Shown one piece after another: positions 1 through 64,000 of a stretch of DNA of 64,000 nt. Under the pieces are notes generated by a model that saw nothing but the letters and a program-made list of their open reading frames with translations, was not told the origin of the DNA and did no database searches. A program made the position numbers and the translations under genes. The DNA lies in contig CAJWRJ010000001.1 of the NCBI GenBank assembly GCA_913046215.1, positions 72,897-136,896 on the forward strand, in the 5' to 3' direction. Each line of letters opens with the position of its first letter. The first letter of the stretch is position 1. The DNA comes from an uncultured Legionellales bacterium (lineage in GTDB: Bacteria; Pseudomonadota; Gammaproteobacteria; Eutrophobiales; Eutrophobiaceae).

Positions 1-273
1 TTAATTAGCCACAGAACGATTCTAGTTAATGATCATAGTGTGAATATACCGTCTTTTCAAATTAGACCTAGTGATAAAGTCACGATTAGAGAAAAAGGTA
101 AAAAACAATTAAGAATTAAAGATGCTTTAAGTGTCGCGGAGCAATATGGTTTTCCAGATTGGGTTGAAGTTGACCCCAAAAATATGGAAGGTACTTTTAA
201 ATCAGTACCCGAGAGAAGTGAGCTACCTTCCGAAATTAATGAACAGCTGGTTGTCGAATTGTATTCAAAGTAA
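1..273 (+). CDS. rpsD: 30S ribosomal protein S4, C-terminal part (5' end lies outside the window)
   Basis: Frame is open from nt 1 ([32 protein letters not shown]...[10 protein letters not shown]). This matches the S4 C-terminus and sits in the canonical rpsD-rpoA-rplQ order. Confidence 0.9.
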
Positions 274-297
274 TTTACGTGTGGAGGATTATTACGC

Positions 298-1302
298 ATG
301 TCAACAACAATGAAAGAACTTTTAAAACCTAGTAAATGCACAGTAAACGAAAAGGATAATAATACTTCAGAAATTATTATCGAACCATTAGAAAGAGGTT
401 TTGGGCATACTCTTGGTAATGCATTGCGTCGAGTTTTATTATCATCCATGCCTGGTTGTGCAGTTACAGAACTTGAGATTTTAGAGCCCGAAGTTTTACA
501 TGAATATACAACTATGGAAGGTGTTCAGGAAGATGTTACAGATATTATTCTCAATCTAAAAGGTTTAGCTATCATTATGCACTCAAAGGATGAGGCAACA
601 CTTACTTTGAAAAAAAGCGGACCTGGGGAGGTATGCGCTAGAGATATAACTGTTGACCATGATGTTGAGATTGCGAATCCTGAGCACGTAATTGCAAATT
701 TGACTAAGGCAGGTCAATTAAGCATGGTAATGAAAGTTGTTCGTAGTCGAGGTTACAAACCTGTTATTGCTGGAGGAAAAGACGATGAGCAGACTATAGG
801 AAAAATAAAGTTAGATGCTTCGTATAGTCCAGTTACGCGTGTTTCTTATGATGTTGGTAACGCTCGTGTTGAACAACGCACAGATTTGGATAAACTGATT
901 TTACAGTTGGAGACAGATGGAACAATAGATCCAAATGATGCTATTCGTGAAGCTGCAACAATATTGAGAAATCAGTTAGTTATATTTGTTGATCTTGAGG
1001 CAGAAGAAGCAATAGAGGCAAGCAAGAGTAGTGAGCCCGAAATTGATCCAATTTTACTAAGGCCGGTAGATGATCTTGAATTGACTGTTCGTTCAGCAAA
1101 TTGTCTGAAAGCAGAGAGTATTTATTACATTGGTGATTTAATCCAACGTACCGAAGTTGAGTTATTGAAAACACCAAATTTAGGAAAAAAGTCGTTAACA
1201 GAAATAAAAGATATATTAGCATCGCGCGGATTATCATTAGGTATGCATTTGGATAATTGGCCACCAAGTGGGTTCAATAATCAGGAAGCATTATCAGTAT
1301 AA
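298..1302 (+). CDS. rpoA: DNA-directed RNA polymerase alpha subunit
   Basis: 334 aa. Carries [30 protein letters not shown] and the C-terminal domain [21 protein letters not shown]...[22 protein letters not shown], near-identical to E. coli RpoA. A GGAGGA ribosome-binding site lies upstream. Confidence 0.97.
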
Positions 1303-1320
1303 TTTAAAGAGGAATAATTA

Positions 1321-1704
1321 ATGCGTCATCGTGAAAGTGGTAGGAAATTAAATCGTAATAGCTCTCATCGTAAAGCTATGTTTAGGAATATGGCTGCGTC
1401 ACTTATCGAGCATGAAATAATAAAAACTACTTTGCCAAAAGCCAAAGAATTAAGACGTGTTGCCGAGCCACTCATAACGATGGCTAAAATCGATAGTGTG
1501 GCTAAGAGACGTATAGCATTTTCTCGCATTCGCGATAGAAATGTCGTAACAAAACTATTTAATGAATTAGGCCCACGATATAAGAAGCGACCCGGCGGAT
1601 ATTTGCGTATATTGAAATGCGGTTTTCGTTCGGGAGATAAAGCTCCGATGGCAATTGTTGAGTTAGTTGACCGACCTGAATTATCTGATAATAGTGAAAA
1701 GTAA
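1321..1704 (+). CDS. rplQ: 50S ribosomal protein L17
   Basis: 127 aa, [47 protein letters not shown]. Strong L17 match, positioned after rpoA. Confidence 0.97.
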
Positions 1705-1724
1705 ATTACTTATATCTAAATTTA

Positions 1725-3182
1725 TTAGTTATCTAATTTTTTTCTTAATAATTCATTCACTTGCGAAGGATTAGCTTTACCCTTAGATTTTTTCATAACT
1801 TTACCTACAAAGAAGCCAATAAGTTTCTGTTTTTTTTCATCTGAAGAGTTTTTATATTGTTCAACTTGCGGCTTATTTTCAGTAATCGTTTCGGTAACAA
1901 TTTTTTCAATTTCTTTTGAGTCTGTAACTTGTTGTAAATTTTTATTTTCAATTATTTCTTTAGCATTACCATCACCATTCCACATTGCTTCAAAAACTAC
2001 TTTTGCTATTTTTCCAGAAATTGTATTATTTTTTATTAGATTAATCATTTCCCCGAGCATTTTTGCAGAAACTGGGCTATCTTTTAAATTAATATTATTT
2101 TTATTCAAAGAGGCTGAAAGATCTCCCATAATCCAGTTGGCGCACATTTTTGCTTCCTTTGTAATTCTAAAAGTTTCTTCAAAATAATTAGCAATATCAG
2201 GATTGATTGTTAAATTATTGCTATCATACTTAGATAGATCTAGCTCACTTATGTAGCGTTTACGTTTAATATCGGGCAATTCTGGTATTTCTTCTTTAAT
2301 TTTTTTCTTTGTTTCATCCGTAATTAGTATAGGTAACAAATCTGGATCTGGAAAATATCTATAGTCATTAGCTTCTTCTTTACTTCTCATTGAACGCGTT
2401 TCATTTTTATTTGGATCATATAAGCGGGTTTCCTGAACGACCTTTTTTCCTGATTCAATCAATTCTATTTGACGATCAACCTCATAATTAATTGCAGCTT
2501 CAATAAATTTAAAAGAATTAAGATTTTTTATTTCTGCACGAATACCCAATTCTTCTTTATCAATAGGTCTAATTGAAACATTTGCATCACAACGAAAGGA
2601 GCCTTCCTGCATATTACCGTCACAAATCTTCAAATATTGGACAAGTGAATGTATCTTTTTCAAGTAATTAACAGCTTCTTTTGCGTTATTCATATCAGGC
2701 TCAGAAACAATCTCAAGAAGCGGATTACCTGCACGATTAAGATCAACTCCAGTATTGTTTAAAAAATCATCATGGTTTGATTTTCCAGCATCCTCCTCCA
2801 AATGCGCTCTTGTAATTCTGATAATCTTCTTATTATTTTCATCGATATCAATTTCTATTTGACCATTACTGACAATCGGTAACTCGAATTGACTTATTTG
2901 ATATCCTTTTGGAAGATCAGGATAAAAGTAATTTTTTCTTGCAAAAATAGATTTTTTAGGAATCTCCGCACCAATTGCTAAGCCAAATTTTACTGCCATA
3001 AAAATTGCTTGTTCATTAATTACTGGTAAAACACCGGGCAAACCTAAGTCTACTGCATTAGCTTGTGTATTTGGAGCAGCACCATATTTTGTTGATGAAC
3101 CTGAAAAAATTTTACTTTTTGTTGCTAATTGGGCGTGTATTTCAAGCCCTATAATAGTCTGCCATTCCGTATTTTTATTCAT
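1725..3182 (-). CDS. gatB: Asp/Glu-tRNA amidotransferase subunit B
   Basis: 485 aa, starting [22 protein letters not shown]...GLPGVLPV. Shares an 8-nt overlap with gatA upstream. Confidence 0.95.
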
Positions 3183-4629
3183 ATTTTTTTGGTATTTTTT
3201 TGTGCCAGTCAGTGGCTTTTTGATACTGATGGGCTACATTTATTATAAGTGATTCTTGAAAATGATTACCAATCAGCTGCATTCCGACTGGTAATTCGTT
3301 AATAAAACCAGAGGGAATCGAGATAGCTGGTAATCCAGCGAGATTTGCCGAAACAGTATATATATCTGAAAGGTACATGCTTATTGGATCATTAAGTTTT
3401 TCATTTAATCTAAAGGCGGTTCCAGTTGTCGTTGGTCCTGCTAAAAGATCAACTTTATCAAAAACTTCCTTAAAATCATTACGTATTATTTGTCTAACTT
3501 TTTGTGCTTTTAAATAATATGCATCGTAATAACCAGCTGATAAAACATACGTACCGATCATTATTCGCCTTTTTACCTCTTTTCCGAATCCTTCTTGCCG
3601 ACTTCGACAATATAGATCTTTCAAATCTTTTGGTTCATTGCAACGATGACCAAAACGTATGCCATCATAACGAGATAAGTTAGATGAACATTCGGCTGGA
3701 GCAACAACATAATATGCAGGAATAGATAGTTCTGTGTGAGGTAAATCAACATCAATAAATTTAGCACCTAATTTTTCAAGTTCTTTAATTCCATTTTCTA
3801 CTAAGTTTGCAACATCATTATTTAAATTTTTATCAAAGTATTGTTGTGGAAGCCCAATCTTCAATCCCTTAATTGAGTCATTTAGGTTTTTTGTGTAATC
3901 TTCTATTTTATTATTTGCTGATGTTGAATCATTTCCATCATAACCTGCAATAACATTCATAATTAATGCTACATCTTCTGCTGTTTGCGCCATTGGTCCT
4001 CCTTGATCAAGACTGGAGGCAAAGGCTATCATTCCGTAACGGGAAACTCTTCCGTATGTCGGCTTTAGTCCTGTTATTCCACAAAATGATGCTGGTTGTC
4101 TTATTGAGCCACCAGTATCAGTGCCAGTAGCCGCTGGACATAATCTGGCAGCAACAGCACTTGCAGACCCACCAGATGACCCCCCTGGCACATTATCATT
4201 ATTCCATGGATTTTTTGCAGGCCCAAAGAAACTTGTTTCGTTTGATGAGCCCATTGCAAACTCATCCATATTAGTCTTCCCTAACATGACAAAACCATTT
4301 TCATTCATTTTTTTGACTAGCGTTGCATCGTATGGCGCTATAAAATTACTTAGCATTTTAGAACCACAGGTTGTCTTAACTCCATTTGTACAAAATATAT
4401 CTTTTTGTGCAACAGGCACACCTGTTAGCAATGTGTGATTACCCCTAGCACGATTTTTGTCAGCAATCTTTGCTTTTTTTATTGCTTCGTCTTCAGTAAT
4501 TGTAATAAAGCAATTTAATGAAACATTATGCTTTTTGCAGCGCTCAATATAGCCACGAATTAATTCTTCGCTACTTATCTTTTTTGATTCTAGAGCTGAT
4601 GAGAGTTCTGCTAGCGTAGATTGATGCAT
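3175..4629 (-). CDS. gatA: Glu-tRNA(Gln) amidotransferase subunit A
   Basis: 484 aa with the amidase signature [36 protein letters not shown]. Confidence 0.95.
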
Positions 4630-4663
4630 ATTAATAATATTTTTAATTCGTTTTTCTAGTCGG

Positions 4664-4951
4664 TTATTCTATTACTTTGGGAACGAGGTAGTACCCGTCT
4701 TTTGTTTCCGTAGCATTTGCTTGGAAATTCTCACGTTCATTTTTTTCTGTAACATTATCAGTTCTTAGGCGTGAAAATAGGTCGAGCGGATGAGCAAGTG
4801 GCTCTATACTTGCTGTATCAACCGAATTCATTTTTTCGATTAAATCTATAATATCAGCCAATTCCTTACAGTGACTAGCAATGTCGTCCTCGTCTATTGT
4901 CAGCCTAGCTAGTAGCGCAATATTTTGAATTTCAGATTTATCGAGAGACAT
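4664..4951 (-). CDS. gatC: Glu-tRNA(Gln) amidotransferase subunit C
   Basis: 95 aa. GatC-like sequence ([36 protein letters not shown]) positioned directly upstream of gatA. Confidence 0.9.
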
Positions 4952-5057
4952 ATAAGTAGTTGTTCTTATTTATTGAAAAAATTAGAGTTTTTTACGTTTC
5001 TTGTGCTTGCTCAAAGCTTCGCCCATTGATACAGTTACACTACAGATTGTCATATGA

Positions 5058-6245
<1,188 letters not shown>

Positions 6246-6286
6246 TACAGGAGAGTTTTCATATTAGCGATTTATTTCGAAAAGGA

Positions 6287-7126
6287 GTGTCGATAAATGC
6301 TTCCTTTTTTTTCTTTTTGGCATTATCAATTACAATTATTTATTTTGATAATCAAAAAAATGCTCTAAAAACAGCCCGTTCTTTCATTTCAACCCTTATT
6401 CACCCAGTAGAGATAATAGCTAGTTTTCCATATAAAATTAAAGATAGTGTTTCAGCTTTATTAGTTTCTCATCAAACTTTATCGTCAGATAATGAGAAAT
6501 TAATAGAAGAGCTGCTTCTGTTAAGAACAAGATTACAGCAATACGAAATTATTGAGTCTGAAAATCGTCGATTACGTAAATTGTTAGAATCGTCCTTCCG
6601 CCTCAAAAATAAGATTTTATTGGCTCAATTAGTTGCAGTTCAATTAGATTCATTTCAAAAAAAAATAGTTATAGATAAAGGAGAGAATGACTTAGCCTAT
6701 GAAGGTCAGCCGGTGGTTGACTCTGGTGGCATAGTTGGTCAAATCATTGAAACCAATCCTTTCTCTAGCACAGTTTTATTGATCACTGATCCAAATCACG
6801 GTTTACCTGTTCAGATTGATAGAAATAGTTTACGTGCTAATGCTATTGGTTCAGGGGAGGGCGATAAATTAATACTTGAAAATTTGCCTAACCCATTAGT
6901 TACAGATTCTGAAGTTCCAAATTGTTGCGATATCATGGTTGGAGATTTAGTAGTTTCCTCGGGACTTGCGCGAGTATTTCCTAGGAATTTTCCTGTAGGC
7001 GAAGTAGAAGAAATAAAACAAGATATTAGCAAATCGACAACAACAATTATTGTCAAACCTTTTGCTCAATTTGCAAATATAAGAGAAGTTTTAATGGTAT
7101 GGCCAAATGAATATAAAGAACAGTAA
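6287..7126 (+). CDS. mreC: rod-shape determining protein MreC
   Basis: 279 aa with an N-terminal TM helix, a coiled-coil (LLLLRTRLQQYEIIESENRRLRKLL) and a beta-rich C-terminal domain. Lies between mreB and mreD. Confidence 0.85.
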   Translation: MSINASFFFFLALSITIIYFDNQKNALKTARSFISTLIHPVEIIASFPYKIKDSVSALLVSHQTLSSDNEKLIEELLLLRTRLQQYEIIESENRRLRKLLESSFRLKNKILLAQLVAVQLDSFQKKIVIDKGENDLAYEGQPVVDSGGIVGQIIETNPFSSTVLLITDPNHGLPVQIDRNSLRANAIGSGEGDKLILENLPNPLVTDSEVPNCCDIMVGDLVVSSGLARVFPRNFPVGEVEEIKQDISKSTTTIIVKPFAQFANIREVLMVWPNEYKEQ

Positions 7127-7185
7127 ATAAATTTTACGAGGTAAAAAACATTCATAATCGAATAAAAAGCAATTTACTAATAGCC

Positions 7186-7635
7186 ATGACATTTGCTCTT
7201 GGTTTCGTTTTATCTGCTATTCCAATTCCTGAAGCAGTTAGTAATTGGCGACCATCTTTGGTGCCACTAATTTTAATTTATTGGTGTATGGCTTTACCAA
7301 ACAGAGTTGGGATAAAATCAGCTTGGATTTTAGGAATGTTATTTGACGTACAGAAAAGTTTTGTATTGGGACAACATGCAATAGGCTTCATTTTTTTGGC
7401 GTATATAATAATAAGAAACCATAAACGTATGAGAGTGTATCCATTACCACAACAGGCTGTTATAGTCTTAATATATTTATTAATATATAAAAGCATAATG
7501 TTATCCATTATGTTTTTATCTGGATCTTTTCACTTCACTTGGTCTTATTGGCTACCAATTGCTAGTAGCGTAATATTATGGCCATTTTTATTTTTGGGCA
7601 TGAGACTTTTTCGACGTAGATATGATATATCTTAA
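7186..7635 (+). CDS. mreD: rod-shape determining protein MreD
   Basis: 149 aa polytopic membrane protein immediately after mreC. Confidence 0.8.
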   Translation: MTFALGFVLSAIPIPEAVSNWRPSLVPLILIYWCMALPNRVGIKSAWILGMLFDVQKSFVLGQHAIGFIFLAYIIIRNHKRMRVYPLPQQAVIVLIYLLIYKSIMLSIMFLSGSFHFTWSYWLPIASSVILWPFLFLGMRLFRRRYDIS

Positions 7636-7662
7636 CTAGAAATTCACAACGAAAAATAACTG

Positions 7663-9555
7663 ATGAGTTTTTTCCCTAAAGATCGAGTTGAATTTATCCT
7701 TAAAGATAGAGATAAAGAATCTTCAATTATAAAAAAGCGTATATATATAGCCGCGTTTATAATCATCGTGCTTTTTATTGGACTTATTTCAAGGCTATTT
7801 TTTCTTGCCGTGATTCAAAACGAACATTATACAACCCTATCTAAAACTAACCGTCAAAAAATTTTACCTATAGCTCCAATTAGAGGAATGATCTATAGCA
7901 GAGAAGGAATAATTCTCGCTGAAAATAAACCAATGTATAGCCTCCAGGTAATTCCAGAAAAAATAACTGATGTTGATCAATTAATAATTGATCTACGAGA
8001 AATAATTCACATAGATGATAAAGATATTGAAAGATTTAAATTTCTATCAAATAAAAAAAGACGTTTTGAAAGAATTTCTATAAAAGAAAACTTAAACGAG
8101 ATAGAAGTCGCATTATTTTCCGTAAACAGGCACCGTTTTTCAAGTGTAGATGTTGTTGAAAGTTTTTTTAGGCATTACCCGTTAGGAAAGAGCCTTGCAC
8201 ATAGTATTGGTTACGTTGCAAGGATTGATGAAGATGATCTTAATAGTATTTCTAAGTCAGGACTAAATTCAAACTATATTGCCACCACTCATATTGGTAA
8301 AGTTGGAATTGAAAAGTCATACGAATCATATTTGCATGGCAAGGTTGGGTATCAAAAAGTTGAAGTTAATGCTGAAGGCAGAGTGATTCGTGTTTTGGAA
8401 AAAACTAATCCTCAGCCAGGTAAGAATCTTTATTTATCTATTGATTTATCATTACAAGATATTGCTATAAAGTCTTTAGGAGATAGAAAAGGTGCAATTG
8501 TTGCTATGGATCCACGTAATGGTGATGTTCTAGCTTTAGTTAGTTCGCCTAGCTATGATCCAAATGAATTTTCAAGCGGTATAGATACATCCATCTACAA
8601 ATTATTATTATCATCAGAAAACAAACCTTTAGTAAATAGAGCGCTTCAGGGAAAATACCCACCTGGTTCTACGATCAAACCTTTTTTAGGGTTAATAGCA
8701 TTAGATAATGAAGTAGTAGCGTTGCAAGAAGAGGTTTGGTGCCCAGGGTGGTTCTCCTTGGAAGGTCATGAACATCGTTATCGTGACTGGAAGAAAGAAG
8801 GACATGGTCATACTAATTTGAATAAGGCAATAGTAGAGTCATGCGATGTTTTCTTCTATCAATTGGCTTATCAATTAGGAATTGATCAAATACATAAAAG
8901 TTTATCAACTTTTGGCTTTGGTGCCTCTAGCGGGGTAGATATTACAGGTGAAAAATCTGGGTTGTTACCTTCAAGAGAATGGAAGAAAAAGAAAAATAAA
9001 GGAGCCTGGTTCCCAGGCGAGACATTAATCATAGGCATTGGTCAGGGTTATTCATTAACAACACCCGTGCAATTAGCAGCAGCAACTTCTGTGATAGCAA
9101 ATAAGGGTAAATTATACAAACCCAAACTAGTTTCGGGCATTAGTAGCCAGGGCGAACAAGGTGTGATTGTGTTGCCAAATAACATACAAAGTAAAATTGA
9201 ATTAAAAAATAGCGCTTATTGGGAAGAGATTACTAACTCAATGAGAAGCGTAGTTCATAGCACAAGCGGCACAGCGTGGAAAAGCGGTCTAAATGCCGAA
9301 TATACTTTTGCCGGTAAAACAGGGACTGCACAGATTATAGGAATTGATCAAGAAAGTGAGTACAAGGAGGAGGAGATTCCGGATGATTTGAAAGATCATG
9401 CACTTTTTATAGCATTTGCTCCTGTCGAGCAACCTGAGATTGCTGTTGCAATAATTGTAGAAAATGGAGGGGGCGGGTCAAAAACTGCTGCACCAATTGC
9501 GAGAAAAATGTTTGATAATTATTTCTTAAATAAGAGCATAAGTAAAAATGAGTGA
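7663..9555 (+). CDS. mrdA: penicillin-binding protein 2 (peptidoglycan D,D-transpeptidase)
   Basis: 630 aa with an N-terminal TM helix, SxxK (GSTIKP), SCDVFFYQLA and KTGTAQ motifs. Confidence 0.93.
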   Translation: MSFFPKDRVEFILKDRDKESSIIKKRIYIAAFIIIVLFIGLISRLFFLAVIQNEHYTTLSKTNRQKILPIAPIRGMIYSREGIILAENKPMYSLQVIPEKITDVDQLIIDLREIIHIDDKDIERFKFLSNKKRRFERISIKENLNEIEVALFSVNRHRFSSVDVVESFFRHYPLGKSLAHSIGYVARIDEDDLNSISKSGLNSNYIATTHIGKVGIEKSYESYLHGKVGYQKVEVNAEGRVIRVLEKTNPQPGKNLYLSIDLSLQDIAIKSLGDRKGAIVAMDPRNGDVLALVSSPSYDPNEFSSGIDTSIYKLLLSSENKPLVNRALQGKYPPGSTIKPFLGLIALDNEVVALQEEVWCPGWFSLEGHEHRYRDWKKEGHGHTNLNKAIVESCDVFFYQLAYQLGIDQIHKSLSTFGFGASSGVDITGEKSGLLPSREWKKKKNKGAWFPGETLIIGIGQGYSLTTPVQLAAATSVIANKGKLYKPKLVSGISSQGEQGVIVLPNNIQSKIELKNSAYWEEITNSMRSVVHSTSGTAWKSGLNAEYTFAGKTGTAQIIGIDQESEYKEEEIPDDLKDHALFIAFAPVEQPEIAVAIIVENGGGGSKTAAPIARKMFDNYFLNKSISKNE

Positions 9556-10639
9556 ACATGCTTTTAGTAACAAAGTGCATATTGATTTTATACTCATATT
9601 GCTTATTTTTTCGCTATGTTTATTTGGCCTAGTTATATTATATAGTGCCAGCGGTCAAAATATAGATCTAGTTTATAGCCAGGCGGTGAAATTATTAATT
9701 GCTTTGTTATGTATGATACTTGTTGCTCAAATCCCGCCGGCTAATTTAAATCGGTTGTCTTTTTTGTTGTATTTTTCTGGTGTTATTCTTCTTGTATTTG
9801 TAATCTTTTTTGGCGATATTGGTAAAGGTGCGCAACGCTGGCTAGATTTGAAAATTTTGCGTTTTCAACCATCCGAATTAATGAAGATAGCAGTGCCTAT
9901 TTTACTTTCGTCGTATCTTTCAGAAAGATTTTTACCGCCTAAATTTATAAGAATCATTTTATCTTGCATTTTTATAGTGATACCGGTCATTCTGATTGCT
10001 AAACAACCAGATCTTGGTACTGCTTTGCTAGTAGCTGTGGCAGGTTTTTCTGTTATTTTTATTGCAGGAATTTCATGGCGTTTCTTGTTATATATGGCTA
10101 TTATTTTCTCATCATGCATACCAATATTTTGGCACTTTATGCGTGATTATCAAAAGCAGAGGGTATTGACTTTTTTGGATCCCGAGAGCGATCCCCTCGG
10201 TGCTGGTTATCATATTATTCAATCAAAGATAGCCATTGGTTCTGGGGGATTCACAGGAAAAGGATGGTTAAATGGCACGCAATCGCATCTTGAATTTTTA
10301 CCAGAGCGTTCAACAGACTTCATATTTGCTGTTTTGTGTGAAGAATTCGGCATGTTAGGAGTGATATTACTCTTACTTATTTACTTACTAATAATTATAA
10401 GAGGATTATACATTTCATATAAAGCTCAAGATGCTTTTCGTCAGTTACTTGCTGCCGGCATAACGCTTACTTTTTTTGTTTATATTATTGTTAATATGGG
10501 TATGGTTGCAGGCCAGCTTCCTGTTGTTGGTGTTCCTCTACCACTAGTTAGTTTTGGAGGGACATCTATTGTTACATTAATGATAGGTTTCGGTATTTTA
10601 ATGTCTATACATACACACAAAAGATTTTTAAAACGGTAG
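9548..10639 (+). CDS. mrdB: peptidoglycan glycosyltransferase RodA
   Basis: 363 aa FtsW/RodA/SpoVE-family polytopic protein. Overlaps the mrdA stop. Confidence 0.92.
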   Translation: MSEHAFSNKVHIDFILILLIFSLCLFGLVILYSASGQNIDLVYSQAVKLLIALLCMILVAQIPPANLNRLSFLLYFSGVILLVFVIFFGDIGKGAQRWLDLKILRFQPSELMKIAVPILLSSYLSERFLPPKFIRIILSCIFIVIPVILIAKQPDLGTALLVAVAGFSVIFIAGISWRFLLYMAIIFSSCIPIFWHFMRDYQKQRVLTFLDPESDPLGAGYHIIQSKIAIGSGGFTGKGWLNGTQSHLEFLPERSTDFIFAVLCEEFGMLGVILLLLIYLLIIIRGLYISYKAQDAFRQLLAAGITLTFFVYIIVNMGMVAGQLPVVGVPLPLVSFGGTSIVTLMIGFGILMSIHTHKRFLKR

Positions 10640-10650
10640 TTTATTCTATT

Positions 10651-11637
10651 ATGAAAAAATTCTGCATTATAAATATAATATTTTTATTCTTGGTATCGTC
10701 AACCACATATTCAAAAGATATTTATTCTGTTGGTGAATTTATTTCTCACATGCAAGATGCACATGGATTTGATGAAGAGAAACTAATTACATTATTTGAT
10801 AATGCCACCATTTCAGAATCTATTTTAGAGGCTATACAGAGACCTGCTGAAAAGAAATTGGTATGGCATCAATATCGTAAAATCTTTATAAAGAAAAAAA
10901 GAATAGAAGAGGGTTTAAAGTTTTGGAAAAATAATGAATCTACCTTAAGAAGAGCGGAAGAGAAATTTGGTGTTCCGGCAGAAATAATAGTTGCGATTAT
11001 TGGCGTAGAAACATTTTATGGCAGGATCTCTGGGAGTTATCGTGTCATTGATGCATTGAACACACTTGCATTTCATTATCCAAAACGAGCACCTTTTTTT
11101 CGTTCCGAGTTAGAGCATTTTTTACTACTTACTAGAGAGCAAAAATTTGATCCAAACAATTTGAAGGGATCCTATGCGGGGGCGATGGGAATGCCACAAT
11201 TTATATCGAGTAGCTATCGTCATTATGCTGTTGATTTTGACAATGATAATGTAATTGATATCTGGAATAATACAGATGATGTAATTGGGAGCGTTGCTAA
11301 TTATTTTTCAAGGCATGGCTGGAAGAGTGGCAAGTCAATTATTTCGAAGGTCACTATTGAGGGTGAAAGATATGAAGAAATTCTCAATAATAAGTTAGAA
11401 CTCAATATAAAAGCATCAGATTTAAAAAAATATGGAATAAAAACTAATTTATCATTCAATAGCAATGAAAGGCTTAAACTATTTGAATATAAATTAGAAA
11501 ATTCTTCTGAATATTGGTTAGCTGAAAATAATTTTTATGTAATAACACGATATAATCATAGCAAGCTCTATGCAATGGCAGTTTATCAACTAGCATTGGA
11601 AGTAAAAAAACTTAAAGATAATAATGTTATACACTAG
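10651..11637 (+). CDS. mltB: lytic murein transglycosylase B-like
   Basis: 328 aa with a signal peptide and the motifs GVPAEIIVAIIGVETFYGR and AGAMGMPQFISSSY, typical of the MltB/Slt35 family. Confidence 0.8.
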   Translation: MKKFCIINIIFLFLVSSTTYSKDIYSVGEFISHMQDAHGFDEEKLITLFDNATISESILEAIQRPAEKKLVWHQYRKIFIKKKRIEEGLKFWKNNESTLRRAEEKFGVPAEIIVAIIGVETFYGRISGSYRVIDALNTLAFHYPKRAPFFRSELEHFLLLTREQKFDPNNLKGSYAGAMGMPQFISSSYRHYAVDFDNDNVIDIWNNTDDVIGSVANYFSRHGWKSGKSIISKVTIEGERYEEILNNKLELNIKASDLKKYGIKTNLSFNSNERLKLFEYKLENSSEYWLAENNFYVITRYNHSKLYAMAVYQLALEVKKLKDNNVIH

Positions 11638-12445
11638 TAAACTCAAAGCGAATTTATTTGCTATACTTTTCTTCTCTTTATTAACCTCTTGTAGCCGTCT
11701 TGATAAAGTAGTTACTATAGAGGACGCAGCGCCGGATAAACATATTGATGTTTCTAATATTCCAAATGCCAAACCTAAAGTGGAGCCAAAAAGTCGTTAT
11801 GGTAATCCTGAATCATATGTTGTTTTTGGCAAACGCTATTATGTAAAAGACAGTAGCAAAGGATATGTTGAAACGGGTATAGCCTCATGGTATGGCACTA
11901 AATTTCATGGCAGACGAACTTCAAGTGGAGAGACATACGATATGTATGCGATGACTGCGGCACATAAGACTCTTCCTTTGCCCACATATGTTGAGGTAAA
12001 AAATTTGAATAATGGGAGATCAATCATAGTTAAGGTAAATGATAGAGGTCCGTTTCATGAAAATCGCATTATTGATCTTTCGTATACGGCTGCAATCAAA
12101 CTTGATATCGTAAAAAAAGGGACGGGTTTAGTAAAAGTCAGAGCAATTAATCCAAAAAATAAACAAGATGATTTAGTTAGAGATCAAGTTAAGGAAACAA
12201 TAAAAACCAATACCAACTTTTATATTCAAGTAGGTACATTCAGTGAGCTAAGAAATGCTAAAATGATGAGACAAAAACTCTCATCATTTGGTAGTAATTT
12301 AGTTAAAATAAGTGATGTTGTCATTTCAGGTGAGACATTGTATCGTGTATTAATTGGACCATTTACGGATAGCAATGTCTCCGACGAAATCGTTTCTAAG
12401 TTATCTAGTTTTGATATTTTCGAATATCGTATTGTAATAAAATAA
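11624..12445 (+). CDS. rlpA: septal ring lytic transglycosylase RlpA (DPBB + SPOR domains)
   Basis: 273 aa. Lipoprotein-like signal (LLTSCS), a DPBB core (SWYGTKFHGRRTSSGETYDMYAMTAAHKTLPLPTYVEV...NDRGPF) and a C-terminal SPOR domain (FYIQVGTFSELRNA). Confidence 0.88.
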   Translation: MLYTSKLKANLFAILFFSLLTSCSRLDKVVTIEDAAPDKHIDVSNIPNAKPKVEPKSRYGNPESYVVFGKRYYVKDSSKGYVETGIASWYGTKFHGRRTSSGETYDMYAMTAAHKTLPLPTYVEVKNLNNGRSIIVKVNDRGPFHENRIIDLSYTAAIKLDIVKKGTGLVKVRAINPKNKQDDLVRDQVKETIKTNTNFYIQVGTFSELRNAKMMRQKLSSFGSNLVKISDVVISGETLYRVLIGPFTDSNVSDEIVSKLSSFDIFEYRIVIK

Positions 12446-12462
12446 TCAAGTGTAAGATCAAT

Positions 12463-13623
12463 ATGAATATTAAATTATACCGTGCTGTATTATTAACTTT
12501 TTTTTTAATCGCTGGCAATTTGTATGCAGATACAGCGATTGTTCCTGCATTTCCAAAAATTTCAGCATCTTCATATTTATTAATGGATTACAACAGCGGC
12601 AAAATATTAGTACAGGAAAATATTCATCAAAAATTAGCACCAGCAAGCTTGACAAAAATAATGACAGTATATGTCATAGGACATGAGTTAGAAAAAGGAA
12701 CAATATCATTATCAGATGAAGTTTACATAAGTGATACAGCATACAATACTTTTGGTTCTCGAATGTTTGTTGAAGTGAATAGTAAGGTTAAATTAGAGGA
12801 TCTAATGTATGGCGTGATAATTCAATCTGGCAACGATGCTAGTGTTGCATTAGCAGAACATGTATCAGGAAGTGACATAAGTTTTGCTGCCCTCATGAAT
12901 CAGCATGCAGAAAATTTGGGCATGAACAATACTTATTTTGTTAATAGCTCAGGCATGCCAGTTGAAGGTGGTGGCAATTATACGACAGCACATGATTTAG
13001 CAATATTATCGCAAGCATTAATAAGAGAACATCCGGAAATATATAAACTTCATGTAATCAAGGAATATACTTACGGAGAAAAGAAGGCAATAACACAATA
13101 TAATCGAAATAGATTGCTATGGCGTGATCAAAGTGTAGATGGAATAAAAACAGGCCATACTGATGAGGCTGGTTATTGTTTAGTTGCATCAGCAATAAGG
13201 AATAATATGCGCTTAATCTCAGTTGTGATGGGTGCTGACAGTAAGAACTCAAGAGTCAAATCAAGCCAAACTATTTTAAACCATGGTTATAGATTTTTTC
13301 AGACCCATAAACTTTATGATGCAGGCGATGAAGTAACAGATGCAACGATTTTTAAAGCTAATACAGATAGCGTGGGATTGGTAATTGAGGATGATTTATA
13401 TGTTACGATTCCTAGGGGTCAATATGATCAATTAGAATCAGTTGTTGAAATTGATAAAAAAATAATTGCACCTGTTAATCAAGGATTGAAGCTTGGAGTA
13501 TTAAGTATTGTTCTATCTGATGAAAATATTAAATCAGTTTCTTTGTTAGCCAACAAAAATATTCCAAAAGGCGGTATTTTCAATCAATTAAAAGATCAGA
13601 TTCGTCTCCTACTACTTAAATAA
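12463..13623 (+). CDS. dacA: D-alanyl-D-alanine carboxypeptidase (PBP5/6 family)
   Basis: 386 aa with a signal peptide and the motifs SLTKIMT (SxxK), SGN and KTG. Confidence 0.9.
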   Translation: MNIKLYRAVLLTFFLIAGNLYADTAIVPAFPKISASSYLLMDYNSGKILVQENIHQKLAPASLTKIMTVYVIGHELEKGTISLSDEVYISDTAYNTFGSRMFVEVNSKVKLEDLMYGVIIQSGNDASVALAEHVSGSDISFAALMNQHAENLGMNNTYFVNSSGMPVEGGGNYTTAHDLAILSQALIREHPEIYKLHVIKEYTYGEKKAITQYNRNRLLWRDQSVDGIKTGHTDEAGYCLVASAIRNNMRLISVVMGADSKNSRVKSSQTILNHGYRFFQTHKLYDAGDEVTDATIFKANTDSVGLVIEDDLYVTIPRGQYDQLESVVEIDKKIIAPVNQGLKLGVLSIVLSDENIKSVSLLANKNIPKGGIFNQLKDQIRLLLLK

Positions 13624-13632
13624 TAATTTATC

Positions 13633-14472
13633 ATGAGCTTGGTATATCTTAACGGTGAGTTTAAGCCAATTGAAGAGGCTTCAGTTAATGTTTTGGATCG
13701 TGGATTCATATTTGGAGATGGAATCTATGAAGTAATTCCCGTTTTCAATCGTAAAATTTTTCGTTTTGACGAGCATATGAGACGTTTAGAGACGAGTCTA
13801 AACAAAATTTATATGAAAAGTCCCGTTTCTTCCAAAGAGCTATTTTCTATATTTGAACAACTAATAAATTCTATGGAAGAATATGATCAATCAATATACC
13901 TACATATAACCAGAGGGGTTTCTGATAGAGATCATGATATTTCAATAGCTAACGAACCAACAGTTTTTGCTATGAGTCGACCAATAAGAAAGAATAATTT
14001 ATATTTAGGGGTTAAGGCAATTACACATGATGATATTCGTTGGCAGTATTGCGATATAAAAGCGACCACATTGTTATCCAGTGTTCTACTGAGACATAAG
14101 GCAAAAGAAGAAGGTTCACGCGAGGCTATTTTAGTAAGAGATGGTTTTGTAACAGAAGGTGCTGCTAGCAATATATTTATTCATTTAGATGACAAAATTT
14201 ATACTCCACCAAAAACTAATCATGTTCTACCTGGAATAACCCGCGATCTTTTAATTGAGATATTGTTAGATTATAAAATACCTCTAAAAGAGGAGGCCAT
14301 TAGCGTGGATATGTTATCTAGTGCTAGTGAAATCTGGCTTACAAGCTCAACTTGGGAGATAGTGCCCGTGGTTGAATTGAATGGTAATTTAGTTGGTGAA
14401 GGAAATCCCGGCCCTCTATGGAAAGAAGTTAATATTTTATATCAAGAATTTAAACGTAATTACTGTAACTAA
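13633..14472 (+). CDS. dat: D-amino-acid (D-alanine) aminotransferase, fold-type IV PLP enzyme
   Basis: 279 aa. The motifs CDIKATTLLSSVLL...EAILVRDGFVTEGAASNIFI...LPGITRD align closely to Bacillus Dat. Confidence 0.8.
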   Translation: MSLVYLNGEFKPIEEASVNVLDRGFIFGDGIYEVIPVFNRKIFRFDEHMRRLETSLNKIYMKSPVSSKELFSIFEQLINSMEEYDQSIYLHITRGVSDRDHDISIANEPTVFAMSRPIRKNNLYLGVKAITHDDIRWQYCDIKATTLLSSVLLRHKAKEEGSREAILVRDGFVTEGAASNIFIHLDDKIYTPPKTNHVLPGITRDLLIEILLDYKIPLKEEAISVDMLSSASEIWLTSSTWEIVPVVELNGNLVGEGNPGPLWKEVNILYQEFKRNYCN

Positions 14473-14473
14473 T

Positions 14474-14830
14474 ATGGAAATATATAAGTCATTTAGGATA
14501 GAAGCTGCACACAGGTTACCAAATCTACCAAGTCATCATAAATGCAGTCGGCTTCATGGACATTCATTTGTAATCGAAGTACATCTTTCTGGTGAGATTG
14601 ATAAAAAGCATGGTTGGGTAATGGATTTCGCTGATATTAGCGGCGCATTTCAATCTGTATACAAGCGTTTAGATCATCATTATCTTAATGATATTGATGG
14701 TTTAGAAAACCCTACAAGTGAGAATTTAGCAAAATGGATTTGGAATGAACTCATTATAAACTTGCCTTCATTGCATTCGGTCGTTGTAAAAGAAACATGC
14801 AATTCTGGTTGCGTGTACAAGGGTGAGTAA
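14474..14830 (+). CDS. queD: 6-carboxy-5,6,7,8-tetrahydropterin synthase
   Basis: Internal start MEIYKSFRIEAAHRLPNLPSHHKCSRLHGHSF (118 aa), PTPS/QueD family. The track ORF starting at 14393 is an upstream extension that overlaps dat. Confidence 0.85.
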   Translation: MEIYKSFRIEAAHRLPNLPSHHKCSRLHGHSFVIEVHLSGEIDKKHGWVMDFADISGAFQSVYKRLDHHYLNDIDGLENPTSENLAKWIWNELIINLPSLHSVVVKETCNSGCVYKGE

Positions 14831-14847
14831 TTAGTTTACATCCATTA

Positions 14848-15636
14848 TTAATTTTTGATACGCGTCCCTCTATTAAGCAAATACAGTGAGATGAGAAATA
14901 GAATTAATATAAATACAAATAGAATAGTGAAAGCATAGGTGATACTAATATCAGATTCTCCCAACATTCCATAACGAAAAGCATTAACCATGTATAATAT
15001 TGGATTTAAAATTGAAATTTTTTGCCAGAATTCAGGCAGCATATCTATCGAATAGAATACTCCGCCTAAATAGATCAATGGCATCAAAACAAATGTAGGT
15101 ATAATCGCTATGTCATCAAATTTTTCAGCAAAAACTCCATTAATAAATCCAGCCAACGAAAATGCTATTGATGTTAGAAGAACAATTGCAATAGTAATAC
15201 TTAGGCTATACAAATTTAATTTAGTGAAGAACAGAGCCACTATCGTTACAACGATCCCAACTAAAATTCCCCTTGCTACACCACCAGCAACATAACCTAT
15301 TAATATTATAATGTTAGGTATTGGTGCTACCAGTATCTCTTCTATATGTTTTTGAAATTTAGCACCAAAGAATGATGAGACAACATTTCCATAAGAATTA
15401 CTAATTATCGCCATCATAATGATACCAGGGGCTATATATTCCATATAACCGAATCCGTTCATTGTTCCAATTCTCGGTCCGATTAAACTGCCAAAAATTA
15501 TGAAATACAGCGACATACTTACAGTGGGGGGTAGAATAGTTTGCATCCATATTCTTGTAAATCTGGTAATTTCTTTTAATATGATTGTATTTAAAGCAAT
15601 TAGTATTGGTTTTTTATACATGATTTTATTTTTCAT
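14848..15636 (-). CDS. ABC-2 type transporter permease
   Basis: 262 aa with six TM helices. Overlaps the upstream ATPase gene by 11 nt. Confidence 0.8.
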   Translation of the reverse strand: MKNKIMYKKPILIALNTIILKEITRFTRIWMQTILPPTVSMSLYFIIFGSLIGPRIGTMNGFGYMEYIAPGIIMMAIISNSYGNVVSSFFGAKFQKHIEEILVAPIPNIIILIGYVAGGVARGILVGIVVTIVALFFTKLNLYSLSITIAIVLLTSIAFSLAGFINGVFAEKFDDIAIIPTFVLMPLIYLGGVFYSIDMLPEFWQKISILNPILYMVNAFRYGMLGESDISITYAFTILFVFILILFLISLYLLNRGTRIKN

Positions 15637-16537
15637 TTAGTAAGTTTATGAAGAGTTCTTCTAAACGATTTCTTTTATTTCTCATGCTTGCGACGCTAAT
15701 TCCTGATTCATTAAAAATTTCAAAAAGCTCATTTATATTATTTTTTCTATTTACTTCAACTTCAATTGTTGTGCTATCAATTGAATTTATTTTGAAATTT
15801 TTCATGGATGGCAATTTTTTTGTAGGATGGGTTAAATCAAAAATAAAAGTTTCTTTTTTTAATTTTGATAATAAAATCTTCATTGAAGTATTCTCTACAA
15901 TTTTACCATGATCGATAATCGCTATATTTTTACAAAGTGATTCGGCTTCTTCTAAATAATGTGTTGTTAGCACAATAGTCACGCCTTGTTTATTTATATC
16001 AATAAGAAAATCCCACATAGAACGTCTTAATTCTACATCAACACCAGCTGTAGGTTCGTCTAGTATCAGCATCTTTGGTTCGTGAACCAAAGCTCTTGCT
16101 ATCATTAGACGTCTTTTCATTCCGCCTGATAAATTACGGGATCTCTCATTTCTTTTGGTCCATAGATCGAGTTTTTTAAGATACTTTTCAGCGCGTTCTA
16201 ATGCTAATCTTCGATTAATACCATAGAAACCACCCTGATTTACAACAATTTCAAGGCATGTTTCAAATTGGGAGAAATTAATTTCTTGCGGTACAACACC
16301 TATACATGATTTTGCAGCATTACTATGTTCATCAATATCATGGCCAAAAACTTTTACTGATCCTGATGTCTTCATTGAAAGATCACAGATAATGCTAATT
16401 GTTGATGATTTGCCGGCGCCATTTGGTCCGAGTAGTGCAAAAAAATCACCTTGGCTTACATTTAAATTTATATTATCTAATGCTTTAACATCATTTTTAT
16501 ATATTTTTGTTAAATTATTTATTTCAAGTGCTTTCAT
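15626..16537 (-). CDS. ABC transporter ATP-binding protein
   Basis: 303 aa with Walker A (GPNGAGKSS), the LSGGMKRRL signature and Walker B (ILDEPT). Confidence 0.9.
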   Translation of the reverse strand: MKALEINNLTKIYKNDVKALDNINLNVSQGDFFALLGPNGAGKSSTISIICDLSMKTSGSVKVFGHDIDEHSNAAKSCIGVVPQEINFSQFETCLEIVVNQGGFYGINRRLALERAEKYLKKLDLWTKRNERSRNLSGGMKRRLMIARALVHEPKMLILDEPTAGVDVELRRSMWDFLIDINKQGVTIVLTTHYLEEAESLCKNIAIIDHGKIVENTSMKILLSKLKKETFIFDLTHPTKKLPSMKNFKINSIDSTTIEVEVNRKNNINELFEIFNESGISVASMRNKRNRLEELFINLLNEK

Positions 16538-16730
16538 AAAGGATGCTATAGATATTAAATGTAATATTATTTATTATTAGGATTATAAATAAGCGTATTT
16601 GTTCCTAATATTTTACTTTATAATTGGGCTGTAGAGTATCATATAATCGGTTTTAATTCCTTGTAGGTAGACTCGCTACATAATCAATAATAATATTTAA
16701 AATGCACGTATTAAAATATACAGAAAATTT

Positions 16731-17003
16731 ATGAACGAAGTAGAAAAAGACACAATCATGAAATTTCCTTGTCAGTTCCCAATAAAAGTGATGGGAAAAG
16801 TTTCTGATGATTTTGATATAGTCGTTGGTGATATCGTTAGAAAACATGCGCCGGAGCTATCCAAAAACGCAGTAAAAAGTAAATTGAGTAATGCTGGGAA
16901 TTACATAGCCGTGACCATTACAATCGAAGCTAAAAGTAGAGAGCAACTGGATGATATTTATCTAGATCTGACAAACAATGATAAAGTTTTAATGGCGTTA
17001 TAA
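16731..17003 (+). CDS. ybeD: YbeD-family protein (UPF0250)
   Basis: 90 aa (FPCQFPIKVMGK...YIAVTITIEAKSREQLDDIY) aligns to E. coli YbeD. Sits in the conserved position before lipB. Confidence 0.85.
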   Translation: MNEVEKDTIMKFPCQFPIKVMGKVSDDFDIVVGDIVRKHAPELSKNAVKSKLSNAGNYIAVTITIEAKSREQLDDIYLDLTNNDKVLMAL

Positions 17004-17635
17004 TGTTTATAACTAGAGATTTGGGTAAAAAGGATTATTTGGAAACATATCAAATGATGCGTGATTTTACCTTTAAGCGTGATACTTACACAAACGATGA
17101 AATATGGTTAGTAGAGCATTTTCCAGTTTATACTCTTGGGTATTCAAAAAAAAAGGAACACGTGCTCCATGTTAAAAATATCTCAATAATTGAAACTGAT
17201 CGAGGCGGGCAGGTAACTTATCATGGACCTGGTCAGCTAGTTGTTTATCTATTGGTAGATTTAAAAAGACAATCCTACAAAGTAAAGAAACTGGTCTCGC
17301 TAATAGAGGAATCAGTAATCAGTTATTTACAAGAATGTGGAGTAGAGGCTAGAAAAAAACATAATACACCAGGAGTTTTTGTGGAAAATTCAAAGATATC
17401 TGCTTTGGGGCTGCGAGTGAAAAAAAATTGCACATATCATGGTTTTTCACTTAATGTGAATATGGATCTGTCACCATTCAAAGACATTAATCCATGCGGA
17501 ATACAAAATATGCCAGTTACACAATTAATTAATTTTAATGAAAATATAACTATTGAAATTGTAAAAAAAGATCTTTTAAGTCATCTAATAAAAAACTTGG
17601 AAGAAACTTCAAAATACAACCGAAAAGTCGCATAG
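17003..17635 (+). CDS. lipB: octanoyltransferase
   Basis: 210 aa with TDRGGQVTYHGPGQLVVY and ALGLRV...HGFSLNV. Confidence 0.9.
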   Translation: MFITRDLGKKDYLETYQMMRDFTFKRDTYTNDEIWLVEHFPVYTLGYSKKKEHVLHVKNISIIETDRGGQVTYHGPGQLVVYLLVDLKRQSYKVKKLVSLIEESVISYLQECGVEARKKHNTPGVFVENSKISALGLRVKKNCTYHGFSLNVNMDLSPFKDINPCGIQNMPVTQLINFNENITIEIVKKDLLSHLIKNLEETSKYNRKVA

Positions 17636-17647
17636 AAAAATTGAAAT

Positions 17648-18601
17648 ATGTATCAAAATAATATCTATCTGAAACCCAACATAAACCAACGTGGAAAATT
17701 TAAAACTAATAAAGTTTTAAATCAAAAAATATCGATTAATAAAAATATCAAAAGAAAACCCAGTTGGATAAAATTAAAAACACCAATTAATAATAATGTT
17801 TTAGGTCTTAGAAGATTAATAAGAAAGAATAAATTACATACCGTTTGCGAAGAAGCGTCATGTCCAAACATTGGAGAGTGTTTTTCAAGCGGCACTGCAA
17901 CATTTATGATTTTAGGTGATATTTGTACAAGACGCTGTCCTTTTTGCGATGTTGCACATGGAAAGCCTAAGCCTCCAGATATTAATGAAGCTAGTAATCT
18001 CGCAAAAATAATAAATCAAATGAAATTAAATTATGTTGTAATTACCTCCGTTGATCGTGACGATTTGTTAGATAGAGGAGCCTTACATTTTCATCATTGC
18101 ATCAATCAAATAAGGAAAGAGTGTGCTAATACAAAAATTGAAATATTAGTTCCTGATTTTAGATCGAAAATAGATATAGCGCTTGATATCCTATCAAAAT
18201 CACCACCTGATGTTTTCAACCACAATCTTGAATCTGTCCCACGTCTATACAGTAAAGTTAGGCCAGGTGCAGATTACTATGCATCACTGTCATTAATTAA
18301 AAAGTTTAAAGAAAGAAATAATCATATTTTCACCAAGTCTGGTTTGATGGTAGGCATAGGGGAGAAATCGGATGAGGTTGAGCAGGTGCTGATTGATTTG
18401 AGAGAGCATGGCTGCGATATGGTAACGATAGGACAATATTTACAACCAAGTCGATATCACTTGCCTCTCGAACGATATGTTCATCCAAATGAATTTCAGG
18501 ATCTTGCTAGCTTCGCTAAAAAATTAGGGTTTACCAGTGTTGCAAGCTCACCAATGGTAAGATCATCATATCATGCTGATCAGCAGATGTTTTCGAACTA
18601 G
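17648..18601 (+). CDS. lipA: lipoyl synthase
   Basis: 317 aa with [13 protein letters not shown] and the radical-SAM motif [10 protein letters not shown]. Confidence 0.95.
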
Positions 18602-18607
18602 TGAGCG

Positions 18608-19456
18608 TTATTTTGCGTTTAAAAAAAGTAGCGGCTCAACAGTTGTGTTATTTAGATAGACACTCCAATGGAGATGTGCGCCCGTAGAGCGGCCTGTTGA
18701 ACCAACAGTACCAATCAGGTCATTTGTATTCACATGTGCACCCTCTGCAACGTTTATCTCATTGAGATGACAATACATTGTGATTAACCCCTGTCCATGA
18801 TCTAAGAACACCGTCTTACCATTAAAAAAGTAATTACCAGTATTTATCACAATGCCAGCTGCTGGCGCTGTAACCGGAGTGCCCTCTGCTGCTGCGATAT
18901 CAATCCCACCATGTGGATTTCGAGGCTGGTTATTGAAGAACCGGCGGAGTCCAAATGCACTACTATAAGGACCTACCGTAGGTTTTTGGAACTTTAGTGG
19001 AATGCTATTAATTTCTCTCCAGCTATTTTTCACATTTTTTATTAATTTTATTTCTTTTGTAATTCGTTCCATATCTTCTTTATTTGGATTTACTTTACGT
19101 TTGTTTTTAATAGTCAGGTATTGAGCTTCATATTTTTTGTCTAATATTTCAAAAAAATAATTAGACTCAGCCCCATTATTAATCACTTTTAATTTATGTT
19201 CTCCGATTTCTATTTTTAATGGTATCCCGATAATTGCTTTCCAATTATTACTGCTGCCTATAATCATAACTTTACGTTTATAGAAAAATGCCTCCGGTTT
19301 ATCATCAGTTTGAATAGATATTATTACTATTCCACCGGGCACATTCGATTCTATTGGTAATTTATCTGCAAAAACCAAATTTATTGGAATTACTAAGATT
19401 AATACTAGATATAATATTAATTTATTTTTCATAGATTTTTTCCACAATTGAGTCAA
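18608..19456 (-). CDS. M23 family metallopeptidase
   Basis: 282 aa with a signal peptide and the LytM motifs HGGIDIAAAEGTPV...GSTGRSTGAHLHW. Confidence 0.85.
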   Translation of the reverse strand: MTQLWKKSMKNKLILYLVLILVIPINLVFADKLPIESNVPGGIVIISIQTDDKPEAFFYKRKVMIIGSSNNWKAIIGIPLKIEIGEHKLKVINNGAESNYFFEILDKKYEAQYLTIKNKRKVNPNKEDMERITKEIKLIKNVKNSWREINSIPLKFQKPTVGPYSSAFGLRRFFNNQPRNPHGGIDIAAAEGTPVTAPAAGIVINTGNYFFNGKTVFLDHGQGLITMYCHLNEINVAEGAHVNTNDLIGTVGSTGRSTGAHLHWSVYLNNTTVEPLLFLNAK

Positions 19457-20801
19457 TTTCAGATTCTGCCAGCTTCACATGTAATTTTTTACCAATCTTT
19501 AGCTTATCAGAATTTTTCACAATTTTATTAGTATTGTAATCGGTCACAATTGCGTAACCTCGCTCTAACGTTGCAGTTGGACTAATCGACGTTAGTATAC
19601 TTTTTATACTCATTATTTCACTGTTCTTTTGTTTTAGAATCGACCTAATTGTACCAATAAATCTGAAATGCAAGTTGTTAACATGTGATAGCTGTTGCGC
19701 AACAATATATACAGGATTTAGTTTTGTTAACCGATTTTCTATTTTTGTTAGAGTTATTTTTTTTGATGATATGTTTTTTTCAAAATGATGTTTAAGACGG
19801 ATTGAGTGTTCATCAATTCTTTGCATGAGTTCAATTAATTTTCTATCAGGCCGCGGTAAATTTTTAAACAAAATTTCAATAGATTTTTTATAATTTTTAA
19901 TAATTTGTTTTTGAAAACGCACTAATTGTTTTTCGCGAATTTCAAGTTCTTGCCGAAGCTCATCAATATTTGGACTAACCAGCTCTGCTGCCGCAGAAGG
20001 GGTCGGGGCTCTTAAATCAGCAACAAAATCTGTGATTGTAAAATCAATTTCATGACCTATCCCGCTAACTATTGGCGTATCAATACTAAATATTGCCCGT
20101 GCTACAATTTCTTCATTAAATGCCCACAGGTCTTCCAGTGAGCCACCACCTCGTGCGATTATCAACACATCACACTCCTTTCTTTTTTCAGCAACTTTTA
20201 TTTTATTGGCAATCATTTTTGCAGCTTCATCACCCTGAACCGAAACAGGGTAGATAATCAGGTCACAAAGTGGATATCGGCGTTTTAGTACAGTTAAAAT
20301 ATCTCGAATAGCTGCTCCCGTTTCGGAAGTGATCACTCCTATTGTTTTAGCATACTTCGGAATAGCTTTTTTATGTTTTTCATCAAATAAACCCTCGCTG
20401 GAAAGCTTTTGTTTTAGAGCGTCGAATGCAATTTGTAGTGCCCCAGCACCAGCTGGTTCAATTTGTTGAATGATGAGCTGGTATTCACCTCGGCCTTCAT
20501 AGAGACCAACATTTGCTTTTGCGAGCACCTTCATTCCATTGTCTATATCAAATCGTAAATTGGCATGTCTGTTTTTGAAAAAAGCGCATCTTATTTGGGC
20601 TTCATTATCCTTCATGGTGAAATAAAAATGTCCTGAGCCGGGCTTTGCCAAATTTGATATTTCTCCTTCAATCCAGATTGAGGGATATACCTCTTCTAGC
20701 AAATACCGCACCTCGCGATTGAGACGGGAAATCGTGTAGATATCCTCTTCTGGAGCTGGAAATGTATTTTTTGATCTAATTTCTGCCATTTTTAACTTCA
20801 A
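19422..20801 (-). CDS. xseA: exodeoxyribonuclease VII large subunit
   Basis: 459 aa. N-terminal OB-fold segment (YTISRLNREVRYLLEEVYPSIWIEGEISNL...HFYFTMKD) matches XseA. Confidence 0.9.
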   Translation of the reverse strand: MKLKMAEIRSKNTFPAPEEDIYTISRLNREVRYLLEEVYPSIWIEGEISNLAKPGSGHFYFTMKDNEAQIRCAFFKNRHANLRFDIDNGMKVLAKANVGLYEGRGEYQLIIQQIEPAGAGALQIAFDALKQKLSSEGLFDEKHKKAIPKYAKTIGVITSETGAAIRDILTVLKRRYPLCDLIIYPVSVQGDEAAKMIANKIKVAEKRKECDVLIIARGGGSLEDLWAFNEEIVARAIFSIDTPIVSGIGHEIDFTITDFVADLRAPTPSAAAELVSPNIDELRQELEIREKQLVRFQKQIIKNYKKSIEILFKNLPRPDRKLIELMQRIDEHSIRLKHHFEKNISSKKITLTKIENRLTKLNPVYIVAQQLSHVNNLHFRFIGTIRSILKQKNSEIMSIKSILTSISPTATLERGYAIVTDYNTNKIVKNSDKLKIGKKLHVKLAESEIDSIVEKIYEK

Positions 20802-20899
20802 AACCTATGAAAATTTAAAAATAATCAAAGACGGACTTGCCGTTGTCAAAGTTCGGACTATAATGCACGGCTATTTTAAATCCAACGCAGGGTGCTGTC

Positions 20900-22360
20900 A
20901 TGAAAATAACGGAAGAAGCCCTAACTTTTGATGATGTTCTATTAGTCCCTGATTATTCAGAGATCCTCCCTCGCCAGGCGTCGTTGCAGACACAGTTAAC
21001 TCGGGACATAAAAATGAACATACCCCTTGTTTCTGCGGCAATGGACACCGTTACCGAATCGGAATTAGCTATCGCATTAGCCCAAGAAGGCGGTGTCGGT
21101 ATTATCCATAAAAATATGGATCCAGAGCTTCAGGCAAAGAATGTTCGTCGTGTTAAAAAATATGAGAGTGGCATCATTCAAGAACCCGTTACAGTAGGAC
21201 CATATACAAGCATACAAGAAGTAATTGATTTGACGAGACAAAAAAATATCTCCGGTGTTCCTGTGGTAGATGGAGATGAGCTTGTTGGTATTGTTACAAG
21301 CAGGGACCTGCGTTTTGAAGAAAAACCAGATGATCCTGTTAGAAACATTATGACTAGAAAGGAATCTTTGGTTACCGTAGAGGAGCACGCGACTAAAGAA
21401 GAGGTCCGCGCTCTTTTACATAAACATCGCATAGAAAAAATATTGGTGGTCAATAACAAATTTCAGTTAGCCGGTTTAATTACAGTGAAGGATATGCAAA
21501 AAGCTTCTGAGTATCCAAACGCATGTTTAGATGATGCCGAACAGCTAAGAGTAGGTGCGGCAGTTGGTGTAGGAGAAATAGCAAGGAAACGAGCTGCACT
21601 CCTTGTTGAGTCTAACGTTGATGTTATTGTTGTTGATACAGCACACGGTCATTCAAAGGGTGTGTTAGATATGGTGAAGTGGATAAAGACGAATTTTAAG
21701 GAGACGCAAGTTATTGGAGGCAATATTGCAACAGCAGATGCGGCATTGGCATTAGTAAAAGCAGGTGCTGATGCTGTTAAAGTTGGTATAGGCCCCGGTT
21801 CAATTTGTACGACACGAGTTATAAGCGGTGTGGGCATGCCACAAATCTCCGCAGTCACAAATGTTGCCAAGGCTTTAAAAAACAAAGGTATTCCCGTCAT
21901 ATCTGATGGCGGCGTTCGTTATTCGGGGGATTTAGCAAAGGGCTTAGCAGCAGGCGCAAATAGTATGATGGTCGGCGGATTATTTGCGGGCACTGAGGAA
22001 GCACCGGGTGAAGTTGAGCTTTATCAAGGACGGTCCTATAAAACGTATCGAGGAATGGGTTCGCTTGGGGCAATGGCTGAAAAATACGGCTCATCAGATC
22101 GTTATTTTCAAGAGAATGATGAGGTTGAAAAACTTATACCAGAGGGTATTGAAGGTCGCGTACCATATAAAGGTGCGCTAGAAGCAGTTGTTCATCAACT
22201 ATGTGGTGGCATCAGAGCTGCGTTAGGTTATACAGGATGCTTGGATTTAAAAGAAATGAGGGATAAGGCAAAATTTGTACGATTAACAAGCGCAGGATTT
22301 AAAGAAAGTCATGTGCACGATGTTGCCATTACCAAGGAGCCACCTAATTACCGTTTGTAG
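20900..22360 (+). CDS. guaB: IMP dehydrogenase
   Basis: 486 aa with a CBS pair and the catalytic loop [12 protein letters not shown]. Confidence 0.96.
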
Positions 22361-22410
22361 ATCTCAATAGTATTAATTAGGCGCAATCAATTTATTGCGG
22401 AGAGAAAAAT

Positions 22411-22872
22411 ATGAGAATCACTATATACCTAATGTTACTTTTCTTTACATTACCTCTTATCTCAGAGGAAAGAAAACATGGCGGCAAGGCAATCAAAGTA
22501 ATGGTTGAAGCGGGGACTAAAGATGGCAAGATGATATTCACACCAAATGACTTTACATTCGAACGCGGTAAGCACTACAAGCTTATTATATCAAACCCAA
22601 GTCCCAGTGCGCATTACTTTAGCGTCGATGAATTTGCAACCCACATCTATACCCGTAAGATTGAAGTTGTTGGTCCGAATGGTAAAGCACTAGCTGAAAT
22701 TTACGGCGATGTTCATGATGTTGAGGTATTTCCTAACTCAACTATTGAATGGTATTTTTATCCTATGAAAAAAGGTAAAAATTTAAAATTGTATTGTCAC
22801 AAAGAAAATCATGAAGAAATGGGCATGGTTGGTACAGTTAATATTATTGGGTCATTACCTTTGAGTAAATAA
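22411..22872 (+). CDS. secreted cupredoxin-like (type-1 blue copper) protein
   Basis: 153 aa. Signal peptide, a candidate first His ligand (PSPSAHYFSV) and a C-terminal YCHKENHEEMGMVGTVNIIG that resembles the Cys-His-Met ligand loop and GMVGKVTV tail of plastocyanin/azurin. Confidence 0.5.
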   Translation: MRITIYLMLLFFTLPLISEERKHGGKAIKVMVEAGTKDGKMIFTPNDFTFERGKHYKLIISNPSPSAHYFSVDEFATHIYTRKIEVVGPNGKALAEIYGDVHDVEVFPNSTIEWYFYPMKKGKNLKLYCHKENHEEMGMVGTVNIIGSLPLSK

Positions 22873-22906
22873 TCAGAGAGAATTTTATATAAAAAAATTT
22901 TATTAA

Positions 22907-24481
22907 ATGACAGACATTCATTCCGAAAGAATACTAATTCTTGATTTTGGTTCTCAATATACTCAATTGATAGCAAGACGTGTTCGCGAAGCGGGTGTCT
23001 ACAGTGAGATTCATTCCTACGAGATTGATGATCAAAAAATAAAAGATTTTAAACCCAGTGCAATCATTCTCTCAGGCGGCCCAGAATCGGTTACCTCTCT
23101 CAATGGCTTTCGTGCACCTAAACTAGTCTTTGATATCGACGTACCTGTTTTGGGAATCTGTTATGGCATGCAGACCATGGCTGAGCAGTTGGGTGGAAAA
23201 GTTGCTAACTCTAATTTAAGAGAATTTGGTTACGCGCAGATCAGAGCTCGTGGCCATTCAGATCTGTTGAAAGATATTCAGGATGAGACTAATAGTGAAG
23301 GCCATGGCCTACTAAATGTATGGATGAGTCATGGTGATCAGGTTGAGTCCCTACCCGAGGGTTTTAAATCTATTGCTTCCACTGACAATACATCAATTGC
23401 CGCAATGGCGGATGAGACTCGTAAATTTTATGGCTTGCAATTCCATCCTGAAGTTACCCACACCACACAAGGCTCCAAAATATTAGAACGCTTTATACAT
23501 CAAATTGCTGGCTGCCAATCGTTATGGACAACTGAGAAGATTATCGAGAGGTCTATTGCACAAGTAAAAAAACAAGTAGGAAACGACAGAGTACTCTTGG
23601 CCTTGTCGGGTGGCGTTGATTCATCTGTTGTTGCTGCACTACTACACAAAGCAATTGGCAAGCAATTGACTTGTGTATTTGTTGACAATGGATTACTGAG
23701 ACTGAATGAAGCCGATCAGGTGATGGAAACCTTTGCCAAACACATGGGAATACACGTTATTCGTGTTGATGCTGAGGCACGTTTTTTGAAAGCACTAAAA
23801 GGAATTAGTGACCCTGAGAAGAAACGTAAAGTTATTGGTGTTGAGTTCATCAAAGTTTTTGAAGAGCAGGCAAAAAGTCTTGAGGGTATAAATTGGTTAG
23901 CACAAGGTACTATTTATCCGGACGTCATTGAATCAGCGGGTGCCGAAACCGGTAAGGCGCACGTGATTAAATCACATCATAATGTTGGTGGATTACCCGA
24001 CACTATGAAAATGGAGTTAGTTGAGCCACTGCGTGAATTATTTAAAGATGAGGTCCGAAAAATAGGTATAGAACTTGGTTTACCCAAATCACTTGTCTGT
24101 CGCCATCCTTTTCCGGGCCCAGGCTTGGGCGTTAGAATTTTAGGCGAAGTTAAAAAAGATTATGCCGATTTATTACGTCTTGCAGATAACATCTATATTG
24201 AGGAACTCAGAGCACATGATTTATATGATGATGTGAGTCAGGCCTTTTCGGTCTTCTTACCGGTTCGTTCAGTTGGCGTAATGGGCGATACTCGAAAATA
24301 TGATTATGTTATTGCACTTCGTGCCGTTCAGACTATTGATTTTATGACAGCACACTGGGCACACTTACCCTATCAGTTTCTAGAAAAAGTTTCTAATCGC
24401 ATTATTAATGAGGTGGAAGGAATATCTAGGGTAACTTATGATATTTCAGGTAAACCACCAGCAACGATTGAGTGGGAGTAA
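22907..24481 (+). CDS. guaA: GMP synthase (glutamine-hydrolysing)
   Basis: 524 aa with a GATase domain (GICYGMQ), the PP-loop SGGVDSSV and a C-terminal dimerisation domain. Confidence 0.96.
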
Positions 24482-24488
24482 CACAAAA

Positions 24489-24719
24489 TTATCTATTATC
24501 TAAACGGTCGAGTACAGCATATATCGTTTTATATATCACATAGTATATAAAGAAAAAATTTATAATTGGAATAATAGACAATAATACCCATAAAAATTTA
24601 TTTGTACCCAAACGCATAGCCAGGAAATAATTACCAATTGCAAATAATATTCCGAAGAAACCCCAAAATATAAAAATCGGCAATATACCAGCAACCAACA
24701 TTGCTTCATCTGCACTCAT
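24489..24719 (-). CDS. small membrane protein (2 TM), hypothetical
   Basis: 76 aa. Two hydrophobic helices; no recognisable motif. Confidence 0.3.
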   Translation of the reverse strand: MSADEAMLVAGILPIFIFWGFFGILFAIGNYFLAMRLGTNKFLWVLLSIIPIINFFFIYYVIYKTIYAVLDRLDNR

Positions 24720-24805
24720 ATACTTCCTCCCCGATAAGTTATTGCGTATTATTCTACATATAGACTGCTAAAAAAAATAGGCGAAGAATCGATTTCATTA
24801 ATAAA

Positions 24806-25267
24806 ATGATTACTGATGAAGAATGGATGCAGCAAGCTTTCCAGTTAGCAAAGAAATCTGAGGGGCAGGGTGAGGTGCCAGTAGGCGCAATTATTGTGTA
24901 TCAAAATGAGATTATTGGTAAAGGATGGAACCAACCTATCTTGTTACATGATCCGACAGCACATGCCGAGATAATTGCGCTTAGAGAAGCAGGAAGGAAG
25001 ATGCATAATTACCGTCTTTTAGGGTCTACCATGTATGTCACACTCGAACCTTGTGCAATGTGCGCTGGGGCTATAGTTCAGGCTCGTATTTCTAGACTTG
25101 TATACGCCGTTGAAGATAAAAAAACGGGCGCATGTGGTAGTGTATTTAATATAGTCCAGACAGAGGAACTCAATCATAGTGTTGAAATAACAAAGGGTAT
25201 TCTAGAGAGAGAATGTCAAACACTAATCAAAAATTTTTTTAAAGAGAAAAGATTAAAGAAATTATGA
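24806..25267 (+). CDS. tadA: tRNA adenosine(34) deaminase
   Basis: 153 aa with the zinc motifs HAEIIALRE and TLEPCAMCAGA. Confidence 0.92.
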   Translation: MITDEEWMQQAFQLAKKSEGQGEVPVGAIIVYQNEIIGKGWNQPILLHDPTAHAEIIALREAGRKMHNYRLLGSTMYVTLEPCAMCAGAIVQARISRLVYAVEDKKTGACGSVFNIVQTEELNHSVEITKGILERECQTLIKNFFKEKRLKKL

Positions 25268-25761
25268 CAAGCCCAATCGAAATTTTAGTTAGTCAACTAG
25301 CTGAACGTTTTATAAAAACTTCTATGAAACTGGTTGTTGCTGAGTCATGCACTGGAGGCGGATTAGGAGAGAATCTTACCCGCTTCCCAGGAAGTTCATC
25401 TTGGTTTGATTCTGGTTTTATTGCCTATTCAAATCAATCAAAACAGGATTTATTATCTGTATCCAGTAAAACAATAGACGAGTTTGGTGCGGTCAGTGAG
25501 GAGGTCGCACTGGAGATGGCAAGAGGTGCGCTTGAAAAAAGTACAGCAGACTATAGTGTTTCAATTACAGGTATCGCGGGACCTGATGGCGGAACTGATG
25601 ACAAACCAGTAGGTACGGTTTGTATTGCTTGGTACGAGAAAAGTATGGGTGGAAATACCACACGTATTAATTTTAGTGGAGATAGAATCAGGATCAGAGA
25701 TCAAGCCTGTATGCTAGCTATGCAGGGGTTACTTGATATTTTACAGAAAGCATCAGATTAG
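25264..25761 (+). CDS. pncC: CinA C-terminal domain protein / NMN amidohydrolase
   Basis: 165 aa with VVAESCTGGGLGENLT...SITGIAGPDGG. Overlaps tadA by 4 nt. Confidence 0.85.
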   Translation: MTSPIEILVSQLAERFIKTSMKLVVAESCTGGGLGENLTRFPGSSSWFDSGFIAYSNQSKQDLLSVSSKTIDEFGAVSEEVALEMARGALEKSTADYSVSITGIAGPDGGTDDKPVGTVCIAWYEKSMGGNTTRINFSGDRIRIRDQACMLAMQGLLDILQKASD

Positions 25762-26030
25762 TTTTTTTTCTTTCCCCAGCGCCATTTGACGCCTCCCTTA
25801 ACTCTATCCTTAACCAAAATAAAATAAACTATGTGAATAATTGTAAAATCGATAATAAAACGTAACCAATCTTTAATTGCCTGATCTGTCGTTTTGTATT
25901 CAAAGGGATCACTCAAATAGAATGCAGCACAAATCAGTGCAAGCGCAGTAAGAATGATTACCCATCCTTGCCAAGATGATGGATAAAAGCCGCTACCAAA
26001 ATTTTTAGGCGTAAACCAAAACTCTTTCAT
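25758..26030 (-). CDS. small membrane protein, hypothetical
   Basis: 90 aa with two TM helices and a basic C-terminus. Confidence 0.35.
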   Translation of the reverse strand: MKEFWFTPKNFGSGFYPSSWQGWVIILTALALICAAFYLSDPFEYKTTDQAIKDWLRFIIDFTIIHIVYFILVKDRVKGGVKWRWGKKKN

Positions 26031-26063
26031 TTCTTTTTCTCTCCTAATTGTCCAAATAATAAT

Positions 26064-26960
26064 CTAATCAAAAGCCCAGCTCGCAAAAGGCTCAATCTCC
26101 CCTCTGTTAACCACTATAAGTTGATATTTATTTGGGTTTAGTGAATGGTCAGCAGTTGTATCAACGGAGAGTTGTTGTAGTAGATAGCCAATTAATGAGC
26201 GTCTTACCTTAATATTAATTAAATTCTTACTATTACTACTATAATCAATAAGTAAACTTTTTTGTTTTTCTTTGTCAAGTTTTGGATGGGGTGCGAGTTC
26301 TAATGATATAATCTCTACCCAGTCATCATCATAGAGTTCATTTGATTCCGCTGCATCATTGAGACATTTTGCATTTGCAAAACGAGATAGCACAAAATCT
26401 CTAAAATCAAATGTTTCTTCAGAGTAGGCGCGTACGTGCCAACGAAAACCAGTGTTAACAAGTGAATGAGGCTCAATAATTCTTTTTGATGGTTGTTCTT
26501 TTTCAGTGAGTGAATGATAACTTACCTTTAACTTTCTTTTGTTACATATCGACCGCGTAATTTGTGAAAGCACATTCTTTTTAGGTAGTCGACTTGGGAG
26601 TGTTAATGAAAAAGCAGGTATACCAAAGATAGAGTCATTCATATTTTGCGAATTTGAAATTATAAAATTAGATTCAAATATTGGCAGGGCTGAGGCCGGA
26701 GATAAGTCGGCGACGACCTCCTCGAATGAATCACTCGGCACAAAGCCAAACACGCTGTGCTTGTAGATAAGATTATCAGGTGCTAGCTCACTGTATAATT
26801 TCAAATCTTTGGTAGCAGCTGCATCAGAGATTGCAAACGCTCTTGCCACATCACTACGCGTGATCAATCCCGCGTAAAAGGCCATCAGTTCAATATACTG
26901 GAGACGTTGCAGAGTTACCCACTTGATTTCATCTATCGCTGTTCTTCGTTTTGTCATCAT
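26064..26960 (-). CDS. HTH + WYL-domain transcriptional regulator (PafBC/DriD/BrxR-like architecture)
   Basis: 298 aa. N-terminal helix-turn-helix (LMAFYAGLITRSDVARAFAISDAAATKDL), a central WYL-type segment (KLKVSYHSLTEKEQPSKRIIEPHSLVNTGFRWHVRAYSEETFDFRDFVLSRF) and a C-terminal extension. Transcribed divergently from recA. Confidence 0.6.
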   Translation of the reverse strand: MMTKRRTAIDEIKWVTLQRLQYIELMAFYAGLITRSDVARAFAISDAAATKDLKLYSELAPDNLIYKHSVFGFVPSDSFEEVVADLSPASALPIFESNFIISNSQNMNDSIFGIPAFSLTLPSRLPKKNVLSQITRSICNKRKLKVSYHSLTEKEQPSKRIIEPHSLVNTGFRWHVRAYSEETFDFRDFVLSRFANAKCLNDAAESNELYDDDWVEIISLELAPHPKLDKEKQKSLLIDYSSNSKNLINIKVRRSLIGYLLQQLSVDTTADHSLNPNKYQLIVVNRGEIEPFASWAFD

Positions 26961-27054
26961 TCAATCCCCGGAAACACATAGAATTATACAAAAATTCCCA
27001 TAAAACATAGTAAAATATACGATATGGTAAAAAATATAAAGGTCATAAAAAGTA

Positions 27055-27083
27055 TTGACATCTAAAAAAGTATAGCTTATAGT
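27055..27083 (+). promoter_or_regulatory. sigma70-like promoter for recA (TTGACA-17-TATAGT)
   Basis: TTGACA at 27055-27060, a 17-bp spacer and TATAGT at 27078-27083, about 50 bp upstream of the recA ATG. No CTGT-N8-ACAG LexA box is visible nearby. Confidence 0.45.
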
Positions 27084-27130
27084 CGATTTATTATTAACAG
27101 TTTTATTGCTTAAAAGCGGGGAGAATTAAG

Positions 27131-28183
27131 ATGGCAGCAGAATCAGGAGATGACAAAAAAAAGGCTCTCACGATGGCATTAAGCCAAATTGAGAAGCAAT
27201 TCGGCAAGGGTTCAGTAATGAAAATGGGCGACCAACCAATCACCAAAATTGCATCGGTGAGTACCGGCTCCCTAGGCCTTGATATTGCCTTGGGTGCTGG
27301 TGGGTTACCTTATGGACGTGTTGTCGAAGTTTATGGTCCGGAGTCATCAGGTAAGACTACATTAACCTTATCAGCAATTGCCGAAGCACAGCAACAAGGA
27401 AAGACCTGTGCATTTATTGATGCGGAGCATGCACTGGATCCAGTTTATGCGGAGAAGCTCGGTGTTAACATTGACGATCTCTTGGTGTCACAGCCAGATA
27501 CAGGTGAGCAGGCGCTTGAGATTTGTGACATGTTAGTCAGAAGCGGTGCGGTTGAATTAGTGGTGATTGATTCTGTTGCGGCACTTGTACCTCGGGCAGA
27601 AATAGAGGGTGAAATGGGAGATTCGCATATGGGTCTTGCAGCACGTTTGATGTCCCAAGCTTTAAGAAAACTAACTGGAAATATTAAACGTGCAAATTGC
27701 TGTGTGATTTTTATTAACCAGATTCGTATGAAGATAGGTGTGATGTTCGGCAACCCTGAAACAACAACAGGCGGTAATGCATTGAAGTTTTATTCGTCAG
27801 TTCGTTTAGATATCCGCAGAATTGGGGCAATCAAGAAAGGCGAAGAGGTGGTGGGGAATGAGACCCGAGTTAAAGTAGTTAAGAATAAGATCGCGCCGCC
27901 ATTTAAACAGGCTGAATTTGGCATTTTATATAACGAAGGTATTTCTCGCGAGGGAGAGATAGTAGACCTAGGAGTAAAAGAAGGATTGATAGACAAATCC
28001 GGTGCTTGGTATAGCTATAAAGATGACCGAATTGGTCAAGGCAAAGATAATGTCCGGGTCTTCTTAAAAGAAAACCCTGAAATTGCGAGTGAAATAGAAG
28101 AACAGATACGAGCCAAATTATTACCATCTGTTCCTGTAGAGGATATTGCCGAGGAACCTGTTAAAGAAGAGGTGGAGGTCTGA
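27131..28183 (+). CDS. recA: recombinase RecA
   Basis: 350 aa with Walker A (GPESSGKTT) and near-identity to proteobacterial RecA throughout. Confidence 0.98.
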
Positions 28184-28620
28184 GCACAGAACGTCAACAA
28201 GTTTTACAGCGTGCCTGTGATTTCTTAGCTAGAAGGGAGCATGCTCGGGATGAATTATCGAATAAACTTGCCCGAGCATGCGATGATCAGGCGCTTATTG
28301 AGGAGCTTCTGGACAAACTATCAAGCGAGGGCCTGCAAAGCGATAAACGATTTGCCGAGAGCTTTGTTAATCATCGGATTAATAGCGGAAAAGGCCCACT
28401 TAAAATTCAGCTGGAATTACACCAACGCGGAATTGATAAGTCTCTGATACGGCAGTATCTCGAATCTGATTCCATAAACTGGCTTTCACACGCTGAAACG
28501 GCCAGAGTTAAAAGGTTTGGCGAAAAACCTCCAATTAACTCTACCGACAGGTTAAAACAATCAAAATTCTTACTTAACAGGGGTTTTAGCAGTCAACTAA
28601 TCACCGAACTTTTGTCATAA
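28180..28620 (+). CDS. recX: recombination regulator RecX (start codon non-canonical or unresolved)
   Basis: Frame-1 ORF open from 28165 to the TAA at 28618-28620. It translates ...[32 protein letters not shown]...[25 protein letters not shown]...[22 protein letters not shown], aligning with the RecX three-repeat fold. There is no in-frame ATG/GTG/TTG; a CTG at 28180 overlaps the recA TGA. The gene is absent from the ORF track. Confidence 0.65.
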
Positions 28621-28630
28621 TTAGGTATTC

Positions 28631-31237
28631 ATGAAAACTAGTAATGACATACGCCAGTCTTTTTTGGAGTTTTTCAAATCAAAAGACCACGAAATTATAT
28701 CGAGTAGCTCACTAGTTCCCTCGAACGATCCGACCTTGTTGTTTACAAATGCGGGCATGGTTCAGTTTAAAGATGTATTCCTAGGGCGTGAAAGTTTGCC
28801 ATATAAACGTGCTGCGTCATCCCAGCGGTGTGTCCGTGCAGGCGGAAAACATAACGATCTAGAGAATGTTGGTTATACCGCGAGGCACCACACATTTTTT
28901 GAAATGCTCGGAAATTTCAGTTTTGGCGATTACTTTAAGAAGGAAGCAATTTCATATGCATGGGTGTATTTGACCGATGTATTAAAAATTCCAGAATCCA
29001 AACTCTGGGTAACAGTTTTTGAGGATGATGATGATGCTGCTAATATTTGGTTAAAAGAAATTGGTATCTCATCTAAGCAGTTTAGTCGTTGCGGAGAAAA
29101 AGATAATTTTTGGTCAGTAGGCGACACCGGTCCATGTGGTCCTTGTAGTGAAATTTTTTATGATCATGGTAAAGAGATACCCGGCGGACCACCTGGCTCA
29201 AAAGATGCCGAACTGGACCGCTATGTTGAAATATGGAATTTAGTATTTACTCAATACAATCGTAATTCTGATGGCTCATTAACACCAATTCCTCACCCTT
29301 CAGTTGATACCGGAATGGGTCTTGAAAGAATTACTGCCGTTATGCAAGGGGTGCACAATAATTTTGAGATTGAGTTATTCAAAAAAATCATCAGTAAGAT
29401 TCATAGTTTTTGCAATACCAAGCAGATTGATATCGTATCAAGTCGTGTTGTGGCAGATCATATTCGTTCTTGTTCCTTTTTGTTAGCGGATGGCGTTATT
29501 CCATCTAATGAGGGTCGTGGTTATGTTTTAAGACGAATAATTCGAAGAGCAATTCGTCATGGTAATAAATTAGGATTGAAGGAACCATTCTTTTACAAAT
29601 TAGTTGAGGTGCTTGAGAATCAAATGGCGCAAGCCTATCCCGAGCTATCAAAATCAAAAACGAATATTGAGAGTGTCTTACTTAATGAAGAAGAGCGTTT
29701 TGCCGAAACGCTCGATCAGGGGTTGAAAATTCTGGATGATATTATTGCAAAGATAAAAGGCGATGAAATTCAAGGTGAAGATGTTTTTCGTTTATATGAT
29801 ACATACGGTTTCCCGGTTGATCTGACCGCAGATATAGCTCGTGAAAAAAACCTTAAGGTTGATATGAAAGGTTTTAATAAAGCGATGGCTGGGCAACGAC
29901 AACGCGCACGTGCAGCAAGTAAATTTGATGCTGATGTTGCGGTTAATACCGATACTAATTTAGTTAGTGCATTTACAGGTTATGAGAGATTTGAACAAAA
30001 AACATCAATAATTGGTCTCTATCAAGATGGTAGAAATGTAAAATCATTAAATGAAGGCGATATTGGCGGAGTTATTTTGCTAGAGACACCATTTTATGCG
30101 CAATCCGGAGGACAAGTTGGCGACAGAGGAGAGTTATTTGCAGGCGATGTTTTCTTTGAAGTTGAGGATACAAAAAAACAAGGACAATCTCATATTCATT
30201 TAGGTGTGTTACGAACCGGAACTCTCAAGGTAGGCGATGTTGTGCGTGCTGTTGTTGATCAAAAGAGACGACACGATATAGCGCGTAATCATTCTGCCAC
30301 GCATTTACTGCATGCCGCATTACGAAAAATTTTAGGAGCACATGTTCTTCAGAAGGGGTCGTTAGTTGAGAGTAATCGATTAAGATTTGATTTCTCACAT
30401 AATGATGCGCTTGATACTAACCAGATTAAAGAAATACAGAGATTAGTAAACACAAAGATATTAGATAATGACGAAACTCAAGTTCAAGTCATGCCGCTTG
30501 AAAAAGCAAAATCATCTGGAGCTATATCGTTATTTGGTGAAAAGTATGAGGATGTTGTGCGTGTTTTGAATATTGGCGGTGAGTTTTCATGTGAGTTATG
30601 TGGCGGGACGCACGTCGAACGTACGGGCGATATTGGCGCATTTAAAATCACTTCAGAATCAGGCATTGCATCTGGAGTAAGGCGCATTGAAGCAACCACA
30701 GGCATAGGCGCACTCGATTGGATTGAGAGTACCGAAGATAAGTTGCAGCGAATAGCAAAACTTTTGAAATCGGATACAGAAACCGTTGATTCCAAACTAA
30801 CCGCACAACTTGAAAAAAATCGTAAACTTGAAAAGGAACTACTAGATCTTAAAAGCAAGCTAACGAGTTCAGCGGGTTCAGATTTAATTCAAAATGCTGA
30901 AGTTATAGATGGTATAAGTATTATTGCGAGATCCCTTGATAATACCGATCCAAAAAATCTTCGTGATGCTGTTGACCAACTAAAAAATAAATTAGGGACA
31001 GCTGTTTTGGTTCTAGCGACAGTCAATGATTCTAAGGTTAGTTTGGTTGCAGGAGTAACCAATGATACAACAAGTCGAATTAAGGCCGGTGAACTGGCAA
31101 ATTTTGTCGCCGAGCAGGTTGGTGGTAAAGGGGGAGGTCGCCCTGATATGGCTCAGGCGGGAGGAGATAATCCAAAGGAGCTTGAAAGTGCTCTAGCAAA
31201 AGTTCCGCAATGGGTTCGTGATCAGCTAGAAAGTTAA
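28631..31237 (+). CDS. alaS: alanine--tRNA ligase
   Basis: 868 aa with class-II motifs (FTNAGMVQFK), the editing domain HSATHLLHAALRKILG and a C-terminal DHHA1 domain. Confidence 0.97.
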   Translation: MKTSNDIRQSFLEFFKSKDHEIISSSSLVPSNDPTLLFTNAGMVQFKDVFLGRESLPYKRAASSQRCVRAGGKHNDLENVGYTARHHTFFEMLGNFSFGDYFKKEAISYAWVYLTDVLKIPESKLWVTVFEDDDDAANIWLKEIGISSKQFSRCGEKDNFWSVGDTGPCGPCSEIFYDHGKEIPGGPPGSKDAELDRYVEIWNLVFTQYNRNSDGSLTPIPHPSVDTGMGLERITAVMQGVHNNFEIELFKKIISKIHSFCNTKQIDIVSSRVVADHIRSCSFLLADGVIPSNEGRGYVLRRIIRRAIRHGNKLGLKEPFFYKLVEVLENQMAQAYPELSKSKTNIESVLLNEEERFAETLDQGLKILDDIIAKIKGDEIQGEDVFRLYDTYGFPVDLTADIAREKNLKVDMKGFNKAMAGQRQRARAASKFDADVAVNTDTNLVSAFTGYERFEQKTSIIGLYQDGRNVKSLNEGDIGGVILLETPFYAQSGGQVGDRGELFAGDVFFEVEDTKKQGQSHIHLGVLRTGTLKVGDVVRAVVDQKRRHDIARNHSATHLLHAALRKILGAHVLQKGSLVESNRLRFDFSHNDALDTNQIKEIQRLVNTKILDNDETQVQVMPLEKAKSSGAISLFGEKYEDVVRVLNIGGEFSCELCGGTHVERTGDIGAFKITSESGIASGVRRIEATTGIGALDWIESTEDKLQRIAKLLKSDTETVDSKLTAQLEKNRKLEKELLDLKSKLTSSAGSDLIQNAEVIDGISIIARSLDNTDPKNLRDAVDQLKNKLGTAVLVLATVNDSKVSLVAGVTNDTTSRIKAGELANFVAEQVGGKGGGRPDMAQAGGDNPKELESALAKVPQWVRDQLES

Positions 31238-31300
31238 ATTGTTTATATCCAATATCTTTTAGTTAAGCTAGAATCGCACGCTTTTTAACATAGAAAAATA

Positions 31301-32518
31301 ATGGCACTTATAGTACAAAAATATGGCGGCACTTCTGTTGGCACTGTCGAGAAAATTCAACTTGTCGCGGAAAAAATAATTGAGACCAAGAAAGAAGGTC
31401 ATCAAGTTGTAGTGGTTGTTTCAGCAATGAGTGGAGAGACTAATCGCCTGCTAGCTCTTGCTAAAAATATCTCATCATCTCCAGATAACAGAGAACTCGA
31501 TGTGCTTTTATCAACCGGAGAGCAAGTTACCATCGCATTATTAAGTATGGCGCTTAAAGAAAAAGGTTTTGATGCGATTTCCTATACAGGCGGTCAGATT
31601 TCAATTCAAACAGATAGCGCACATAGTAAAGCCAGGATTAATAATATTGAGGTGGGACGGGTTCAAAGAGAGCTGGAGGATGGAAGAATAGTTGTCATAG
31701 CAGGATTTCAGGGAGTTGATGAGCACGGAAATATTACAACATTAGGGCGAGGAGGCTCTGACACAACAGCTGTTGCTATGGCTACTGCTTTGAGTGCACA
31801 AGAGTGCAGAATTTATACAGATGTTAATGGCGTTTATACTGCAGATCCAAGGATCGTAGATGATGCAAAAAAATTATCATCAATTACTTATGAAGAAATG
31901 CTTGAAATGGCAAGTCTCGGTTCAAAAGTCTTGCAAACTCGTGCTGTTGAATTTGCTGGAAAATATAATATTAATTTGCGCGTACTATCAAGTTTTGAAG
32001 AGGGTTCAGGAACATTAATAACTAATGAGGAAGAAATAATGGAAGCGGCCTTAATATCTGGAATTGCACATAATACTGATGAAGCAAAATTAACCGTTAT
32101 CGGTGTGCCTGATAAACCTGGCGTTGCATCTTTGATTCTCACACCAATAGCAGAAGCAAATATTGAAGTCGATATGATAGTTCAAAATGTTGGTGTAAAT
32201 AACAGCACAGATTTTACCTTTACTGTTCATCGAAATGATTATGATAAAGCAATGTCAATCTTGAAGAGGACTGCAAAGGAGATAAATGCAGCAGATGTAA
32301 TAGGCGATGATAAAATTGTAAAAATCTCCGTCGTAGGTGTTGGTATGCGATCACATGCAGGTGTTGCACGCACTATATTCAAAGTATTAGCGGATGAAAA
32401 AATAAATATTCAGATGATTTCAACCTCCGAAATTAAGGTTTCTGTTGTTGTCGATGAAAAGCATTTGGAATCAGGAGTCCGTACTTTACACATGGCATTT
32501 GGTTTAGGAAAAGTGTAA
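31301..32518 (+). CDS. lysC: aspartate kinase (monofunctional, ACT-domain)
   Basis: 405 aa with KYGGTSVG...VVVVSAMSGETNRL and two C-terminal ACT domains. Confidence 0.92.
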   Translation: MALIVQKYGGTSVGTVEKIQLVAEKIIETKKEGHQVVVVVSAMSGETNRLLALAKNISSSPDNRELDVLLSTGEQVTIALLSMALKEKGFDAISYTGGQISIQTDSAHSKARINNIEVGRVQRELEDGRIVVIAGFQGVDEHGNITTLGRGGSDTTAVAMATALSAQECRIYTDVNGVYTADPRIVDDAKKLSSITYEEMLEMASLGSKVLQTRAVEFAGKYNINLRVLSSFEEGSGTLITNEEEIMEAALISGIAHNTDEAKLTVIGVPDKPGVASLILTPIAEANIEVDMIVQNVGVNNSTDFTFTVHRNDYDKAMSILKRTAKEINAADVIGDDKIVKISVVGVGMRSHAGVARTIFKVLADEKINIQMISTSEIKVSVVVDEKHLESGVRTLHMAFGLGKV

Positions 32519-32590
32519 TGTAAGAACTCAGTTGTTAGTTTAATTTATTAGGAAATAAAGATATTCAAGGAAACACAAGGAGGATGGGTT

Positions 32591-32791
32591 ATGTTGATAC
32601 TAACACGACGAGAAGGAGAATCGCTGATGATCGGCGATAATGTTGAAGTTACCGTTCTAGGTATTCGTGGCCACCAAGTTCGTATAGGAATAAATGCCCC
32701 CAAAGATGTCTCTGTCCATCGTGAGGAGATTTATGACCGAATTCAAGGTGAGAAATCTGAGGAGACAGTTACACCAGATTTATCAGGATAA
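32591..32791 (+). CDS. csrA: carbon storage regulator CsrA
   Basis: 66 aa, [48 protein letters not shown]. The upstream leader contains GGA repeats (AAGGAAACACAAGGAGGATGGG). Confidence 0.95.
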
Positions 32792-32809
32792 ATAGGAGTT
32801 TTCTCTTTT

Positions 32810-32901
32810 GGAGAGGTGGCCGAGTGGCTGAAGGCGCTCCCCTGCTAAGGGAGTATACGGTTTATCCCGTATCGAGGGTTCGAATCCCTCCCTCTCCGCC
32901 A
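32810..32901 (+). tRNA. tRNA-Ser (anticodon GCT)
   Basis: GGAGAGGTGGCCGAGTGGCTGAAGGCGCTCCCCTGCTAAGGGAG...long variable arm...GGTTCGAATCCCTCCCTCTCCGCCA. Cloverleaf with a 7-bp acceptor stem, GCT anticodon and encoded CCA. Confidence 0.9.
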
Positions 32902-33034
32902 AAAAACAGATTCTAAAATCGAGATTCAGCCTCAATTGTCAAGGTTCATTTCAGGACAGCCAATATTTTACACTTAAAAAACTGTCCTAATTATAGGTAT
33001 AATTGACTCATATACTACGAAAGTGCCAATAATA

Positions 33035-34390
33035 ATGAAAAAAAAATATAAAAACTTTCATATTTTTGTCGGGCTGTTACTTGTGTTAAAAGTATCAATC
33101 ACCACAGCTGAAACATTACCTCAGTATGGCAAAGATATGCATCTAGGAGTACAAACTTGCTCAGGATCAACATGTCATGGTGCCGTTCAACCATGGCAGA
33201 ATTCATCTGTGCTTCAGAATGAAGCAATTACTTGGAAAAAATATGATCATCATGCTCGTGCTTTTAAGACATTAGCAAGCGAGCGTTCAAAACGTATTGC
33301 AAAAAATTTGGGAATAGAAAACCCGCAGAAAGATAATGTGTGTTTAAACTGTCATGCAAATAATGTTCCCAAAGAAAAACGTGCTAAAAATTTCATGATA
33401 AGTGATGGTGTTACCTGCGAAGCATGCCATGGAGGTGCAGAAAAATGGCTAGGCATTCATGTTTCCGGAGTGGGTGGACGTGAAGAAAATATTAAAGCTG
33501 GGCAGTACCCAACCGAGGAGCCTTTAGCTAGAGCAAAACTTTGTTTAAGTTGTCATTATGGTACTGAAAATAAATTTCTTACACATAGAATAATGGGTGC
33601 AGGCCATCCAAGGTTAGCTTTTGAACTTGACACATATACTGCGACACAACCAGCACATTACAAAGTTGATGCAGATTATAGACAAAGGAAAAGATGGAGC
33701 AATGGTGTTAGAACATGGGCAATCGGACAGGCAGTTGCTGTCGAAGAAACCTTAAATGCGTTGACAGATAAAAATAGAAATCGCCAAGGTATTTTTCCTG
33801 AACTTGTATTCTTCGATTGCCATGCTTGTCACCACCCTATGTCTAATCTTCGCTGGGAGCGAAGAGATAGTGTAGGTCTTGATCCTGGAATTCCAAAACT
33901 AAATGACGCAAACATTGTAATGTTGCGAGTAATTTCTTCTGTAGTTGATCCAGAACTTGGTAAGCGTATAGAAGAAGAGACTAAACGGTTACATCAAGCA
34001 TCAATGAAAGGCGGTGATGCAACGTTTGAAGCCGCGGATGTTTTGAGATCAACCTTAAAAGGCGTTGTTCAAAAGATTAGTAAACATACTTTTAATCAAA
34101 AAGAAATGGAAAAAATACTTAATGCGCTCTTAGAGTTTGGATTTCATGGTGAATATGTTAATTACATAGCAGCTGAACAGGCTACTTACTCAATTGGTAG
34201 CGTCATCGAGGCTATGAAAGATAGTGGAATGATAAGAGGGAAGGCGATTGAAAAAGTTAAAAAAGCAATGGACATGGCCTACGAAGCGGTTAAATCTGAT
34301 GAAAAGTATCGTCCTTCAGAATTTGTCAAAGCAATTGAAAATATAAAAAAATCCGTAAGTCCGGAATTACAGCTTTCAAAAAAACACTAG
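33035..34390 (+). CDS. secreted pentaheme c-type cytochrome (4 CXXCH + 1 CX4CH) with a non-heme alpha-helical C-terminal domain
   Basis: Signal peptide MKKKYKNFHIFVGLLLVLKVSITTAETL. Heme sites CSGSTCH, CLNCH, CEACH, CLSCH and CHACH fall in the first ~270 aa. The remaining ~180 aa are heme-free and predicted helical. Confidence 0.8.
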   Translation: MKKKYKNFHIFVGLLLVLKVSITTAETLPQYGKDMHLGVQTCSGSTCHGAVQPWQNSSVLQNEAITWKKYDHHARAFKTLASERSKRIAKNLGIENPQKDNVCLNCHANNVPKEKRAKNFMISDGVTCEACHGGAEKWLGIHVSGVGGREENIKAGQYPTEEPLARAKLCLSCHYGTENKFLTHRIMGAGHPRLAFELDTYTATQPAHYKVDADYRQRKRWSNGVRTWAIGQAVAVEETLNALTDKNRNRQGIFPELVFFDCHACHHPMSNLRWERRDSVGLDPGIPKLNDANIVMLRVISSVVDPELGKRIEEETKRLHQASMKGGDATFEAADVLRSTLKGVVQKISKHTFNQKEMEKILNALLEFGFHGEYVNYIAAEQATYSIGSVIEAMKDSGMIRGKAIEKVKKAMDMAYEAVKSDEKYRPSEFVKAIENIKKSVSPELQLSKKH

Positions 34391-34516
34391 GTGATTAGCC
34401 AAAATCTGGACAAAATTACGACCTAAATTATCATCAAGTGTTTTATAGAATAATATTATTAGATAGTGTATTTTTTCAGTATGAGATTAGAAAAATCACC
34501 GAATGTAAGTCAATAT

Positions 34517-36349
34517 ATGGTATTTCCAAAAAAGACACTTTTTTTACTCGTAGGCATTATTTTTTTCAGTGTCTCAAGTGCTAATGAACCTATTATAGAT
34601 CAAGACCTAAAATTACCCGATAATTATCAATCTCAGTGGGAGAAAGTTGCTGGTGATTCTGAACCCGTAATGCCAGGCGGGGGAGACGGATTAGATCCAC
34701 ATCTTAAAATATTACAACAATCGAAATATCCATCAGCTGCACTTTGTGGAAGATGTCACCAGCGTATTTTTACTGAGTGGGCTTCATCAAACCATGCTTA
34801 TGCATCAATTTCGCCAATGTTTCACAAGTTTGAGCAAGCGGTCAATGCATTGACGTCTGGCACGATGGGTACTTTTTGCGTGCGTTGTCATCAACAAGTC
34901 GGTACTCAAGTCGGAGAAACTCGCGAAGCACCTCTTTGGGAACGTTCACAAGTTGCTAGAGAAGGTATCACATGCATTACTTGCCATAGAGTTAATCAAG
35001 CGTTTGGAAAAGTAAATGGCGAGCGTCACATACAGCCAGGGACTATTTACGAACCAGTATATAATACTGGCGATGCGCCAGGTGTTGCAGAGGTGATATC
35101 TGAACGTGATTATTATAAAGTTGCAACGAATCCTGACGAGGAAGGCTTCCCGATACACGGCGGCGCTCAAGTTTTCGAGACAATTGGAGAGTCTGAGTTT
35201 TGTGTTTCATGCCATCAGGTCGCAGTTAATTTAGGAATTAAGTTAGAAGTTGTATGGGAACAGTACCGTGATAGTCCTGCGCATGCGAAGGGCGTGACTT
35301 GTCAAGAGTGTCATATGGGCAAGATTCCGGGAGAAGCAAAAGGCTATGATACTGGACCTGTTGCTATAGTTAATGGACGCGTTGTTGGAGATCCAAATCG
35401 TAAACATTCAAATCATGCATTTTACGGACCCGGTTATCCAATTGCTCACCCTGGTTTATTTCCATTTAATGTGCGTTCATTGAAATGGTCTGTAAAAGAG
35501 TGGCTGACATTTAATTATCGAAAGCCATGGGGTAAGCCTGATTGGGAGGATAAGCTCGAACAAGGATTGGTGGAAAAACCAGAATTTCCTGAAATATGGT
35601 CGACTAGACAGGCACGAGAAGAAGCTAGATACATAATTGGCCAGAACAATAAATTGCTCGAGAATAAAAAGCTAGATCGTTTAGCTGTAATGGAAAATGG
35701 AAGCCGTATTGATGGACCATTTTTTGATAATGGTAAACCAGAAATGGGAAAAGATTTAAAATTTCGTTATCGAATTACAAATGTTGATGAGGGACACAAT
35801 CTTCCATCTGGTTCTTTAGGCGCACAACCAGAAATCTGGCTCAATGTCGTACTCACAGATCCTGATGGCGAACGTGTATTTGAATCAGGATATGTTGACA
35901 AGTACGGAGATATGGTTGATTTACATTCGTTAGAGTTGGCCGAGGGCACAATAGAACACGATGATCAACTTTTTAATCTACAAACAAAATTTTTGACAAC
36001 CAATATTAAAGGTACTGATCGCGAGATGTATCTGCCTGTTAATTTCGATATAGATCAACTCCCATTTTTAAGACCTGCCCCACAACCAACGACTGTCATG
36101 AATCATCCACCTTTCGTGAGAATGGAGGGTCGTTCAATACCACCTTTAGCTTACCGTGATGCTAAATATAAAGTCTCCGGTGATTTAATAAAAAAATCTG
36201 GCACATATAAATTACAAGTAAGAATGCGAAGTCGTGCGGAACCAATTTATTTTATGAAATTTGTTGGTGCAACACTTGATATGGAAAAAAGAATTAATGA
36301 CTGGATGATTGATATTCATCCATACTCAGTCGATTTTGATATCAATTAA
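34517..36349 (+). CDS. secreted pentaheme c-type cytochrome with a ~300-aa non-heme C-terminal domain
   Basis: Likely start MVFPKKTLFLLVGIIFFSVSSANEP (signal peptide). Heme sites CGRCH, CVRCH, CITCH, CVSCH and CQECH. The track ORF begins at 34466. Confidence 0.8.
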   Translation: MVFPKKTLFLLVGIIFFSVSSANEPIIDQDLKLPDNYQSQWEKVAGDSEPVMPGGGDGLDPHLKILQQSKYPSAALCGRCHQRIFTEWASSNHAYASISPMFHKFEQAVNALTSGTMGTFCVRCHQQVGTQVGETREAPLWERSQVAREGITCITCHRVNQAFGKVNGERHIQPGTIYEPVYNTGDAPGVAEVISERDYYKVATNPDEEGFPIHGGAQVFETIGESEFCVSCHQVAVNLGIKLEVVWEQYRDSPAHAKGVTCQECHMGKIPGEAKGYDTGPVAIVNGRVVGDPNRKHSNHAFYGPGYPIAHPGLFPFNVRSLKWSVKEWLTFNYRKPWGKPDWEDKLEQGLVEKPEFPEIWSTRQAREEARYIIGQNNKLLENKKLDRLAVMENGSRIDGPFFDNGKPEMGKDLKFRYRITNVDEGHNLPSGSLGAQPEIWLNVVLTDPDGERVFESGYVDKYGDMVDLHSLELAEGTIEHDDQLFNLQTKFLTTNIKGTDREMYLPVNFDIDQLPFLRPAPQPTTVMNHPPFVRMEGRSIPPLAYRDAKYKVSGDLIKKSGTYKLQVRMRSRAEPIYFMKFVGATLDMEKRINDWMIDIHPYSVDFDIN

Positions 36350-36359
36350 AAAAAAGATC

Positions 36360-38825
36360 ATGCCTCTAAAACATAATAAATTAAATAAGATTTATAGTTT
36401 ATTTTTATATAGTGCACTAGTTTTATTTTCATACCAGCAGCCATTATATGCGGATGTGTTGACTTCAGTTAATGATTGGGCGAAGGCTTGGGCATCACAA
36501 AATGTTGATCAATATTTTGAAAGTTATGCTGAAGATTTTGCGCCCTCTCAAGAACATACTAAAAAAACTTGGAAATCTCAAAGAGAGAGTAGATTGTTGT
36601 CTCCAAGTTTTATCAAGGTGACATTATCTAATATAGAAATCAGCCAGCACTCTGAGGATTTTGCTGATGTGCTTTTTACACAAAACTATAAGTCAGATAG
36701 CTATTCTGATGAAGTGACAAAACAATTGAGAATGCAAAAAATTGATGACAAATGGCTGATTATAAAGGAAAAAACTATAAAAATAAGACAGAAAACAGAA
36801 CTCCAATTAGTGAAAAAAAATGAGGTTTTAGAGGACACCACAACAGTCCAAATCGAACATGATGTTAAAGAGGCCTTGAATAGTTGGTCAAAGGTTTGGT
36901 CATCTCAGGATATTGATGGTTATTTTGCAGCTTACGCTGAAGATTTTTCGCCATCCAACATATCAAACAAAAAAAAATGGAAAAAACAACGTCATAATAG
37001 AGTCATTAGTCCAAGCTATATAAAGGTAACTCTTACTGATGTGAAGATTACACAACACAGTAAAAATAATGTCGACGTAGTATTTAATCAAAATTATGAA
37101 TCTAGTAATCACAGCGATGATGTTAGAAAACTTATTTCCATGCAGAGGGAAAATGAGCGATGGTTGATCACCAAGGAGAGAGTAAAAAAAGTTTTGATTG
37201 ATATTAGTGAAGACCTATCTTCACAAGACAAAACTAATCTTATAGCAGAATTAGATTCTCACAGTGATAGTTCAATAAATTATGCAGATGTTGTTCCTGT
37301 TGAAGATGATTTGAAAGATGAAAGTATTTTACGAAGAAGAGATGTACCCGCCGATACTGTTTTAGAGAAGAGAAGTGGTAGTCCTAAACATAAAAGTCAC
37401 CAAGCGCCACCCGAAATGGATCCTCATGTTCGTCCATCTGAATTTGAGCCAGATCTTTTTGGAAGTGATCCAGTATATCCAGATAATGTTTATGATGTTG
37501 CTGAGCAAATAAAAATTTATGGTGGAAAAACTCCATTTGATGAACCACGTCCAATACTAGAATTTGGTTATCCTCTTTATTCCGAGGGTGCTTTGGGTAG
37601 AACCTATGATGTTATTGGAGAGAAAAACTTGTTAAGACCACAGCTACTTGTATACGGTGATTTTAGAAGTGCTCTTGCTTTTAACGACAATGGCAACAAG
37701 GAGATTGGTCAGATCGCTGCAAGGTTGAATCTTGATGTTGATTTAAAATTAACCGCAACAGAACGTATTCATCTTTTTCTTCGTCCTATTGATAAAAATA
37801 ATAATTTTCTTCGTCACGAGTTTTTTGGCGATGATCATAATGACTTCGATTTTGTGTTAGATGCAAATCTTGAGACTATTTATTTTGAGGGTGATATAGG
37901 GGCCATTCAATCGGGATTAACAAATGAATGGGCAACTTATGATTTGCCCTTTGCTATTGGTTTCATGCCTTTGCTTTTTCAGAATGGAATATGGCTTGAT
38001 GACGCATTTGTAGGTGCTGCATTTGCTATTCCAGCGATGAATTCTCCAAAGTACGATATATCAAATATGGATATTAGCTTTTTCACTGGTTTTGACAAAG
38101 TAACAACTGCAGCATTAAAAAATGGAGCTGGTCAAATAGAGGATAGTAAGGGAAATGTTTTTGGTGTAAATGCATTCGTGGAAACTCGACAAGGATACTT
38201 AGAAGCCGGTTATGGTTTCATTGATGATAAACGTAATGGAAATATATTAAGTGGTTTTGATCATCATAGTTTGACTGCAGCATGGACAAAGAGATATAGA
38301 GGGAAACTTTCAAACTCAATACGTGGTATCTGGACATTTGGACAAACTCCGAATGGAGGCAATACCCAGACTGCTGATGGGTTTGTCATTCTCATAGAGA
38401 ACTCACTTATAACTAGCAAGCCATCAACTTTAATTCCATATGGCAATTTTTACGTTGGTGTGGATAGACCTCAACCACTTGTACGTGGCAATGATGGGCT
38501 TCTTAAAAATACAGGAATAGTCTTTGAAACCGACGGTTTAACAGGATTTCCAAAACTTGATTCCTCTGCTCAAGATGTATTTGGTGGCGCAATTGGTATT
38601 CAATACCTCTTTGATTTATCTAGACAGGCTGTATTTGAAGTTGCAACTGTTCAGCCATTTGGCGGTCAGTCTGCGACGATTGTTGGCGATCAGTACGGAT
38701 TGAGCGCACGATATCAGCATAATTTAAATGATCGTTGGCTTATAAGGACGGACGCAATGATTGGAATTCTTAATAATGCAGAGAATATTTCTGGTATTCG
38801 TCTCGAATTGCGCCGTAAATTCTAA
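36360..38825 (+). CDS. outer-membrane beta-barrel protein with two tandem N-terminal NTF2/SnoaL-like domains (putative porin partner of the cytochromes)
   Basis: Signal peptide MPLKHNKLNKIYSLFLYSALVLFSYQQPLYA. Two ~110-aa repeats (VNDWAKAWASQNVDQYFESYAEDFAPS...WLIIKEK and LNSWSKVWSSQDIDGYFAAYAEDFSPS...WLITKER). The ~540-aa C-terminal region shows alternating amphipathic strands and a terminal ...GIRLELRRKF, the OMP C-terminal Phe signature. Confidence 0.6.
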   Translation: MPLKHNKLNKIYSLFLYSALVLFSYQQPLYADVLTSVNDWAKAWASQNVDQYFESYAEDFAPSQEHTKKTWKSQRESRLLSPSFIKVTLSNIEISQHSEDFADVLFTQNYKSDSYSDEVTKQLRMQKIDDKWLIIKEKTIKIRQKTELQLVKKNEVLEDTTTVQIEHDVKEALNSWSKVWSSQDIDGYFAAYAEDFSPSNISNKKKWKKQRHNRVISPSYIKVTLTDVKITQHSKNNVDVVFNQNYESSNHSDDVRKLISMQRENERWLITKERVKKVLIDISEDLSSQDKTNLIAELDSHSDSSINYADVVPVEDDLKDESILRRRDVPADTVLEKRSGSPKHKSHQAPPEMDPHVRPSEFEPDLFGSDPVYPDNVYDVAEQIKIYGGKTPFDEPRPILEFGYPLYSEGALGRTYDVIGEKNLLRPQLLVYGDFRSALAFNDNGNKEIGQIAARLNLDVDLKLTATERIHLFLRPIDKNNNFLRHEFFGDDHNDFDFVLDANLETIYFEGDIGAIQSGLTNEWATYDLPFAIGFMPLLFQNGIWLDDAFVGAAFAIPAMNSPKYDISNMDISFFTGFDKVTTAALKNGAGQIEDSKGNVFGVNAFVETRQGYLEAGYGFIDDKRNGNILSGFDHHSLTAAWTKRYRGKLSNSIRGIWTFGQTPNGGNTQTADGFVILIENSLITSKPSTLIPYGNFYVGVDRPQPLVRGNDGLLKNTGIVFETDGLTGFPKLDSSAQDVFGGAIGIQYLFDLSRQAVFEVATVQPFGGQSATIVGDQYGLSARYQHNLNDRWLIRTDAMIGILNNAENISGIRLELRRKF

Positions 38826-38834
38826 ATAATTATA

Positions 38835-40532
38835 TTAAATTTTTTCTTTTGGCATCATCAAGTCTTCGCGATGAAAGCCATGACATTCAGTACAGGTGCT
38901 TTTTACTTTTGTTGTCGTTGTTTCTCCACCATGGCATTCCTGACAAGTTGTAATTGACGGGAGCAGTATATCGGTAGCTTTTTCACTTTTTGTTGCATCA
39001 TGACATGTTGTACATTCTCTATCTTTGTGCGGTTTATGATTAAAGAAACTTTTTGGTAGCCACTTTGTTGGTACATGAACAGTTGCTATATCCCATCTAC
39101 CCGTTTTTTTATTTTCTACAATTTGGTGACATTCTCCACATAGTCCACGACCATATCTTCCTTGTACAATTTCTTCGGCTTTTGCTTCAGCCCATTCTAG
39201 AGCCGCCTTCTTTTTTTCTTTAGTATCAGGTTTATCGCCTATTAGTTTACGAAAAGTTGATGTTTCATCATTTAATGTATTTGACTCAATAAAATTGCCT
39301 CGAAGTGCAAACTCGGCATATGTTCCTATAATATATTCTTTTGCTAAAGAAATATTTCCATGCGGCATCTCTCTATTAGGTGCTTGAGGTTCAAATTTTA
39401 AGTCGTGGCAACTGGCGCAGTGTTTTTCAAAACTTACAGGGAGTAAAGCAACACCTCCAGTTTCAGGCTCATGGCAGAATCCACACTGAAGAACCGTTCG
39501 TGTTCCATTTGGATGTCTAACTCCATTTTCTTTTAGATGCTTATTATGTGGAAATTTCAAATTCGATCGATCTATTGGTTTTGGTTTTTTTTGATCAATC
39601 GTCACTCTCTCAAAAGTTAAAGGCTGATGAGTTTTTATGAGTGTAGGACGAAATTGAGGATGTTCGTTAAAGTTTGAGACATTTTTTAATTTAGAATTCT
39701 CAGCAACATCTAGGATTTCACTATGGCAGTTGCTACAAAATCTTTCAGTGGTGATAAGCAAGCCCTGATCGCCATTATGTTCTTTATGACAATCCTGACA
39801 CTGTTGTCCATCTAAAGAGGCGCTTGGAAATATAGACGGGTCCGCATGGTGCCCGGCATCATCATGACAATCAAAACATACTTTATTTCCTACTTGTTGA
39901 AATGCATCTGTATGGCATGTTTCGCAGCGATCGCCAAAATGTGCATGCACACTAGAATGAGGGCCTGACAACCAAATTTTATCAGCGGTTGCTAAAATTC
40001 CATTTTTTTTTGTTTCACTTACTGTTTCATTTTTTTTATATTTTATCGTATATGCGGTAAGTGGCCCCAATATTCCAAGCGTGATAATTCCAATAAATAA
40101 AACCCACGCCCATCCTCTAGTACTGAGTCCAAGCGAATCAAACTGTGTATTTGATCGTTTTTTAAATGCTTCTAATTCATCACCTAGTGGACGCGAGTAC
40201 TCAATAGTTAATACAGCATCATATCCATCTTCATTATCTAAGACCTCGATATCATATGGACCAAGATGAATTTTATCTCCCGTTTTTACGGTTGATTTAG
40301 TAAGGATTTGATCATTAACCTGAAAATCACTATCTCCTTGACCCTCTAAGTATAGTTCTCCCGAACGCTCTGTTATTTCAAGTTGAATTAATAGAATTCT
40401 TGGATCAGTTAAGTGAACCTCGCATTCTGAACCACGTCCAAAGCGAATTGCAGGAGATTCTATATCTTCGTCACGCTGAGCATATCCCCCAGAACGAGTT
40501 TTTTTAAGAAGATGTCTAATAAGTACTTTCAT
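38835..40532 (-). CDS. FHA-domain / single-TM / periplasmic decaheme c-type cytochrome fusion
   Basis: 565 aa. N-terminal FHA-like fold (IRFGRGSECEVHLTDPRILLIQLEITERSGELYLEGQGDSDFQVNDQIL...GDKIHLGPYDIEV), TM helix (WAWVLFIGIITLGILGPLTAY), then ten CXXCH sites: CETCH, CFDCH, CQDCH, CSNCH, CGFCH, CASCH, CGECH, CTTCH, CQECH, CTECH. Confidence 0.75.
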   Translation of the reverse strand: MKVLIRHLLKKTRSGGYAQRDEDIESPAIRFGRGSECEVHLTDPRILLIQLEITERSGELYLEGQGDSDFQVNDQILTKSTVKTGDKIHLGPYDIEVLDNEDGYDAVLTIEYSRPLGDELEAFKKRSNTQFDSLGLSTRGWAWVLFIGIITLGILGPLTAYTIKYKKNETVSETKKNGILATADKIWLSGPHSSVHAHFGDRCETCHTDAFQQVGNKVCFDCHDDAGHHADPSIFPSASLDGQQCQDCHKEHNGDQGLLITTERFCSNCHSEILDVAENSKLKNVSNFNEHPQFRPTLIKTHQPLTFERVTIDQKKPKPIDRSNLKFPHNKHLKENGVRHPNGTRTVLQCGFCHEPETGGVALLPVSFEKHCASCHDLKFEPQAPNREMPHGNISLAKEYIIGTYAEFALRGNFIESNTLNDETSTFRKLIGDKPDTKEKKKAALEWAEAKAEEIVQGRYGRGLCGECHQIVENKKTGRWDIATVHVPTKWLPKSFFNHKPHKDRECTTCHDATKSEKATDILLPSITTCQECHGGETTTTKVKSTCTECHGFHREDLMMPKEKI

Positions 40533-40535
40533 TTC

Positions 40536-41378
40536 TTACCAATAAAAAAATACAGCTAGTATGTGAGAGAAAAGTGCAGCCAATAAACCTATCGATAGTG
40601 GAATATGAAAAAATAACCACACTCTTAGAATTACTTTTATTTGAATATCGCGTCTCGCTCGTCTGAGTAATTTTGTTTTTTTTGCAAGTAAAGCGATTAC
40701 CTTTGATATGTTTTGATCGCGAAGACCCATATCAGCAAATTTTTCTTCAATTAAATTCCTAGCATTTAGGGTTGGACAGTCAATATTTTTTGGTGATAAT
40801 TTTTCTATTATATTTCCACCTATACTAGTCTCAGTGGCTGCTTTAAGTAGAGCCGTATTTATTTCTTCAGGCAGTTGCTGACCAGCTTTAAGAATATCTT
40901 GATCTAGTTCTGAAATTTGCCCCATCATTTCATCTAGAGACAGTCCAGCTCGATTTTTTGTCATTAGCTTTGGATAATATGCATAAATAAATACCCCAAC
41001 AACACCACTTAACACAGTTAACAGCATAAGGATGTAAGCAATGGAATGGATATTCCATCCAATCTGAAAACCACTATGTAGAGTTGCGGTAACTACAAGA
41101 GCGAGTCCAAGATAAATATGAGCAGACAACCAAACCTTTAATCCTGTTGCACTAACAGCATATTGCCTTTTTCTAACTCCAAACCAAGTTAACCACAAAA
41201 CTAAAACAGCTGAAATTATCCCCAATGTGTATCCAAGCCATGATCCGCCATTTGGTTCACCCAGGGGGTTATGCCATATATAAAGAACGATTGAGATAAA
41301 AGCCAATGCGACGGCATACCAAAGAAACTTGAGACCTTTATAGATAAAAAAAGAATCATGGACATTACGTGAACTCAT
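40536..41378 (-). CDS. polytopic inner-membrane protein with conserved intramembrane His (putative b-heme / quinol-interacting subunit)
   Basis: Start MSSRNVHD, placed by a TGATATG stop/start junction with the upstream gene; 280 aa. Five TM helices with His in helices 3-5 (LSAHIYLGL, WNIHSIAY, FFHIPLSIGLLAALFSHIL). A ~100-aa soluble loop lies between TM4 and TM5. The track ORF is extended to 41579. Confidence 0.55.
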   Translation of the reverse strand: MSSRNVHDSFFIYKGLKFLWYAVALAFISIVLYIWHNPLGEPNGGSWLGYTLGIISAVLVLWLTWFGVRKRQYAVSATGLKVWLSAHIYLGLALVVTATLHSGFQIGWNIHSIAYILMLLTVLSGVVGVFIYAYYPKLMTKNRAGLSLDEMMGQISELDQDILKAGQQLPEEINTALLKAATETSIGGNIIEKLSPKNIDCPTLNARNLIEEKFADMGLRDQNISKVIALLAKKTKLLRRARRDIQIKVILRVWLFFHIPLSIGLLAALFSHILAVFFYW

Positions 41379-41379
41379 A

Positions 41380-43788
41380 TCACTCGCTCCCGTCTCTAAT
41401 AAAGTCCATGAATTCGTCTGGTTTGACACGTATCGCCGCCCCAGTTGGGCAAGCACGCACACAAGCAGCACCACCTTTAATATCCTTACACATATCGCAC
41501 TTAACTGCTGTTTTGCGAGCATCCTCCGGTGCTCTTTCTCGGTAACCATAGTCTTCGCCTGGTCCAGGACCTTTTCCAAAAAGAAGCCAAGAAAACAAAT
41601 TTGGTTTTTCTGGTGGTTCAGGCGCCATTTGAATTACCCCATATGGGCAATTTTTTTGGCAGTTACCACAACCAATACAGTCATTTGTAATGTAAACTTC
41701 ACCGTCAGGGTTTCTTTTAATAGCATCGGGAGGACAGTCCGTCATACAGTGCGGATGTTCGCAATGTCGGCAACTTGTTGGAACATGCACGTTTGCAAAT
41801 GTTGGTCCTGCCTCACGATTTAATCTCGAAATACCCCTGTGTGTCTCGGCACAGGCTTTTTCACAATTATCACATCCAACACATAACGATTCGTTTATTA
41901 AAAGCACATCAGTTGCTTCACCTATACCTTCTCCCATTAAAAATTCTACAATACTTCCAGCCTCAGGTTGCTCTATCATTTTTTCTGTTGAAACAATACG
42001 TTCACCATATTTCTCTTCGATTTCTTTTTGAAGAGAAGGATTTTCATCAACTAATTTGCGGAAGATTTCACCATCTATCTTAATTGTTTCACAATCAACC
42101 GCGGCTTTAATTGTTGCTGTTCGATTTAAATCTGACATTAATGCCATTTCCCCAACATAATTACCTGCAGCGACGTAAGCAAGGGTTACCTCCTTACCAC
42201 CTATTCGTTTCGATACCATCACTGAGCCTTTACTTATGAGATAAAGCGCATCACCCTCATCACCCTCATTAAATATAACTTTACCTTTACGAAAGGTTTC
42301 TATTGAAGCTGAGTCTGCCAATTTTTGTATTGCATTAATGTCGAGGGCGCTTGCGATATAAGTTTGAATTTGCCTTACGATAGCCTCTTTATCCATAGAA
42401 TTTCGTAAAGAACGGACATCCTCTCTTAATTTAAGCATCGTACGACGAGGCGTTTCAATTAATATCGTATCATCTGCATTAGATAAAATTGTTGCCGAAC
42501 GTCTACGACCCGATATTAATCCCACTTCTCCAAAAAATGCACCTTGCTCCAAGACAACAAACTTAGATGGATCATCCTCGCTAGTTTGTATTTTGACTGA
42601 GCCCCTGAATATTGTGTAGACACTATTCGTATAATCTCCCCGTTCAAAAATTACTGTTCCATTAGGCGGCGCAGTTACGGTTGATTCAACTAACATTTCT
42701 CTTTCCATTAATGGGTTTAGTTCTTCAAATATAGGAAGTCTTGCCCTCACTTCTTTTAAAAAAGAATCATTATCAAAATCCTTTATATCTTTTAAAGTTT
42801 TAGTAATTATTGGTTCATCAGCTGGATCTAATTCCGTGTTACCGTTGATATATTCAATGACTTCATAACCCTGATTTATTGCATGTTTAATTAACGGATA
42901 TCCACCTAAGGAGCCAACTATATATAGGCCTTTAACATTTGATTCGTAGGTTTTGCTTACTTCTGGCAACGCGCTGCGTGCATCAGATGGAAAAGTAACT
43001 CCACAGGCTTCAACAAACTTTCGTGGCGGTGCTGCACCAAGTCTAGCAATCACTCTGTCACACTCTATTGTTACATCGCCATCAGGCGTATCAAAAGTTA
43101 ATGTTCCTTCCGAACATTCCTTTGAACTACTATTGTATAGGGGAGTAATACGTCCTCTATCAATTTCAGCTAAAATAGCCGCTTCATTTGCTTCTTTTGC
43201 ACGTGAAAATTCATTACCACGATTAGCTATATAAACTGTGTTATGCGTACACAAACCAAGTGCATTTTCTATTGCAGCATCACCCGCACCGATAACAATG
43301 ATAGTTTCATGCTCATATTCATCTGGGTCATCTAATTGATATTGAATATGCGTGACATCATCTATTCCAGGTATTCGTAAAGTATTCAGATTACCTTGAA
43401 GACCTATTGCAAGAACGATTGATTCTACTTTAATAATATCTTTATTTTTTAGTGTAAGCTCAAACTTTCCTTTTGTTCCTGAAACAGATTTAACTTCAGA
43501 ATTGTATAGAATATTAACTTGGTGATTTTTTAATGCTAGATTCCATCTATCGAGAACATCTTCTCTGCTTCCCATTTTAAAATCGATATCTGAACGCAAG
43601 GGAAGCACGTCCGGAGTTGCCATAACATGCTTACCTTTTTGAAACTTGTAAATTGTGTCCGATACATGATCTGCTTTTTCAATTAATACATGTCGTAAAC
43701 CTAATACAGATGCATGCGCTGCTGCACTAAGACCAGCTGGTCCAGAACCTATTATTGCAACTTGAAAAATTGATTCTTTACTCGCCAT
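41380..43788 (-). CDS. FAD-dependent pyridine-nucleotide oxidoreductase fused to two cyclic-nucleotide-binding domains and a poly-[4Fe-4S] ferredoxin domain
   Basis: 802 aa. Rossmann fold VAIIGSGPAGLSAAAHA plus a second dinucleotide site IIVIGAGDAAIENA. Two cNMP-binding segments (FFGEVGLISGRRRSATI; YVGEMALMSDLNRTATIKA). C-terminal Cys clusters CVGCDNCEKAC, CRHCEHPHCMTDCP, CIGCGNCQKNCP and CDMCKDIKGGAACVRACP. Confidence 0.8.
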   Translation of the reverse strand: MASKESIFQVAIIGSGPAGLSAAAHASVLGLRHVLIEKADHVSDTIYKFQKGKHVMATPDVLPLRSDIDFKMGSREDVLDRWNLALKNHQVNILYNSEVKSVSGTKGKFELTLKNKDIIKVESIVLAIGLQGNLNTLRIPGIDDVTHIQYQLDDPDEYEHETIIVIGAGDAAIENALGLCTHNTVYIANRGNEFSRAKEANEAAILAEIDRGRITPLYNSSSKECSEGTLTFDTPDGDVTIECDRVIARLGAAPPRKFVEACGVTFPSDARSALPEVSKTYESNVKGLYIVGSLGGYPLIKHAINQGYEVIEYINGNTELDPADEPIITKTLKDIKDFDNDSFLKEVRARLPIFEELNPLMEREMLVESTVTAPPNGTVIFERGDYTNSVYTIFRGSVKIQTSEDDPSKFVVLEQGAFFGEVGLISGRRRSATILSNADDTILIETPRRTMLKLREDVRSLRNSMDKEAIVRQIQTYIASALDINAIQKLADSASIETFRKGKVIFNEGDEGDALYLISKGSVMVSKRIGGKEVTLAYVAAGNYVGEMALMSDLNRTATIKAAVDCETIKIDGEIFRKLVDENPSLQKEIEEKYGERIVSTEKMIEQPEAGSIVEFLMGEGIGEATDVLLINESLCVGCDNCEKACAETHRGISRLNREAGPTFANVHVPTSCRHCEHPHCMTDCPPDAIKRNPDGEVYITNDCIGCGNCQKNCPYGVIQMAPEPPEKPNLFSWLLFGKGPGPGEDYGYRERAPEDARKTAVKCDMCKDIKGGAACVRACPTGAAIRVKPDEFMDFIRDGSE

Positions 43789-44090
43789 GTGGTGATTTTT
43801 TCCCTTTAATTTATTGCAAATTATATCTATTTTTCTTATTCAGGAATGCCAACTATTTTTGCAAAGATTAACAAAAAAATCAGGTCTTTACTTCAATATA
43901 CTAATTATTTTTTTAGTTTTTTTTACTAATTTGACTCAATTTCTATCTAATATATCATTCGGGGCCTAATCTGTATGAGCGCAAACTTACTGTTTGTATA
44001 TTAATTATTACCATAAATTCCTCTGGCAGGTATTAAATACCAAGCCTTTGGTTTATATTATAATGGGAAGTTTACATCAAGATTTGAAAT

Positions 44091-44167
44091 GCGCCCGTAG
44101 CTCAGTTGGATAGAGTACCTGGCTACGAACTAGGGGGTCGGAGGTTCGAATCCTTCCGGGCGCGCCA
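44091..44167 (+). tRNA. tRNA-Arg (anticodon ACG)
   Basis: GCGCCCGTAGCTCAGTTGGATAGAGTACCTGGCTACGAACTAGGGGGTCGGAGGTTCGAATCCTTCCGGGCGCGCCA. 77 nt canonical cloverleaf, close to E. coli argV. Confidence 0.92.
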
Positions 44168-44197
44168 TTTTATTTGTATAGAGGAATTTAATTTTTC

Positions 44198-44926
44198 TTA
44201 CTGTCGCCTTTTAAGCCACATCCAAATACCGGTAGCGGAAATAACAAGCATTAGAATTGCAACCAGATCCATAAAGTAGGTACCCCATTTTCCTACAACA
44301 CGGCCGCTATGCATATCAAGCAATACTCTTTCAATTGTCAGACCTTTGCCGCGGTACTCGTTAAAAATAGCAATTCTTAGTTTCTCGGATATATTATTTG
44401 ATGTGTCCGACCAATTTGCAGAAAGCAGATCATGTTCATTCCAGTTCAAAATATCCAAATTGACGCGATAATAACCATGTGCCGATTTAATTATTACATT
44501 ATCCTTATCATCAACACCAATTGCTTTCATCCCTGCGGGAACACCCTCGGCACCTGATAAAGATTCTAAAAGTTTACCGTCTTCAGTAAGCACCATTAAT
44601 TTTCCATCATAACCAACGACAAATGTGTTATTTATATAAACAACACCAATTAGGTTTTCTACATTAGTAATAATTTCTATGTCATTGAAATAAACACGTT
44701 GACCAAGTTGTGTTATCCAGTTGTTATTGTAGGAAGGGTATGCGATAGGTTCGGAGTTTGGGCTAATTTGATAAAGATCAAGCAACCATTCCATCTTTAT
44801 AAATGTTGTATTTAACTTGAACTTTTCACTGTGGTTTAATGCGATACCGCTAATAGCAAGAAAAATAACAAATATTACGATGAATATTCCTATCTTTTTG
44901 TGCCACCTTTGTATAAAAAGAAACAT
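44198..44926 (-). CDS. PepSY-associated TM-helix family membrane protein (two TM helices flanking a periplasmic domain)
   Basis: 242 aa. N-terminal QRWHKKIGIFIVIFVIFLAISGIALNH and C-terminal LDMHSGRVVGKWGTYFMDLVAILMLVISATGIWMW are typical PepSY_TM helix signatures with conserved His. Confidence 0.6.
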   Translation of the reverse strand: MFLFIQRWHKKIGIFIVIFVIFLAISGIALNHSEKFKLNTTFIKMEWLLDLYQISPNSEPIAYPSYNNNWITQLGQRVYFNDIEIITNVENLIGVVYINNTFVVGYDGKLMVLTEDGKLLESLSGAEGVPAGMKAIGVDDKDNVIIKSAHGYYRVNLDILNWNEHDLLSANWSDTSNNISEKLRIAIFNEYRGKGLTIERVLLDMHSGRVVGKWGTYFMDLVAILMLVISATGIWMWLKRRQ

Positions 44927-44956
44927 ACACCTATTCTAGGATGCAATTATTTATTT

Positions 44957-45484
44957 TCAATTTTTATTATCGATATATTGATCTAGAAATAGAGCTAGAC
45001 GTGCTAATTTTATCAAAGCATCAACTGACAATGTTGCTCCACTAATACCATCAATTTTTCTATCTAATTTTGTATCAGCCTTAAGAGAGGCATCTGCAAA
45101 TTGTTCTGTAAAAAAAGGATATCTTACTTCCCATCCTCTTGATTCTCTAAAAACTAGTACTTTCACATCTAGAATCTTTCCTTTTGAAGTAACATATCCA
45201 GTCGTAATTGGCTTGTCTCTGCCAATTCTCTCTAAAATCCAGGCTTTTTTAGACCCATCATCCCAATATCGAAGTCGTAATGGCTTGAATTCATCTCCCA
45301 GTATTTTTTTTATTTCTTTCTTTAGCTCTTTTTTAAGCCATAGTTTTTTTGGATTTGGAGGGTTATTGTTAAACACGTCCGATAAAAATTTTTCAGGTTC
45401 TAAGTAAGTTCCCTTTGCATAAGAGTGTAAACTCCAACTCTGAGTTAGTAGAAATAAAAAGATATATAAAGTCAGTTTTGTCAT
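44957..45484 (-). CDS. secreted FMN-binding domain protein (predicted ApbE flavinylation target)
   Basis: 175 aa with a signal peptide. The C-terminal KIDGISGATLSVDAL matches the D-x-[ST]-G-A-T-x-[ST] motif of NqrC/RnfG-type FMN_bind domains, whose Thr (here T151) is covalently flavinylated. Confidence 0.65.
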   Translation of the reverse strand: MTKLTLYIFLFLLTQSWSLHSYAKGTYLEPEKFLSDVFNNNPPNPKKLWLKKELKKEIKKILGDEFKPLRLRYWDDGSKKAWILERIGRDKPITTGYVTSKGKILDVKVLVFRESRGWEVRYPFFTEQFADASLKADTKLDRKIDGISGATLSVDALIKLARLALFLDQYIDNKN

Positions 45485-45589
45485 ATTTAGTTATAAGCCT
45501 ACAAAAAAAATAGGGCACTTACAAAAGTGCCCTAAATATATCACCACGAGGATATTACCGTTGGTACGATAATTCTTAAAATTTATTAT

Positions 45590-46756
45590 TTAGAACGAAT
45601 ACCCTACACCAAGATAGAAGTTATCTGTGGTTGTATTATCATCAACATCTTTAACCGATTCAAAGGTACCTTTGAAAACTACCTTTGGATGTGGCCAGAT
45701 ATTAAAACCTGTTGAGGTACGTTCTTCTTCGTTTCTAGAGCCTGTAAAACCTCTGTCTATGTCTTCGTATCTGATGTAGACACCTACGTCGGTATTACTA
45801 TTACCCACAGTCCAACGATAGGCTGGCTCAACATACCAACCTTCTGAGTCTTTACCATCAGCTGATAAGTTCTTATTCATATCCCATCCCGCATAAAGAG
45901 CGCGGAAACCTAAACCCGAGCTATGTTTATAATCGACATGAGTTGTAAATAAGTGAGCATCATTTCCTGATACTAGTTCACCACCGATGTTACTTTGGAA
46001 TTGGTATGAAGCAGATAATTCAAGACCTGGAACACCGGTATAACGGAGTCGACCAGTTGCTGCCGGATATTCTGCGTTTGCTTCTGCTACCTTTTGTCTA
46101 CCAGATCGTATGTTGCTACTCGTTTCTAACCCTGAGTGAAGTACGATGTCATAGTTAACACCTGGTGCAACTTCCCCATTGAAACCAAAACCTGCTTCCC
46201 ACCAAGTTGAAGGAATGATTCTTTTTTCTACTTCATTTCGCTCAACTCCATAGAATGTATTAGGTTCATGTGTAACATTCAACATACCAACAGGTAGAAT
46301 ATCAAGACCGGCACGGAAATGATGATTTTCACTAAGGTCAATTTCAATCCATGCTTGTTCTAATTCAACCTCACCTTCTTTACCCTCTCCAGCTAATGAA
46401 TGCTCTAATTCCCATTCTGAGAAGAAGTGGATGTTATCGGTGTAGTCATGACCTATGTATAGGACATAACGGTGGAAGTCGACTTGATCTGTTCCATCAC
46501 CAAATTTGTAATGAAGTTCACCATAGCCGCCCATCTGAGTTTTATCAGCCCAATTACCAGTTGCACCACCAGCACCAGATTCTACAGCTTCTGCGGTAGC
46601 ATCAAGTTGCTCCTGGAGCTCTTCAATAACTTTTTGCTGTTCTTGTATAGTTTGCCACATTTCTTCTGCTGTCGGTGCTGCTTTAGCGGCAGAGACAGTA
46701 AAAAACATGAATAGAATCATGTAGATAACTCTATTAATGTGATTATTCGTATTCAT
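45590..46756 (-). CDS. outer-membrane beta-barrel porin-like protein
   Basis: 388 aa. Signal peptide (an alternative start is MILFMFFTVSAAKA at 46720), an N-terminal coiled-coil (WQTIQEQQKVIEELQEQLDA), alternating amphipathic strands, and a C-terminal ...NFYLGVGYSF. Confidence 0.6.
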   Translation of the reverse strand: MNTNNHINRVIYMILFMFFTVSAAKAAPTAEEMWQTIQEQQKVIEELQEQLDATAEAVESGAGGATGNWADKTQMGGYGELHYKFGDGTDQVDFHRYVLYIGHDYTDNIHFFSEWELEHSLAGEGKEGEVELEQAWIEIDLSENHHFRAGLDILPVGMLNVTHEPNTFYGVERNEVEKRIIPSTWWEAGFGFNGEVAPGVNYDIVLHSGLETSSNIRSGRQKVAEANAEYPAATGRLRYTGVPGLELSASYQFQSNIGGELVSGNDAHLFTTHVDYKHSSGLGFRALYAGWDMNKNLSADGKDSEGWYVEPAYRWTVGNSNTDVGVYIRYEDIDRGFTGSRNEEERTSTGFNIWPHPKVVFKGTFESVKDVDDNTTTDNFYLGVGYSF

Positions 46757-46819
46757 AAATATCCCTCTCTATTTACTAAAAAACTAGTTTTTTACATGTA
46801 ATTGAATAAGAATAATAAC

Positions 46820-46860
46820 CTAAATGATAATCATTATCAATACAAATGATAATTATTATC
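46820..46860. promoter_or_regulatory. two tandem Fur-box-like sites
   Basis: GATAATCATTATC at 46826-46838 is an exact match to positions 7-19 of the 19-bp Fur consensus GATAATGATAATCATTATC. GATAATTATTATC at 46848-46860 has one mismatch. Both lie 70-100 bp upstream of the start of the minus-strand porin operon. Confidence 0.6.
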
Positions 46861-46987
46861 GATATAGAAAGAAATTAGAGCTTTAATTTTTTTACATATA
46901 AAATGATGTTTTATTTTTTAGTAGTTACGACTAATATGAGTAAGAAAATTTTATATAAATTAAGTAAATTAAAAGGAGTTCAGTAAG

Positions 46988-47194
46988 ATGAGTAGCGGTA
47001 AAGTTAAGTGGTTTAACGAATCGAAAGGTTTTGGTTTTATTGAGCCGGATGAGGGTGGAGATGATATCTTCGTTCATTTTTCGTCAATTAAAGCCGAAGG
47101 TTTTAAAACATTAAATGAAGGGCAGGCTGTAACGTACAATGCAGAGCAAGGACCAAAGGGTCTGCATGCAGTTGAAGTCGAAGTGACCTCTTAA
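46988..47194 (+). CDS. cspA: cold-shock protein (CspA family)
   Basis: 68 aa, [34 protein letters not shown], with RNP1/RNP2 motifs. Confidence 0.95.
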
Positions 47195-47268
47195 ATAAGC
47201 ATTTAGAAATTTTTTACAACTATCAAAGCTAAGTGCAATATCTTTTGTTCACATCCCACAAAGGACGC

Positions 47269-47294
47269 AAGATAAATAATTATCTTTTAATTTT
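47269..47294 (+). terminator. weak AT-only hairpin + T-tract downstream of cspA
   Basis: AAGATAA-ATAA-TTATCTT followed by TTAATTTT. The stem is entirely A/T, so stability is low. Confidence 0.25.
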
Positions 47295-47344
47295 GTTCAT
47301 CATATACAACATGACCATATAGTGAAATTATTAGGTGTCTATAG

Positions 47345-47530
47345 ATGAATTTATGGGAACAAATTTTACTTGGAATGGTCGCAGTTATTGTGACATTTTT
47401 ATTCTGGCCCGGAATAAAAAAAGCTATTGAACAAAGTAAAAACGTAGAAAATCCTGATTGGGCGGGCGCATTGATACCAATAGGTGTCGTTGTTTTATTT
47501 ATCATATTTCTGATTTCGGTATCAGGATGA
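47345..47530 (+). CDS. small 2-TM membrane protein, hypothetical
   Basis: 61 aa with two hydrophobic helices. Confidence 0.3.
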   Translation: MNLWEQILLGMVAVIVTFLFWPGIKKAIEQSKNVENPDWAGALIPIGVVVLFIIFLISVSG

Positions 47531-47591
47531 TAGAAACGACAGCTTTAAAATTTAATTATATATAGTAAACAAATTACAACACGAGGATGCT

Positions 47592-47990
47592 ATGCATTTA
47601 TGTAAAAAGGTATTTTTTATATTATCGAGTCTAATATTATTCAACCCATTACAAGTGTCTGCTGATGATCATGAAGCAATGCTTACTGCGGGTGAATTAC
47701 TGTCAGGGTGTGAGGAAAATTCCTCACCTGGTGCACCCAACCAGTATTGTATGCGATACCTTTTTGGGTTGATTCAAACTGTACTTACGCTCCAGCAGGC
47801 AGATCAAAGCCCACCGATTTTTTGCATAGATCCACAAGTTACGCCTATACAAGAGGCTACCGACAATATGATTGCACATCTGCGAAGTCAGTCCTCGCGT
47901 TCAAATGAGGATGCACAGAAAATAGTTTTAGAGGGGCTCAATAAAAATTATCCTTGTTCAAATCAATCGAAAAAACCAACCTATCACTAG
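47592..47990 (+). CDS. secreted Cys-containing hypothetical protein
   Basis: 132 aa. Signal peptide (ILFNPLQVSA/DD) and four Cys in the mature region. No recognisable motif. Confidence 0.4.
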   Translation: MHLCKKVFFILSSLILFNPLQVSADDHEAMLTAGELLSGCEENSSPGAPNQYCMRYLFGLIQTVLTLQQADQSPPIFCIDPQVTPIQEATDNMIAHLRSQSSRSNEDAQKIVLEGLNKNYPCSNQSKKPTYH

Positions 47991-48083
47991 AGAATTTAAA
48001 TCAAGTTACATGGTTGGCTCCATTTGTATGAACTAAGCGCTGATATTTATGTCTCTTAATTATAATTTCAACAAGGGTTCATC

Positions 48084-48893
48084 ATGAAAAATATAGTTAA
48101 GTTGTCGCCAATGATTTTTCTGGCCTTCTTCATATCTGTCTCTGCCGCTGATTTTGATGAAGTATATAGCGCATATGAAAAACAAAAATATGATATAGCT
48201 CTAGAGGGTTTTCTTGAGCTTGCAAATGAAAATCATATGGAATCTCAATATTACCTTGGCACTATGTATCGTGAAGGAGAGGGCGTTGATCAGGACTATT
48301 CAAAGTCGCTTGAGTGGTATCTCAAGGCAGCTAATCTTGGAAGCAAAGGCGCACAGCACAATGTAGCATTGTTTTATCACAATGGTATATCAGTCGATCA
48401 GAATATTGCCAAAGCTCTTGATTGGTACTATAAATCAGCGAACCAGGATTACATCCCATCGCAAATAAATATTGCCAAAATTTTTTATAGCGGTCAGGGA
48501 GTAAGTGAGAATATTCCTGAAGCGATAAAGTGGTGGAATAAAGCAGCTGAGCTTGGAAGTAAAGGTGCACAACATAATCTCGGGCTAATGTATTTTCTCG
48601 GGCAGGGCGTAGAGAAAGATTTATCAAAAGCTAGAGAATGGTACTTACTTGCAGCCAAACAAGGCTCGAAAGAAGCTCAGAATAGTATGGGTTTTATGTA
48701 TTTCGAAGGTAAAGGAGTTAAAAAAGATTTGATTGAAGCTTATGCGTGGTTTCAGTTGGCTGCAGTTACGACAGACTTTCAACAAGCTAAACTGAATTCT
48801 AGTATTGTTGAGGCGAATCTAAATACAGAGGAGTTGCAAGAAGCAAAGGAAAGAGCGCAGAAATATATTTCACTTTATGCAGTTGGTGATTAA
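48084..48893 (+). CDS. secreted Sel1-repeat (TPR-like) protein
   Basis: 269 aa with a signal peptide and at least six repeats of A-x-x-Y-x-x-G-x-G-V-x-x-D-x-x-[KE]-A-x-x-W-[YF]-x-x-A-A-x-x-G. Confidence 0.85.
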   Translation: MKNIVKLSPMIFLAFFISVSAADFDEVYSAYEKQKYDIALEGFLELANENHMESQYYLGTMYREGEGVDQDYSKSLEWYLKAANLGSKGAQHNVALFYHNGISVDQNIAKALDWYYKSANQDYIPSQINIAKIFYSGQGVSENIPEAIKWWNKAAELGSKGAQHNLGLMYFLGQGVEKDLSKAREWYLLAAKQGSKEAQNSMGFMYFEGKGVKKDLIEAYAWFQLAAVTTDFQQAKLNSSIVEANLNTEELQEAKERAQKYISLYAVGD

Positions 48894-48907
48894 ATTTGTA
48901 CATATTG

Positions 48908-50233
48908 TTAGTGCGTAAGAAGTAATCTATTGAGTTCTTCTGGAGTATAAACCGGTTTTGATTTGAATCCATCAATTTCAATTGATACCGAATCCGCGTT
49001 TGACTCATAGATCTTGATTAATTTATACCACCCCTCCTTTCTATGTGCGATATCTAAGAATTCAGAAATTTTAGGATTACCTATATTGCCAAATATATTA
49101 ATTGTTAGTGGCGGCATTCGTGTTTCTTTATCAACAAGTAAAACTCCAGCCTCTTCAACCCGTGCAGTTGCAACTTCAGGAATTGATAGATAGCGTAAGC
49201 CATGCTTTACAACATCATTATAATTATCTTTATTGCTATAAAATTTTAAGAGATTAGCAAATCGTGTTAATGAAATATTTTCATCTATCTGACATCTCGC
49301 AGCATTATCATTTGTATTATAGATTGTATTGCAAAATCCAAAAAAGCTATTTCTAAAATTTGAATTAATAAAATCTAATGATTGACATGAATAATCCAAA
49401 TATTTTTTGTTAAATGTACATCGATAAAGTTGCAACATTGCTCTCGCCATTGCTAATGTGTCCGATAAATATTGTGTACTTTTGGTAGTTTTATTTTTTC
49501 TGTACCCTCCGTCTGAATTTCTAAAACTATCATTAATCCACTTAGCAGCCTTTATTGCCATAGATAAACTTTTTGTATCTCCACAGTACTCAGCATGTGT
49601 TCCGAGAGCTTCAATTAACCAACCGTTATCCCTAGTTAAAACTTGTTTATTAATTTCTGGAATTCCAATTTCTTCACGTTTTAATTTTTGAAGAGAAAAA
49701 TATTTAACTGAATCTATTCCTGATATAGCACCTGATTGACTTGTATAGAACACACCATTTCTGGACGTCATAAAATTCAAAACATATTTTTGAATTGATT
49801 TTGTTACATCCAGGTAATTACCTGACTTCATGTAACTATATGCAAGTGAATATAGTCTTAAATGTCCGGCTTGTGCTGCTATTGTTTTTCTATAGTGAGG
49901 CATATCCCACCTACCAAGTGTTGAGTATTGATAGACACCGCCCCACACGGGATCGATTAAAGCTATGGCATTATCGAGTGTCAATTTAGCCATTCTTTTT
50001 TCATTAATATCACCATTGCTACCAGTTTCTAAAGAATATTCAACGCTATCTCGATCAATAAATTTTATTGGTGAGGATATCCCGCCATATTTCCAATCGA
50101 AACTAGAGTGATGCATATACTTAAGACGACGACGACATTTATTACTTAATACTGGATTAATCTTATCTTTTAATTTTATTTTTTTTTCAATAGGAATAGG
50201 ATTTTCATATGTTGATTTCAAAAGCGTATGCAT
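48908..50233 (-). CDS. YyaL/SSP411-like (alpha/alpha)6 six-hairpin domain protein lacking the N-terminal thioredoxin domain
   Basis: 441 aa. WGGVYQYSTLGRWDMPHYRKTIAAQAGHL matches the GGF-x-RYS-x-D-x-RW-x-VPHFEKMLYDQA block of DUF255/YyaL proteins. There is no CXXC thioredoxin segment and no upstream coding space for one. Confidence 0.4.
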   Translation of the reverse strand: MHTLLKSTYENPIPIEKKIKLKDKINPVLSNKCRRRLKYMHHSSFDWKYGGISSPIKFIDRDSVEYSLETGSNGDINEKRMAKLTLDNAIALIDPVWGGVYQYSTLGRWDMPHYRKTIAAQAGHLRLYSLAYSYMKSGNYLDVTKSIQKYVLNFMTSRNGVFYTSQSGAISGIDSVKYFSLQKLKREEIGIPEINKQVLTRDNGWLIEALGTHAEYCGDTKSLSMAIKAAKWINDSFRNSDGGYRKNKTTKSTQYLSDTLAMARAMLQLYRCTFNKKYLDYSCQSLDFINSNFRNSFFGFCNTIYNTNDNAARCQIDENISLTRFANLLKFYSNKDNYNDVVKHGLRYLSIPEVATARVEEAGVLLVDKETRMPPLTINIFGNIGNPKISEFLDIAHRKEGWYKLIKIYESNADSVSIEIDGFKSKPVYTPEELNRLLLTH

Positions 50234-50270
50234 TATTTTCTCCGAATTCTTAGTTTATTTTTTTTATAGA

Positions 50271-50324
50271 ATTAAAAAATTGCTCTGACCAAAAGCAGGT
50301 GAGAACCACTTGCTTTGGCCAGAA
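50271..50324 (-). terminator. putative intrinsic terminator after the OmpA-like gene
   Basis: Imperfect ~17-bp stem (TCTGACCAAAAGCAGGTG / CACTTGCTTTGGCCAGA) with a 6-nt loop. On the minus strand it is followed by GCAATTTTTTAAT. Confidence 0.45.
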
Positions 50325-50364
50325 CTGAGAGGTAGGTATTATGAGGAGGGAAGAAATTCTCATT

Positions 50365-51075
50365 TTAAGTTTCTTGATTTAATGTCAAGTTAATAGTTAC
50401 TCGACGATCAAATACATATGATTCACTATCACCTTCATATGCTGAAGCTTCACGTTCGCCATGTGCTTGTATTTGGAATCTATTATTGGTGATTCCTACT
50501 TTTAAGAATTCATTGCGAACATTTTCTATTCTTTCTTTACTTAGTTTTAAATTATAATTATCAGAACCACGATAATCAGTGTACCCACTAATCTGTATTT
50601 GAATTTTTGGATACTCTTTTAATAATTTAGCTAAGTTATGTATTTCTGGAAGTATATCTTGATTAATTTTTGCATCATTAGTTTTGTAATATATTGTATA
50701 TGAGATTCCATCACTCAGTTTTTCCAACGAATGAATTTCTTTTTTCAGCATGACTTTTTGAAATTCCTGTTGAAATTTAGATTTAGTTTCAGCTAACTCA
50801 TTTTGTTGGTACGCAAGCTGAATACTTTTTTCATTCAATTCTTTTTCAAGACTTGCAATAGTTTCGTCAGTTTTGTTTTCACGATCACCCAACCAAACCC
50901 CACCACCTGCACCCACGACAGCTCCAACGGGACCAGCTATTAAGCCACCTATTAGACTGCCTAATCCAAAACCAATATTTTCTTTAGTTGAGGCATAATT
51001 AGTTTCTGTATCTTCTGCATTAACAGATTGATGACCTATTAGGCATATTAAAATTAAAGTCTTAAATAATTTCAT
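50365..51075 (-). CDS. OmpA-family peptidoglycan-binding protein with N-terminal glycine-zipper
   Basis: 236 aa. Signal peptide, a Gly-zipper (GLGSLIGGLIAGPVGAVVGAGGGVWLG), a coiled-coil, and a C-terminal OmpA_C domain (ISGYTDYRGSDNYNLKLSKERIENVRNEF...RRV). Confidence 0.8.
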   Translation of the reverse strand: MKLFKTLILICLIGHQSVNAEDTETNYASTKENIGFGLGSLIGGLIAGPVGAVVGAGGGVWLGDRENKTDETIASLEKELNEKSIQLAYQQNELAETKSKFQQEFQKVMLKKEIHSLEKLSDGISYTIYYKTNDAKINQDILPEIHNLAKLLKEYPKIQIQISGYTDYRGSDNYNLKLSKERIENVRNEFLKVGITNNRFQIQAHGEREASAYEGDSESYVFDRRVTINLTLNQET

Positions 51076-51263
51076 GATTCATTTCTCCTTGACCTTGAAT
51101 AAATTTAGACTCTATTAAACACTCTACAAATGGCAGAAGAAGGCTAGGATTAGGGAAATGTGATGATAAAATGTGGCAAAAAAGTGATATTCAGGCTCAA
51201 TAGGTTTAAATAATTTAAGGACTGTTTTATGGTGTATACATCATAAAAACGGGGAGCAGATTA

Positions 51264-51968
51264 ATGCCAAAACAAATACTTCTGGTCGAGGATGAACTTA
51301 TAATTTGTGATAACTATGCTAAGGCAATAAGACAGCATGGGTATGAAGTATTAACATGCCAAACTAAATCTGAGGGAATCGCATTTATAGATAAGCATCT
51401 ACCTGATTTAGCTATTTTGGATATAGGATTAGGCGATGAAGTTGAAGCAGGTTTTGAACTTTGCAGAGAGATACGCACTCGCTCGACTGTTCTTCCAATA
51501 ATATTTTTAACTGCGAGAGATTCTGATCTTGATATGGTTAGCGGTTTGAGGTTAGGTGCTGATGATTATCTTAGTAAAGATACTTCCATGGATAATTTGC
51601 TTGCCCGCATAGCTGCGTTATTTCGGCGTATCGATGCTCAGCAATTAACTGAAAATAGAGGAGATCAAATAGTTCGTGGCAAATTGACTGTGGATGCTGA
51701 TCGTTTAAGAGTTGAGTGGGATGGAAAAAAAATAGATTTAAGTTTAACTGAATTTTGGATGGTTCATTCATTAGCGAAAAGAGTAGGTCACGTGAAAAAT
51801 AAAGATCAATTAATGAATGATTCGTATCAAAAAGATAGAAATCAAATTGTTGCAGATAATACAATTACATCGCATCTAAAAAGAATAAGAAAAAAATTTC
51901 TAGAGCAGGATAAAAATTTTAATCAAATTGAAACTGTTTATGGTGTTGGCTATCGTTGGAAATCTTAA
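51264..51968 (+). CDS. OmpR-family two-component response regulator
   Basis: 234 aa. Receiver domain (LVEDE...LAILDIGLGD...LTAR) plus a winged-helix output domain (TVYGVGYRWK). Confidence 0.9.
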   Translation: MPKQILLVEDELIICDNYAKAIRQHGYEVLTCQTKSEGIAFIDKHLPDLAILDIGLGDEVEAGFELCREIRTRSTVLPIIFLTARDSDLDMVSGLRLGADDYLSKDTSMDNLLARIAALFRRIDAQQLTENRGDQIVRGKLTVDADRLRVEWDGKKIDLSLTEFWMVHSLAKRVGHVKNKDQLMNDSYQKDRNQIVADNTITSHLKRIRKKFLEQDKNFNQIETVYGVGYRWKS

Positions 51969-51986
51969 GGACTACATTATTTTTAA

Positions 51987-54047
51987 ATGTTTAATTCCAA
52001 AATAAAAATATCCCTACGTAGTAAATTAATGCTGATGTCAATTTCAGTTTTGATTATCCCATATATTGGTTTTGAGTATATAAAGCAAACAGAGACCTAT
52101 TTGAGGTCAGAACTCGAAAAATCACTAGCATATATATCAACTGCTGTTGCAAGTGGTTTAGATAATGAACCAAGTTTTTTTAGAACAAGTTTCTCAGAGG
52201 AAAAGGATGCTTTATATGTTCACAAGTTAAATAATCATCTTATAGAGATAGATGGCTATATAAGTGATTGGAGATCATATCTTAAGTGGTCGCGCTCATT
52301 TGAGTCTATTTCACTGACAAATAAAGATAATTTTAGACTATTTTTGAGTGAGGATAGGCAGTATTACAATATTTTACTTCAGGTTGAGGATGATCAATTA
52401 ATCTATCGAACACCTGGAAGTAATGAGATTAATGGCGATCATATAGTTTTAGTATATCGTGACAAGTACGCAAGACTAAAAAAAATCTATATTAGTCCTA
52501 TAACAAGTGGCGTTGTCTATCCATTTTCAATTCAGGAGTTCTTCAATGAATATACACTCATTAAAGAAAAAAAAGAAAAGCCACTTACAAATCTAAAGTC
52601 ATTTATTCAAGAGACTAATAAAGGTTTTAATATAGAAGTAAAAATTCCACTTGATATGATCGGTGATAATCTAGGTTTTGTATTTAATGATTATGATATT
52701 AGGAATGGCGCAAAAAATGTAATAAGGACTTTTGCAATTGAACCAAATAAAATTGTTCGTTCATCAAAAGACATTATAGATAAAATTCCGGATCATATTG
52801 ATAAAGTAGGAAAAAGAATATGGATACTTGATAAACATGGCTTAGTGTTAGCTAGTACTGGCAGTTTAAAACAGAAATTAAAAGAGAATGTTTTTAATAT
52901 TCTATATACCTTTTTACTCCCGCCAGCTTATGATCAATTTGAGGACGATTTAGCAGGTGCGTCACAACTTAAAGGTGTGGAGATAGAAAGCGCGTTAAAG
53001 GGGATTCAAAAAACAAAATGGCGTTCGTCACCAGATAATAGGGCGGTTATAGTGTCTGCTGCGACTCCTATTTATTTCGATAAAGAAATTATCGGTGCTG
53101 TTGTTGTTGAAGAAACTACAAATAATATTCAGTTTATGCAAAGACAGGTATTATCTGATTTTTTTGACGAAGCTCTATTCACACTAGCTTTTATCGTTTT
53201 TCTTCTATTATTATTTGCTAGTCGATTATCATCTAGACTTATAAAACTGAATCGTGATGCAACTAGTGCGATTGATGAGCACGGGAAAGTACAGGGAGAA
53301 TTTACTTCAAGTAGTTCCAGCGATGAAATCGGCGAGTTATCACGAAGTTTTAGCAGTATCCTGAAGCGACTAGACCAATATCATCATTATCTAGAGGGTA
53401 TGACCGGACGTTTATCGCATGAGCTAAGAACACCCATGACTATTGTTAAATCTTCCTTAGATAGAATGGAGAAAGAAAGTCACGAGGATGAAAAAAAAGA
53501 GGCGCTTAATCGTGCTAAGCAAGGACTTGATCGATTACAAAATCTTTTAAATAGATTAAGTGAAGCCGCCAGCATTGAACAGGCTCTTCAAGAGGGCGAT
53601 AAACAAAGCATAATTTTGAATGCTTTTTTAGAACAATGCATTGATGGCTACAGAAATGCGTTCCCAAATCAAGAATTTGATTTAAACACGCCTAGTGATG
53701 ATTTTGAAATGAATATTGATGGCGAATTATTTTCTCAGATGTTGGACAAAATTATTAGTAATGCGGTAAATTTTTCACATCCTGATAAGCCAATACTTAT
53801 AAATTTAATTCATAATTTAGATCACGCAACAATAGAAATTATTAATTATGGCTCTCCTTTACCACAGAATATGACTGATGAATTATTTAATTCAATGGTT
53901 TCAATACCTGGCAACAGAACTGATGCGGGCCCGCATTTAGGTTTGGGATTATTTATTGCAAGACTTATTGCTGAATTTCATGGCGGAGTAATTTCAGCAA
54001 GTAATTTACAAGACCAAAAAGGCGTTTGTTTTAGTATAAAAATCTAG
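51987..54047 (+). CDS. sensor histidine kinase with a large periplasmic sensor domain
   Basis: 686 aa. Two TM helices flank a ~360-aa periplasmic region. H-box LSHELRTPMT and an HATPase domain (GLGLFIARLIAEFHGG). Confidence 0.88.
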   Translation: MFNSKIKISLRSKLMLMSISVLIIPYIGFEYIKQTETYLRSELEKSLAYISTAVASGLDNEPSFFRTSFSEEKDALYVHKLNNHLIEIDGYISDWRSYLKWSRSFESISLTNKDNFRLFLSEDRQYYNILLQVEDDQLIYRTPGSNEINGDHIVLVYRDKYARLKKIYISPITSGVVYPFSIQEFFNEYTLIKEKKEKPLTNLKSFIQETNKGFNIEVKIPLDMIGDNLGFVFNDYDIRNGAKNVIRTFAIEPNKIVRSSKDIIDKIPDHIDKVGKRIWILDKHGLVLASTGSLKQKLKENVFNILYTFLLPPAYDQFEDDLAGASQLKGVEIESALKGIQKTKWRSSPDNRAVIVSAATPIYFDKEIIGAVVVEETTNNIQFMQRQVLSDFFDEALFTLAFIVFLLLLFASRLSSRLIKLNRDATSAIDEHGKVQGEFTSSSSSDEIGELSRSFSSILKRLDQYHHYLEGMTGRLSHELRTPMTIVKSSLDRMEKESHEDEKKEALNRAKQGLDRLQNLLNRLSEAASIEQALQEGDKQSIILNAFLEQCIDGYRNAFPNQEFDLNTPSDDFEMNIDGELFSQMLDKIISNAVNFSHPDKPILINLIHNLDHATIEIINYGSPLPQNMTDELFNSMVSIPGNRTDAGPHLGLGLFIARLIAEFHGGVISASNLQDQKGVCFSIKI

Positions 54048-54064
54048 TTATCTGTAGTTTATTA

Positions 54065-54913
54065 TTAACTATTTTCTTCCCATAAATGCCAAACTGGTTT
54101 CAAATCACTAGGAAGATGCGGTAACTTTCCAAATTTATTCCAGGTATTATTTTCATTATGAAAGTCTGAGCCAATGGATGCAGATAACCCATATTTTTTT
54201 GCAATATTTGAAGCCAGTAGAATTTCACTTTTTTGATCATGGCTTGTGATTACCTCGATTGCCGCACCCCCAAGACTTTTAAATTCCTCGATTAAACTTT
54301 CCAATTTTGTAGCCGTCATGTTATATCTTAGCGGATGCGCTATTACTGCAATTCCTTTAGCTTTCTTAATAAGATTTATTATTTCACTAAGTTCTGGCCA
54401 TTTAGGTGAATAATAACCTGGTTTATTTTTAACAAGAAAACGTTTAAATACATCCGAATTATTTTTTGCATATTTTTTTTCTATTAGAAATTTGGCAAAA
54501 TGATGACGTGTGATATTTTCACCACCAGAAATTTTCTTTACATATTCAAAGGCACCTTCAATACCAGCTTTAGATAATTTTTGACCAATTTTTTTTGCTC
54601 TATCCTGTCTTAATGAACTTAATTTTTTGCATGCATTAATTAAATCTAAATTATTGATATTTAAATTCAGTCCTACAATATGAATGGATCTATTTTGCCA
54701 TTGCGTTGATAATTCAACGCCATTTATTAATTTGATATGTCGTTTTATAGCCTCTTTTTTTGCATCTTCGAGTCCTGAAATAGTGTCATGATCAGTAAGT
54801 GCCATCATTTTTATTCCATTATTTGATGCCTTATTTATAAGATCTTTTGGCGTTAATTGACCGTCCGATTTATTCGAATGTGTATGTAAGTCGATTGTTG
54901 AATATTCAGACAC
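54065..54913 (-). CDS. PHP-domain phosphoesterase (TrpH/YciV family)
   Basis: 282 aa with IDLHTHSNKSDGQLTP...MALTDHDT and HP...GSDFH metal-binding motifs. Confidence 0.85.
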   Translation of the reverse strand: MSEYSTIDLHTHSNKSDGQLTPKDLINKASNNGIKMMALTDHDTISGLEDAKKEAIKRHIKLINGVELSTQWQNRSIHIVGLNLNINNLDLINACKKLSSLRQDRAKKIGQKLSKAGIEGAFEYVKKISGGENITRHHFAKFLIEKKYAKNNSDVFKRFLVKNKPGYYSPKWPELSEIINLIKKAKGIAVIAHPLRYNMTATKLESLIEEFKSLGGAAIEVITSHDQKSEILLASNIAKKYGLSASIGSDFHNENNTWNKFGKLPHLPSDLKPVWHLWEENS

Positions 54914-54922
54914 TTGAAGTTT

Positions 54923-55405
54923 TCAATCGCGAAAGTTTATATATTGAAGAGGAATGTTTATCTTTGTTTTTTTTAGTTCGGAGATTGCATTTTGTAGATC
55001 ATCACGTTTTTTTCCAGAAATTCTCACCTGTTCACCTTGAATTGAGGCTTGTATTTTTAGCTTACTATTTTTTATCATCTTCACAATTAATTTTGCTTTA
55101 TCTTTATCTATTCCTTTTTTTATTTTTATAATTTGCCTAGCCTCATTATTATTTTCTACTATTTCTTCATATTCAAGACATCGTATGTCTATTCCTCGTT
55201 TATTAAGTTTATTTTTTAGGATGTCATTTATTTGTTTAATTTGAAATTCTGATTTAGATACAATCGTTAGCACCCATTCATTGAGATCTATTTTTGAATC
55301 TGTTCCCTTGAAGTCAAAACGTGTACTAATTTCCCTATTTGCTTGATCGATAGCATTAGTCAATTCTTGCTGCTCAATTTCTGAAACCACATCAAAAGAA
55401 GGCAT
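54923..55405 (-). CDS. yajQ: YajQ-family (UPF0234) nucleotide-binding protein
   Basis: 160 aa, MPSFDVVSEIEQQELTNAIDQANREISTRFDFKGT. Colinear with YajQ. Confidence 0.88.
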   Translation of the reverse strand: MPSFDVVSEIEQQELTNAIDQANREISTRFDFKGTDSKIDLNEWVLTIVSKSEFQIKQINDILKNKLNKRGIDIRCLEYEEIVENNNEARQIIKIKKGIDKDKAKLIVKMIKNSKLKIQASIQGEQVRISGKKRDDLQNAISELKKTKINIPLQYINFRD

Positions 55406-55425
55406 TATAGTTTCCTCGCCAATAT

Positions 55426-55761
55426 TTATTTATTAATTCTAGTTTCTTGTATGATTATACCATCAGGGTGATTTAATCGAATAGATTGCGGTTTTTGCCC
55501 TATTAGAAAGGCATTACCACTGAATCTATTAATACCATCGGTGCTAAATTCAAAATAATAATACCTATAAAATACAAAATTACCTGCGGTATTACGTCCC
55601 GTATTTAGTTTTTTTACCGCCACACTTTCATCTAGAAATTGTAAATTTATTTCCCCACAATATTTTTTTGCAAATGATATTGCTACCTCACGAGCAGCTA
55701 GCGAATCAATCCAAAAGATAATTACAGCTGCAAGACAGATCAAAAAAAGAATAATATCCAT
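55426..55761 (-). CDS. DUF3301-like small membrane-anchored protein
   Basis: 111 aa. N-terminal TM helix followed by ...WIDSLAAREVAISFAKKYCGEINLQFLDESVAVKKL...FYRYYYFEFSTDG, resembling the DUF3301 pattern. Confidence 0.45.
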   Translation of the reverse strand: MDIILFLICLAAVIIFWIDSLAAREVAISFAKKYCGEINLQFLDESVAVKKLNTGRNTAGNFVFYRYYYFEFSTDGINRFSGNAFLIGQKPQSIRLNHPDGIIIQETRINK

Positions 55762-55765
55762 CTAA

Positions 55766-56767
55766 CTACTTTGAAATAAATGGCTCAAAATATTCATTGT
55801 ATTCCTCATAAAAATTTTCATCATTTTTTATGATTAAATATACTCCTATTTTTAGTTCATTTGCCAATTCTATTGTTTTTGCTGGACCTAAGACCATGAA
55901 TGCTGTCGCCAGAGCATCTGCGTTCATTGCTGTTTTATCCAGTACGGTAACTGATGCCAATTTATGTTTTATTGGTTTACCGGTATTCGGGTTAATTGTA
56001 TGCGAGTAGCGCACTCCATTTTTTTCAAAGTAGTTCCTATAATCACCAGATGTAGCCATGGCTATATCTTTAAGTCCAATAATTTTTACAAGATTATTAT
56101 TAGGATTTTCAATTCCTATTTGCCATACTTCATTATCTTCATTTGTCCCTTTAGCAATCAACTCCCCACCAATTTCAACTAAATAATTTTCTAAGTTATA
56201 GCTATTTAAATATAGTGCAATTTTATCTACTGCAAAACCTTTTGCTATTCCTGAGAGGTCTACATATAGATCAGGGTGTAATTTTTTTATACTTGTAGTT
56301 TCCTTGTTTAGATAGATTTTCTTATATCCAATGTTTTTCTTTATTAATTCAATCTCTTCATTAGATGGTATTTTATTTTCTGATTTATTAGGACCAAAAC
56401 CCCATAGATTTACCAAAGGACCAACCGTTATATCAAACGCTCCATTTGTAGTTTTACTTATAGTATTTGCATGAGAGATTACTTTGAATAAGTCATCAGA
56501 TATGAGATTCGAATCTAAGCTATTTGAAAAATTGATCACGGATAATTCTGAATCTACTATATATGTCGACATTTTCTGATTAATTTCTAATAGTATTTTT
56601 TCGATGTCAGCACGTATTTTTTCTTGATTAACTACGGCATCAGCCGTTTTAATTTTTATACTATAGGTGGTTCCCATAGTTAATCCATTGATTAACACAA
56701 TTTTATAATTATTATTTTGACAGGCACCGGTGCCTATCATTAGGAATATTATTATCAAAATTCGCAT
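55766..56767 (-). CDS. apbE: FAD:protein FMN transferase (ApbE family) lipoprotein
   Basis: 333 aa. Lipobox (IGTGAC), MGTTYSIKI, FDITVGPL...WGFGP and DLSGIAKGFAVDKIA are ApbE hallmarks. Confidence 0.88.
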   Translation of the reverse strand: MRILIIIFLMIGTGACQNNNYKIVLINGLTMGTTYSIKIKTADAVVNQEKIRADIEKILLEINQKMSTYIVDSELSVINFSNSLDSNLISDDLFKVISHANTISKTTNGAFDITVGPLVNLWGFGPNKSENKIPSNEEIELIKKNIGYKKIYLNKETTSIKKLHPDLYVDLSGIAKGFAVDKIALYLNSYNLENYLVEIGGELIAKGTNEDNEVWQIGIENPNNNLVKIIGLKDIAMATSGDYRNYFEKNGVRYSHTINPNTGKPIKHKLASVTVLDKTAMNADALATAFMVLGPAKTIELANELKIGVYLIIKNDENFYEEYNEYFEPFISK

Positions 56768-56832
56768 AGTAATTTTTTTGTAAAATATAAATAAAATAGT
56801 ATAATCAGTTATAATTTATCGATCACAGAAAT

Positions 56833-57546
56833 TTGACTCACCCACATAATAACAAGAAAAAGAAAAAATCGCTTTCTCAGGAAAGTGTCATATCCTATCT
56901 TAGTTCAAATCCAAATTTTTTATTTGAAAACGAATCGTTATTGATAGAGTTATTAGTGCCTCATAAATTAAAGGGCAATGTGCATTCATTAATTGAACGT
57001 CAAGTAAAAGTTCTGCGCGAGGAAAATGCTCGATTTAAAAATGCGACTATAGCTCACATGAAAGCTGCAGATAAGGAAGCAAAAAGGAGAAAAGGTATTC
57101 GAGAATCTATTCTAACAATACTCGATATTGGTACATTAGAAGAATATGGAGAATTTTTATTTTCATTTCTAACTAAATTCCAAAGTACTAATTATTTTAG
57201 ATTATTTATTTTTAATGATAATTTTGATATAAAAAATATAAAAAATATATTTTTTGTTGGTAGTCATTCTAGAATACGTTTTCTATTTACGGAGATATTT
57301 AATAGAAATAAGTCGTTATGTAGTAGCTTGCAAGAAGAACAATTACAAATTTTATTTGGTTCTGATACTAAAAAAATAAAATCAAATTTATTGATACCGA
57401 TTAATTATAACGGTTTGGACGGATTATTAGCATTAGGTAGTCATAAAGAAAATCAATATGGTATTGGTGAAGATTTAGAGGCGTTGGAATTCGTTATAAA
57501 ATTATCAATGTTTAAATTTAAAAGTATTGTTACACAGCAATACTAA
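56833..57546 (+). CDS. DUF484-family protein (YigA-like)
   Basis: 237 aa. N-terminal VISYLSSNPNFLFENESLLIELLVPH...GNVHSLIERQVKVLREEN matches the DUF484 signature. Confidence 0.7.
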   Translation: MTHPHNNKKKKKSLSQESVISYLSSNPNFLFENESLLIELLVPHKLKGNVHSLIERQVKVLREENARFKNATIAHMKAADKEAKRRKGIRESILTILDIGTLEEYGEFLFSFLTKFQSTNYFRLFIFNDNFDIKNIKNIFFVGSHSRIRFLFTEIFNRNKSLCSSLQEEQLQILFGSDTKKIKSNLLIPINYNGLDGLLALGSHKENQYGIGEDLEALEFVIKLSMFKFKSIVTQQY

Positions 57547-57578
57547 TCTTTTGATCTATTAAGCTATCCAATATTTTT

Positions 57579-59423
57579 TCATGAATGCGACTGCCGTACA
57601 CCATAGAGCTTCGCGTAAAGACCGTCTTGAGTGAGCAGCTGATGATGTGTTCCTTGCTCCCCTATTTGACCAGACTCGAATACATATACACGATTTGCTT
57701 GTTTTATGGCACTTAGTCTGTGCGCAACAATAATTGTTGTTTTATCAACGAGAAAATCAGATAGCGCCTCATGAAGATGATATTCAGTTTCAGCATCCAA
57801 TGCTGAGGTCGCTTCATCAAGGATTACGACACTTGGTTTGCTGAGCACCATTCTTGCAATTGCAAGTCGCTGACGCTGACCACCAGATAATCTAATCCCT
57901 TGGCGTCCCACTATGGTATCTAGTTTTTTTGGAAGTTGTTCAACTGTATCTTTGAGTTGCGCTATTTCAAGTGCATGCCACAGTTCTTTATCACTAATAT
58001 CACGACCTAGTGTTAGATTTACCCTAACGCTATCATTAAATAATGCAGGATTTTGTAATACAGTGGCTACGTGTTCCCTAACAACATCCAGACCAATATT
58101 TTTGACTGATACGTTGTCATACAGTATATCTCCACTTTTTACTGGGTATAATCCTATCAACACTTGAACTAGTGTTGATTTTCCACCACCACTCGCACCC
58201 ACTAGCGCAACTTTTTCGCCAGCTTCAATTTGAAGTTTTATTCCATTAAGCACATCAGGATTATTACCATAAGAAAAACGTAAATCAGAAATATCAATTG
58301 AAACAGTATTTTTATTTTCGAAAGGATTAATTGTATGTGGATAATTCGGCTCTTGTTCTAGTGTTAATAAGTTATTAATACGACTTAGAGCAGCATTAGC
58401 ATTATAAAAGGAATATTGAATGTTAAGTATCTCTTGTACGGGCCCCATCATATACCAAAGATAACCAAAGACAGCAAACATCTGACCAATTGATAATCCA
58501 GAAAAAACTACCATGATCATAGATACTGCTCTGAATATATCAAAGCCAAATAAGAAAACGACGAAACTTAATCGATTTGCTGCATCACTTTTCCATTGAA
58601 ATGAAACACCATGTTCTCTTACGTCTCTTGCATTTTCAATTACTCTTCTGAAGTAGTGTTTTTCTCTGTTACTAGCACGTATTTGATGTATTGAATCAAG
58701 TGTTTCAGTTAATGATTGTTGAAAGATTGCGAAAGCTGAATTTTCTTTTTTCTTTAATTCCTTAACACGATTTCCTAATATTTTAGTAAAATATATAACA
58801 ATAGGATTTGCAAAAAGTATTAGAAGGGCAATTTGCCAATGCATTATAATTAAAATTATTGCAACTCCAATAATAGTTAAGATAGCTATTAAAAGTTTAC
58901 TAACAGTTGTTCCTACAAACTCATCAACTGTTGATAGGTCTGTTACAAAATATGAGGATACTGTCCCGCTACCTAATGTCTCATACTCAGTCATTGAGAC
59001 TTTATTCAATTTAGATATGAGAGAGTGCCTCATTTTATAGATAAGATCTTTTGAGATAATAGTGAATTGTCTCGTTTGAAAAACACTTAGAATTAATGAT
59101 GTTATACGCAGGAATAATGTGAGTACTAGTATCGATAATATATAAAGCAATGGCCCATGTAATGAGGATGGCATAATATTATTGATAGTTTGTACAACAA
59201 CACCTGGGTTATTGAGTAATACCTCATCCACTAAAAGTGGTAGTAAAAGTGGAACAGGAATACTAGCGAGTGTTGCAATAATTGCGATTATGTTTGCAAG
59301 AATTAACTGTTTTTTATGTTTTTTGGCAACCTCGAAAATATATTTCCAATCGTAAGAGGTTTTACTCGCATAATTTTCAGGCTTATTTTTTATTGTATTT
59401 TCTTTTTCGATGATAGATGTCAT
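57579..59423 (-). CDS. ABC exporter, fused permease/ATPase (MsbA/multidrug-like)
   Basis: 614 aa. Six-TM N-terminal domain, Walker A (GASGGGKST), signature LSGGQRQRLAIAR and Walker B (ILDEATSALD). Confidence 0.9.
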   Translation of the reverse strand: MTSIIEKENTIKNKPENYASKTSYDWKYIFEVAKKHKKQLILANIIAIIATLASIPVPLLLPLLVDEVLLNNPGVVVQTINNIMPSSLHGPLLYILSILVLTLFLRITSLILSVFQTRQFTIISKDLIYKMRHSLISKLNKVSMTEYETLGSGTVSSYFVTDLSTVDEFVGTTVSKLLIAILTIIGVAIILIIMHWQIALLILFANPIVIYFTKILGNRVKELKKKENSAFAIFQQSLTETLDSIHQIRASNREKHYFRRVIENARDVREHGVSFQWKSDAANRLSFVVFLFGFDIFRAVSMIMVVFSGLSIGQMFAVFGYLWYMMGPVQEILNIQYSFYNANAALSRINNLLTLEQEPNYPHTINPFENKNTVSIDISDLRFSYGNNPDVLNGIKLQIEAGEKVALVGASGGGKSTLVQVLIGLYPVKSGDILYDNVSVKNIGLDVVREHVATVLQNPALFNDSVRVNLTLGRDISDKELWHALEIAQLKDTVEQLPKKLDTIVGRQGIRLSGGQRQRLAIARMVLSKPSVVILDEATSALDAETEYHLHEALSDFLVDKTTIIVAHRLSAIKQANRVYVFESGQIGEQGTHHQLLTQDGLYAKLYGVRQSHS

Positions 59424-59435
59424 TTTTTAGTATTT

Positions 59436-60815
59436 TTATAATAAGATTTTCTTTTCATGCATACATAAAATATCATAATAAAGCATTACTCTTCTTATGA
59501 ATTCGATCGGCTCTTGTCCTCTAGCGAAACCATGTTTTGTTTTTCTATACCATTTTTTTTGACTTAATTTTGGCAGATGTTTTTTCACACTATTCCATTC
59601 GTTTGGATCGCCACCTTGTGCTTTTGTTATTGAGCGCGCGTCTTTGAGATGACCCAAACCAATGTTGTATGCAGCCAAAGTAAAATAGAGACGATCTATT
59701 TCTTGTATGTTATTACTAAACGATTTGTATAGTATCTCTAAATATTTAGCTCCGCCATAAATACTCTGTTTAGCGTTGAGACGATTTTTTACACCTACTC
59801 GCTCGGCTGTATCTAGTGTAAGCATCATCATACCCCTCACACCAGTTGGAGAGCGTGCTTTTCTGTTCCAATGAGATTCTTGGTAGCTGACTGCTGCTAC
59901 CATACGAGGGTCAAGCACAGTATATTTTGCTGTCTTTTTGAAGTATTTTTTATAGCTAGGTAGTTTTTTATTAATTCGATTAAGATAATAACTCACATCA
60001 ATATAATCGAATTTATCTAGATGCTCGAAGTATATTTCTCTTATTTTTTTTAGATTTTCATTTTTTTTTAATACTATAAAAAAATTATTAATCGAATACA
60101 TAAAAGATAATTCTTTAGTATCTTTTATTAGCCAACGAGAAGGGTATTTTTTTGGTAGAGTAAAGATTACTTTTGTTTCAGGATATAAATATTGGTAGTA
60201 AGCATAAATATCAGAGTTAATTATACCAAATTTAGAATTATCTTTATTGATTTCCGCCAATACTTTTTTTAAATCATTACTTTTAAATTTTTTGAATACA
60301 ATTGATTCATGAATCTTTTTCATCTCATCTATAATAAAATTGGCATTACTATTGCTTCCTAAAATTATCGTATTAGGTTTGATTTCAGAAATTGATTTTG
60401 GCAAAAATTTATTTTTACGGTTACCAATCAGATACCATTCACTATCATTATAGGTTATTGCATTTTTGGTATTTCCAATTAAGGAATCTGGCATGCTTCC
60501 TGTTATTCCAATATCTACTCTATTTTGCTCTAAAAGTGATACTATTTTTTTACTATCAGTAGCTTCAATAATTTTTAATTTCACACCAATTTTTGTTGCA
60601 TAATGATATACTAAATCAAAGTCGTATCCTCTTTTTTCATCTCTATTATTAAAGTAGTGCGGAGGGTGGGCTATTATTGCAACACGTAATACTTCATTTG
60701 TTTTTATTTTTTCAAGTTTTGATGCTTCATTTGAACATCCATTCAAAACTAAAATAGTCAAATATAATGTTACGTAATATGAAAGATTTTTTAATTTTTT
60801 GTAGTTGAAAGCCAT
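59436..60815 (-). CDS. mltF: membrane-bound lytic murein transglycosylase F
   Basis: 459 aa. Signal peptide, an N-terminal periplasmic solute-binding-like domain, and a C-terminal SLT domain (ESHWNRKARSPTGVRGMMMLT...AYNIGLGH). Confidence 0.85.
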   Translation of the reverse strand: MAFNYKKLKNLSYYVTLYLTILVLNGCSNEASKLEKIKTNEVLRVAIIAHPPHYFNNRDEKRGYDFDLVYHYATKIGVKLKIIEATDSKKIVSLLEQNRVDIGITGSMPDSLIGNTKNAITYNDSEWYLIGNRKNKFLPKSISEIKPNTIILGSNSNANFIIDEMKKIHESIVFKKFKSNDLKKVLAEINKDNSKFGIINSDIYAYYQYLYPETKVIFTLPKKYPSRWLIKDTKELSFMYSINNFFIVLKKNENLKKIREIYFEHLDKFDYIDVSYYLNRINKKLPSYKKYFKKTAKYTVLDPRMVAAVSYQESHWNRKARSPTGVRGMMMLTLDTAERVGVKNRLNAKQSIYGGAKYLEILYKSFSNNIQEIDRLYFTLAAYNIGLGHLKDARSITKAQGGDPNEWNSVKKHLPKLSQKKWYRKTKHGFARGQEPIEFIRRVMLYYDILCMHEKKILL

Positions 60816-60872
60816 TTTTATTTTTTTTAGTAATAGAAACTTAATAATACCATATAGTATAATAAATATGTT

Positions 60873-61532
60873 ATGAGACAGGCGCTACAATCATTAGTTC
60901 TATTAATTGCTATTTTTCCTAATGCAAGTATTAGTGAAATAACGTCAATAAAAAATTACGATGAGATTTCAGAAAATATTTTTTGGAGCGATCTGTATCC
61001 AGGTGGAGGCTGGTCATTATATTGTGGTTTTCGTTTCGAAAATCAATCAAATTCAAATGAAAATCACTTATTTGTTATAGAGCATATTTATCCTGTCAGC
61101 GAAATGTTGAAATTTCTAAAATGTAAAAGTCGTCGTCAATGTAGACTTGAAAAAAATGAAAAATTTATTCGCATGGAAGCTGATATGCAAAATTTGTATC
61201 CTGTATGGCAAGATGCAAGTGTTGCTCGAAGTAATAGGGAATATGGTTCTATAGAAGGGGAGGAGTGGCGTTTTGAAAACTGTGATTTTGAACGTGGTTT
61301 TAAGACAATAGAGCCAAGACCTCTTGCACGCGGTAATATTTCACGATCAGTTTTTTATATGCATACTCAATATGGGTTGCCAATTAATAATAGTAATATC
61401 GATCTTTTAAAAAGATGGAATAAAGAGGACCTACCAAGTAAACAAGAGAAATCAAGGAATGACCGTATTGAAGAAATTCAGGGTAAAAGAAATCCCTATA
61501 TCGATAATCCTGATCTTATAGATAAATTATGA
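60873..61532 (+). CDS. endA: secreted endonuclease I (EndA/Vvn family)
   Basis: 219 aa with a signal peptide and the motifs EHIYP...MEADMQNLYPV...RGNISRSVFYM...NPYIDNP. Confidence 0.85.
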   Translation: MRQALQSLVLLIAIFPNASISEITSIKNYDEISENIFWSDLYPGGGWSLYCGFRFENQSNSNENHLFVIEHIYPVSEMLKFLKCKSRRQCRLEKNEKFIRMEADMQNLYPVWQDASVARSNREYGSIEGEEWRFENCDFERGFKTIEPRPLARGNISRSVFYMHTQYGLPINNSNIDLLKRWNKEDLPSKQEKSRNDRIEEIQGKRNPYIDNPDLIDKL

Positions 61533-61579
61533 TAAAAACATACTCTACCGGAGTTACTTAGTATATATTTTCATTTTAG

Positions 61580-64000
61580 ATGGATACTGAGCTTAGTAAA
61601 CTAATTGAAAATGGTGCGACGGTCGTAACACCAACAGAAAGATTAAGTCGTCATATTTCATTTCTTTTCTCGCAAGAAAAAATAAATCAAAGAAAATCTT
61701 GGATTACACCACATTGTTTATCATGGGATTCTTGGTGTAGAATTATTTTTGATAAATTATTATTTTCTAAAAAAGGACAGTGGATATTAATAAATAATTT
61801 TCAGCAGCAATGGTTATTTGAAGAAATAATAAGAAATTCAAAATATAGCGATCAGTTATTAAGGGTTGATACAACTTCAAAAGAAGTAATAAATTGCTAT
61901 AGATTATGCAAAGAATGGGATATTTCTATTTTTCCAAAAAATATTGACTTGCCTGAAGATGCTAATGCTTTCAGACAATGGGTAAATCTGTATGAAAATA
62001 AAAAAAGAAATAATTTTTGGCTAGATAGCATATGTTTACCAGATTATATTGCATCCCGTATCAATGAATTTGATTTTAATCCAAATGGAGTAACATTCTA
62101 TGGTTTTGATCAATTAACAAAACAGCAATCTAATTTAAAAAAGCTATTGATTGATTTAAAAATATATAATGAAATTCAAGTCGGTAAAGATCGAAATCAA
62201 TCAATAGAATTTAGTATTCAAGATGATTTAGATTCTGAAATAAAAGCTGCAGCATGCTGGGCAAAGAAAAAACTAGAAAATGATGAAACTGCGACAATAG
62301 GAATTATATTTAGAGATATTAACAAAATAAGAAACAAGATAGAGTATGGATTTAGTTCTGTCCTCACACCTGAGAAATGGACTAAATTTGATTTCACACC
62401 GACAAAACCATACTCAATCTCAATGGGAAAGTCATTATTAACATACCCCCTAATTTATGTTGCAGTAAATCTTCTATCTCTTAGCGCTAATAAAATTTCA
62501 GTGCGTGATTTATCTAATTTGTTGAATTCACCTTATATTCGTTTGAATGGAGGCGCAAAACTTGATGAAAAATTAAGAAAATTTGGTGAAACCGAAATTA
62601 GTTTAGAACAACTTCTCTCTATCAATGATAAAGAGTGCAGAGATTTTGTTGAAGCCCTAGTTAAGTTTAAGAAATCATTTGAAATTGATGTTAAAAAAAA
62701 CATGAAGTTTTCAATGTGGGTAACAAATTTCACGAAGTGGCTTAAGATTTTTAAATGGCCAAATAAGCAATTGGATAGTGATGAATACCAAACACTGCAA
62801 AAATGGAATGAAGCATTACGTAATTTGGGGAGTATTGCTGAATTTGACCAATCTATAGATTTTAAAACAGCATTTACTTATTTAAAAAATATATTGGCGG
62901 AGATTCATTTTCAGCCAAAAGCACATTATGAGACACCAATTCAAATTATTGGAATGACTGGTGTTGCAGGTGCAAAGTTTGATTATCTATGGGTCACAAA
63001 TGCACGCGATGATAATTGGCAAACAACAAGTCCCGATTTTGGATTTATTCCATATGAATGTCAGATGATGCTACCAGGAAGGACACCAGAGTCCCGATTA
63101 AAGATAACCAAGAATATTACCAATGAATTAGTTCGATCTTCTAAAAATTTAATTTTTAGTTATATAAGACAAGAAGGTGATGATGATAGAGTAAGGCTTA
63201 GTCCTTTAATAATGTCTACACATAAGCCAAAAAAAATTGATGAGATTTTTGAGGATGACTATACAAAAGAAATTTTTGATATAGAAGCAATAGAAGAAAT
63301 AGAAGATTTTAATGCTCCGGAAATTAAAATTGGGAATAAAGTTTCAGCCGGCAGTTCGTTGCTAGAAGATCAATCCGCTTGCCCTTTCAGAGCTTTTGCC
63401 AAACATCGACTTAATGCACATGCCTTAGATGAACCAAATGATGATTTAGATAGTGCAGGACGTGGAAAGCTCGTTCACCGAATCATGGAGATACTCTGGG
63501 AAAAATTAGAAAATTCAAAAAATCTCGAATTAATATCTCAGAATAAATTGGAAAATATAATATGTATTAGCATTTCTAAAGGCTTAGCCGAAGCAAAAAG
63601 CAAGAGACCGGGAATTTTCAAAGCATGGTTTGTTGATTTAGAGCATCGCAGATTAAAAGATTTACTGAAAGAATGGCTAGTGATTGAAAAAAATAGATCA
63701 GAGTTTTTAGTTTATGAAAAAGAAAAAGTAAAAAAAGTTATTTTTGGAGGCATTGAATTTAATTTACGAATAGACCGAGTTGATAAATTAGATGCAAATC
63801 GGTATTTAATTATTGACTACAAGACTGGGAAAGTGACAAAAGCTAATTGGACAAAGGATCGCCTAAAAGAACCCCAACTACCTTTATATGCAATTACTTC
63901 TGAGCATCCAATAAGTGGAATAGCATATGCGTGTTTAAAAACTAATGAATATGGATTTGATGGGTATGCTGATTCTGATGAAATTTTTTCTCGAGAGACG
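61580..64000 (+). CDS. AddB-like PD-(D/E)XK nuclease family protein (3' end lies outside the window)
   Basis: ORF opens with ATG at 61580, directly after an in-frame TAG, and runs at least 806 aa to the window end; it is missing from the ORF track because no stop is reached. C-terminal RecB-family nuclease motif ...NLRIDRVDKL...YLIIDYKTGK...EPQLPLYAIT. No Walker A in the N-terminal region. The 66-aa minus ORF at 62533-62733 lies inside it. Confidence 0.6.
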   Translation, partial: MDTELSKLIENGATVVTPTERLSRHISFLFSQEKINQRKSWITPHCLSWDSWCRIIFDKLLFSKKGQWILINNFQQQWLFEEIIRNSKYSDQLLRVDTTSKEVINCYRLCKEWDISIFPKNIDLPEDANAFRQWVNLYENKKRNNFWLDSICLPDYIASRINEFDFNPNGVTFYGFDQLTKQQSNLKKLLIDLKIYNEIQVGKDRNQSIEFSIQDDLDSEIKAAACWAKKKLENDETATIGIIFRDINKIRNKIEYGFSSVLTPEKWTKFDFTPTKPYSISMGKSLLTYPLIYVAVNLLSLSANKISVRDLSNLLNSPYIRLNGGAKLDEKLRKFGETEISLEQLLSINDKECRDFVEALVKFKKSFEIDVKKNMKFSMWVTNFTKWLKIFKWPNKQLDSDEYQTLQKWNEALRNLGSIAEFDQSIDFKTAFTYLKNILAEIHFQPKAHYETPIQIIGMTGVAGAKFDYLWVTNARDDNWQTTSPDFGFIPYECQMMLPGRTPESRLKITKNITNELVRSSKNLIFSYIRQEGDDDRVRLSPLIMSTHKPKKIDEIFEDDYTKEIFDIEAIEEIEDFNAPEIKIGNKVSAGSSLLEDQSACPFRAFAKHRLNAHALDEPNDDLDSAGRGKLVHRIMEILWEKLENSKNLELISQNKLENIICISISKGLAEAKSKRPGIFKAWFVDLEHRRLKDLLKEWLVIEKNRSEFLVYEKEKVKKVIFGGIEFNLRIDRVDKLDANRYLIIDYKTGKVTKANWTKDRLKEPQLPLYAITSEHPISGIAYACLKTNEYGFDGYADSDEIFSRET

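Follow-up and report, generated by a model that had tools for sequence, protein, structure and literature searches.

What controls recA in a genome where the recA promoter carries no LexA box? In the window (the whole 64-kb stretch of DNA analysed here, from a marine bacterium), recA and a gene for a WYL-domain protein diverge from one short intergenic region, and an earlier note had suggested from this arrangement that recA may be under WYL-type rather than LexA-type control. The arrangement itself, a 298-aa WYL protein divergent from recA over 170 bp, is borne out by the open reading frame coordinates and by the Pfam WYL and TIGR02012 matches.

26064..26960, minus strand: WYL regulator gene, 298 aa (open reading frame; Pfam WYL, 1.5e-13; homology to BrxR/CapW)
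26961..27130, no strand: divergent intergenic region common to the WYL gene and recA, 170 bp (open reading frame coordinates)
27131..28183, plus strand: recA, the presumed regulated gene (TIGR02012, 3.7e-173)

The family of the regulator

To which branch of the WYL regulators does this protein belong? The precomputed Pfam annotation of an identical protein gives WHD_BrxR, WYL and BrxR_CTD, in the order wHTH-WYL-WCX. A profile built from the WYL protein and 13 homologs finds its best structural match in BrxR 7t8k (4e-44, residues 15-295); the E. fergusonii BrxR homolog 7qfz (2e-42) and three CapW structures, 7tb5, 7tb6 and 9c5g (about 1e-37), are matched over their full length. With the same profile the match to PafBC is confined to the WYL domain (3e-5), and no DriD chain was matched at E values up to 1. 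In place of the canonical WYL motif the protein has RWHVR at R173-R177 (context FRWHVRAY), and this motif is invariant in A1, an alignment of 14 sequences comprising recA-linked homologs and the WYL protein of the window. RWHVR is the hallmark motif of the CapW/BrxR repressor group according to Blankenchip and Corbett (PMC11662680), and the four residues with which R. leguminosarum CapW contacts ssDNA are S144, R164, R168 and R184 (PMC11662680). In the R. leguminosarum structure (9c5g) these align to S150, R173, R177 and R193 of the WYL protein, and all four of these predicted ssDNA-contact residues are invariant in the 14 sequences of A1.

Judged by these comparisons, the WYL protein is homologous to BrxR and CapW over its full length and is not PafBC/DriD-like. 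Thus, of the two kinds of relative named in the earlier note, the BrxR/CapW repressors stand (7t8k at 4e-44, RWHVR), and the PafBC/DriD type of activator, matched in the WYL domain only or not at all, does not. Membership in the BrxR/CapW repressor family makes repression and release, not activation, the likely logic. The DNA specificity should differ from that of Acinetobacter BrxR, because the position of the base-contacting SRQQ of that protein reads SDAA here. An AlphaFold2 monomer model computed from the 14-sequence alignment (pLDDT 53, pTM 0.38) was too poor for use.

We note that one recA-linked homolog, P0124 (loci L090 and L091), has lost RWHVR; it reads SHWYAR instead and has no Pfam WYL match, so that its sensor domain may be degenerate or retuned. 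The recA promoter of these two loci retains the standard motif despite this loss.

Pairing with recA across genomes

Is the neighbourhood of the WYL gene and recA peculiar to the window? A scan of GTDB genomes found relatives of the WYL protein in at least 287 species, of which the best 80 loci were analysed. All 80 come from uncultured MAGs, nearly all of them Gammaproteobacteria, with labels that include Legionellales, Thiotrichaceae, Thiohalomonadaceae, Chromatiales and Arenicellales. In 74 of these best 80 loci the WYL homolog and recA are adjacent and diverge, and two more end at a contig edge yet carry the recA promoter motif. The single clear exception among the 80 is locus L034, where the homolog has neither recA nor the motif alongside; this 64%-identical homolog (4004-4876) lies on a complete 2.1-Mb chromosome amid genes that, from their translations, are pilT/pilU-like and prlC-like. 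The pair also occurs, with the expected geometry, in 41 metagenome contigs, and a divergent recA stands beside homologs of lower identity as well (58, 49, 45, 44, 39 and 38%). It spans genomes of 35-66% GC. Complete chromosomes with the pair include OZ250183.1, OZ244890.1, OZ245888.1, OZ271833.1, OZ245025.1 and OZ220483.1. When the distant homologs were aligned (A2), no stretch proved conserved enough to serve as a scan query, and a metagenome scan with homolog P0125 alone found nothing. Related uncultured species with the divergent pairing thus number well above one hundred, far beyond chance.

The WYL gene has the level of conservation of a core gene: its protein shows 65-71% identity, compared with 56-73% for CinA, 61-71% for TadA and mostly 86-92% for RecA. 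The gap between the WYL gene and recA is held at about 135-255 bp, with the exception of two loci with 340 and 477 bp, whereas on the cinA side variable genes are inserted and the gaps run from 6 to 3800 bp. The WYL gene is usually monocistronic, with a convergent gene downstream whose identity varies widely. In the loci of lower identity the pairing with recA persists despite rearrangement of the outer flanks on both sides.

These data bear on the simplest alternative, that the WYL protein is an ordinary regulator of a BrxR/CapW defence island and lies beside recA by chance. PADLOC and Pfam do place it with the defence-associated WYL regulators, and its nearest outgroups do head BREX and TIR islands: P0134, a 34% homolog, heads brxA-brxB beside an integrase, and P0146 faces a TIR/Nmad2/MazG_C island (a third outgroup homolog, P0133, also has a neighbour other than recA). 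The neighbours in the window and in its relatives, however, are cinA, tadA, thpR-like, recA, recX and alaS, and no defence gene flanks the WYL gene in any of them. Moreover, the gene is usually monocistronic and conserved at the level of a core gene. A rough neighbour-joining tree groups the recA-linked proteins with one another, apart from the bulk of defence-type proteins. We regard a chance neighbourhood as hardly credible. The order pncC-recA-recX-alaS is conserved in other Gammaproteobacteria, and the synteny of the WYL gene and recA could in part be inherited with this block, a point that counts against reading it as a sign of regulation.

The divergent control region

What lies between the two genes? 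The recA promoter, described in the earlier note as near-consensus, agrees with the sigma-70 consensus at 11 of 12 positions and is the only strong sigma-70-like site of the intergenic region. The same note had proposed motif discovery upstream of recA; an alignment of 75 loci and the window, 76 sequences anchored on the -35 box, uncovered a conserved 74-bp operator-like block that lies over the core promoter.

27055..27083, plus strand: recA promoter, -35 TTGACA (27055-27060), 17-bp spacer, -10 TATAGT (27078-27083); 11 of 12 consensus positions
27010..27083, plus strand: conserved 74-bp block (alignment of 76 sequences anchored on the -35 box)
27022..27043, plus strand: candidate operator O1, ATATGGTA-AAAAA-TATAAAGGT, upstream of -35 (18-bp shift, 14 bits)
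27040..27061, plus strand: candidate operator O2, AGGTCATA-AAAAG-TATTGACAT, right half overlapping -35 (BrxR-operator-like layout)
27058..27079, plus strand: candidate operator O3, ACATCTAA-AAAAG-TATAGCTTA, filling the spacer and entering -10 (18-bp repeat, 13 bits)
27005..27019, plus strand: weaker candidate fourth unit, ACATAGTAAAATATA, toward the WYL promoter (17-bp shift)
26983..26988, minus strand: putative WYL-gene -10 box, TATAAT (seen in the anchored alignment)

Conservation within the block is about 1 bit per position, compared with less than 0.2 in the flanks, and the 5' UTRs on either side are unconserved. The consensus reads aTAaAA..tAttA.atagTAAAAAaTA...AGGT.aTAAAAA.TATTGACAT....AAAaGTAT...cTA.a.T, and the stretch TATTGACA was found in 74 of the 76 sequences. 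Within the block lie three or four units in phase, about TAAAAArTATTGAC per 18 bp. Of its internal regularities, direct repetition every 18 bp is the strongest (13-14 bits) and exceeds dyad symmetry. Each unit can be parsed as two half-sites, the second one TATTGAC-like, on either side of a 5-bp A/T spacer. Most loci have AAAAG or AAAAA as this spacer and L092 and L053 have TTTTT, which fits a spacer that is read by its shape and not by its bases. The -10 box itself accounts in part for a pseudo-palindrome whose centre falls between this box and the spacer unit. The fourth unit may serve autoregulation, to judge from its position toward the promoter of the WYL gene. A scan for consensus promoters did not pick up the putative -10 box of that gene; most relatives have ATTATAC or GTATAC at the matching place.

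How specific is this array? The composite motif occurs once in the window, with a PWM score of 82 and a next best of -11, and once per locus in the scan of all loci; the 74-bp block persists as an AT-rich island in genomes of 65-66% GC. No further regulon member was found in the PWM scans of the window and all loci, which matched the recA promoter only. A metagenome scan with the O2 pattern, the central unit GGTNNTAAAAANTATTGACA, returned 120 stretches, 41 with recA and the regulator and about 70 unrelated. The flanking motif is missing from the unrelated stretches, with flank scores of -24 as against +13 to +17. On its own, then, the central unit resembles a generic strong promoter made of an A-tract and a -35 box. 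The full array alone is diagnostic, and the roughly 70 matches away from recA are best read as chance or generic promoters.

Where the homologs are more distant the sites change. Locus L086 (38% homolog, 66% GC) has a perfect palindrome, TCAATA-ATTTT-TATTGA, that spans the recA -35 box, and in L088 (distant homolog, 38-39%) the -35 and -10 boxes of recA enclose a pseudo-palindrome of 21 bp. Palindromes are clear in these two loci, whereas the clade of the window has 18-bp phased direct units with weak dyad symmetry. Within the clade (at least 50% identity) covariation of HTH and operator was not crisp, because both are nearly invariant there. In L086 (1308-1531 and 1532-2698) a dinB-type Y-family polymerase gene follows the regulator. 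Two TATTGA sites lie upstream of this dinB-type gene, and 3.85 kb of the locus hold five TATTGA compared with about 0.4 expected by our estimate, which hints that the regulon of this homolog may extend beyond recA.

We also note that many of the loci L007-L040 have a 7-9-bp hairpin at a matching position of the recA 5' leader, about 35-65 nt past the -35 box. Its stems vary in sequence with the pairing kept (-6 to -11.5 kcal/mol), and it has no match in Rfam. The recA leader of the window has no such hairpin (-2.1 kcal/mol, z 0.64).

Which factor reads the block?

The absence of CTGT-N8-ACAG upstream of recA, as stated in the earlier note, holds: there is no exact copy in the 64-kb window, and of the ten one-mismatch boxes in those 64 kb (14.3 expected) none falls in the recA upstream region. 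Likewise, no LexA box was found in any of the 76 recA upstream regions (75 loci and the window). Over the 760 kb of window and loci together, exact boxes number seven compared with 10 +/- 3.4 expected and are not enriched; one of these perfect boxes, near ssb/lysC in L093, is within chance expectation. A tblastn search with E. coli LexA gave no match in the window and the first 80 loci, which make up a small fraction of any genome. Since the data consist of 64 kb and flanking loci, the statement that control is not of the LexA type is limited to the recA promoter and does not cover the organism. For this promoter the pairing, the conserved block and the empty count of boxes in 76 regions uphold the claim of the earlier note. 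So restricted, the view that recA is under WYL-type rather than canonical LexA-box control is strongly supported by the comparisons above.

LexA motifs differ between clades and are sometimes direct repeats, as in Alphaproteobacteria. One could imagine that the WYL protein regulates only itself or distant targets, and that the block serves recA as a strong promoter whose A-tract is UP-like, or is the site of another factor such as a divergent LexA, with the adjacency of the two genes a matter of inherited synteny. The likeness of the central unit to generic strong promoters in unrelated contigs speaks for this, as do the variability of LexA motifs and L034, which shows that the gene can exist away from recA. 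On the other hand, the conserved AGGT at -14 to -11 and the spacer unit AAAAGTAT are not promoter elements, and no LexA-type motif was found in the recA upstream regions. Insertions are freely accepted downstream of the WYL gene and, two loci apart, are kept out of the gap to recA; the pairing outlasts the rearrangement of both outer flanks; and where the HTH has diverged, in the homologs of 38-39% identity, the sequence overlapping the promoter has changed as well. We consider this alternative unlikely.

The other alternative concerns the sign of regulation. The WYL protein might be an ssDNA-stimulated activator of recA, akin to DriD, DdaA or PafBC, which binds O1 and the fourth unit and recruits RNA polymerase after damage. 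Two repeat units do lie upstream of the -35 box, and every WYL regulator of recA or of the damage response that has been characterised is an activator, a fact that also counts against a repressor here. The sequence of the protein and its RWHVR motif, however, put it in the BrxR/CapW repressor cluster, and its likeness to the activators ends with the WYL domain of PafBC, DriD being unmatched. The motifs of the activators are missing too: an exact CGAC-N7-GTCG box occurs in none of the 76 regions (the best site in the intergenic region of the window has four mismatches of eight), and the RecA-NDp motif has at least two mismatches in all 76. Furthermore, the promoter already agrees with consensus at 11 of 12 positions, and the units in the spacer and at the -10 box sit where an activator would hinder transcription. 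Activation is, in our judgement, quite unlikely.

A model for recA control

In the reading that we favour, the WYL protein would act as a BrxR/CapW-family repressor dedicated to recA, which also controls its own gene and is released by ssDNA, a LexA-like logic built on the scaffold of a defence regulator; we put the probability of this reading at roughly 0.55. In undamaged cells, dimers of the WYL protein would occupy the phased sites over the -35 box, the spacer and the -10 box of the recA promoter, and the occupied sites would also reach toward the divergent promoter of the regulator itself, so that RNA polymerase would be blocked. Upon DNA damage, ssDNA would bind the WYL domain through S150, R173, R177 and R193. 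Binding would splay the wHTH domains and free the protein from DNA in the way shown for CapW, and its release would derepress recA-recX and the regulator gene. Under this model recA is probably controlled by a direct sensor of ssDNA and not by a classical SOS repressor.

Three parts of the model are inferred from sequence: binding of the WYL protein to the 74-bp block, its action as a repressor, and induction by ssDNA. Repression is favoured over activation by the near-consensus hexamers, by the conserved units that lie across the spacer and the -10 box, and by what is known of the family's behaviour. Two further features of the region weigh against the repressor. First, repressors of this family are domain-swapped homodimers with palindromic or pseudo-palindromic operators of about 20-27 bp; a dimer with two-fold symmetry is expected to bind inverted repeats, and the clade of the window has direct repeats. 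Second, the central unit GGTNNTAAAAANTATTGACA is also found in the roughly 70 unrelated metagenome contigs.

Neighbouring genes

28180..28620, plus strand: recX, intact; overlaps the recA stop codon (CTGA)
25758..26030, minus strand: 90-aa predicted membrane protein, 33 bp downstream of the WYL gene (no family match)
41380-43788, minus strand: 802-aa fusion of pyridine-nucleotide-disulphide oxidoreductase, two cyclic-nucleotide-binding and 4Fe-4S dicluster domains

The recX gene of the window is 98% identical in DNA to that of L083. It was absent from the list of open reading frames because it has no ATG, GTG or TTG close to the 5' end. Its frame starts with a CTG overlapping the stop codon of recA, so that its translation may be coupled to that of recA or may use a non-canonical start. 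It is presumably co-transcribed with recA. On the other side, the 90-aa membrane protein is limited to the close clade of the window (L001-L006) and may be a clade-specific partner that is co-transcribed with the WYL gene. Elsewhere in the window, a gene cluster for multihaem cytochromes (33023-40532), one member of which carries an FHA domain, adjoins the 802-aa fusion gene. GC content is uneven, 28-35% at 1-20000 and 50000-64000 and about 40% at 20000-36000, where the guaBA-recA-alaS-lysC core lies.

Comparison with known systems

CapW genes typically lie divergent from the operon that they control. CapW, the CBASS-associated repressor of an adjacent operon, resembles the system proposed here in its predicted logic, a repressor that sits on the promoter and is released by ssDNA after damage. 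The WYL protein shares with it the three-domain architecture, RWHVR and the four ssDNA-contact residues (PDB 7tb5, 7tb6 and 9c5g; PMC11662680). Unlike CapW, the WYL protein has as its partner a housekeeping repair gene, recA, and not an immune operon; its gene is vertically conserved over many species and not patchy; and the candidate operator in the clade of the window is a phased array of direct units and not a single palindrome.

BrxR operators are inverted repeats of two 10-11-bp half-sites with a 5-bp A/T-rich spacer; that of Acinetobacter BrxR overlaps the -35 box, and for E. fergusonii BrxR one good half-site suffices (PMC9122589, PMC9122601). The candidate sites at recA share with those of BrxR (7t8k/7t8l, 7qfz) the half-site, the W5 spacer and a TATTGAC half-site over -35, and the palindromes in the recA promoters of L086 and L088 agree with operators of the BrxR type. 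In contrast to BrxR, the WYL protein has neither BREX nor other defence genes nearby. A large BrxR survey never mentions recA.

DdaA of Moraxellaceae and DriD of Caulobacter are ssDNA-sensing WYL activators that provide LexA-independent control of recA or damage genes through the motif CGAC-N7-GTCG or CGWCA-N5-TGWCG (PMC12392091, PMC13010146, PMC9186387). DdaA has replaced the SOS system in the Moraxellaceae, Gammaproteobacteria that lost LexA, and the papers on DdaA put CapW and BrxR in a separate cluster of anti-phage regulators (PMC12392091, PMC13010146). Like the system proposed here, these are WYL-domain ssDNA sensors that control recA without LexA; they differ in belonging to other phylogenetic clusters, in being activators, in their motif, which is not in the recA regions, and in having no full-length similarity to the WYL protein. 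In the DdaA literature we found no mention of a ddaA gene adjoining recA. Similarly, PafBC of Actinobacteria, a WYL-domain regulator that responds to ssDNA, governs recA via a LexA-independent promoter, but it is a heterodimer that activates through sigma adaptation at promoters without a -35 element, whereas the recA promoter here has a consensus -35 box. Finally, the likeness to LexA and the SOS response lies in a proposed repressor over the recA core promoter that would be relieved by damage and is probably autoregulated, and the differences lie in an unrelated fold and in direct ssDNA sensing instead of self-cleavage stimulated by RecA.

In the literature that we searched, no BrxR/CapW-type regulator is described as a partner of recA. 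WYL control of recA by the activators PafBC and DdaA is already known; what would be new is a repressor-type family tied to a housekeeping repair gene.

Implications

In current reviews the ssDNA-sensing WYL regulators fall into two classes, with PafBC, DriD and DdaA as activators of damage responses and CapW and BrxR as repressors of immune systems. If our reading is true, a repressor-type member locked to recA over hundreds of species would blur this division. It would also constitute a third route by which recA expression is coupled to damage, after LexA and the WYL activators, one in which the signal is ssDNA itself and RecA is not required. More broadly, a large and mostly uncultured marine and sediment radiation of Gammaproteobacteria might have taken recA out of LexA control, perhaps with the loss of LexA, and placed it under a one-component ssDNA-sensing repressor of the BrxR/CapW type; we offer this wider claim tentatively and think it rather doubtful. 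Should it hold, no WYL regulator of a core repair gene would have been of the repressor type before, and the recA-linked family would be an evolutionary bridge between the regulators of phage defence and the response to DNA damage. The place of the nearest outgroups, at the head of BREX and TIR islands, suggests that roles are exchanged between regulators of defence and those of housekeeping damage responses.

What the first reader, a model, noticed from the sequence alone, without database searches (positions are those of the whole stretch)
32902..44090. Candidate undescribed trans-envelope electron-transfer system: 20-heme cytochrome/porin cluster with an FAD-cNMP-ferredoxin oxidoreductase
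Six tightly packed genes form two convergent operons. The plus-strand operon encodes pentaheme cytochrome, pentaheme cytochrome and an 838-aa outer-membrane beta-barrel, the same cytochrome-cytochrome-porin gene order as mtrCAB-type porin-cytochrome conduits. The minus-strand operon encodes a cytoplasmic FAD/NAD(P)H oxidoreductase with two cNMP domains and four Fe-S clusters, a His-rich polytopic membrane protein, and an FHA-TM-decaheme cytochrome. The stop/start spacing of 1-3 nt implies translational coupling. Together they provide a complete plausible wire from cytoplasmic NAD(P)H or ferredoxin, across the inner membrane, through periplasmic hemes to an outer-membrane barrel. None of the parts resembles the canonical Mtr, Pio/Mto, Cyc2 or Geobacter Ext/Cbc proteins in domain architecture. 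The nearby FMN-binding/PepSY/porin operon and apbE point to an envelope redox lifestyle.
Basis: partly seen in the sequence, partly recalled or inferred. Interest (0 to 1): 0.88.

Follow-up and report, generated by a model that had tools for sequence, protein, structure and literature searches.

The report
NAD(P)H-fed multihaem cytochrome–porin (Ptd-type) cluster
This marine Legionellales bacterium carries a real six-gene cluster that looks built to push electrons from cytoplasmic NAD(P)H across the inner membrane into a chain of 20 c-type haems ending at an outer-membrane barrel; it is a rearranged variant of the recently named but still uncharacterised "ptd" cluster, not an undescribed system.

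Summary
There are six tightly packed genes in two convergent operons, exactly between tRNA-Ser and tRNA-Arg, with 5+5+10 haem-c motifs, an outer-membrane barrel, a 5-TM protein and an FAD/2xcNMP/4x[4Fe-4S] protein.

Four things are added here:
- The 5-TM protein has two His pairs spaced 14 residues apart, conserved down to 21% identity. That marks it as a di-haem b transmembrane carrier of the cytochrome b561/FdnI clan.
- The order F-E-D is conserved in nearly all of about 87 distinct loci from Alpha-, Beta- and Gammaproteobacteria.
- This input module pairs with one of two mutually exclusive output modules. One is B+C, as in the window. The other is an HbpS-like protein, a different barrel and a roughly 1280-aa decahaem/LVIVD protein.
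- The barrel resembles 18-strand porins, not MtrB. B belongs to the T. tepidum c552/MccSep pentahaem family.

The system matches the ptdABCDEFG cluster named in a 2023-24 preprint, whose function is unknown. The window is a variant of it: it has a different, fused FAD domain, an FHA domain fused to the decahaem, and NTF2 domains on the porin.

Most likely mechanism: cNMP- and phospho-gated electron export from NAD(P)H towards the outer membrane. Whether electrons actually cross the outer membrane is unresolved, and the acceptor is unknown.

The parts
32810..32901 (+). tRNA-Ser(GCT); left boundary of the cluster, downstream of alaS-lysC-csrA
   Evidence: ARAGORN. The same tRNA flanks the cluster in the related Legionellales MAG L012. 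csrA is called just upstream in the public contigs.
33035..34390 (+). A: periplasmic pentahaem cytochrome c (c554-like haem domain plus a roughly 190-aa C-terminal domain). Distant counterpart of PtdD.
   Evidence: Has a Sec-type signal peptide and 4 CxxCH + 1 CxxxxCH. Matches PF13435 at 1.1e-10. Five haem motifs and 5-6 further His are conserved in 39 homologues. A homologue lies within 10 kb of D in 48 of about 87 loci. It is 24-29% identical to the 305-319-aa cytochrome of canonical ptd loci.
34481..36349 (+). B: periplasmic pentahaem cytochrome with a large C-terminal domain carrying the GHNLPSG loop (= PtdA). The start is ambiguous: 34466, 34481 or 34517.
   Evidence: Five invariant CxxCH. 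The family profile hits the T. tepidum pentahaem c552 (5ze8) at 1e-18 and MccSep (9wt9) at 5e-4. B is always the gene directly upstream of C. The family has 208 clusters at 50% identity with E<=1e-30.
36360..38825 (+). C: outer-membrane protein (= PtdB). Signal peptide, two NTF2-like (Csd6/Cds6_C) domains (about 36456-37178), then a beta-barrel of roughly 18 strands (about 37557-38822) ending in ...LELRRKF.
38835..40532 (-). D: inner-membrane-anchored decahaem cytochrome c, a distant counterpart of PtdG. Cytoplasmic FHA domain (40260-40448), one TM helix (about 40044-40112), periplasmic 10-haem domain (38880-39926).
   Evidence: FHA PF00498 scores 24.6 bits against a cut-off of 20.7; Paired_CXXCH and c3/c7 domains also match. 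Ten CxxCH plus ten further conserved His (nine invariant, H229 conserved in at least 90%) across 17 sequences down to 26% identity, which implies all-bis-His ligation. 352 matching stretches in the GTDB species genomes encode a confirmed relative.
40536..41378 (-). E: 280-aa, 5-TM membrane protein, predicted di-haem cytochrome b (= PtdF). It has a roughly 70-aa cytoplasmic helical insert between TM4 and TM5.
41380..43788 (-). F: cytoplasmic flavo-iron-sulfur protein. YpdA/TrxR-type FAD/NAD(P)H domain (42868-43767), two cNMP-binding domains (about 41968-42663), four-cluster ferredoxin domain (41395-41907). Its cNMP+FeS part corresponds to PtdE; its FAD domain takes the place of PtdC.
   Evidence: Pfam: Pyr_redox_3 2.4e-31, cNMP_binding 4.9e-35 (two stretches), Fer4_7/Fer4_11. 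PDB: Bdr/YpdA 7a7b 1e-24, PKA-R/PKG cNMP domains, HycB 7z0s_B 8e-19 over residues 630-785. There is no signal peptide. The sequence has GSGPAG, with no CxxC or YpdA-type Cys, and phosphate-binding-cassette motifs GE..RRRSAT and GE..NRTAT (read directly).
44091..44167 (+). tRNA-Arg(ACG); right boundary of the cluster
   Evidence: ARAGORN. The same tRNA flanks the cluster in L010 and L012.

Best explanation
The locus encodes a Ptd-type, quinone-independent electron-export chain.

Inferred path. Cytoplasmic NAD(P)H reduces the FAD of F. Electrons run through F's four [4Fe-4S] clusters to two stacked b haems in the 5-TM protein E, and so cross the inner membrane. They then enter the ten bis-His c haems of D, which is anchored beside E by one helix. 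The soluble pentahaem A passes them on to the pentahaem B, which works together with the outer-membrane barrel C. The acceptor sits at or beyond the outer membrane; a candidate is Fe(III) or another extracellular or outer-membrane-level oxidant.

Inferred control. Flux is gated from the cytoplasm by cyclic nucleotide binding to F and by phospho-threonine recognition through the FHA domain of D.

What is shown and what is inferred. Shown: domain content, cofactor-binding motifs and their conservation, predicted topology, gene linkage and modularity. Inferred: the order of carriers, the direction of flow, complex formation between B and C, and the acceptor.

The window's version combines a close PtdA/PtdB pair with a divergent 'FHA-type' F-E-D-A input module. 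In most other genomes that input module drives a different outer-membrane/extracellular output module.
For: Cofactor chain:
- F combines a YpdA/TrxR-type flavoprotein lacking any redox Cys, two cNMP domains and a HycB-like four-cluster ferredoxin, with no export signal.
- E has two His pairs with 14-residue spacing on two parallel TM helices, conserved even at 21% identity, and belongs to the cytochrome b561/FdnI clan.
- D has ten CxxCH plus ten conserved distal His behind one TM helix.

Linkage:
- The order F-E-D holds in nearly all of about 87 distinct loci across three proteobacterial classes, with 1-3 nt gaps in the window.
- Five Burkholderiales/Betaproteobacteria MAGs have a colinear F-E-D-A-B-C string.

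NAD(P)H as the cytoplasmic partner:
- In canonical ptd loci the FAD domain is missing from the cNMP/FeS protein. A separate FNR-type FAD_binding_6/NAD_binding_1/Fer2 protein is encoded next to the porin instead. This is a non-orthologous replacement of the same function.

Destination at the outer membrane:
- The input module is followed either by B-C (16 loci) or by an HbpS-like protein, an unrelated barrel ending ...LTY, and a roughly 1280-aa decahaem/LVIVD protein (42-45 loci, often beside T2SS genes). The two never occur together.
- B is always directly upstream of C.

Regulation:
- FHA and cNMP modules are present in both lineages, fused or as adjacent genes.
- A CHASE2-guanylate cyclase and a GAF-HD protein lie next to the cluster in L091 and L093.

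Direction:
- Moving electrons outward from NAD(P)H (about -320 mV) is downhill and is helped by the membrane potential (established bioenergetics).

Expression:
- ptdA and ptdB are transcribed in situ in ODZ Alphaproteobacteria.
Against: - No experiment exists for any member of the family.
- B has an ordinary signal peptide and no lipobox. Its only characterised relative, MccSep, is a soluble periplasmic polysulfide reductase with a catalytic haem.
- Only four non-motif His are conserved for B's five haems. One haem may therefore be catalytic rather than a relay.
- E belongs to a clan whose members usually bind quinones, so a quinone-coupled mode is not excluded.
- Equivalence with the published Ptd proteins rests on architecture and a shared c552 homologue, not on direct alignment to the authors' sequences.
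Confidence: 0.45

Rival explanations
1. The NAD(P)H-to-periplasm supply chain is the same (F-E-D-A), but B is a catalytic periplasmic terminal reductase and C is its dedicated substrate or product channel. On this reading electrons never cross the outer membrane. A soluble oxidant, for example a sulfur, nitrogen or halogen oxyanion or a polysulfide-like species, diffuses in through C and is reduced at one special haem of B.
For: - The B profile matches the c552/MccSep pentahaem family, including the GHxxPxG loop that carries the catalytic Sec in MccSep.
- MccSep is a soluble periplasmic polysulfide reductase in which haems 1, 3, 4 and 5 are bis-His and haem 2 is the active site.
- B conserves only four non-motif His for five haems.
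- The C model is closest to 18-strand substrate-specific channels: OccD/OprD, chitoporin, AlgE, maltoporin.
- C is unusually conserved, with many invariant charged and polar residues, as expected of a specific channel.
- Elbon et al. also raise a nitrogen-cycle role.
Against: - B lacks the equivalents of MccSep C239 and U325; the aligned positions are hydrophobic and Ser.
- B scores 35 bits against the 250-bit cut-off of the ExtKL/MccSep model.
- The alternative output module that replaces B-C in most genomes looks extracellular: a large decahaem/LVIVD protein, its own barrel and adjacent T2SS genes.
- In the sampled loci B-C was never seen with any other kind of electron-input module.
Confidence: 0.3
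2. The chain runs inward. Electrons taken from an extracellular or periplasmic donor (Fe(II), reduced sulfur, a cathode) pass through B/A/D and E to F, which reduces NAD(P)+ for biosynthesis.
For: Relatives of the D/E/F trio occur in lithotrophs and electrode communities: Ferrigenium straubiae, Thiomargarita, Sulfuriflexus and Candidatus Venteria MAGs, and a 'Biocath_Alpha' MAG.
Against: - Reducing NAD(P)+ from Fe(II)-level donors is strongly uphill. Moving electrons to the negative side of the membrane costs further energy, and no proton- or ion-coupling subunit is present (established bioenergetics).
- Most carriers are aerobic marine heterotroph lineages: SAR116, Legionellales, Rhodospirillaceae, Sphingomonads.
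Confidence: 0.07
3. E is a quinone-reactive cytochrome b, like FdnI/HydC/CybB or the b domain of CbcL. F-E would then act as an NAD(P)H:quinone oxidoreductase, and D would draw electrons from the quinol pool. The system would be a branch of the respiratory chain rather than a direct NAD(P)H-to-haem-c wire.
For: E belongs to the PF01292 clan, whose characterised members bind quinones (from general knowledge). The best natural structural match is CybB.
Against: - No quinone-site residues could be identified.
- H111, the only additional invariant His, is not conserved in canonical PtdF.
- The tight three-gene coupling, and the conserved cytoplasmic insert in E that could dock F, fit direct transfer.
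Confidence: 0.1

Closest known systems
ptdABCDEFG cluster (Elbon et al., bioRxiv 10.1101/2023.11.21.568154; marine ODZ Alphaproteobacteria UBA11136; function unknown)
   Same: The parts list is the same: a pentahaem with a beta-sandwich, homologous to T. tepidum c552 (B = PtdA); an adjacent porin (C = PtdB); an FAD/NAD(P) oxidoreductase function; a small periplasmic multihaem (A ~ PtdD); a cNMP + 4Fe-4S protein (F C-terminal part ~ PtdE); a TM protein (E ~ PtdF); and a decahaem (D ~ PtdG). B and C are 62-65% and 54-58% identical to those of canonical seven-gene loci.
   Different: - The FAD domain is of another fold family (Pyr_redox_3/YpdA-type rather than FNR/Fer2-type) and is fused to the cNMP/FeS protein.
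- D carries a fused FHA domain.
- C carries two NTF2-like domains.
- The genes are split into two convergent operons.
- A, D, E and the FeS part of F are only 21-31% identical to the canonical counterparts. They belong to a lineage that usually pairs with a different output module.
MtrCAB / PioAB / MtoAB porin-cytochrome conduits
   Same: The logic is the same: periplasmic multihaem cytochromes are encoded next to an outer-membrane beta-barrel.
   Different: - There is no sequence membership. DmsE/MtrA model: 22-29 bits against a 192-bit cut-off. OmcA/MtrC model: 19 bits against 209. No MtrB_PioB hit.
- There is no surface decahaem lipoprotein.
- Input comes from an NAD(P)H flavoprotein rather than from quinol via CymA.
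FdnH-FdnI / HycB-type ferredoxin with a cytochrome b561-clan di-haem subunit; Geobacter CbcL (di-haem b fused to a 9-haem c domain)
   Same: A four-cluster ferredoxin module (F C-terminus, HycB 8e-19) is adjacent to a four-His di-haem b membrane subunit of the PF01292 clan. As in CbcL, a di-haem b is coupled to a periplasmic multihaem c (CbcL architecture from general knowledge).
   Different: The ferredoxin module is on the cytoplasmic side and fused to a flavoprotein. The b and c cytochromes are separate polypeptides. No quinone role is demonstrated. E matches PF01292 only below the gathering threshold.
TmcABCD / HmcABCDEF transmembrane redox complexes of sulfate reducers
   Same: The overall layout is shared: a periplasmic multihaem c3-type cytochrome, a membrane cytochrome b and a cytoplasmic Fe-S protein linking periplasmic and cytoplasmic redox pools (from general knowledge; weak TmcA hit at 8e-5).
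   Different: The cytoplasmic subunit here is an NAD(P)H flavoprotein with cNMP domains, not a CCG-type heterodisulfide-reductase-like protein. No family model reaches its cut-off.
MccSep (ExtKL) polysulfide reductase and T. tepidum pentahaem cytochrome c552 (5ze8)
   Same: B shares the five-haem N-terminal domain and the C-terminal domain with the GHxxPxG loop. The profile scores E 1e-18 to 5ze8 and 5e-4 to MccSep.
   Different: B lacks the Cys and Sec catalytic residues of MccSep. It is about 170 aa longer, falls below the ExtKL model cut-off (35 against 250 bits), and is always paired with a barrel.
Eukaryotic NOX/FRE/STEAP NAD(P)H-driven transmembrane reductases
   Different: The families are different: only 1 of 27 E homologues touches PF01794, at E 0.024. 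Four Fe-S clusters are inserted between flavin and haem, and 20 c haems and an outer-membrane barrel are added downstream.

Membership tests
Ptd cluster (Elbon et al. 2023/24) | [quoted passage not shown] | tested here: met
   B has five invariant CxxCH. The B-family profile hits 5ze8 at E 1e-18 across the haem domain and the GHxxPxG loop.
Ptd cluster (Elbon et al. 2023/24) | PtdB: a porin encoded directly after PtdA | tested here: met
Ptd cluster (Elbon et al. 2023/24) | PtdC: a separate FAD/NAD(P)-binding (FNR/flavohaemoprotein-like) oxidoreductase | tested here: not met
   The window has no such gene. The function is supplied by a Pyr_redox_3/YpdA-type domain fused to F. Canonical loci L091-L095 do have the separate FAD_binding_6/NAD_binding_1/Fer2 protein.
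Ptd cluster (Elbon et al. 2023/24) | PtdD: a periplasmic tetrahaem | tested here: met
   A has 4 CxxCH plus a conserved CX4CH, and shows homology to the 305-319-aa cytochrome of canonical loci at 24-29% identity, E 2e-13.
Ptd cluster (Elbon et al. 2023/24) | PtdE (cNMP-binding + 4Fe-4S protein), PtdF (TM protein) and PtdG (decahaem), in that order | tested here: met
   The order F(cNMP+Fer4)-E-D is present. Homology to canonical loci is 29-31% for F, 21-24% for E (with all four TM His conserved) and 25-27% for D.
Ptd cluster (Elbon et al. 2023/24) | Direct sequence identity with the authors' reference proteins (e.g. IMG Ga0066848_100031354) | not testable with these tools
   The IMG sequences could not be fetched. 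Equivalence rests on architecture, on the shared c552 homologue, and on loci L091-L095, which match the published description.
MtrCAB-type porin-cytochrome conduit | A MtrA/DmsE-family periplasmic decahaem (TIGR03508) | tested here: not met
   A scores 22.3 bits and B 29 bits against a cut-off of 192.2.
MtrCAB-type porin-cytochrome conduit | A MtrB/PioB-family barrel of about 26 strands | tested here: not met
MtrCAB-type porin-cytochrome conduit | A surface decahaem lipoprotein of the OmcA/MtrC family (TIGR03507) | tested here: not met
   The best score is 19.3 bits against a cut-off of 209.3. None of A, B or C has a lipobox.
Cyc2 fused cytochrome-porin | A haem-c motif fused to the barrel | tested here: not met
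   C contains no CxxCH.
Prokaryotic cytochrome b561 / FdnI / HydC clan (PF01292) | A four-helix core with four conserved His binding two b haems | tested here: met
   H87/H101 and H258/H272 are invariant, including in remote PtdF. 22/27 homologues hit PF01292, but mostly below the gathering score; the window protein itself scores E 0.018. Haem binding itself is untested.
MccSep/ExtKL multihaem (seleno)enzyme (NF040886) | A model score above cut-off, with Cys239 and Sec/Cys325 at the active-site haem | tested here: not met
   B scores 35 bits against a cut-off of 250. It has no conserved non-motif Cys, and the residue after GHNLPSG is Ser.
YpdA/Bdr or thioredoxin-reductase disulfide reductases | A redox-active Cys (YpdA GxGPCG) or CxxC | tested here: not met
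   F has GSGPAG and no CxxC in its flavoprotein domain (sequence). TIGR04018 scores 136 bits against a cut-off of 340. F is therefore a flavin electron-transfer domain rather than a disulfide reductase.

The most novel reading that the evidence does not exclude
The F-E-D core may be a bacterial counterpart, in function, of NOX/ferric-reductase enzymes. On this reading it is a cyclic-nucleotide- and phosphothreonine-gated, quinone-independent NAD(P)H oxidase that pushes electrons across the inner membrane and, through interchangeable outer-membrane modules, out of the cell. Because it occurs in abundant oxic-ocean lineages (SAR116, marine Legionellales, Rhodospirillaceae), it could be the unidentified machinery behind reductive iron acquisition or extracellular superoxide production by marine heterotrophic bacteria.
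Probability: 0.15. Interest if true: 0.9.

Novelty: new variant of a known kind. Interest (0 to 1): 0.6.

Why it matters
If the mechanism holds, this is a widespread route by which aerobic and microaerobic proteobacteria spend cytoplasmic NAD(P)H on acceptors outside the inner membrane without using the quinone pool. The D scan alone confirmed 352 relatives among GTDB species genomes, and the barrel family has more than 1500 90%-identity clusters.

The route is under second-messenger control. That bears on open questions in marine biogeochemistry: who reduces iron in oxygen-deficient and oxic waters, and which enzymes produce extracellular reactive oxygen species.

It also bears on the diversity of extracellular electron transfer beyond Mtr and Geobacter systems.

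The comparative results give concrete, testable handles that the two descriptive preprints did not provide:
- four conserved His in the membrane subunit;
- non-orthologous replacement of the NAD(P)H module;
- two mutually exclusive output modules.

Tried and rejected
- **Literature.** Searches for FHA + multihaem + cNMP, LVIVD + multihaem, and SAR116 + EET returned nothing relevant. The Uet cluster of Tenderiales turned out to be a different system.
- **Single-sequence PDB searches.** Searches with A, B, the C barrel and D gave no significant relatives. Only a family profile of B reached c552/MccSep.
- **Common origin of the two barrels.** Rejected: hhalign probability 0.7%. B shows no detectable similarity to the 1280-aa decahaem of the other module.
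- **Recent genomic island between the two tRNAs.** Not supported. The GC3 of the six genes (0.22-0.275) is the same as that of host core genes, and the same tRNAs flank the cluster in the related Legionellales MAGs L010 (tRNA-Arg only) and L012 (both). An old transfer from Alphaproteobacteria remains possible, because the convergent layout and 55-80% identity are shared with Pacificispira-like loci.
- **PepSY_TM/FMN_bind/OMP operon and apbE as part of the system.** Rejected, because they co-occur only within Legionellales.
- **Promoter and terminator scans.** Nothing above shuffled expectation.
- **Tool limits.** The first genome scan with the 17-sequence D alignment failed for lack of a conserved stretch. 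The afdb50 fold library was unavailable.

Full report

Yes. The interval 32902-44090 is exactly the space between tRNA-Ser(GCT) at 32810-32901 and tRNA-Arg(ACG) at 44091-44167. It holds six long ORFs and nothing else of size.

Plus strand:
- A starts at GTG 33023 or ATG 33035 and ends at 34390.
- B runs 34466-36349. Its signal peptide begins at the Met encoded at 34517.
- C has its ATG at 36360 and ends at 38825.

Minus strand:
- F runs 43788-41380.
- E runs 41378-40536. It is 280 aa; the 347-aa ORF that overlaps F is an artefact of upstream TTG/GTG codons, and every public gene call uses the 280-aa start.
- D runs 40532-38835.

The gaps are 1 nt (F to E), 3 nt (E to D), 10 nt (B to C), and 9 nt between the convergent stops of C and D.

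Haem-c motifs:
- A has four CxxCH and one CxxxxCH.
- B has five CxxCH.
- D has ten CxxCH.

All of these are conserved in homologues.

Pfam domains:
- D has FHA plus c3/c7/paired-CxxCH domains.
- F has Pyr_redox_3, two cNMP_binding domains and 4Fe-4S dicluster domains.
- A and B have c554-like haem domains.
- C has two Cds6_C NTF2-like domains at its N-terminus.
- E and the C-terminal 440 aa of C have no significant Pfam hit.

The rest of the window is core chromosome: rpoA, gatAB, mreBC, PBP2, rodA, lipBA, xseA, guaBA, recA, alaS, lysC, with csrA just upstream of tRNA-Ser.

**2. Source organism**

The exact D protein is found on Tara Oceans and other marine contigs and in a single-cell/MAG assembly. 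The closest genomes are marine planktonic 'Legionellales bacterium' MAGs.

**3. What each part is**

*F.* F has no export signal. Its parts are:
- The N-terminal 300 aa resemble YpdA/Bdr and TrxR-type flavoproteins (7a7b, 1e-24). The glycine-rich loop reads GSGPAG, and there is no CxxC, so this is a flavin/NAD(P)H electron-transfer domain and not a disulfide reductase.
- Two cNMP domains with canonical phosphate-binding cassettes.
- A 16-Cys, four-group ferredoxin module that aligns end to end with HycB (7z0s_B, 8e-19).

*E.* The AF2 model predicts five TM helices and a roughly 70-aa cytoplasmic helical insert (pLDDT 82).
- In 27 homologues the invariant His are H87 and H101 on TM3, H258 and H272 on TM5, plus H111.
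- Both TM helices run from cytoplasm to periplasm by the positive-inside rule. Each His pair is spaced 14 residues, which is the classic bis-haem pattern.
- These four His, but not H111, are also conserved in five canonical PtdF proteins that are only 21-24% identical.
- 22 of 27 family members hit PF01292 (prokaryotic cytochrome b561), and 7 hit DUF4405.

I conclude that E is a di-haem b transmembrane electron carrier. Haem binding is inferred, not shown.

*D.* The layout is cytoplasmic FHA, one TM helix, then a periplasmic decahaem domain. The FHA domain has the conserved GR..S..H..N pattern. Ten CxxCH and ten further conserved His (nine invariant, H229 in at least 90% of sequences) hold across 17 sequences down to 26% identity. 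That indicates ten bis-His relay haems.

*A.* A is a soluble pentahaem with enough conserved His for bis-His ligation.

*B.* B is a soluble pentahaem (signal peptide, no lipobox) followed by about 330 aa.
- A family profile hits the T. tepidum pentahaem c552 at 1e-18.
- It hits the newly solved MccSep at 5e-4, including the GHxxPxG loop.
- MccSep is a periplasmic polysulfide reductase whose haem 2 is catalytic, served by Cys239 and Sec325. B has neither residue.
- B conserves only four non-motif His for its five haems.

*C.* The C-terminal 479 aa give an all-beta AF2 model (pLDDT 71, pTM 0.66).
- MtrB scores only 12.9.
- The protein ends in the usual aromatic beta-signal.
- The barrel family is large (at least 1531 hits), entirely unannotated, and unusually conserved: 52-70% identity between classes, with more than 100 invariant residues in 28 sequences.
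- The two NTF2-like domains occur only in the Legionellales versions.

**4. Comparative genomics**

A pattern scan of one genome per GTDB species confirmed 352 matching stretches that encode a D relative. They come from Alpha-, Beta- and Gammaproteobacteria and include cultured species (Oceanibacterium hippocampi, Desertibaculum subflavum, Zavarzinia sp.) and SAR116 single cells. Sphingomonad carriers came from the protein search.

The results over about 87 distinct loci are:
- The order F-E-D is essentially universal.
- An A homologue lies within 10 kb in 48 loci.
- The genes after D fall into two mutually exclusive sets.

*Type I output (42-45 loci).* This set consists of a roughly 149-aa protein, a roughly 676-aa protein with three HbpS-like domains, a roughly 622-aa protein with a signal peptide and a ...LTY beta-signal, and a roughly 1280-aa decahaem protein with LVIVD repeats. 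In SAR116 and others it lies beside GspD and prepilin-peptidase genes.

*Type II output (16 loci).* This is B-C, as in the window. It occurs in three layouts:
- convergent to F-E-D (Legionellales, Pacificispira-like Alphaproteobacteria);
- colinear F-E-D-A-B-C (five Burkholderiales/Betaproteobacteria MAGs);
- standing alone as A-B-C (L090).

The two barrels are not detectably homologous, and neither are B and the 1280-aa cytochrome.

*Starting from C instead.* In six of six contexts B is directly upstream of C. Five of those show a seven-gene colinear cluster:
- a small c554-like cytochrome;
- a cNMP+Fer4 protein with no FAD domain;
- a 5-TM protein;
- a decahaem without FHA;
- B;
- C;
- a separate FNR-type FAD_binding_6/NAD_binding_1/Fer2 protein.

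Stand-alone FHA proteins lie next to the cluster in two of these loci. A CHASE2-guanylate cyclase and a GAF-HD protein lie nearby in two others.

Compared with these canonical loci, the window's B and C are close (62-65% and 54-58% identity). Its A, D, E and the FeS part of F are remote (21-31%). The window therefore joins a canonical output pair to the divergent 'FHA-type' input lineage.

**5. Comparison with the literature**

The seven-gene cluster is the ptdABCDEFG operon named by Elbon et al. (bioRxiv 10.1101/2023.11.21.568154). Their description is:
- PtdA, pentahaem with a beta-sandwich and a c552 homologue;
- PtdB, porin;
- PtdC, FAD/NAD(P) oxidoreductase;
- PtdD, tetrahaem;
- PtdE, cNMP + 4Fe-4S;
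- PtdF, TM 'ferric reductase-like';
- PtdG, decahaem.

The cluster is transcribed in ODZ Alphaproteobacteria, is said to be prevalent in marine and saline MAGs, and its 'function remains completely unknown'.

A 2026 preprint on Ferrigenium straubiae independently notes an FHA-bearing nonahaem next to a 5-TM protein and a 4Fe-4S protein. It found no redox motif in the TM protein.

Neither paper mentions Legionellales or SAR116, the four-His pattern, the fused Pyr_redox-type architecture, or the alternative output module (and my reading of the texts).

This locus is a new architectural variant of a named but uncharacterised kind.

**6. Mechanism**

The best-supported reading is outward electron export. 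The path runs from NAD(P)H to FAD, through four [4Fe-4S] clusters in F, to two b haems in E that span the inner membrane. It continues through the ten c haems of D and the five of A to the five of B at barrel C.

Support for NAD(P)H as the cytoplasmic partner comes from the non-orthologous replacement of the flavoprotein module between lineages.

Support for a destination at the outer membrane comes from three points:
- both alternative outputs contain a barrel next to multihaem proteins;
- the two outputs are mutually exclusive;
- type I looks extracellular.

The direction is inferred from thermodynamics. Outward flow from about -320 mV is downhill and is aided by the membrane potential. Inward reduction of NAD(P)+ would be strongly uphill, and no coupling subunit is present.

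The cNMP and FHA modules are conserved in both lineages. This suggests that the flux is gated from the cytoplasm, which is sensible for a pathway that drains reducing power.

**7. What remains open**

The outer-membrane step is unresolved.
- An 18-strand barrel is too small to sheath a folded pentahaem in the way MtrB sheaths MtrA.
- B's characterised relative is a soluble enzyme.
- One of B's haems may be non-bis-His.

The main rival keeps the same supply chain but makes B a periplasmic terminal reductase and C its substrate channel. A quinone-coupled role for E is also not excluded.

No tool available here could predict the B-C complex or identify the acceptor.

**8. Verdict**

The feature is real, widespread and mechanistically suggestive, but it has already been named in the literature. 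I score interest at 0.6 and rate it a new variant of a known kind.

Noticed in passing
L045:11713-19708 (SAR116 SAG); the same block in L017-L089, e.g. L023:11812-19709: In about 45 loci the F-E-D module is followed by a different conserved block. It consists of a roughly 149-aa secreted protein, a roughly 650-aa protein with three HbpS-like (PF03928) domains, a roughly 600-aa outer-membrane barrel ending ...LTY, and a roughly 1265-aa decahaem protein with LVIVD repeats. T2SS genes (GspD, prepilin peptidase) and an A homologue are often adjacent. I found no description of this module in the literature searched.
   Followed up: partly
window 44198-46756 (-) and 55766-56767 (-): There is an operon of an outer-membrane-barrel-like protein (388 aa, ends ...GVGYSF, no Pfam hit), a secreted FMN_bind protein (175 aa) and a PepSY_TM protein (242 aa). 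An ApbE flavin transferase lies 9 kb further on. The operon is conserved only in the marine Legionellales relatives (for apbE this was not checked). It is possibly a separate flavin-based periplasmic redox system.
   Followed up: partly
window 32810-32901 and 44091-44167: The 11-kb cluster sits between tRNA-Ser(GCT) and tRNA-Arg(ACG), directly after alaS-lysC-csrA. These two tRNA genes are adjacent downstream of csrA in E. coli (from memory). The same flanks occur in two related Legionellales MAGs. GC3 is host-like, so any insertion is old.
   Followed up: partly
window 36456-37178 (+): The porin C carries two tandem NTF2-like Cds6_C domains. The best PDB match is 7o21, which I recall, untested, as the peptidoglycan-editing enzyme Bd1075 of Bdellovibrio. 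These domains are absent from all non-Legionellales homologues. They may be a periplasmic anchoring or targeting add-on.
   Followed up: no
L091:17812-21533 and L093:17836-21530: A CHASE2-guanylate/adenylate cyclase and a GAF-HD protein lie about 5 kb downstream of canonical ptd clusters. Stand-alone FHA proteins (and a VWA-FHA protein) flank the clusters in L092 and L094. This fits cyclic-nucleotide and phosphothreonine control of the system.
   Followed up: no
window 47592-48893 (+): A Rap1a-family protein (T6SS-effector immunity family) and a five-repeat Sel1 protein sit together with no T6SS genes in the window.
   Followed up: no
window 26064-26960 (-): A WYL-domain protein is encoded on the opposite strand between cinA and recA.
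   Followed up: no
window ~20000: GC content steps from about 0.32 to about 0.40 at 20 kb and stays higher to about 44 kb. The higher-GC stretch covers guaBA, recA, alaS and lysC as well as the cluster, so it is not specific to the cluster.
   Followed up: partly
P0342-P0348 (B-family representatives): Many B-family proteins are 800-1200 aa, with the B-like 550-aa unit at the C-terminus and a long N-terminal extension that has no Pfam match.
   Followed up: no

Follow-up and report, generated by a model that had tools for sequence, protein, structure and literature searches.

A predicted outer-membrane barrel with two N-terminal NTF2-like domains: a possible peptidoglycan-tethered variant of the PCC4 porin in a marine 'Legionellales' lineage

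We found that an uninterrupted open reading frame at positions 36360 to 38825 (plus strand) of the window, the whole 64-kb stretch of DNA analysed, encodes a secreted protein of 821 aa in which two tandem NTF2-like domains precede a predicted outer-membrane barrel, and that its neighbours match the published definition of the candidate porin-cytochrome cluster PCC4. Our leading explanation, to which we give an even chance, is that the protein is a peptidoglycan-tethered variant of the PCC4 porin, present in one marine gammaproteobacterial 'Legionellales' MAG lineage. The parts of the protein are as follows.

36360-36452, plus strand: signal peptide, residues 1-31, cleavage after LYA (sequence, public gene call, orthologue N-termini)
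36453-36794, plus strand: NTF2-like domain 1, residues 32-145, PF24125 (Pfam, BLASTP, AF2)
36855-37193, plus strand: NTF2-like domain 2, residues 166-278, PF24125 (Pfam, BLASTP, AF2)
37194-37355, plus strand: acidic disordered linker, residues 279-332 (pLDDT about 30, composition, missing from standalone homologues)
37356-37631, plus strand: conserved N-terminal extension of the PCC4 porin family, residues 333-424 (homologue alignment)
37632-38825, plus strand: predicted 18-stranded outer-membrane beta-barrel, residues 425-821, with a C-terminal Phe (AF2, Foldseek, hydrophobicity); stop codon at 38823-38825

The N-terminus, MPLKHNKLNKIYSLFLYSALVLFSYQQPLYA followed by D, resembles a Sec signal peptide. 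A sequence-only reading of this DNA had preferred the 36360 start for its signal peptide; the public gene call uses the same ATG, and the N-termini of orthologues from about 23 clusters align at its Met, both of which bear that choice out. The order of parts that it proposed, a signal peptide, two NTF2-like domains and a barrel, agrees with the Pfam matches and the AF2 model. The linker (54 aa, with 15 D/E against 5 K/R) is confined to the fused form of the protein.

The two repeats are closer to one another than the roughly 30% identity first read from the sequence: BLASTP aligns them at 50% (56/111 residues, E 1e-44). Both match the Pfam family PF24125, 'Cds6_C NTF2-like' (105.6 bits against a cut-off of 27, in two stretches), and match DUF4440 and SnoaL_3 more weakly. 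In the AF2 model each consists of three helices and then four long strands, the alpha+beta fold of NTF2, with pLDDT of about 55-90 per 10-residue block; together with the PF24125 match, this supports the fold first proposed for them. The motif W-x-x-A-W...Y..Y...F.P is a signature of PF24125 as a whole and is not peculiar to the 821-aa protein. We found no relevant match for 'Cds6' in the literature, and Pfam's spelling is apparently an error for Csd6. No further NTF2 copies were found within the window. An exhaustive representative search with the NTF2 query returned 5085 representative clusters of the PF24125 family; a word-indexed protein search with domain 1 matched just a fragment of the query's own family. 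Among the 85 closest relatives TPR repeats are the commonest partner, and YkuD-type peptidoglycan enzymes are absent from the 25 most frequent of 71 partner families. Tandem PF24125 domains are also attached to BamE, another outer-membrane-associated module. The 821-aa protein itself has no Pfam match to a YkuD-type LD-carboxypeptidase domain at E<=0.1.

A comparison of the NTF2 profile with all PDB sequences gave only three relatives at E<0.01: Bd1075 (3e-14), Csd6 (3e-6) and Pgp2 (4e-6). In Pgp2, the pocket residues Y233, F242, K257, K307 and E324 are required for function, peptidoglycan fragments map to the NTF2 pocket by NMR, and the K307A substitution abolishes the sacculus pull-down (PMC8038945). 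These residues align to Y52, F60, R75, K121 and E137 in repeat 1 and to Y188, F196, R211, K257 and E273 in repeat 2, so that all five mutationally tested positions are conserved in both; across 26 family members four of the five are invariant, and the Phe (F60/F196) is present in at least 90%. The full set of pocket residues adds W44 and Y110 in repeat 1 and W180 and Y246 in repeat 2. Bd1075 W303 is not conserved in the pair. Rather than being hydrophobic, the conserved pocket combines aromatic with charged character (Y, R, K, E, Q, S, D), and its residues are common to the whole PF24125 family.

From these alignments, in which the relatives are by eye about 20-30% identical, the NTF2 pair probably binds the cell wall and thereby anchors the barrel. 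The NTF2 domain of Bd1075 targets that protein within the periplasm (PMC8938487), and for Csd6 binding of pseudaminic acid has also been proposed (PMC8038945). Because the pocket is family-wide, TPR repeats are the commonest partner and YkuD is not among the partners listed, the ligand of PF24125 could be something other than peptidoglycan. Within the same orthologues the NTF2 regions are 42-55% identical and the barrel 80-90%; this faster divergence around a preserved pocket fits the pattern expected of an accessory ligand-binding module.

AF2 predicts 18 long strands in residues 425-821, with pLDDT mostly 80-94 per 10-residue block and dips to the low 70s around 490-500 and 680-690. The best PDB matches by Foldseek are 18-stranded outer-membrane barrels, namely MOMP 5ldv (E 2.5e-10), OccK/OprD and AlgE, and the attachment porin OmpM1 (8BYT) is also among the matches. 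Hydrophobicity alternates along the strands at about 2 SD above shuffles, and the protein ends in ...LELRRKF. Residues 703-739 form a conserved loop. The initial description of a barrel of about 540 aa with this ending is right as to the barrel and its C-terminus; the barrel itself is only about 400 aa, since the linker and the conserved extension precede it. The extension, about 90 aa (ILRRRDVP..TVLEKRSGSPKH..HQAPPEMDP...IYGGK...), is predicted with low confidence, and residues 333-821 have no Pfam or NCBIfam match. In standalone homologues it directly follows the signal peptide.

Those homologues show how the fusion is built. Standalone PCC4-type porins are normally about 510-530 aa and start with ...A/QVLRR..PP.TV.EER.GSP.H..HQAPPEMDP (the slash marks the start of the mature protein); in the fused proteins this segment lies at residue ~333. 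By this alignment, the insertion point of the NTF2 pair falls precisely where, in the standalone form, the signal peptide ends and the mature protein begins. We found the fusion only in loci L001 and L005-L009, all of them 'Legionellales' MAGs or marine contigs. The barrel family as a whole occurs in at least 519 species genomes, and a cultured carrier of PCC4 is Ferruginivarius sediminum WD2A32. Hundreds of PCC4 porins have no NTF2 domain at all; since these work without it, the addition is dispensable for the core function. As the sequence-only reading had supposed, the fusion appears to be undescribed: our literature search returned no account of an NTF2 pair on such a barrel. No att-like direct repeats of at least 12 nt were found flanking the cluster, which lies between two tRNA genes.

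The genes on either side of the barrel gene are listed below.

33023-34390, plus strand: cytA, cytochrome c554-like, with four CXXCH and one CX4CH (Pfam, motif count)
34466-36349, plus strand: cytB, pentahaem c-type cytochrome (five CXXCH) with a C-terminal beta-sandwich (Pfam, motif count, AF2, homologues)
38835-40532, minus strand: decahaem cytochrome with one TM helix and, on the cytoplasmic side, an N-terminal FHA domain (Pfam, motif count)
40536-41378, minus strand: PCC4 inner-membrane protein, 280 aa, five TM segments, putative di-haem b (public gene call, motifs)
41380-43788, minus strand: cytoplasmic FAD/NAD(P) oxidoreductase with two cNMP-binding domains and a 4Fe-4S domain (PF13247), 802 aa (Pfam)

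PCC4 was defined by a porin, three periplasmic multihaem cytochromes with 4, 5 and 10 haem sites, and an inner-membrane protein of five TM helices with SGXXG on TM4 and WX3HX13H on TM3 and TM5; in the marine subgroup II a pfam13247 Fe-S gene lies directly upstream of the membrane-protein gene (PMC5566968). Here the predicted 18-strand barrel takes the place of the porin, and the three cytochromes have 4 (plus one CX4CH), 5 and 10 CXXCH sites. The 280-aa membrane protein has five hydrophobic segments, two WX3HX13H motifs (W150LSAH154...H168 and W321LFFH325...H339) and SGVVG at 191, and the PF13247 gene is directly upstream of it on the minus strand, as in subgroup II. By gene content and motifs, then, the whole cluster matches PCC4. 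The upstream cytochromes had both been read as pentahaem, which is correct for cytB; cytA, with four CXXCH and one CX4CH, is not plainly so. The NTF2 pair does appear new to porin-cytochrome components, but the barrel that carries it corresponds to the PCC4 porin. MtrB-like and PCC3-like identities were ruled out by strand number, haem counts and the lack of an extracellular cytochrome gene. An FMN_bind/PepSY pair lies near the cluster.

The pairing of the barrel with cytB is near-obligate. Of the 64 loci that could be evaluated, 61 have a cytB homologue (59-94% identical) immediately before the barrel gene and in the same orientation, and the two fused loci raise the count for the upstream pentahaem cytochrome to 63; the sequence-only reading was right to link the barrel with the upstream cytochromes. 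The partner family is large, with more than 3000 matching protein clusters. At 627 aa for five haems (about 125 aa per haem), conserved at 59-94% across classes and with many invariant polar residues, cytB resembles an enzyme more than a wire. It is weakly similar to an NrfA-family pentahaem c552. A motif scan of the cluster cytochromes identified no catalytic-type haem motif (CXXCK or similar). The AF2 model of cytB is poor (pLDDT 63), and a fold search with it gave beta-sandwich matches to the C-terminal domain alone and no multihaem enzyme.

We propose that the periplasmic N-terminus of a PCC4 barrel gained two NTF2 domains of the Csd6/Pgp2/Bd1075 type on a flexible acidic linker. Both domains would be periplasmic, because an even-stranded barrel has both of its termini there. 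By binding peptidoglycan non-covalently they would fasten the barrel, and any partner docked to it, to the sacculus, much as OmpA, OmpM or the LysM domain of intimin do. CytB would be the working partner of the barrel. Whereas the 26-strand MtrB encloses a multihaem domain, a barrel of 18 predicted strands probably lacks the width to do so; its likelier role is to let a small extracellular redox substrate reach cytB, which would dock at the periplasmic mouth. Electrons could then pass from cytB to cytA and the decahaem cytochrome, on to the di-haem-b membrane protein and finally to the FAD/Fe-S protein in the cytoplasm, or take the opposite course.

The function of PCC4 as an extracellular electron conduit is itself a hypothesis of He et al. 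(2017, Front Microbiol 8:1584; PMC5566968), of which we found no experimental follow-up in the literature. A possible alternative, though one we would not call likely, is that the barrel, like OprD/OccK, only admits specific substrates by diffusion and supplies them to a periplasmic pentahaem enzyme, cytB, and that PCC4 is no extracellular electron conduit at all. The 18 strands, the substrate channels that head the structural matches, and the enzyme-like features of cytB with its weak resemblance to c552 all speak for this. However, the motif scan for a catalytic-type haem came back empty, the cluster encodes a full trans-envelope electron path (decahaem, di-haem-b and FAD/Fe-S proteins), and PCC4 is present in Fe(II)-oxidising Zetaproteobacteria (PMC5566968). 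A diffusion channel would also be compatible with the NTF2 pair as a wall anchor.

It is unlikely, in our judgement, that the pair is instead a docking platform that places cytA, cytB or the membrane-anchored decahaem cytochrome under the barrel. In its favour are the genetic linkage between barrel and cytochromes and the frequent fusion of the nearest NTF2 relatives to TPR repeats, a type of protein-interaction module; a peptide loop from a neighbouring molecule also occupied the NTF2 pocket in the crystal of Bd1075 (PMC8938487). Nevertheless, the same cytochromes pair with NTF2-less porins in hundreds of genomes, the conserved residues form the generic family pocket and not lineage-specific surfaces, and the NTF2 regions evolve much faster than either the cytochromes or the barrel. 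Quite improbable, finally, is the earlier suggestion that the NTF2 cones hold a quinone, flavin or lipid, a small molecule of hydrophobic or redox-active kind that would serve the conduit as shuttle or cofactor: the NTF2/SnoaL superfamily has many small-molecule binders, SnoaL_3 and DUF4440 do match weakly and an FMN_bind/PepSY pair is close by, but the family is PF24125, whose sole solved relatives are peptidoglycan-binding domains, the residues kept are those that define the Pgp2 pocket, with its aromatic and charged character, and other PCC4 clusters have no NTF2 domain. The same evidence disfavours, to an equally low probability, a conduit loaded with a diffusible flavin- or quinone-like mediator, a principle that to our knowledge is not established for any outer-membrane electron conduit.

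The widespread PCC4 cluster is known only from the 2017 comparative-genomics paper, to which our analysis adds the 18-strand barrel prediction, the near-constant upstream 5-haem gene, the enzyme-like character of cytB and the NTF2 fusion in one lineage. If the NTF2 pair binds the wall as we propose, it would join outer membrane and peptidoglycan by a non-covalent link of a new type, and would suggest a general role in wall binding for PF24125, its BamE and TPR fusions included. Pull-downs of the complex could use the fusion as a handle. The fusion is limited to one small clade of uncultured bacteria and by itself leaves the understanding of PCC4 as it was.

Compared with PCC4 of subgroup II, the cluster has the same porin gene, 4-, 5- and 10-haem cytochromes, SGXXG/WX3HX13H membrane protein and upstream PF13247 gene, and the same range, marine Alpha- and Gammaproteobacteria and Planctomycetes. 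It differs in the additional N-terminal module of about 300 aa (two NTF2 domains and linker), which is not mentioned for PCC4, and in the fusion of FAD, cNMP and Fe-S domains in one 802-aa protein. OprD/OccK, AlgE and Campylobacter jejuni MOMP are the best structural matches to the barrel (E 1e-10 to 1e-8, TM about 0.6 per target), but at 7-13% sequence identity, with no Pfam membership and in another genetic context. As in MtrAB, MtoAB and PioAB, an outer-membrane barrel gene adjoins the gene of a periplasmic multihaem cytochrome; MtrB, however, wraps 26 strands around a decahaem wire with about 33 aa per haem, whereas here 18 strands accompany a 5-haem partner of 627 aa, and the protein has no MtrB_PioB Pfam match.

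With Pgp2 (6XJ6), Csd6 (4XZZ) and Bd1075 (7O21) the protein shares a periplasmic PF24125 NTF2 domain with conserved pocket residues; W303 of Bd1075 is absent from it. Those proteins are LD-carboxypeptidases with the NTF2 domain C-terminal to the enzyme; ours, which lacks a YkuD domain, shares the accessory domain only, in tandem and N-terminal to a barrel. Outer-membrane barrels with a periplasmic wall-binding domain are familiar from OmpA and, with LysM, from intimin/invasin. Like these and OmpM1 (8BYT), the protein combines a barrel, a flexible linker and a periplasmic domain of peptidoglycan-binding type, but its domain is of NTF2 type in place of OmpA_C, SLH or LysM, and its 18-strand barrel is dedicated to a cytochrome cluster.

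We found that the gene at 36360-38825 encodes a new domain-architecture variant, limited to a small marine clade, of a known, uncharacterised porin, that of the candidate porin-cytochrome gene cluster PCC4. The region is laid out as follows.

32810-32901, tRNA-Ser (GCT)
33023-34390, plus strand, cytA, c554-like cytochrome
34466-36349, plus strand, cytB, pentahaem cytochrome, 627 aa
36360-38825 (ATG to stop), plus strand, fused NTF2-barrel protein, 821 aa
38835-40532, minus strand, decahaem cytochrome: cytoplasmic N-terminal FHA domain, then a single TM helix
ATG at 41378, minus strand, membrane protein, 280 aa
41380-43788, minus strand, cytoplasmic FAD/NAD(P) and 4Fe-4S protein with two cNMP-binding domains, 802 aa
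44091-44167, tRNA-Arg (ACG)
44198-46756, minus strand, PepSY_TM protein (242 aa), FMN_bind protein (175 aa) and a 388-aa porin-like protein ending ...GYSF

The sequence-only reading had started the fused gene at 36360, with a signal peptide, and both claims hold. Public gene calls choose this start, orthologue N-termini line up at the same Met, and residues 1-31 comprise a basic n-region, a hydrophobic core and a cleavage site (...LYA/D), with no lipobox; a start at the alternative TTG, 36309, would overlap the upstream gene's stop. The tandem repeats are real (residues 32-145 against 166-278, E 1e-44), at 50% identity over 111 residues rather than the 30% or so first given, and the motif noted at the start of each is present as the consensus of Pfam PF24125, an NTF2-like family. 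Both repeats match this family (105.6 bits against a cut-off of 27); matches to DUF4440 and SnoaL_3 are marginal. The family's Pfam name, 'Cds6_C', is an apparent misspelling of Csd6. In an AlphaFold2 model made from a 50-sequence alignment, each repeat forms three helices and then four long strands.

The C-terminal outer-membrane barrel is confirmed as a prediction, at about 400 aa and not the 540 or so proposed. Residues 425-821 are modelled as all-beta with 18 long strands, at a pLDDT mostly of 80-94 per 10-residue block (low 70s near 490-500 and 680-690), and a Foldseek search of the PDB with the model returned 18-stranded outer-membrane barrels: C. jejuni MOMP (E 2.5e-10), OccK/OprD, AlgE and OmpM1, an attachment porin of Veillonella. 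Strand hydrophobicity alternates about 2 SD over shuffles, the last residue is Phe, and no Pfam or NCBIfam model covers the C-terminal part. Between repeats and barrel lie a linker (residues 279-332) that is acidic (15 D/E versus 5 K/R) and predicted disordered (pLDDT about 30), and residues 333-424, modelled with low confidence and kept throughout the barrel family.

Hundreds of barrel homologues, 44-81% identical and mostly from alpha- and gammaproteobacterial MAGs, are standalone proteins of about 500-580 aa without a Pfam domain, and PF24125 occurs on only about 23 clusters of homologues, all at least 63% identical. When one genome per species was scanned, at least 519 contained barrel relatives, and only three marine 'Legionellales bacterium' MAGs the fused form. 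Because the standalone mature N-terminus (A/QVLRR..PP.TV.EER.GSP.H..HQAPPEMDP...) aligns with fused residue ~333, the NTF2 pair and linker were inserted exactly between signal peptide and mature N-terminus. Among fused orthologues, identity is 42-55% over the NTF2 region against 80-90% over the barrel, the pattern of an accessory module retaining only its pocket.

PCC4 was defined as a porin with three periplasmic multihaem cytochromes of 4, 5 and 10 haem sites and a conserved inner-membrane protein of five TM helices bearing SGXXG and a pair of WX3HX13H motifs; subgroup II, from marine Zeta-, Gamma- and Alphaproteobacteria and Planctomycetes, adds an Fe-S (pfam13247) gene upstream of the one for that protein (He et al. 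2017, PMC5566968). Matched by description to this definition, the window cluster has every listed feature. Specifically, its cytochromes contain 4 (plus one CX4CH), 5 and 10 CXXCH motifs; the membrane protein shows five hydrophobic segments, with SGVVG at 191 and both WX3HX13H motifs (W150-H154-H168 and W321-H325-H339); PF13247 matches the 802-aa protein, whose gene precedes that of the membrane protein; and Phycisphaeraceae are among the related loci. Thus the barrel itself is a porin-cytochrome component already described, though hypothetical; its NTF2 addition, which the sequence-only reading took to be undescribed, was indeed found nowhere in our literature search, which also returned no experimental PCC4 study (a 2026 metagenomic paper merely cites PCC4). 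The CX4CH of cytA (CSGSTCH at residue 46, beside the four CXXCH) is a possible fifth haem site of unusual spacing. A longer membrane-protein frame (40536-41579, minus strand, 347 aa, TTG start) shares 200 nt with the upstream gene; the ATG start at 41378, giving 280 aa, agrees with public gene calls and the five-TM PCC4 architecture.

We compared the cluster proteins by tblastn with 80 related loci, 64 evaluable and 16 incomplete. The link to the upstream cytochromes was borne out: in 61 of the 64 the barrel gene is immediately preceded, in the same orientation, by a cytB homologue, and many loci also have cytA, the decahaem cytochrome, the membrane protein and the FAD/Fe-S protein, among them alphaproteobacterial loci with all genes co-directional. 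Two more are fused forms, whose added cytB-barrel distance is the NTF2 insert, and one has the reverse order; 13 of the 16 incomplete loci begin within cytB. Homologues of cytB are 59-94% identical across Alpha-, Gammaproteobacteria and Planctomycetes, exceeding the conservation of the barrel, and many of their His and polar residues are invariant (GHNLPSGSLGAQPE, for example). The protein has five haems in 627 aa (about 125 residues per haem) and a C-terminal beta-sandwich. Of the more than 3000 matching protein clusters, not one bears a functional name; among solved structures it gave weak sequence matches to multihaem cytochromes only (e.g. 5ZE8), and its model was poor, with nothing informative from the fold search. 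Judged by its sequence, cytB has more the look of an uncharacterised enzyme family than of an electron wire. That the barrel is a plain substrate channel, and PCC4 no electron conduit, we regard as unlikely, if worth keeping in view beside these data.

The whole cluster (33023-43788, 10.8 kb) lies between the two tRNA genes, downstream of recA-alaS-lysC-csrA, and its proteins are closest to those of marine Alphaproteobacteria MAGs (loci L010-L012; barrel 66-71%, cytB 76-80%, FAD/Fe-S protein 74-76%), which suggests that it was acquired long ago by horizontal transfer at a tRNA locus. A search for flanking direct repeats of at least 12 nt found none; GC is 0.377 in the cluster and 0.397 and 0.338 in the flanks. 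Loci L010, L015 and L037 come from MAGs labelled Mesoflavibacter, Verrucomicrobia and Klebsiella pneumoniae; since the adjoining proteins are of proteobacterial type, the assigned hosts look erroneous, the product of misbinning or mislabelling. The neighbouring PepSY_TM, FMN_bind and porin-like genes may be a second envelope redox module; they are kept together in the closest relative, L007, and were not seen in L005 or L006, where the available flank codes for another large protein.

A profile of 26 NTF2 domains (both repeats, orthologues and other relatives), searched against all PDB sequences, matched at E<0.01 only the LD-carboxypeptidases Bd1075 (7O21, 3e-14), Csd6 (4XZZ, 2.8e-6) and Pgp2 (6XJ6/6XJ7, 4e-6). 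The NTF2 pocket of Pgp2 binds peptidoglycan: NMR titrations place fragments there, K307A abolishes the sacculi pull-down, and function requires Y233, F242, K257, K307 and E324 (PMC8038945). The Bd1075 domain serves to target its enzyme within the periplasm and has Y274 at the base of its pocket (PMC8938487). Numbering was transferred through the alignments, with offsets checked on seven Pgp2 residues and Bd1075 W303. The five Pgp2 equivalents are Y52, F60, R75, K121 and E137 in repeat 1 and Y188, F196, R211, K257 and E273 in repeat 2; those of Y274 are Y110 and Y246. Across the 26 sequences, the Y110/Y246 column and four of the five Pgp2-equivalent columns do not vary, and the F60/F196 column is kept in at least 90%; the Bd1075-specific W303 is not kept in the repeats.

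An exhaustive search with repeat 1 found 5085 representative clusters (E<=1e-3); 2-5 copies in one protein are common. Partner domains among 85 of the closest relatives include TPR repeats (25), BamE (12) and AAA_22 (9); P0256, for example, is BamE with two NTF2 domains, and several others are TPR with one to five. Tandem PF24125 (2-5 copies) follows BamE or TPR arrays in many uncharacterised envelope proteins (P0256, P0242-P0244). The fusions indicate that the module recurs on periplasmic and outer-membrane-associated proteins, beyond wall enzymes, a pattern that fits a general role in binding a putative envelope ligand, most simply peptidoglycan. Docking of cytochromes by the NTF2 pair is, to our mind, improbable, and binding of a small molecule or cofactor, as the sequence-only reading proposed, highly so; that reading's observation is confirmed with corrections and its interpretation partly supported.

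The barrel would partner cytB. Its 18 strands compare with 26 in MtrB; this difference, the roughly 125 residues per haem of cytB and its unusual conservation, with invariant polar residues, render a sheathed wire of the MtrAB kind improbable. More probably, the barrel would let a small redox substrate through to cytB docked below it, or else a small part of cytB might reach outward through it. Electrons could pass, in either direction, through cytA and the decahaem cytochrome, a putative di-haem-b membrane protein and the cytoplasmic FAD/Fe-S protein, a putative path to which the FHA and two cNMP-binding domains add two signalling-type inputs (phospho-threonine and cyclic nucleotide). With 18 strands, both barrel termini would be periplasmic, and the two NTF2 domains, on an acidic tether of about 55 residues, would bind peptidoglycan and fix the barrel relative to the wall, as do OmpA, OmpM and the LysM domain of intimin.

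Follow-up and report, generated by a model that had tools for sequence, protein, structure and literature searches.

A ptd-like gene cluster encodes an FHA domain joined by one transmembrane helix to a periplasmic decaheme domain

Why would a protein with ten haem-binding motifs in the periplasm carry an FHA domain in the cytoplasm? The question is raised by a gene at 38835..40532 on the minus strand of the window, by which we mean the whole 64,000-nucleotide stretch of DNA analysed here. Within 565 aa, its product links an FHA domain through one transmembrane (TM) helix to a c-type cytochrome domain of the decaheme kind, and it is referred to as PtdG-like after the gene cluster that it resembles. 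Membrane-anchored periplasmic multihaem cytochromes such as CymA/NapC/NirT and the Geobacter proteins CbcL and ImcH start extracellular electron-transfer chains; unlike the system considered here, they draw on the quinol pool and have neither a cytoplasmic FHA domain nor a flavin/iron–sulfur partner. In the Tmc/Hmc transmembrane redox complexes of sulfate reducers and in the NOX/FRE/STEAP reductases, which use NAD(P)H, a flavin and two b haems, a cytoplasmic iron–sulfur or flavin module is combined with a membrane cytochrome b and an outside redox partner, and the NOX family moves NAD(P)H electrons across the membrane on two b haems whose His pairs lie 13–14 residues apart. None of those systems has FHA or cNMP domains, and in the window the subunits are separate genes.

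Results

Architecture and topology of the PtdG-like protein

According to the open reading frame (ORF) list and its translation, the minus-strand gene starts with ATG and encodes 565 aa, and Met1 aligns with Met1 of the homologs. The Pfam models FHA, Cytochrom_c3_2, Cytochrome_C7 and Paired_CXXCH_1 each score above gathering in this protein. Full-length homologs numbered 100 among the matches listed, a search with the alignment as query gave the same 100, and conservation was counted over 49 homologs with 26–78% identity to the window protein.

The cytoplasmic FHA domain (aa 1–112; 40197..40532, minus strand) was assigned using an AlphaFold (AF2) model, Foldseek, a family profile and residue counts. 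PF00498 matches aa 29–91 with 24.6 bits (gathering score, 20.7), and a profile built from the first 128 aa of the family members retrieves Rv1747 FHA-2 and GarA from PDB sequences at E=1e-14. The model of aa 1–112 has 11 strands at a pLDDT of ~95. All 50 Foldseek PDB matches listed for the full model are FHA or FHA-like, 49 of them having E <= 0.001; for the closest GarA, OdhI, FhaA and Ki67 domains among the matches listed, the target TM-scores lie at 0.66–0.79. A preliminary description of the gene had assigned this fold and proposed such a structural comparison; the beta-sandwich that it expected in the N-terminal 110 aa is present in the model. The Yop-YscD_cpl model (PF16697) matches below its threshold (18.3 versus 33.2 bits), and a precomputed match to it is annotated on some homologs.

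A conserved linker (aa 113–137, RPLGDEL...RS) leads into the single TM helix (aa 138–162; 40047..40121, minus strand), the sole hydrophobic stretch of the protein, over which the model also predicts a helix. Exactly one hydrophobic segment, at aa ~138–162, was found in the window protein and in 49 of 49 homologs, with a family-wide excess of Lys and Arg on its N-terminal side. The N-in/C-out topology, with a cytoplasmic FHA domain and a periplasmic haem domain, holds as previously claimed. The competing case named in the preliminary description, a plain secreted decaheme protein with the segment as its cleaved signal peptide, has nothing in its favour beyond the presence of one hydrophobic segment and is extremely improbable: the segment begins at aa ~138, after a confidently folded 112-aa domain that is conserved in the family, and the N-terminus is hydrophilic. 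We rejected this reading because a segment placed behind a folded N-terminal domain cannot be an N-terminal signal peptide.

The periplasmic part (aa 163–565, ~400 residues) contains the decaheme domain (aa 186–555; 38868..39977, minus strand). Its CXXCH motifs lie at aa 203, 219, 245, 266, 350, 372, 465, 507, 530 and 547, where ~0.04 would be expected by chance given the protein's own Cys and His content, and all ten are invariant in 49/49 homologs, in agreement with the earlier count. Ten further His (196, 229, 252, 291, 329, 332, 391, 499, 502 and 554) are invariant in the 49 homologs, and the sequence therefore offers enough ligands for ten bis-His haems. PF14537, PF14522, PF02085 and PF09699 score above their gathering scores, as expected of a multihaem cytochrome of the c3/c7 superfamily. 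These results confirm the domain order first proposed for the gene, from FHA beta-sandwich through one TM helix to ten haem motifs, and identify its product as an inner-membrane protein whose ten periplasmic haem sites are presumably occupied.

The haem domain had also been described as MtrA/DmsE-like. The likeness is that a conduit protein facing the periplasm carries ten CXXCH haems; MtrA, however, is soluble, is made with a signal peptide and becomes inserted in a porin, whereas the window protein is anchored in the inner membrane. As a statement of membership the label was rejected: TIGR03508, the model of the DmsE-family decahemes, does not match the protein at E<=0.01, and a sequence comparison with solved structures in the PDB gives no match for the haem domain. 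No multihaem structure is present among the 50 Foldseek PDB matches listed for the full model. Also rejected were membership of NapC/NirT/CymA, PF03264 being absent from the protein's Pfam matches at E<=0.01, and membership of TmcA on model scores (TmcA, 22.5 versus 114 bits; HmcB, 35.6 versus 420 bits; both weak and far below threshold).

A large family with earlier descriptions

A profile search at E<=1e-30 placed at least 2,190 representative 50%-identity clusters in the family, with hosts among marine Gamma- and Alphaproteobacteria, soil Betaproteobacteria, Sphingomonads, Magnetococcales and iron oxidisers. An architecture called unusual in the preliminary description is therefore not rare: it belongs to a large, conserved family that is already listed in the literature. 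The window protein is a member of this known kind, and papers on PtdG, Gallionellaceae and Ferrigenium noticed proteins that by description are its counterparts, without giving them a function.

The ptdABCDEFG cluster was described from Alphaproteobacteria of marine oxygen-deficient zones, with its function stated to be completely unknown (bioRxiv 10.1101/2023.11.21.568154). Matched by description, it shares with the window a decaheme gene adjoining genes for TM ferric-reductase-like and cNMP-binding 4Fe-4S proteins, a tetraheme cytochrome (cyt455 in the window, with 4 CXXCH), a pentaheme cytochrome with a C-terminal domain, beta-rich in the ptd cluster, and a putative porin, and it is found in marine Alpha- and Gammaproteobacteria. 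That paper differs from our results in calling PtdG 'periplasmic', with the FHA domain and TM anchor unmentioned, and in crediting PtdE with two 4Fe-4S clusters as against four Cys groups in the window protein (bioRxiv 10.1101/2023.11.21.568154). The ptd cluster also includes a separate PtdC FAD/NAD(P) oxidoreductase, for which we found no counterpart among window ORFs of at least 150 aa or in the alphaproteobacterial locus L009. The 802-aa PtdE-like protein of the window carries a flavin domain of its own. The gene order, too, is not that of the ptd cluster: in the window, D-A-B converges on G-F-E.

Two further accounts concern Fe(II)-oxidising Betaproteobacteria. Cluster 403 of the Gallionellaceae, a 'Forkhead-associated protein' of unknown function, has an FHA domain in the cytosol, one TM helix and 10 CXXCH in a periplasmic part (PMC10734462); no Gallionellaceae names appear among ten distant cluster representatives of our family. 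The 'NHC' of Ferrigenium straubiae, also of unknown function, likewise places an FHA domain in the cytosol and a multihaem part in the periplasm, with one TM helix between them (bioRxiv 10.64898/2026.01.22.701106). Genes for a 5-TM protein and a [4Fe-4S] protein adjoin it, as in the window; compared by description, it has nine haems rather than ten, and its authors found the 5-TM protein to lack any redox motif, whereas the window family shows conserved His pairs. [quoted passage not shown] New here are the constancy of the PtdF-like gene, with its paired His and weak cytochrome b561 matches, the linkage to a YpdA-like flavin/two-cNMP/four-Cys-group enzyme, and an FHA pocket that keeps Gly-Arg without the phosphothreonine-binding Ser, His and Asn.

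Conserved membrane and cytoplasmic partners

We compared 73 genome loci, retrieved with a 14-sequence alignment as query. The PtdF-like gene lies directly upstream of the FHA–decaheme gene in 73/73. Its product in the window (40536..41378, minus strand; 280 aa, 5 TM) has invariant His87 and His101 in TM3 and His258 and His272 in TM5, each pair spaced 14 residues, plus His111. We take this layout to be the classical two-b-haem pattern of the cytochrome b and ferric-reductase families, and the sequence makes the PtdF-like protein a probable two-haem membrane cytochrome b. Family models match weakly throughout (PF01292 in 25 of 26 members, DUF4405 in 9 and Ferric_reduct in 5). PtdF was independently called 'ferric reductase-like' (bioRxiv 10.1101/2023.11.21.568154). 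We set the start at Met68 (ATG at 41378) of a listed 347-aa TTG ORF that overlaps the upstream gene, because homologs are 273–297 aa long and begin there.

The PtdE-like gene (41380..43788, minus strand) encodes an 802-aa cytoplasmic protein, characterized through Pfam, NCBIfam, Cys groups and PDB relatives. Its FAD/NAD(P) domain resembles YpdA and TrxR and is accompanied by a pair of cNMP-binding domains and by a ferredoxin domain of the four-cluster [4Fe-4S] type, with the Cys groups lying at aa 636, 673, 704 and 764. The flavin domain has dinucleotide motifs GSGPAG and GAGDAA and no CxxC, and both cNMP phosphate-binding cassettes are intact (GE..L....RRSAT and GEMAL....NRTAT). Solved relatives in the PDB are Bdr/YpdA (1e-24), PKA-R/PKG and HycB (8e-19). 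The three genes form a compact operon, with 1 nt between the PtdE-like stop and the PtdF-like ATG and 3 nt between the PtdF-like stop and the ATG of the FHA gene; promoter and terminator scans across 32.4–44.3 kb gave results at chance level.

In gamma, alpha and Magnetococcales loci the PtdE-like gene comes immediately upstream, whereas in beta loci it closes the same-strand operon, adjoining the PtdD-like gene. The trio also occurs at B6S01_RS18445–18455 on the megaplasmid pMSHV of the cultured Sphingobium herbicidovorans MH. Other cultured hosts are Desertibaculum subflavum and the isolates that the ptd paper lists; Roseibium aggregatum and Tistlia consotensis also carry the cluster. Because the PtdG-like protein always stands beside a probable cytochrome b and mostly near a flavin/iron–sulfur enzyme, it appears to belong to an electron wire that leads out of the cell.

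A different assignment of the same genes would link the decaheme domain to the quinone pool, in the manner of CymA, NapC/NirT or CbcL, with a quinol/quinone site in the PtdF-like protein and the flavin/iron–sulfur/cNMP protein as a regulator or side branch. Quinone reactivity is common among cytochromes b of the PF01292 type, which matches weakly here, and in CbcL such a domain is combined with nine c haems. A quinone-linked module has been proposed for a protein of the same layout in the Ferrigenium preprint, and flow could run outward from quinol or, as suggested there, inward from Fe(II) oxidation to quinone (bioRxiv 10.64898/2026.01.22.701106). We nevertheless consider the arrangement unlikely: no quinone-site residues were identified, the NapC/NirT model PF03264 finds no match in the FHA–decaheme protein, and the flavin/four-cluster gene, linked to the pair in the majority of loci, is more conserved than the other two (74–76% identity where the decaheme protein has 52–55%). 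Such conservation and linkage suit a catalytic partner better than an accessory.

Cytochromes and a putative porin on the opposite strand

Three plus-strand genes converge on the trio. The PtdD-like periplasmic cytochrome (33023..34390) has 4 CXXCH, one CX4CH and a signal-peptide-like N-terminus, and co-occurs with the FHA–decaheme gene in 40/73 loci from gamma-, alpha- and betaproteobacteria. The PtdA-like pentaheme cytochrome (cyt627; 34466..36349), supported by Pfam, has 5 CXXCH and a large non-haem C-terminal domain of about 340 residues, and is syntenic in gamma loci and in alpha loci L006–L009 and L058. The PtdB-like putative outer-membrane porin (36309..38825; likely ATG at 36360) carries two N-terminal Cds6_C NTF2-like domains by Pfam. 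This 838-aa protein ends in ...RRKF, and its C-terminal ~500 aa are 65–71% conserved in alpha loci; the porin role is taken from the ptd paper (bioRxiv 10.1101/2023.11.21.568154).

These surroundings bear on the idea of a redox sensor, in which the haem domain would read the outside redox state and the FHA domain would pass the signal into the cytoplasm, perhaps to the cNMP-binding enzyme. Many signalling proteins likewise have a sensor-like module outside, a protein-binding module inside and one TM helix in between; cNMP domains are encoded next door, and in 8 beta loci a gene for a CHASE2 cyclase is located upstream of the cluster. Ten invariant bis-His haems would, however, far exceed known haem sensors, the gene is embedded among multihaem cytochromes and a porin-like protein, and a single helix offers no obvious route for transmitting redox changes, all of which makes a sensor very unlikely.

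A degenerate phosphothreonine pocket

The preliminary description had offered two roles for the FHA domain, gating of electron flow by a Ser/Thr kinase or an assembly scaffold. Residue inspection of the window protein did not reveal a canonical phosphothreonine-binding pocket: Gly32-Arg33 are kept, Leu47 replaces the Ser, Gln50 replaces the His and the loop Asn is absent. Across the family, Gly-Arg is invariant, the Ser is kept in 8/49 members, the His in 34/49 and the loop Asn in about 0/49.

For gating, the domain would have to bind a phosphothreonine made by a Hanks-type kinase. It is genuinely homologous to FHA domains and most closely matches GarA, OdhI, FhaA and Rv1747, which read phosphothreonine, and the invariant Gly-Arg, together with Ser-x-x-His in 8/49 members, is compatible with such binding. 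The lost pocket residues argue against it, as does the neighbourhood: no Pkinase or PP2C domain was found among the window's ORFs of at least 150 aa, and within 10 kb of the gene a PknB query found a Hanks-kinase-like gene in only 1/73 related loci, a PstP query none. Neither a Hanks kinase nor a PP2C gene is thus a conserved neighbour of the FHA–decaheme gene, and kinase gating, left without support, is distinctly improbable.

GarA and OdhI bind enzymes through the same FHA face without phosphate. The window protein resembles them, and YscD/EscD/PrgH of type III secretion, in placing a cytoplasmic FHA fold next to an enzyme partner or a single TM helix, although 4d9v, an FHA-like structure from a type III system, comes no higher than 47th among the Foldseek matches listed and no secretion-system genes lie near the gene. 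Identity to the window protein is similar in the FHA and haem domains (60 versus 56% in close relatives, 38 versus 39% at mid distance), and the FHA domain is therefore under constraint. In the sole FHA-less relative examined (P0100), neither a cytochrome b nor a flavin/iron–sulfur gene adjoins. The domain is most likely a phospho-independent docking module. Of the two roles first offered, the scaffold is the better fit, and we put it forward as a suggested function.

Discussion

We propose that the PtdG-type protein serves, on the periplasmic side, as the output subunit of a transmembrane electron conduit fed by NAD(P)H, with its FHA domain as a docking module, a reading to which we give about an even chance. 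The subunit would be held in the inner membrane by its one helix, with the FHA domain in the cytoplasm and ten bis-His haems in the periplasm. The PtdE-like enzyme would take electrons from NAD(P)H at its YpdA-like flavin, under control of the two cyclic-nucleotide-binding domains, and pass them along its four [4Fe-4S] clusters. The PtdF-like protein could then carry them across the membrane on two b haems, His87/His258 ligating the one on the cytoplasmic side and His101/His272 the one on the periplasmic side. From there the decaheme chain may hand electrons to the PtdD-like and PtdA-like cytochromes and the porin-like protein, all products of the plus-strand genes, from which they would reach an acceptor outside the cell. 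The FHA domain may fasten to the membrane complex either the cytoplasmic flavin/iron–sulfur subunit or the insert at aa 135–245 that the cytochrome b has on its cytoplasmic side. The analysis shows the domain composition, the conserved haem motifs and His residues, an FHA fold with a degenerate pocket and the linkage of the genes; the binding of the cofactors, the subunit contacts, the docking role and the outward direction of flow are what we infer from them. Outward flow is favoured on bioenergetic grounds, since no member of the chain has a lower potential than NAD(P)H and electrons that move outward follow the membrane potential.

A more specific form of this proposal is tentative, and we would sooner expect it to fail than to hold: PtdE, PtdF and PtdG may together form a split, cyclic-nucleotide-gated NOX-like machine that is independent of the quinone pool and reaches the cell surface, with a degenerate FHA domain clamping its cytoplasmic to its membrane subunits. 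If so, this would be a new use of the FHA fold and a new, widespread route for extracellular electron transfer in aerobic marine and soil Proteobacteria.

A quinone-independent, NAD(P)H-fed exporter, if that is what the cluster encodes, would represent a new entry point to extracellular electron transfer and would matter for how iron or manganese is reduced in ocean waters deficient in oxygen. The FHA fold would, in that case, gain a structural role in a respiratory-type complex.

A decaheme cytochrome carrying a cytoplasmic FHA domain

The open reading frame at 38835–40532 on the minus strand encodes a 565-aa product, and its ATG start aligns with Met1 of homologs. The protein contains ten CXXCH motifs (aa 203, 219, 245, 266, 350, 372, 465, 507, 530 and 547), far above the ~0.04 expected by chance from its own composition, and its sole hydrophobic stretch lies at aa ~138–162. 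Across 49 aligned full-length homologs (26–78% identity), the ten motifs are invariant and each homolog has exactly ten of them together with exactly one hydrophobic segment, as the preliminary description had proposed for the window protein. A further ten invariant histidines would suffice to give all ten haems bis-His ligation. The gene converges on that of a porin-like protein, with stop codons only 9 bp apart (38825–38835) and no terminator-like hairpin seen between them.

The N terminus is an FHA sandwich, based on four agreeing lines of evidence: a Pfam FHA match at aa 29–91 (24.6 bits versus a curated threshold of 20.7); matches of the N-terminal 128-aa family profile to solved FHA domains, including Rv1747 FHA-2 and GarA (E ~1e-14); an AlphaFold model built from the 49-sequence alignment, in which aa 1–112 form eleven strands at a pLDDT near 95, followed by a helix at 138–162; and Foldseek, for which all 50 of the PDB matches listed were FHA or FHA-like domains. 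Top matches listed were GarA, OdhI, EmbR, Ki67 and FhaA, the closest having target TM-scores of 0.66–0.79, while the type III secretion FHA-like structure 4d9v ranked only 47 among the 50.

A plain secreted cytochrome would require the hydrophobic segment to be a cleaved signal peptide, and this was rejected because a folded domain of 135 aa precedes the segment. Lys and Arg are richer in the 15 residues before the helix than in the 15 after it in 33 of 49 sequences, and mean net charge across the homologs is +2.4 before versus +0.3 after, although the window protein alone is ambiguous on the Lys and Arg measure. Covalent c-haem attachment is periplasmic and, together with the family trend, supports an N-in/C-out orientation.

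A large and partly described family

A word-indexed search returned 100 full-length relatives, for which the best annotation was 'cytochrome c3 family protein'. When 1.84 billion representatives were searched exhaustively with a profile, at least 2,190 proteins reached E ≤ 1e-30; among them, the top 150 were all below 1e-146, nearly all spanning almost the whole profile. Scanning one genome per species identified 73 loci with the gene. Their hosts include MAGs of marine origin that carry the label Legionellales (85% identity, which makes an organism of this kind the probable source of the window), Rhodospirillaceae, Pacificispira, Desertibaculum subflavum (an isolate), numerous Usitatibacter, Casimicrobiaceae and Burkholderiales MAGs, and Magnetococcales. 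The gene is also present on twelve Sphingobium megaplasmids. One of these is pMSHV of Sphingobium herbicidovorans MH (NZ_CP020539.1, 801035–817324), where the FHA-decaheme gene and its two partner genes occur with the second cluster variant and are named in RefSeq 'cyclic nucleotide-binding domain-containing protein', 'hypothetical protein' and 'cytochrome c3 family protein'. pMSHV is a 959-kb conjugative megaplasmid of a cultured soil bacterium, and the other carriers include eleven more Sphingobium megaplasmids.

The protein or its operon has been met in three literature sources. The cluster ptdABCDEFG was named in a preprint on marine oxygen-deficient-zone Alphaproteobacteria, which calls its function 'completely unknown', never mentions FHA in its text and gives cultured hosts in Table S7 (10.1101/2023.11.21.568154). 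Set against this published description rather than against sequences, six of the seven components are matched by composition in the window, which, unlike the ptd cluster, has no separate PtdC. A Gallionellaceae pangenome includes, in 27 genomes, a cluster named 'Forkhead-associated protein' that has 10 CXXCH (PMC10734462). For Ferrigenium straubiae, a 2026 preprint describes 'NHC', a nonaheme protein whose FHA domain is cytosolic and which has a single TM helix; it adjoins a [4Fe-4S] protein and a 5-TM protein that, according to the authors, lacks a redox motif, and they describe the combination of FHA and multihaem as not previously reported (10.64898/2026.01.22.701106). The feature is real and was well described initially, but the architecture, then considered unusual, is neither rare nor new.

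Conserved partners and cluster variants

The three minus-strand genes of the window are tightly packed (gaps of 1 and 3 nt). Using tblastn of the window's neighbour proteins against all 73 loci, we found the gene for the 280-aa PtdF-like membrane protein immediately upstream of the FHA-decaheme gene in every case. The gene for the 802-aa PtdE-like protein is directly upstream in gamma, alpha and Magnetococcales loci, whereas in beta loci it is the last of a same-strand operon; in L047 the membrane protein is followed by the FHA-decaheme protein, an HbpS-like protein, an SH3 protein, a multihaem protein of 1283 aa with LVIVD, a homolog of the PtdD-like cytochrome and finally the flavin/cNMP/FeS protein. 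Homologs of the PtdD-like cytochrome accompany the membrane protein and FHA-decaheme pair in both cluster variants, while the PtdA-like pentaheme cytochrome (34466–36349, plus strand) and the 838-aa porin-like protein occur in the variant of the window, Pacificispira-type Alphaproteobacteria and the alphaproteobacterial locus L058.

The membrane protein is a probable di-haem cytochrome b, judging from its histidines. Its true start lies at 41378, which corresponds to Met68 of the ORF as listed, and the modelled fold comprises five TM helices plus a helical insert on the cytoplasmic side (aa 135–245). His87, His101, His111, His258 and His272 are invariant in 26 homologs, with His87/His101 on TM3 and His258/His272 on TM5 each 14 residues apart; two such pairs are the classical ligation of two membrane-stacked b haems in cytochrome b and ferric-reductase families. 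Members scanned singly gave weak matches to prokaryotic cytochrome b561 (PF01292, 25/26, best 2.4e-7), DUF4405 (9/26) and Ferric_reduct (5/26), with the window member below threshold. The 802-aa protein combines a YpdA/TrxR-like flavin domain (Bdr match at 1e-24; GSGPAG and GAGDAA motifs; no CxxC on inspection of this domain), two cNMP-binding domains with intact phosphate-binding cassettes, and a HycB/NrfC-type domain whose four Cys groups imply four [4Fe-4S] clusters.

Several features of the surrounding genes were also observed. The 1283-aa protein of the second cluster variant (L047 15675–19526; homologs in 46 loci) is mostly 62–92% identical versus ~30–40% for the FHA-decaheme protein, a conservation level suggesting that it may be a catalytic component. 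The PtdD-like cytochrome (33023–34390, plus strand) has a CX4CH first motif (CSGSTCH at aa 46) and then four CXXCH, and may bind five haems rather than four. The porin-like protein (36309–38825, plus strand) likely starts at ATG 36360 and not at the listed TTG, where it would overlap the gene upstream; it carries two N-terminal Cds6_C NTF2-like domains that alphaproteobacterial homologs lack (for example, 538 aa at L009 11883–13499). Minus-strand genes (44198–46756) for a 242-aa PepSY_TM protein, a 175-aa periplasmic FMN_bind protein and an unannotated 388-aa porin-like protein with a signal peptide and a ...GVGYSF terminus lie immediately upstream of the ptdE-like gene, and L001 and L003 show synteny here. 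With an ApbE flavin transferase 9 kb away (55766–56767, minus strand), these could make up a second extracytoplasmic module for electron transfer, based on flavin. A WYL-domain protein gene (26064–26960, minus strand) is divergent from recA, and the remaining window genes are housekeeping (rpoA, gatAB, mreBC, mrdAB, lipAB, xseA, guaAB, alaS, lysC and a two-component pair).

A probable docking role rather than kinase gating

The FHA domain is a constrained, working domain by sequence comparison, matching the haem domain in conservation (60 versus 56% identical to the window protein in close relatives and 38 versus 39% at mid distance). Its phosphothreonine pocket, by the same kind of evidence, is degenerate. 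HMMER aligns the family 'rvslehA' with 'vSrrHA' of GarA, where the window protein reads R-I-L-L-I-Q-L, with Leu47 in place of Ser and Gln50 of His; the loop that is canonically Ser/Thr-x-Asn-Gly is one residue shorter and lacks Asn. Among 49 members, Gly32 is retained in 49, Arg33 in 48, His in 34, Ser in 8 and Asn in ~0. The virtually invariant Gly-Arg could mark an anion-binding contact.

Gating by a Ser/Thr kinase, one of two roles initially proposed, lacks support given this pocket and the neighbouring genes: no Pkinase or PP2C domain was found in ORFs ≥150 aa of the 64-kb window, a PknB kinase-domain query matched in 1 of 73 related loci, and a PstP query matched in none of the 73. In eight beta loci the region upstream of the cluster encodes a CHASE2 adenylate/guanylate cyclase, with only weak partial matches in three more; this cyclase accords with the cNMP domains, not with phosphothreonine signalling, and is a plausible source of ligand for those of the flavin/FeS protein. 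In L047 the upstream genes (2417–8934) encode this cyclase, a FecR-like protein, a SlipAM-type barrel and CcmH/CycH; the cyclase and FecR recur in seven other beta loci and SlipAM in eight others. Because the FHA domain is conserved, retains few pocket residues and is linked to two partner genes, it would most simply be a phospho-independent docking module at the cytoplasmic membrane face, akin to GarA/OdhI binding to enzymes or to YscD-type ring components. One FHA-less relative (P0100, L074 5915–7522; 535 aa) has a short N-terminus, a TM segment and the multihaem domain; in this single case the gene adjoins a GAF histidine kinase, and the cytochrome b and flavin/FeS genes are both absent beside it.

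An inner-membrane electron conduit is the best-supported reading; a quinone-linked role is less probable, and a redox sensor less probable still. Electrons would pass from NAD(P)H through flavin, four FeS clusters, two b haems and ten c haems, and then to the periplasmic cytochromes and porin-like protein. We favour this outward direction since NAD(P)H is the lowest-potential member and electron export goes with the membrane potential. The FHA-decaheme protein is a new member, from a marine gammaproteobacterium, of a family that has a name but is uncharacterised. To this family the analysis adds a degenerate FHA pocket, His pairs that point to a di-haem cytochrome b as partner, a probable four-cluster flavoenzyme partner and strict gene linkage across Proteobacteria.
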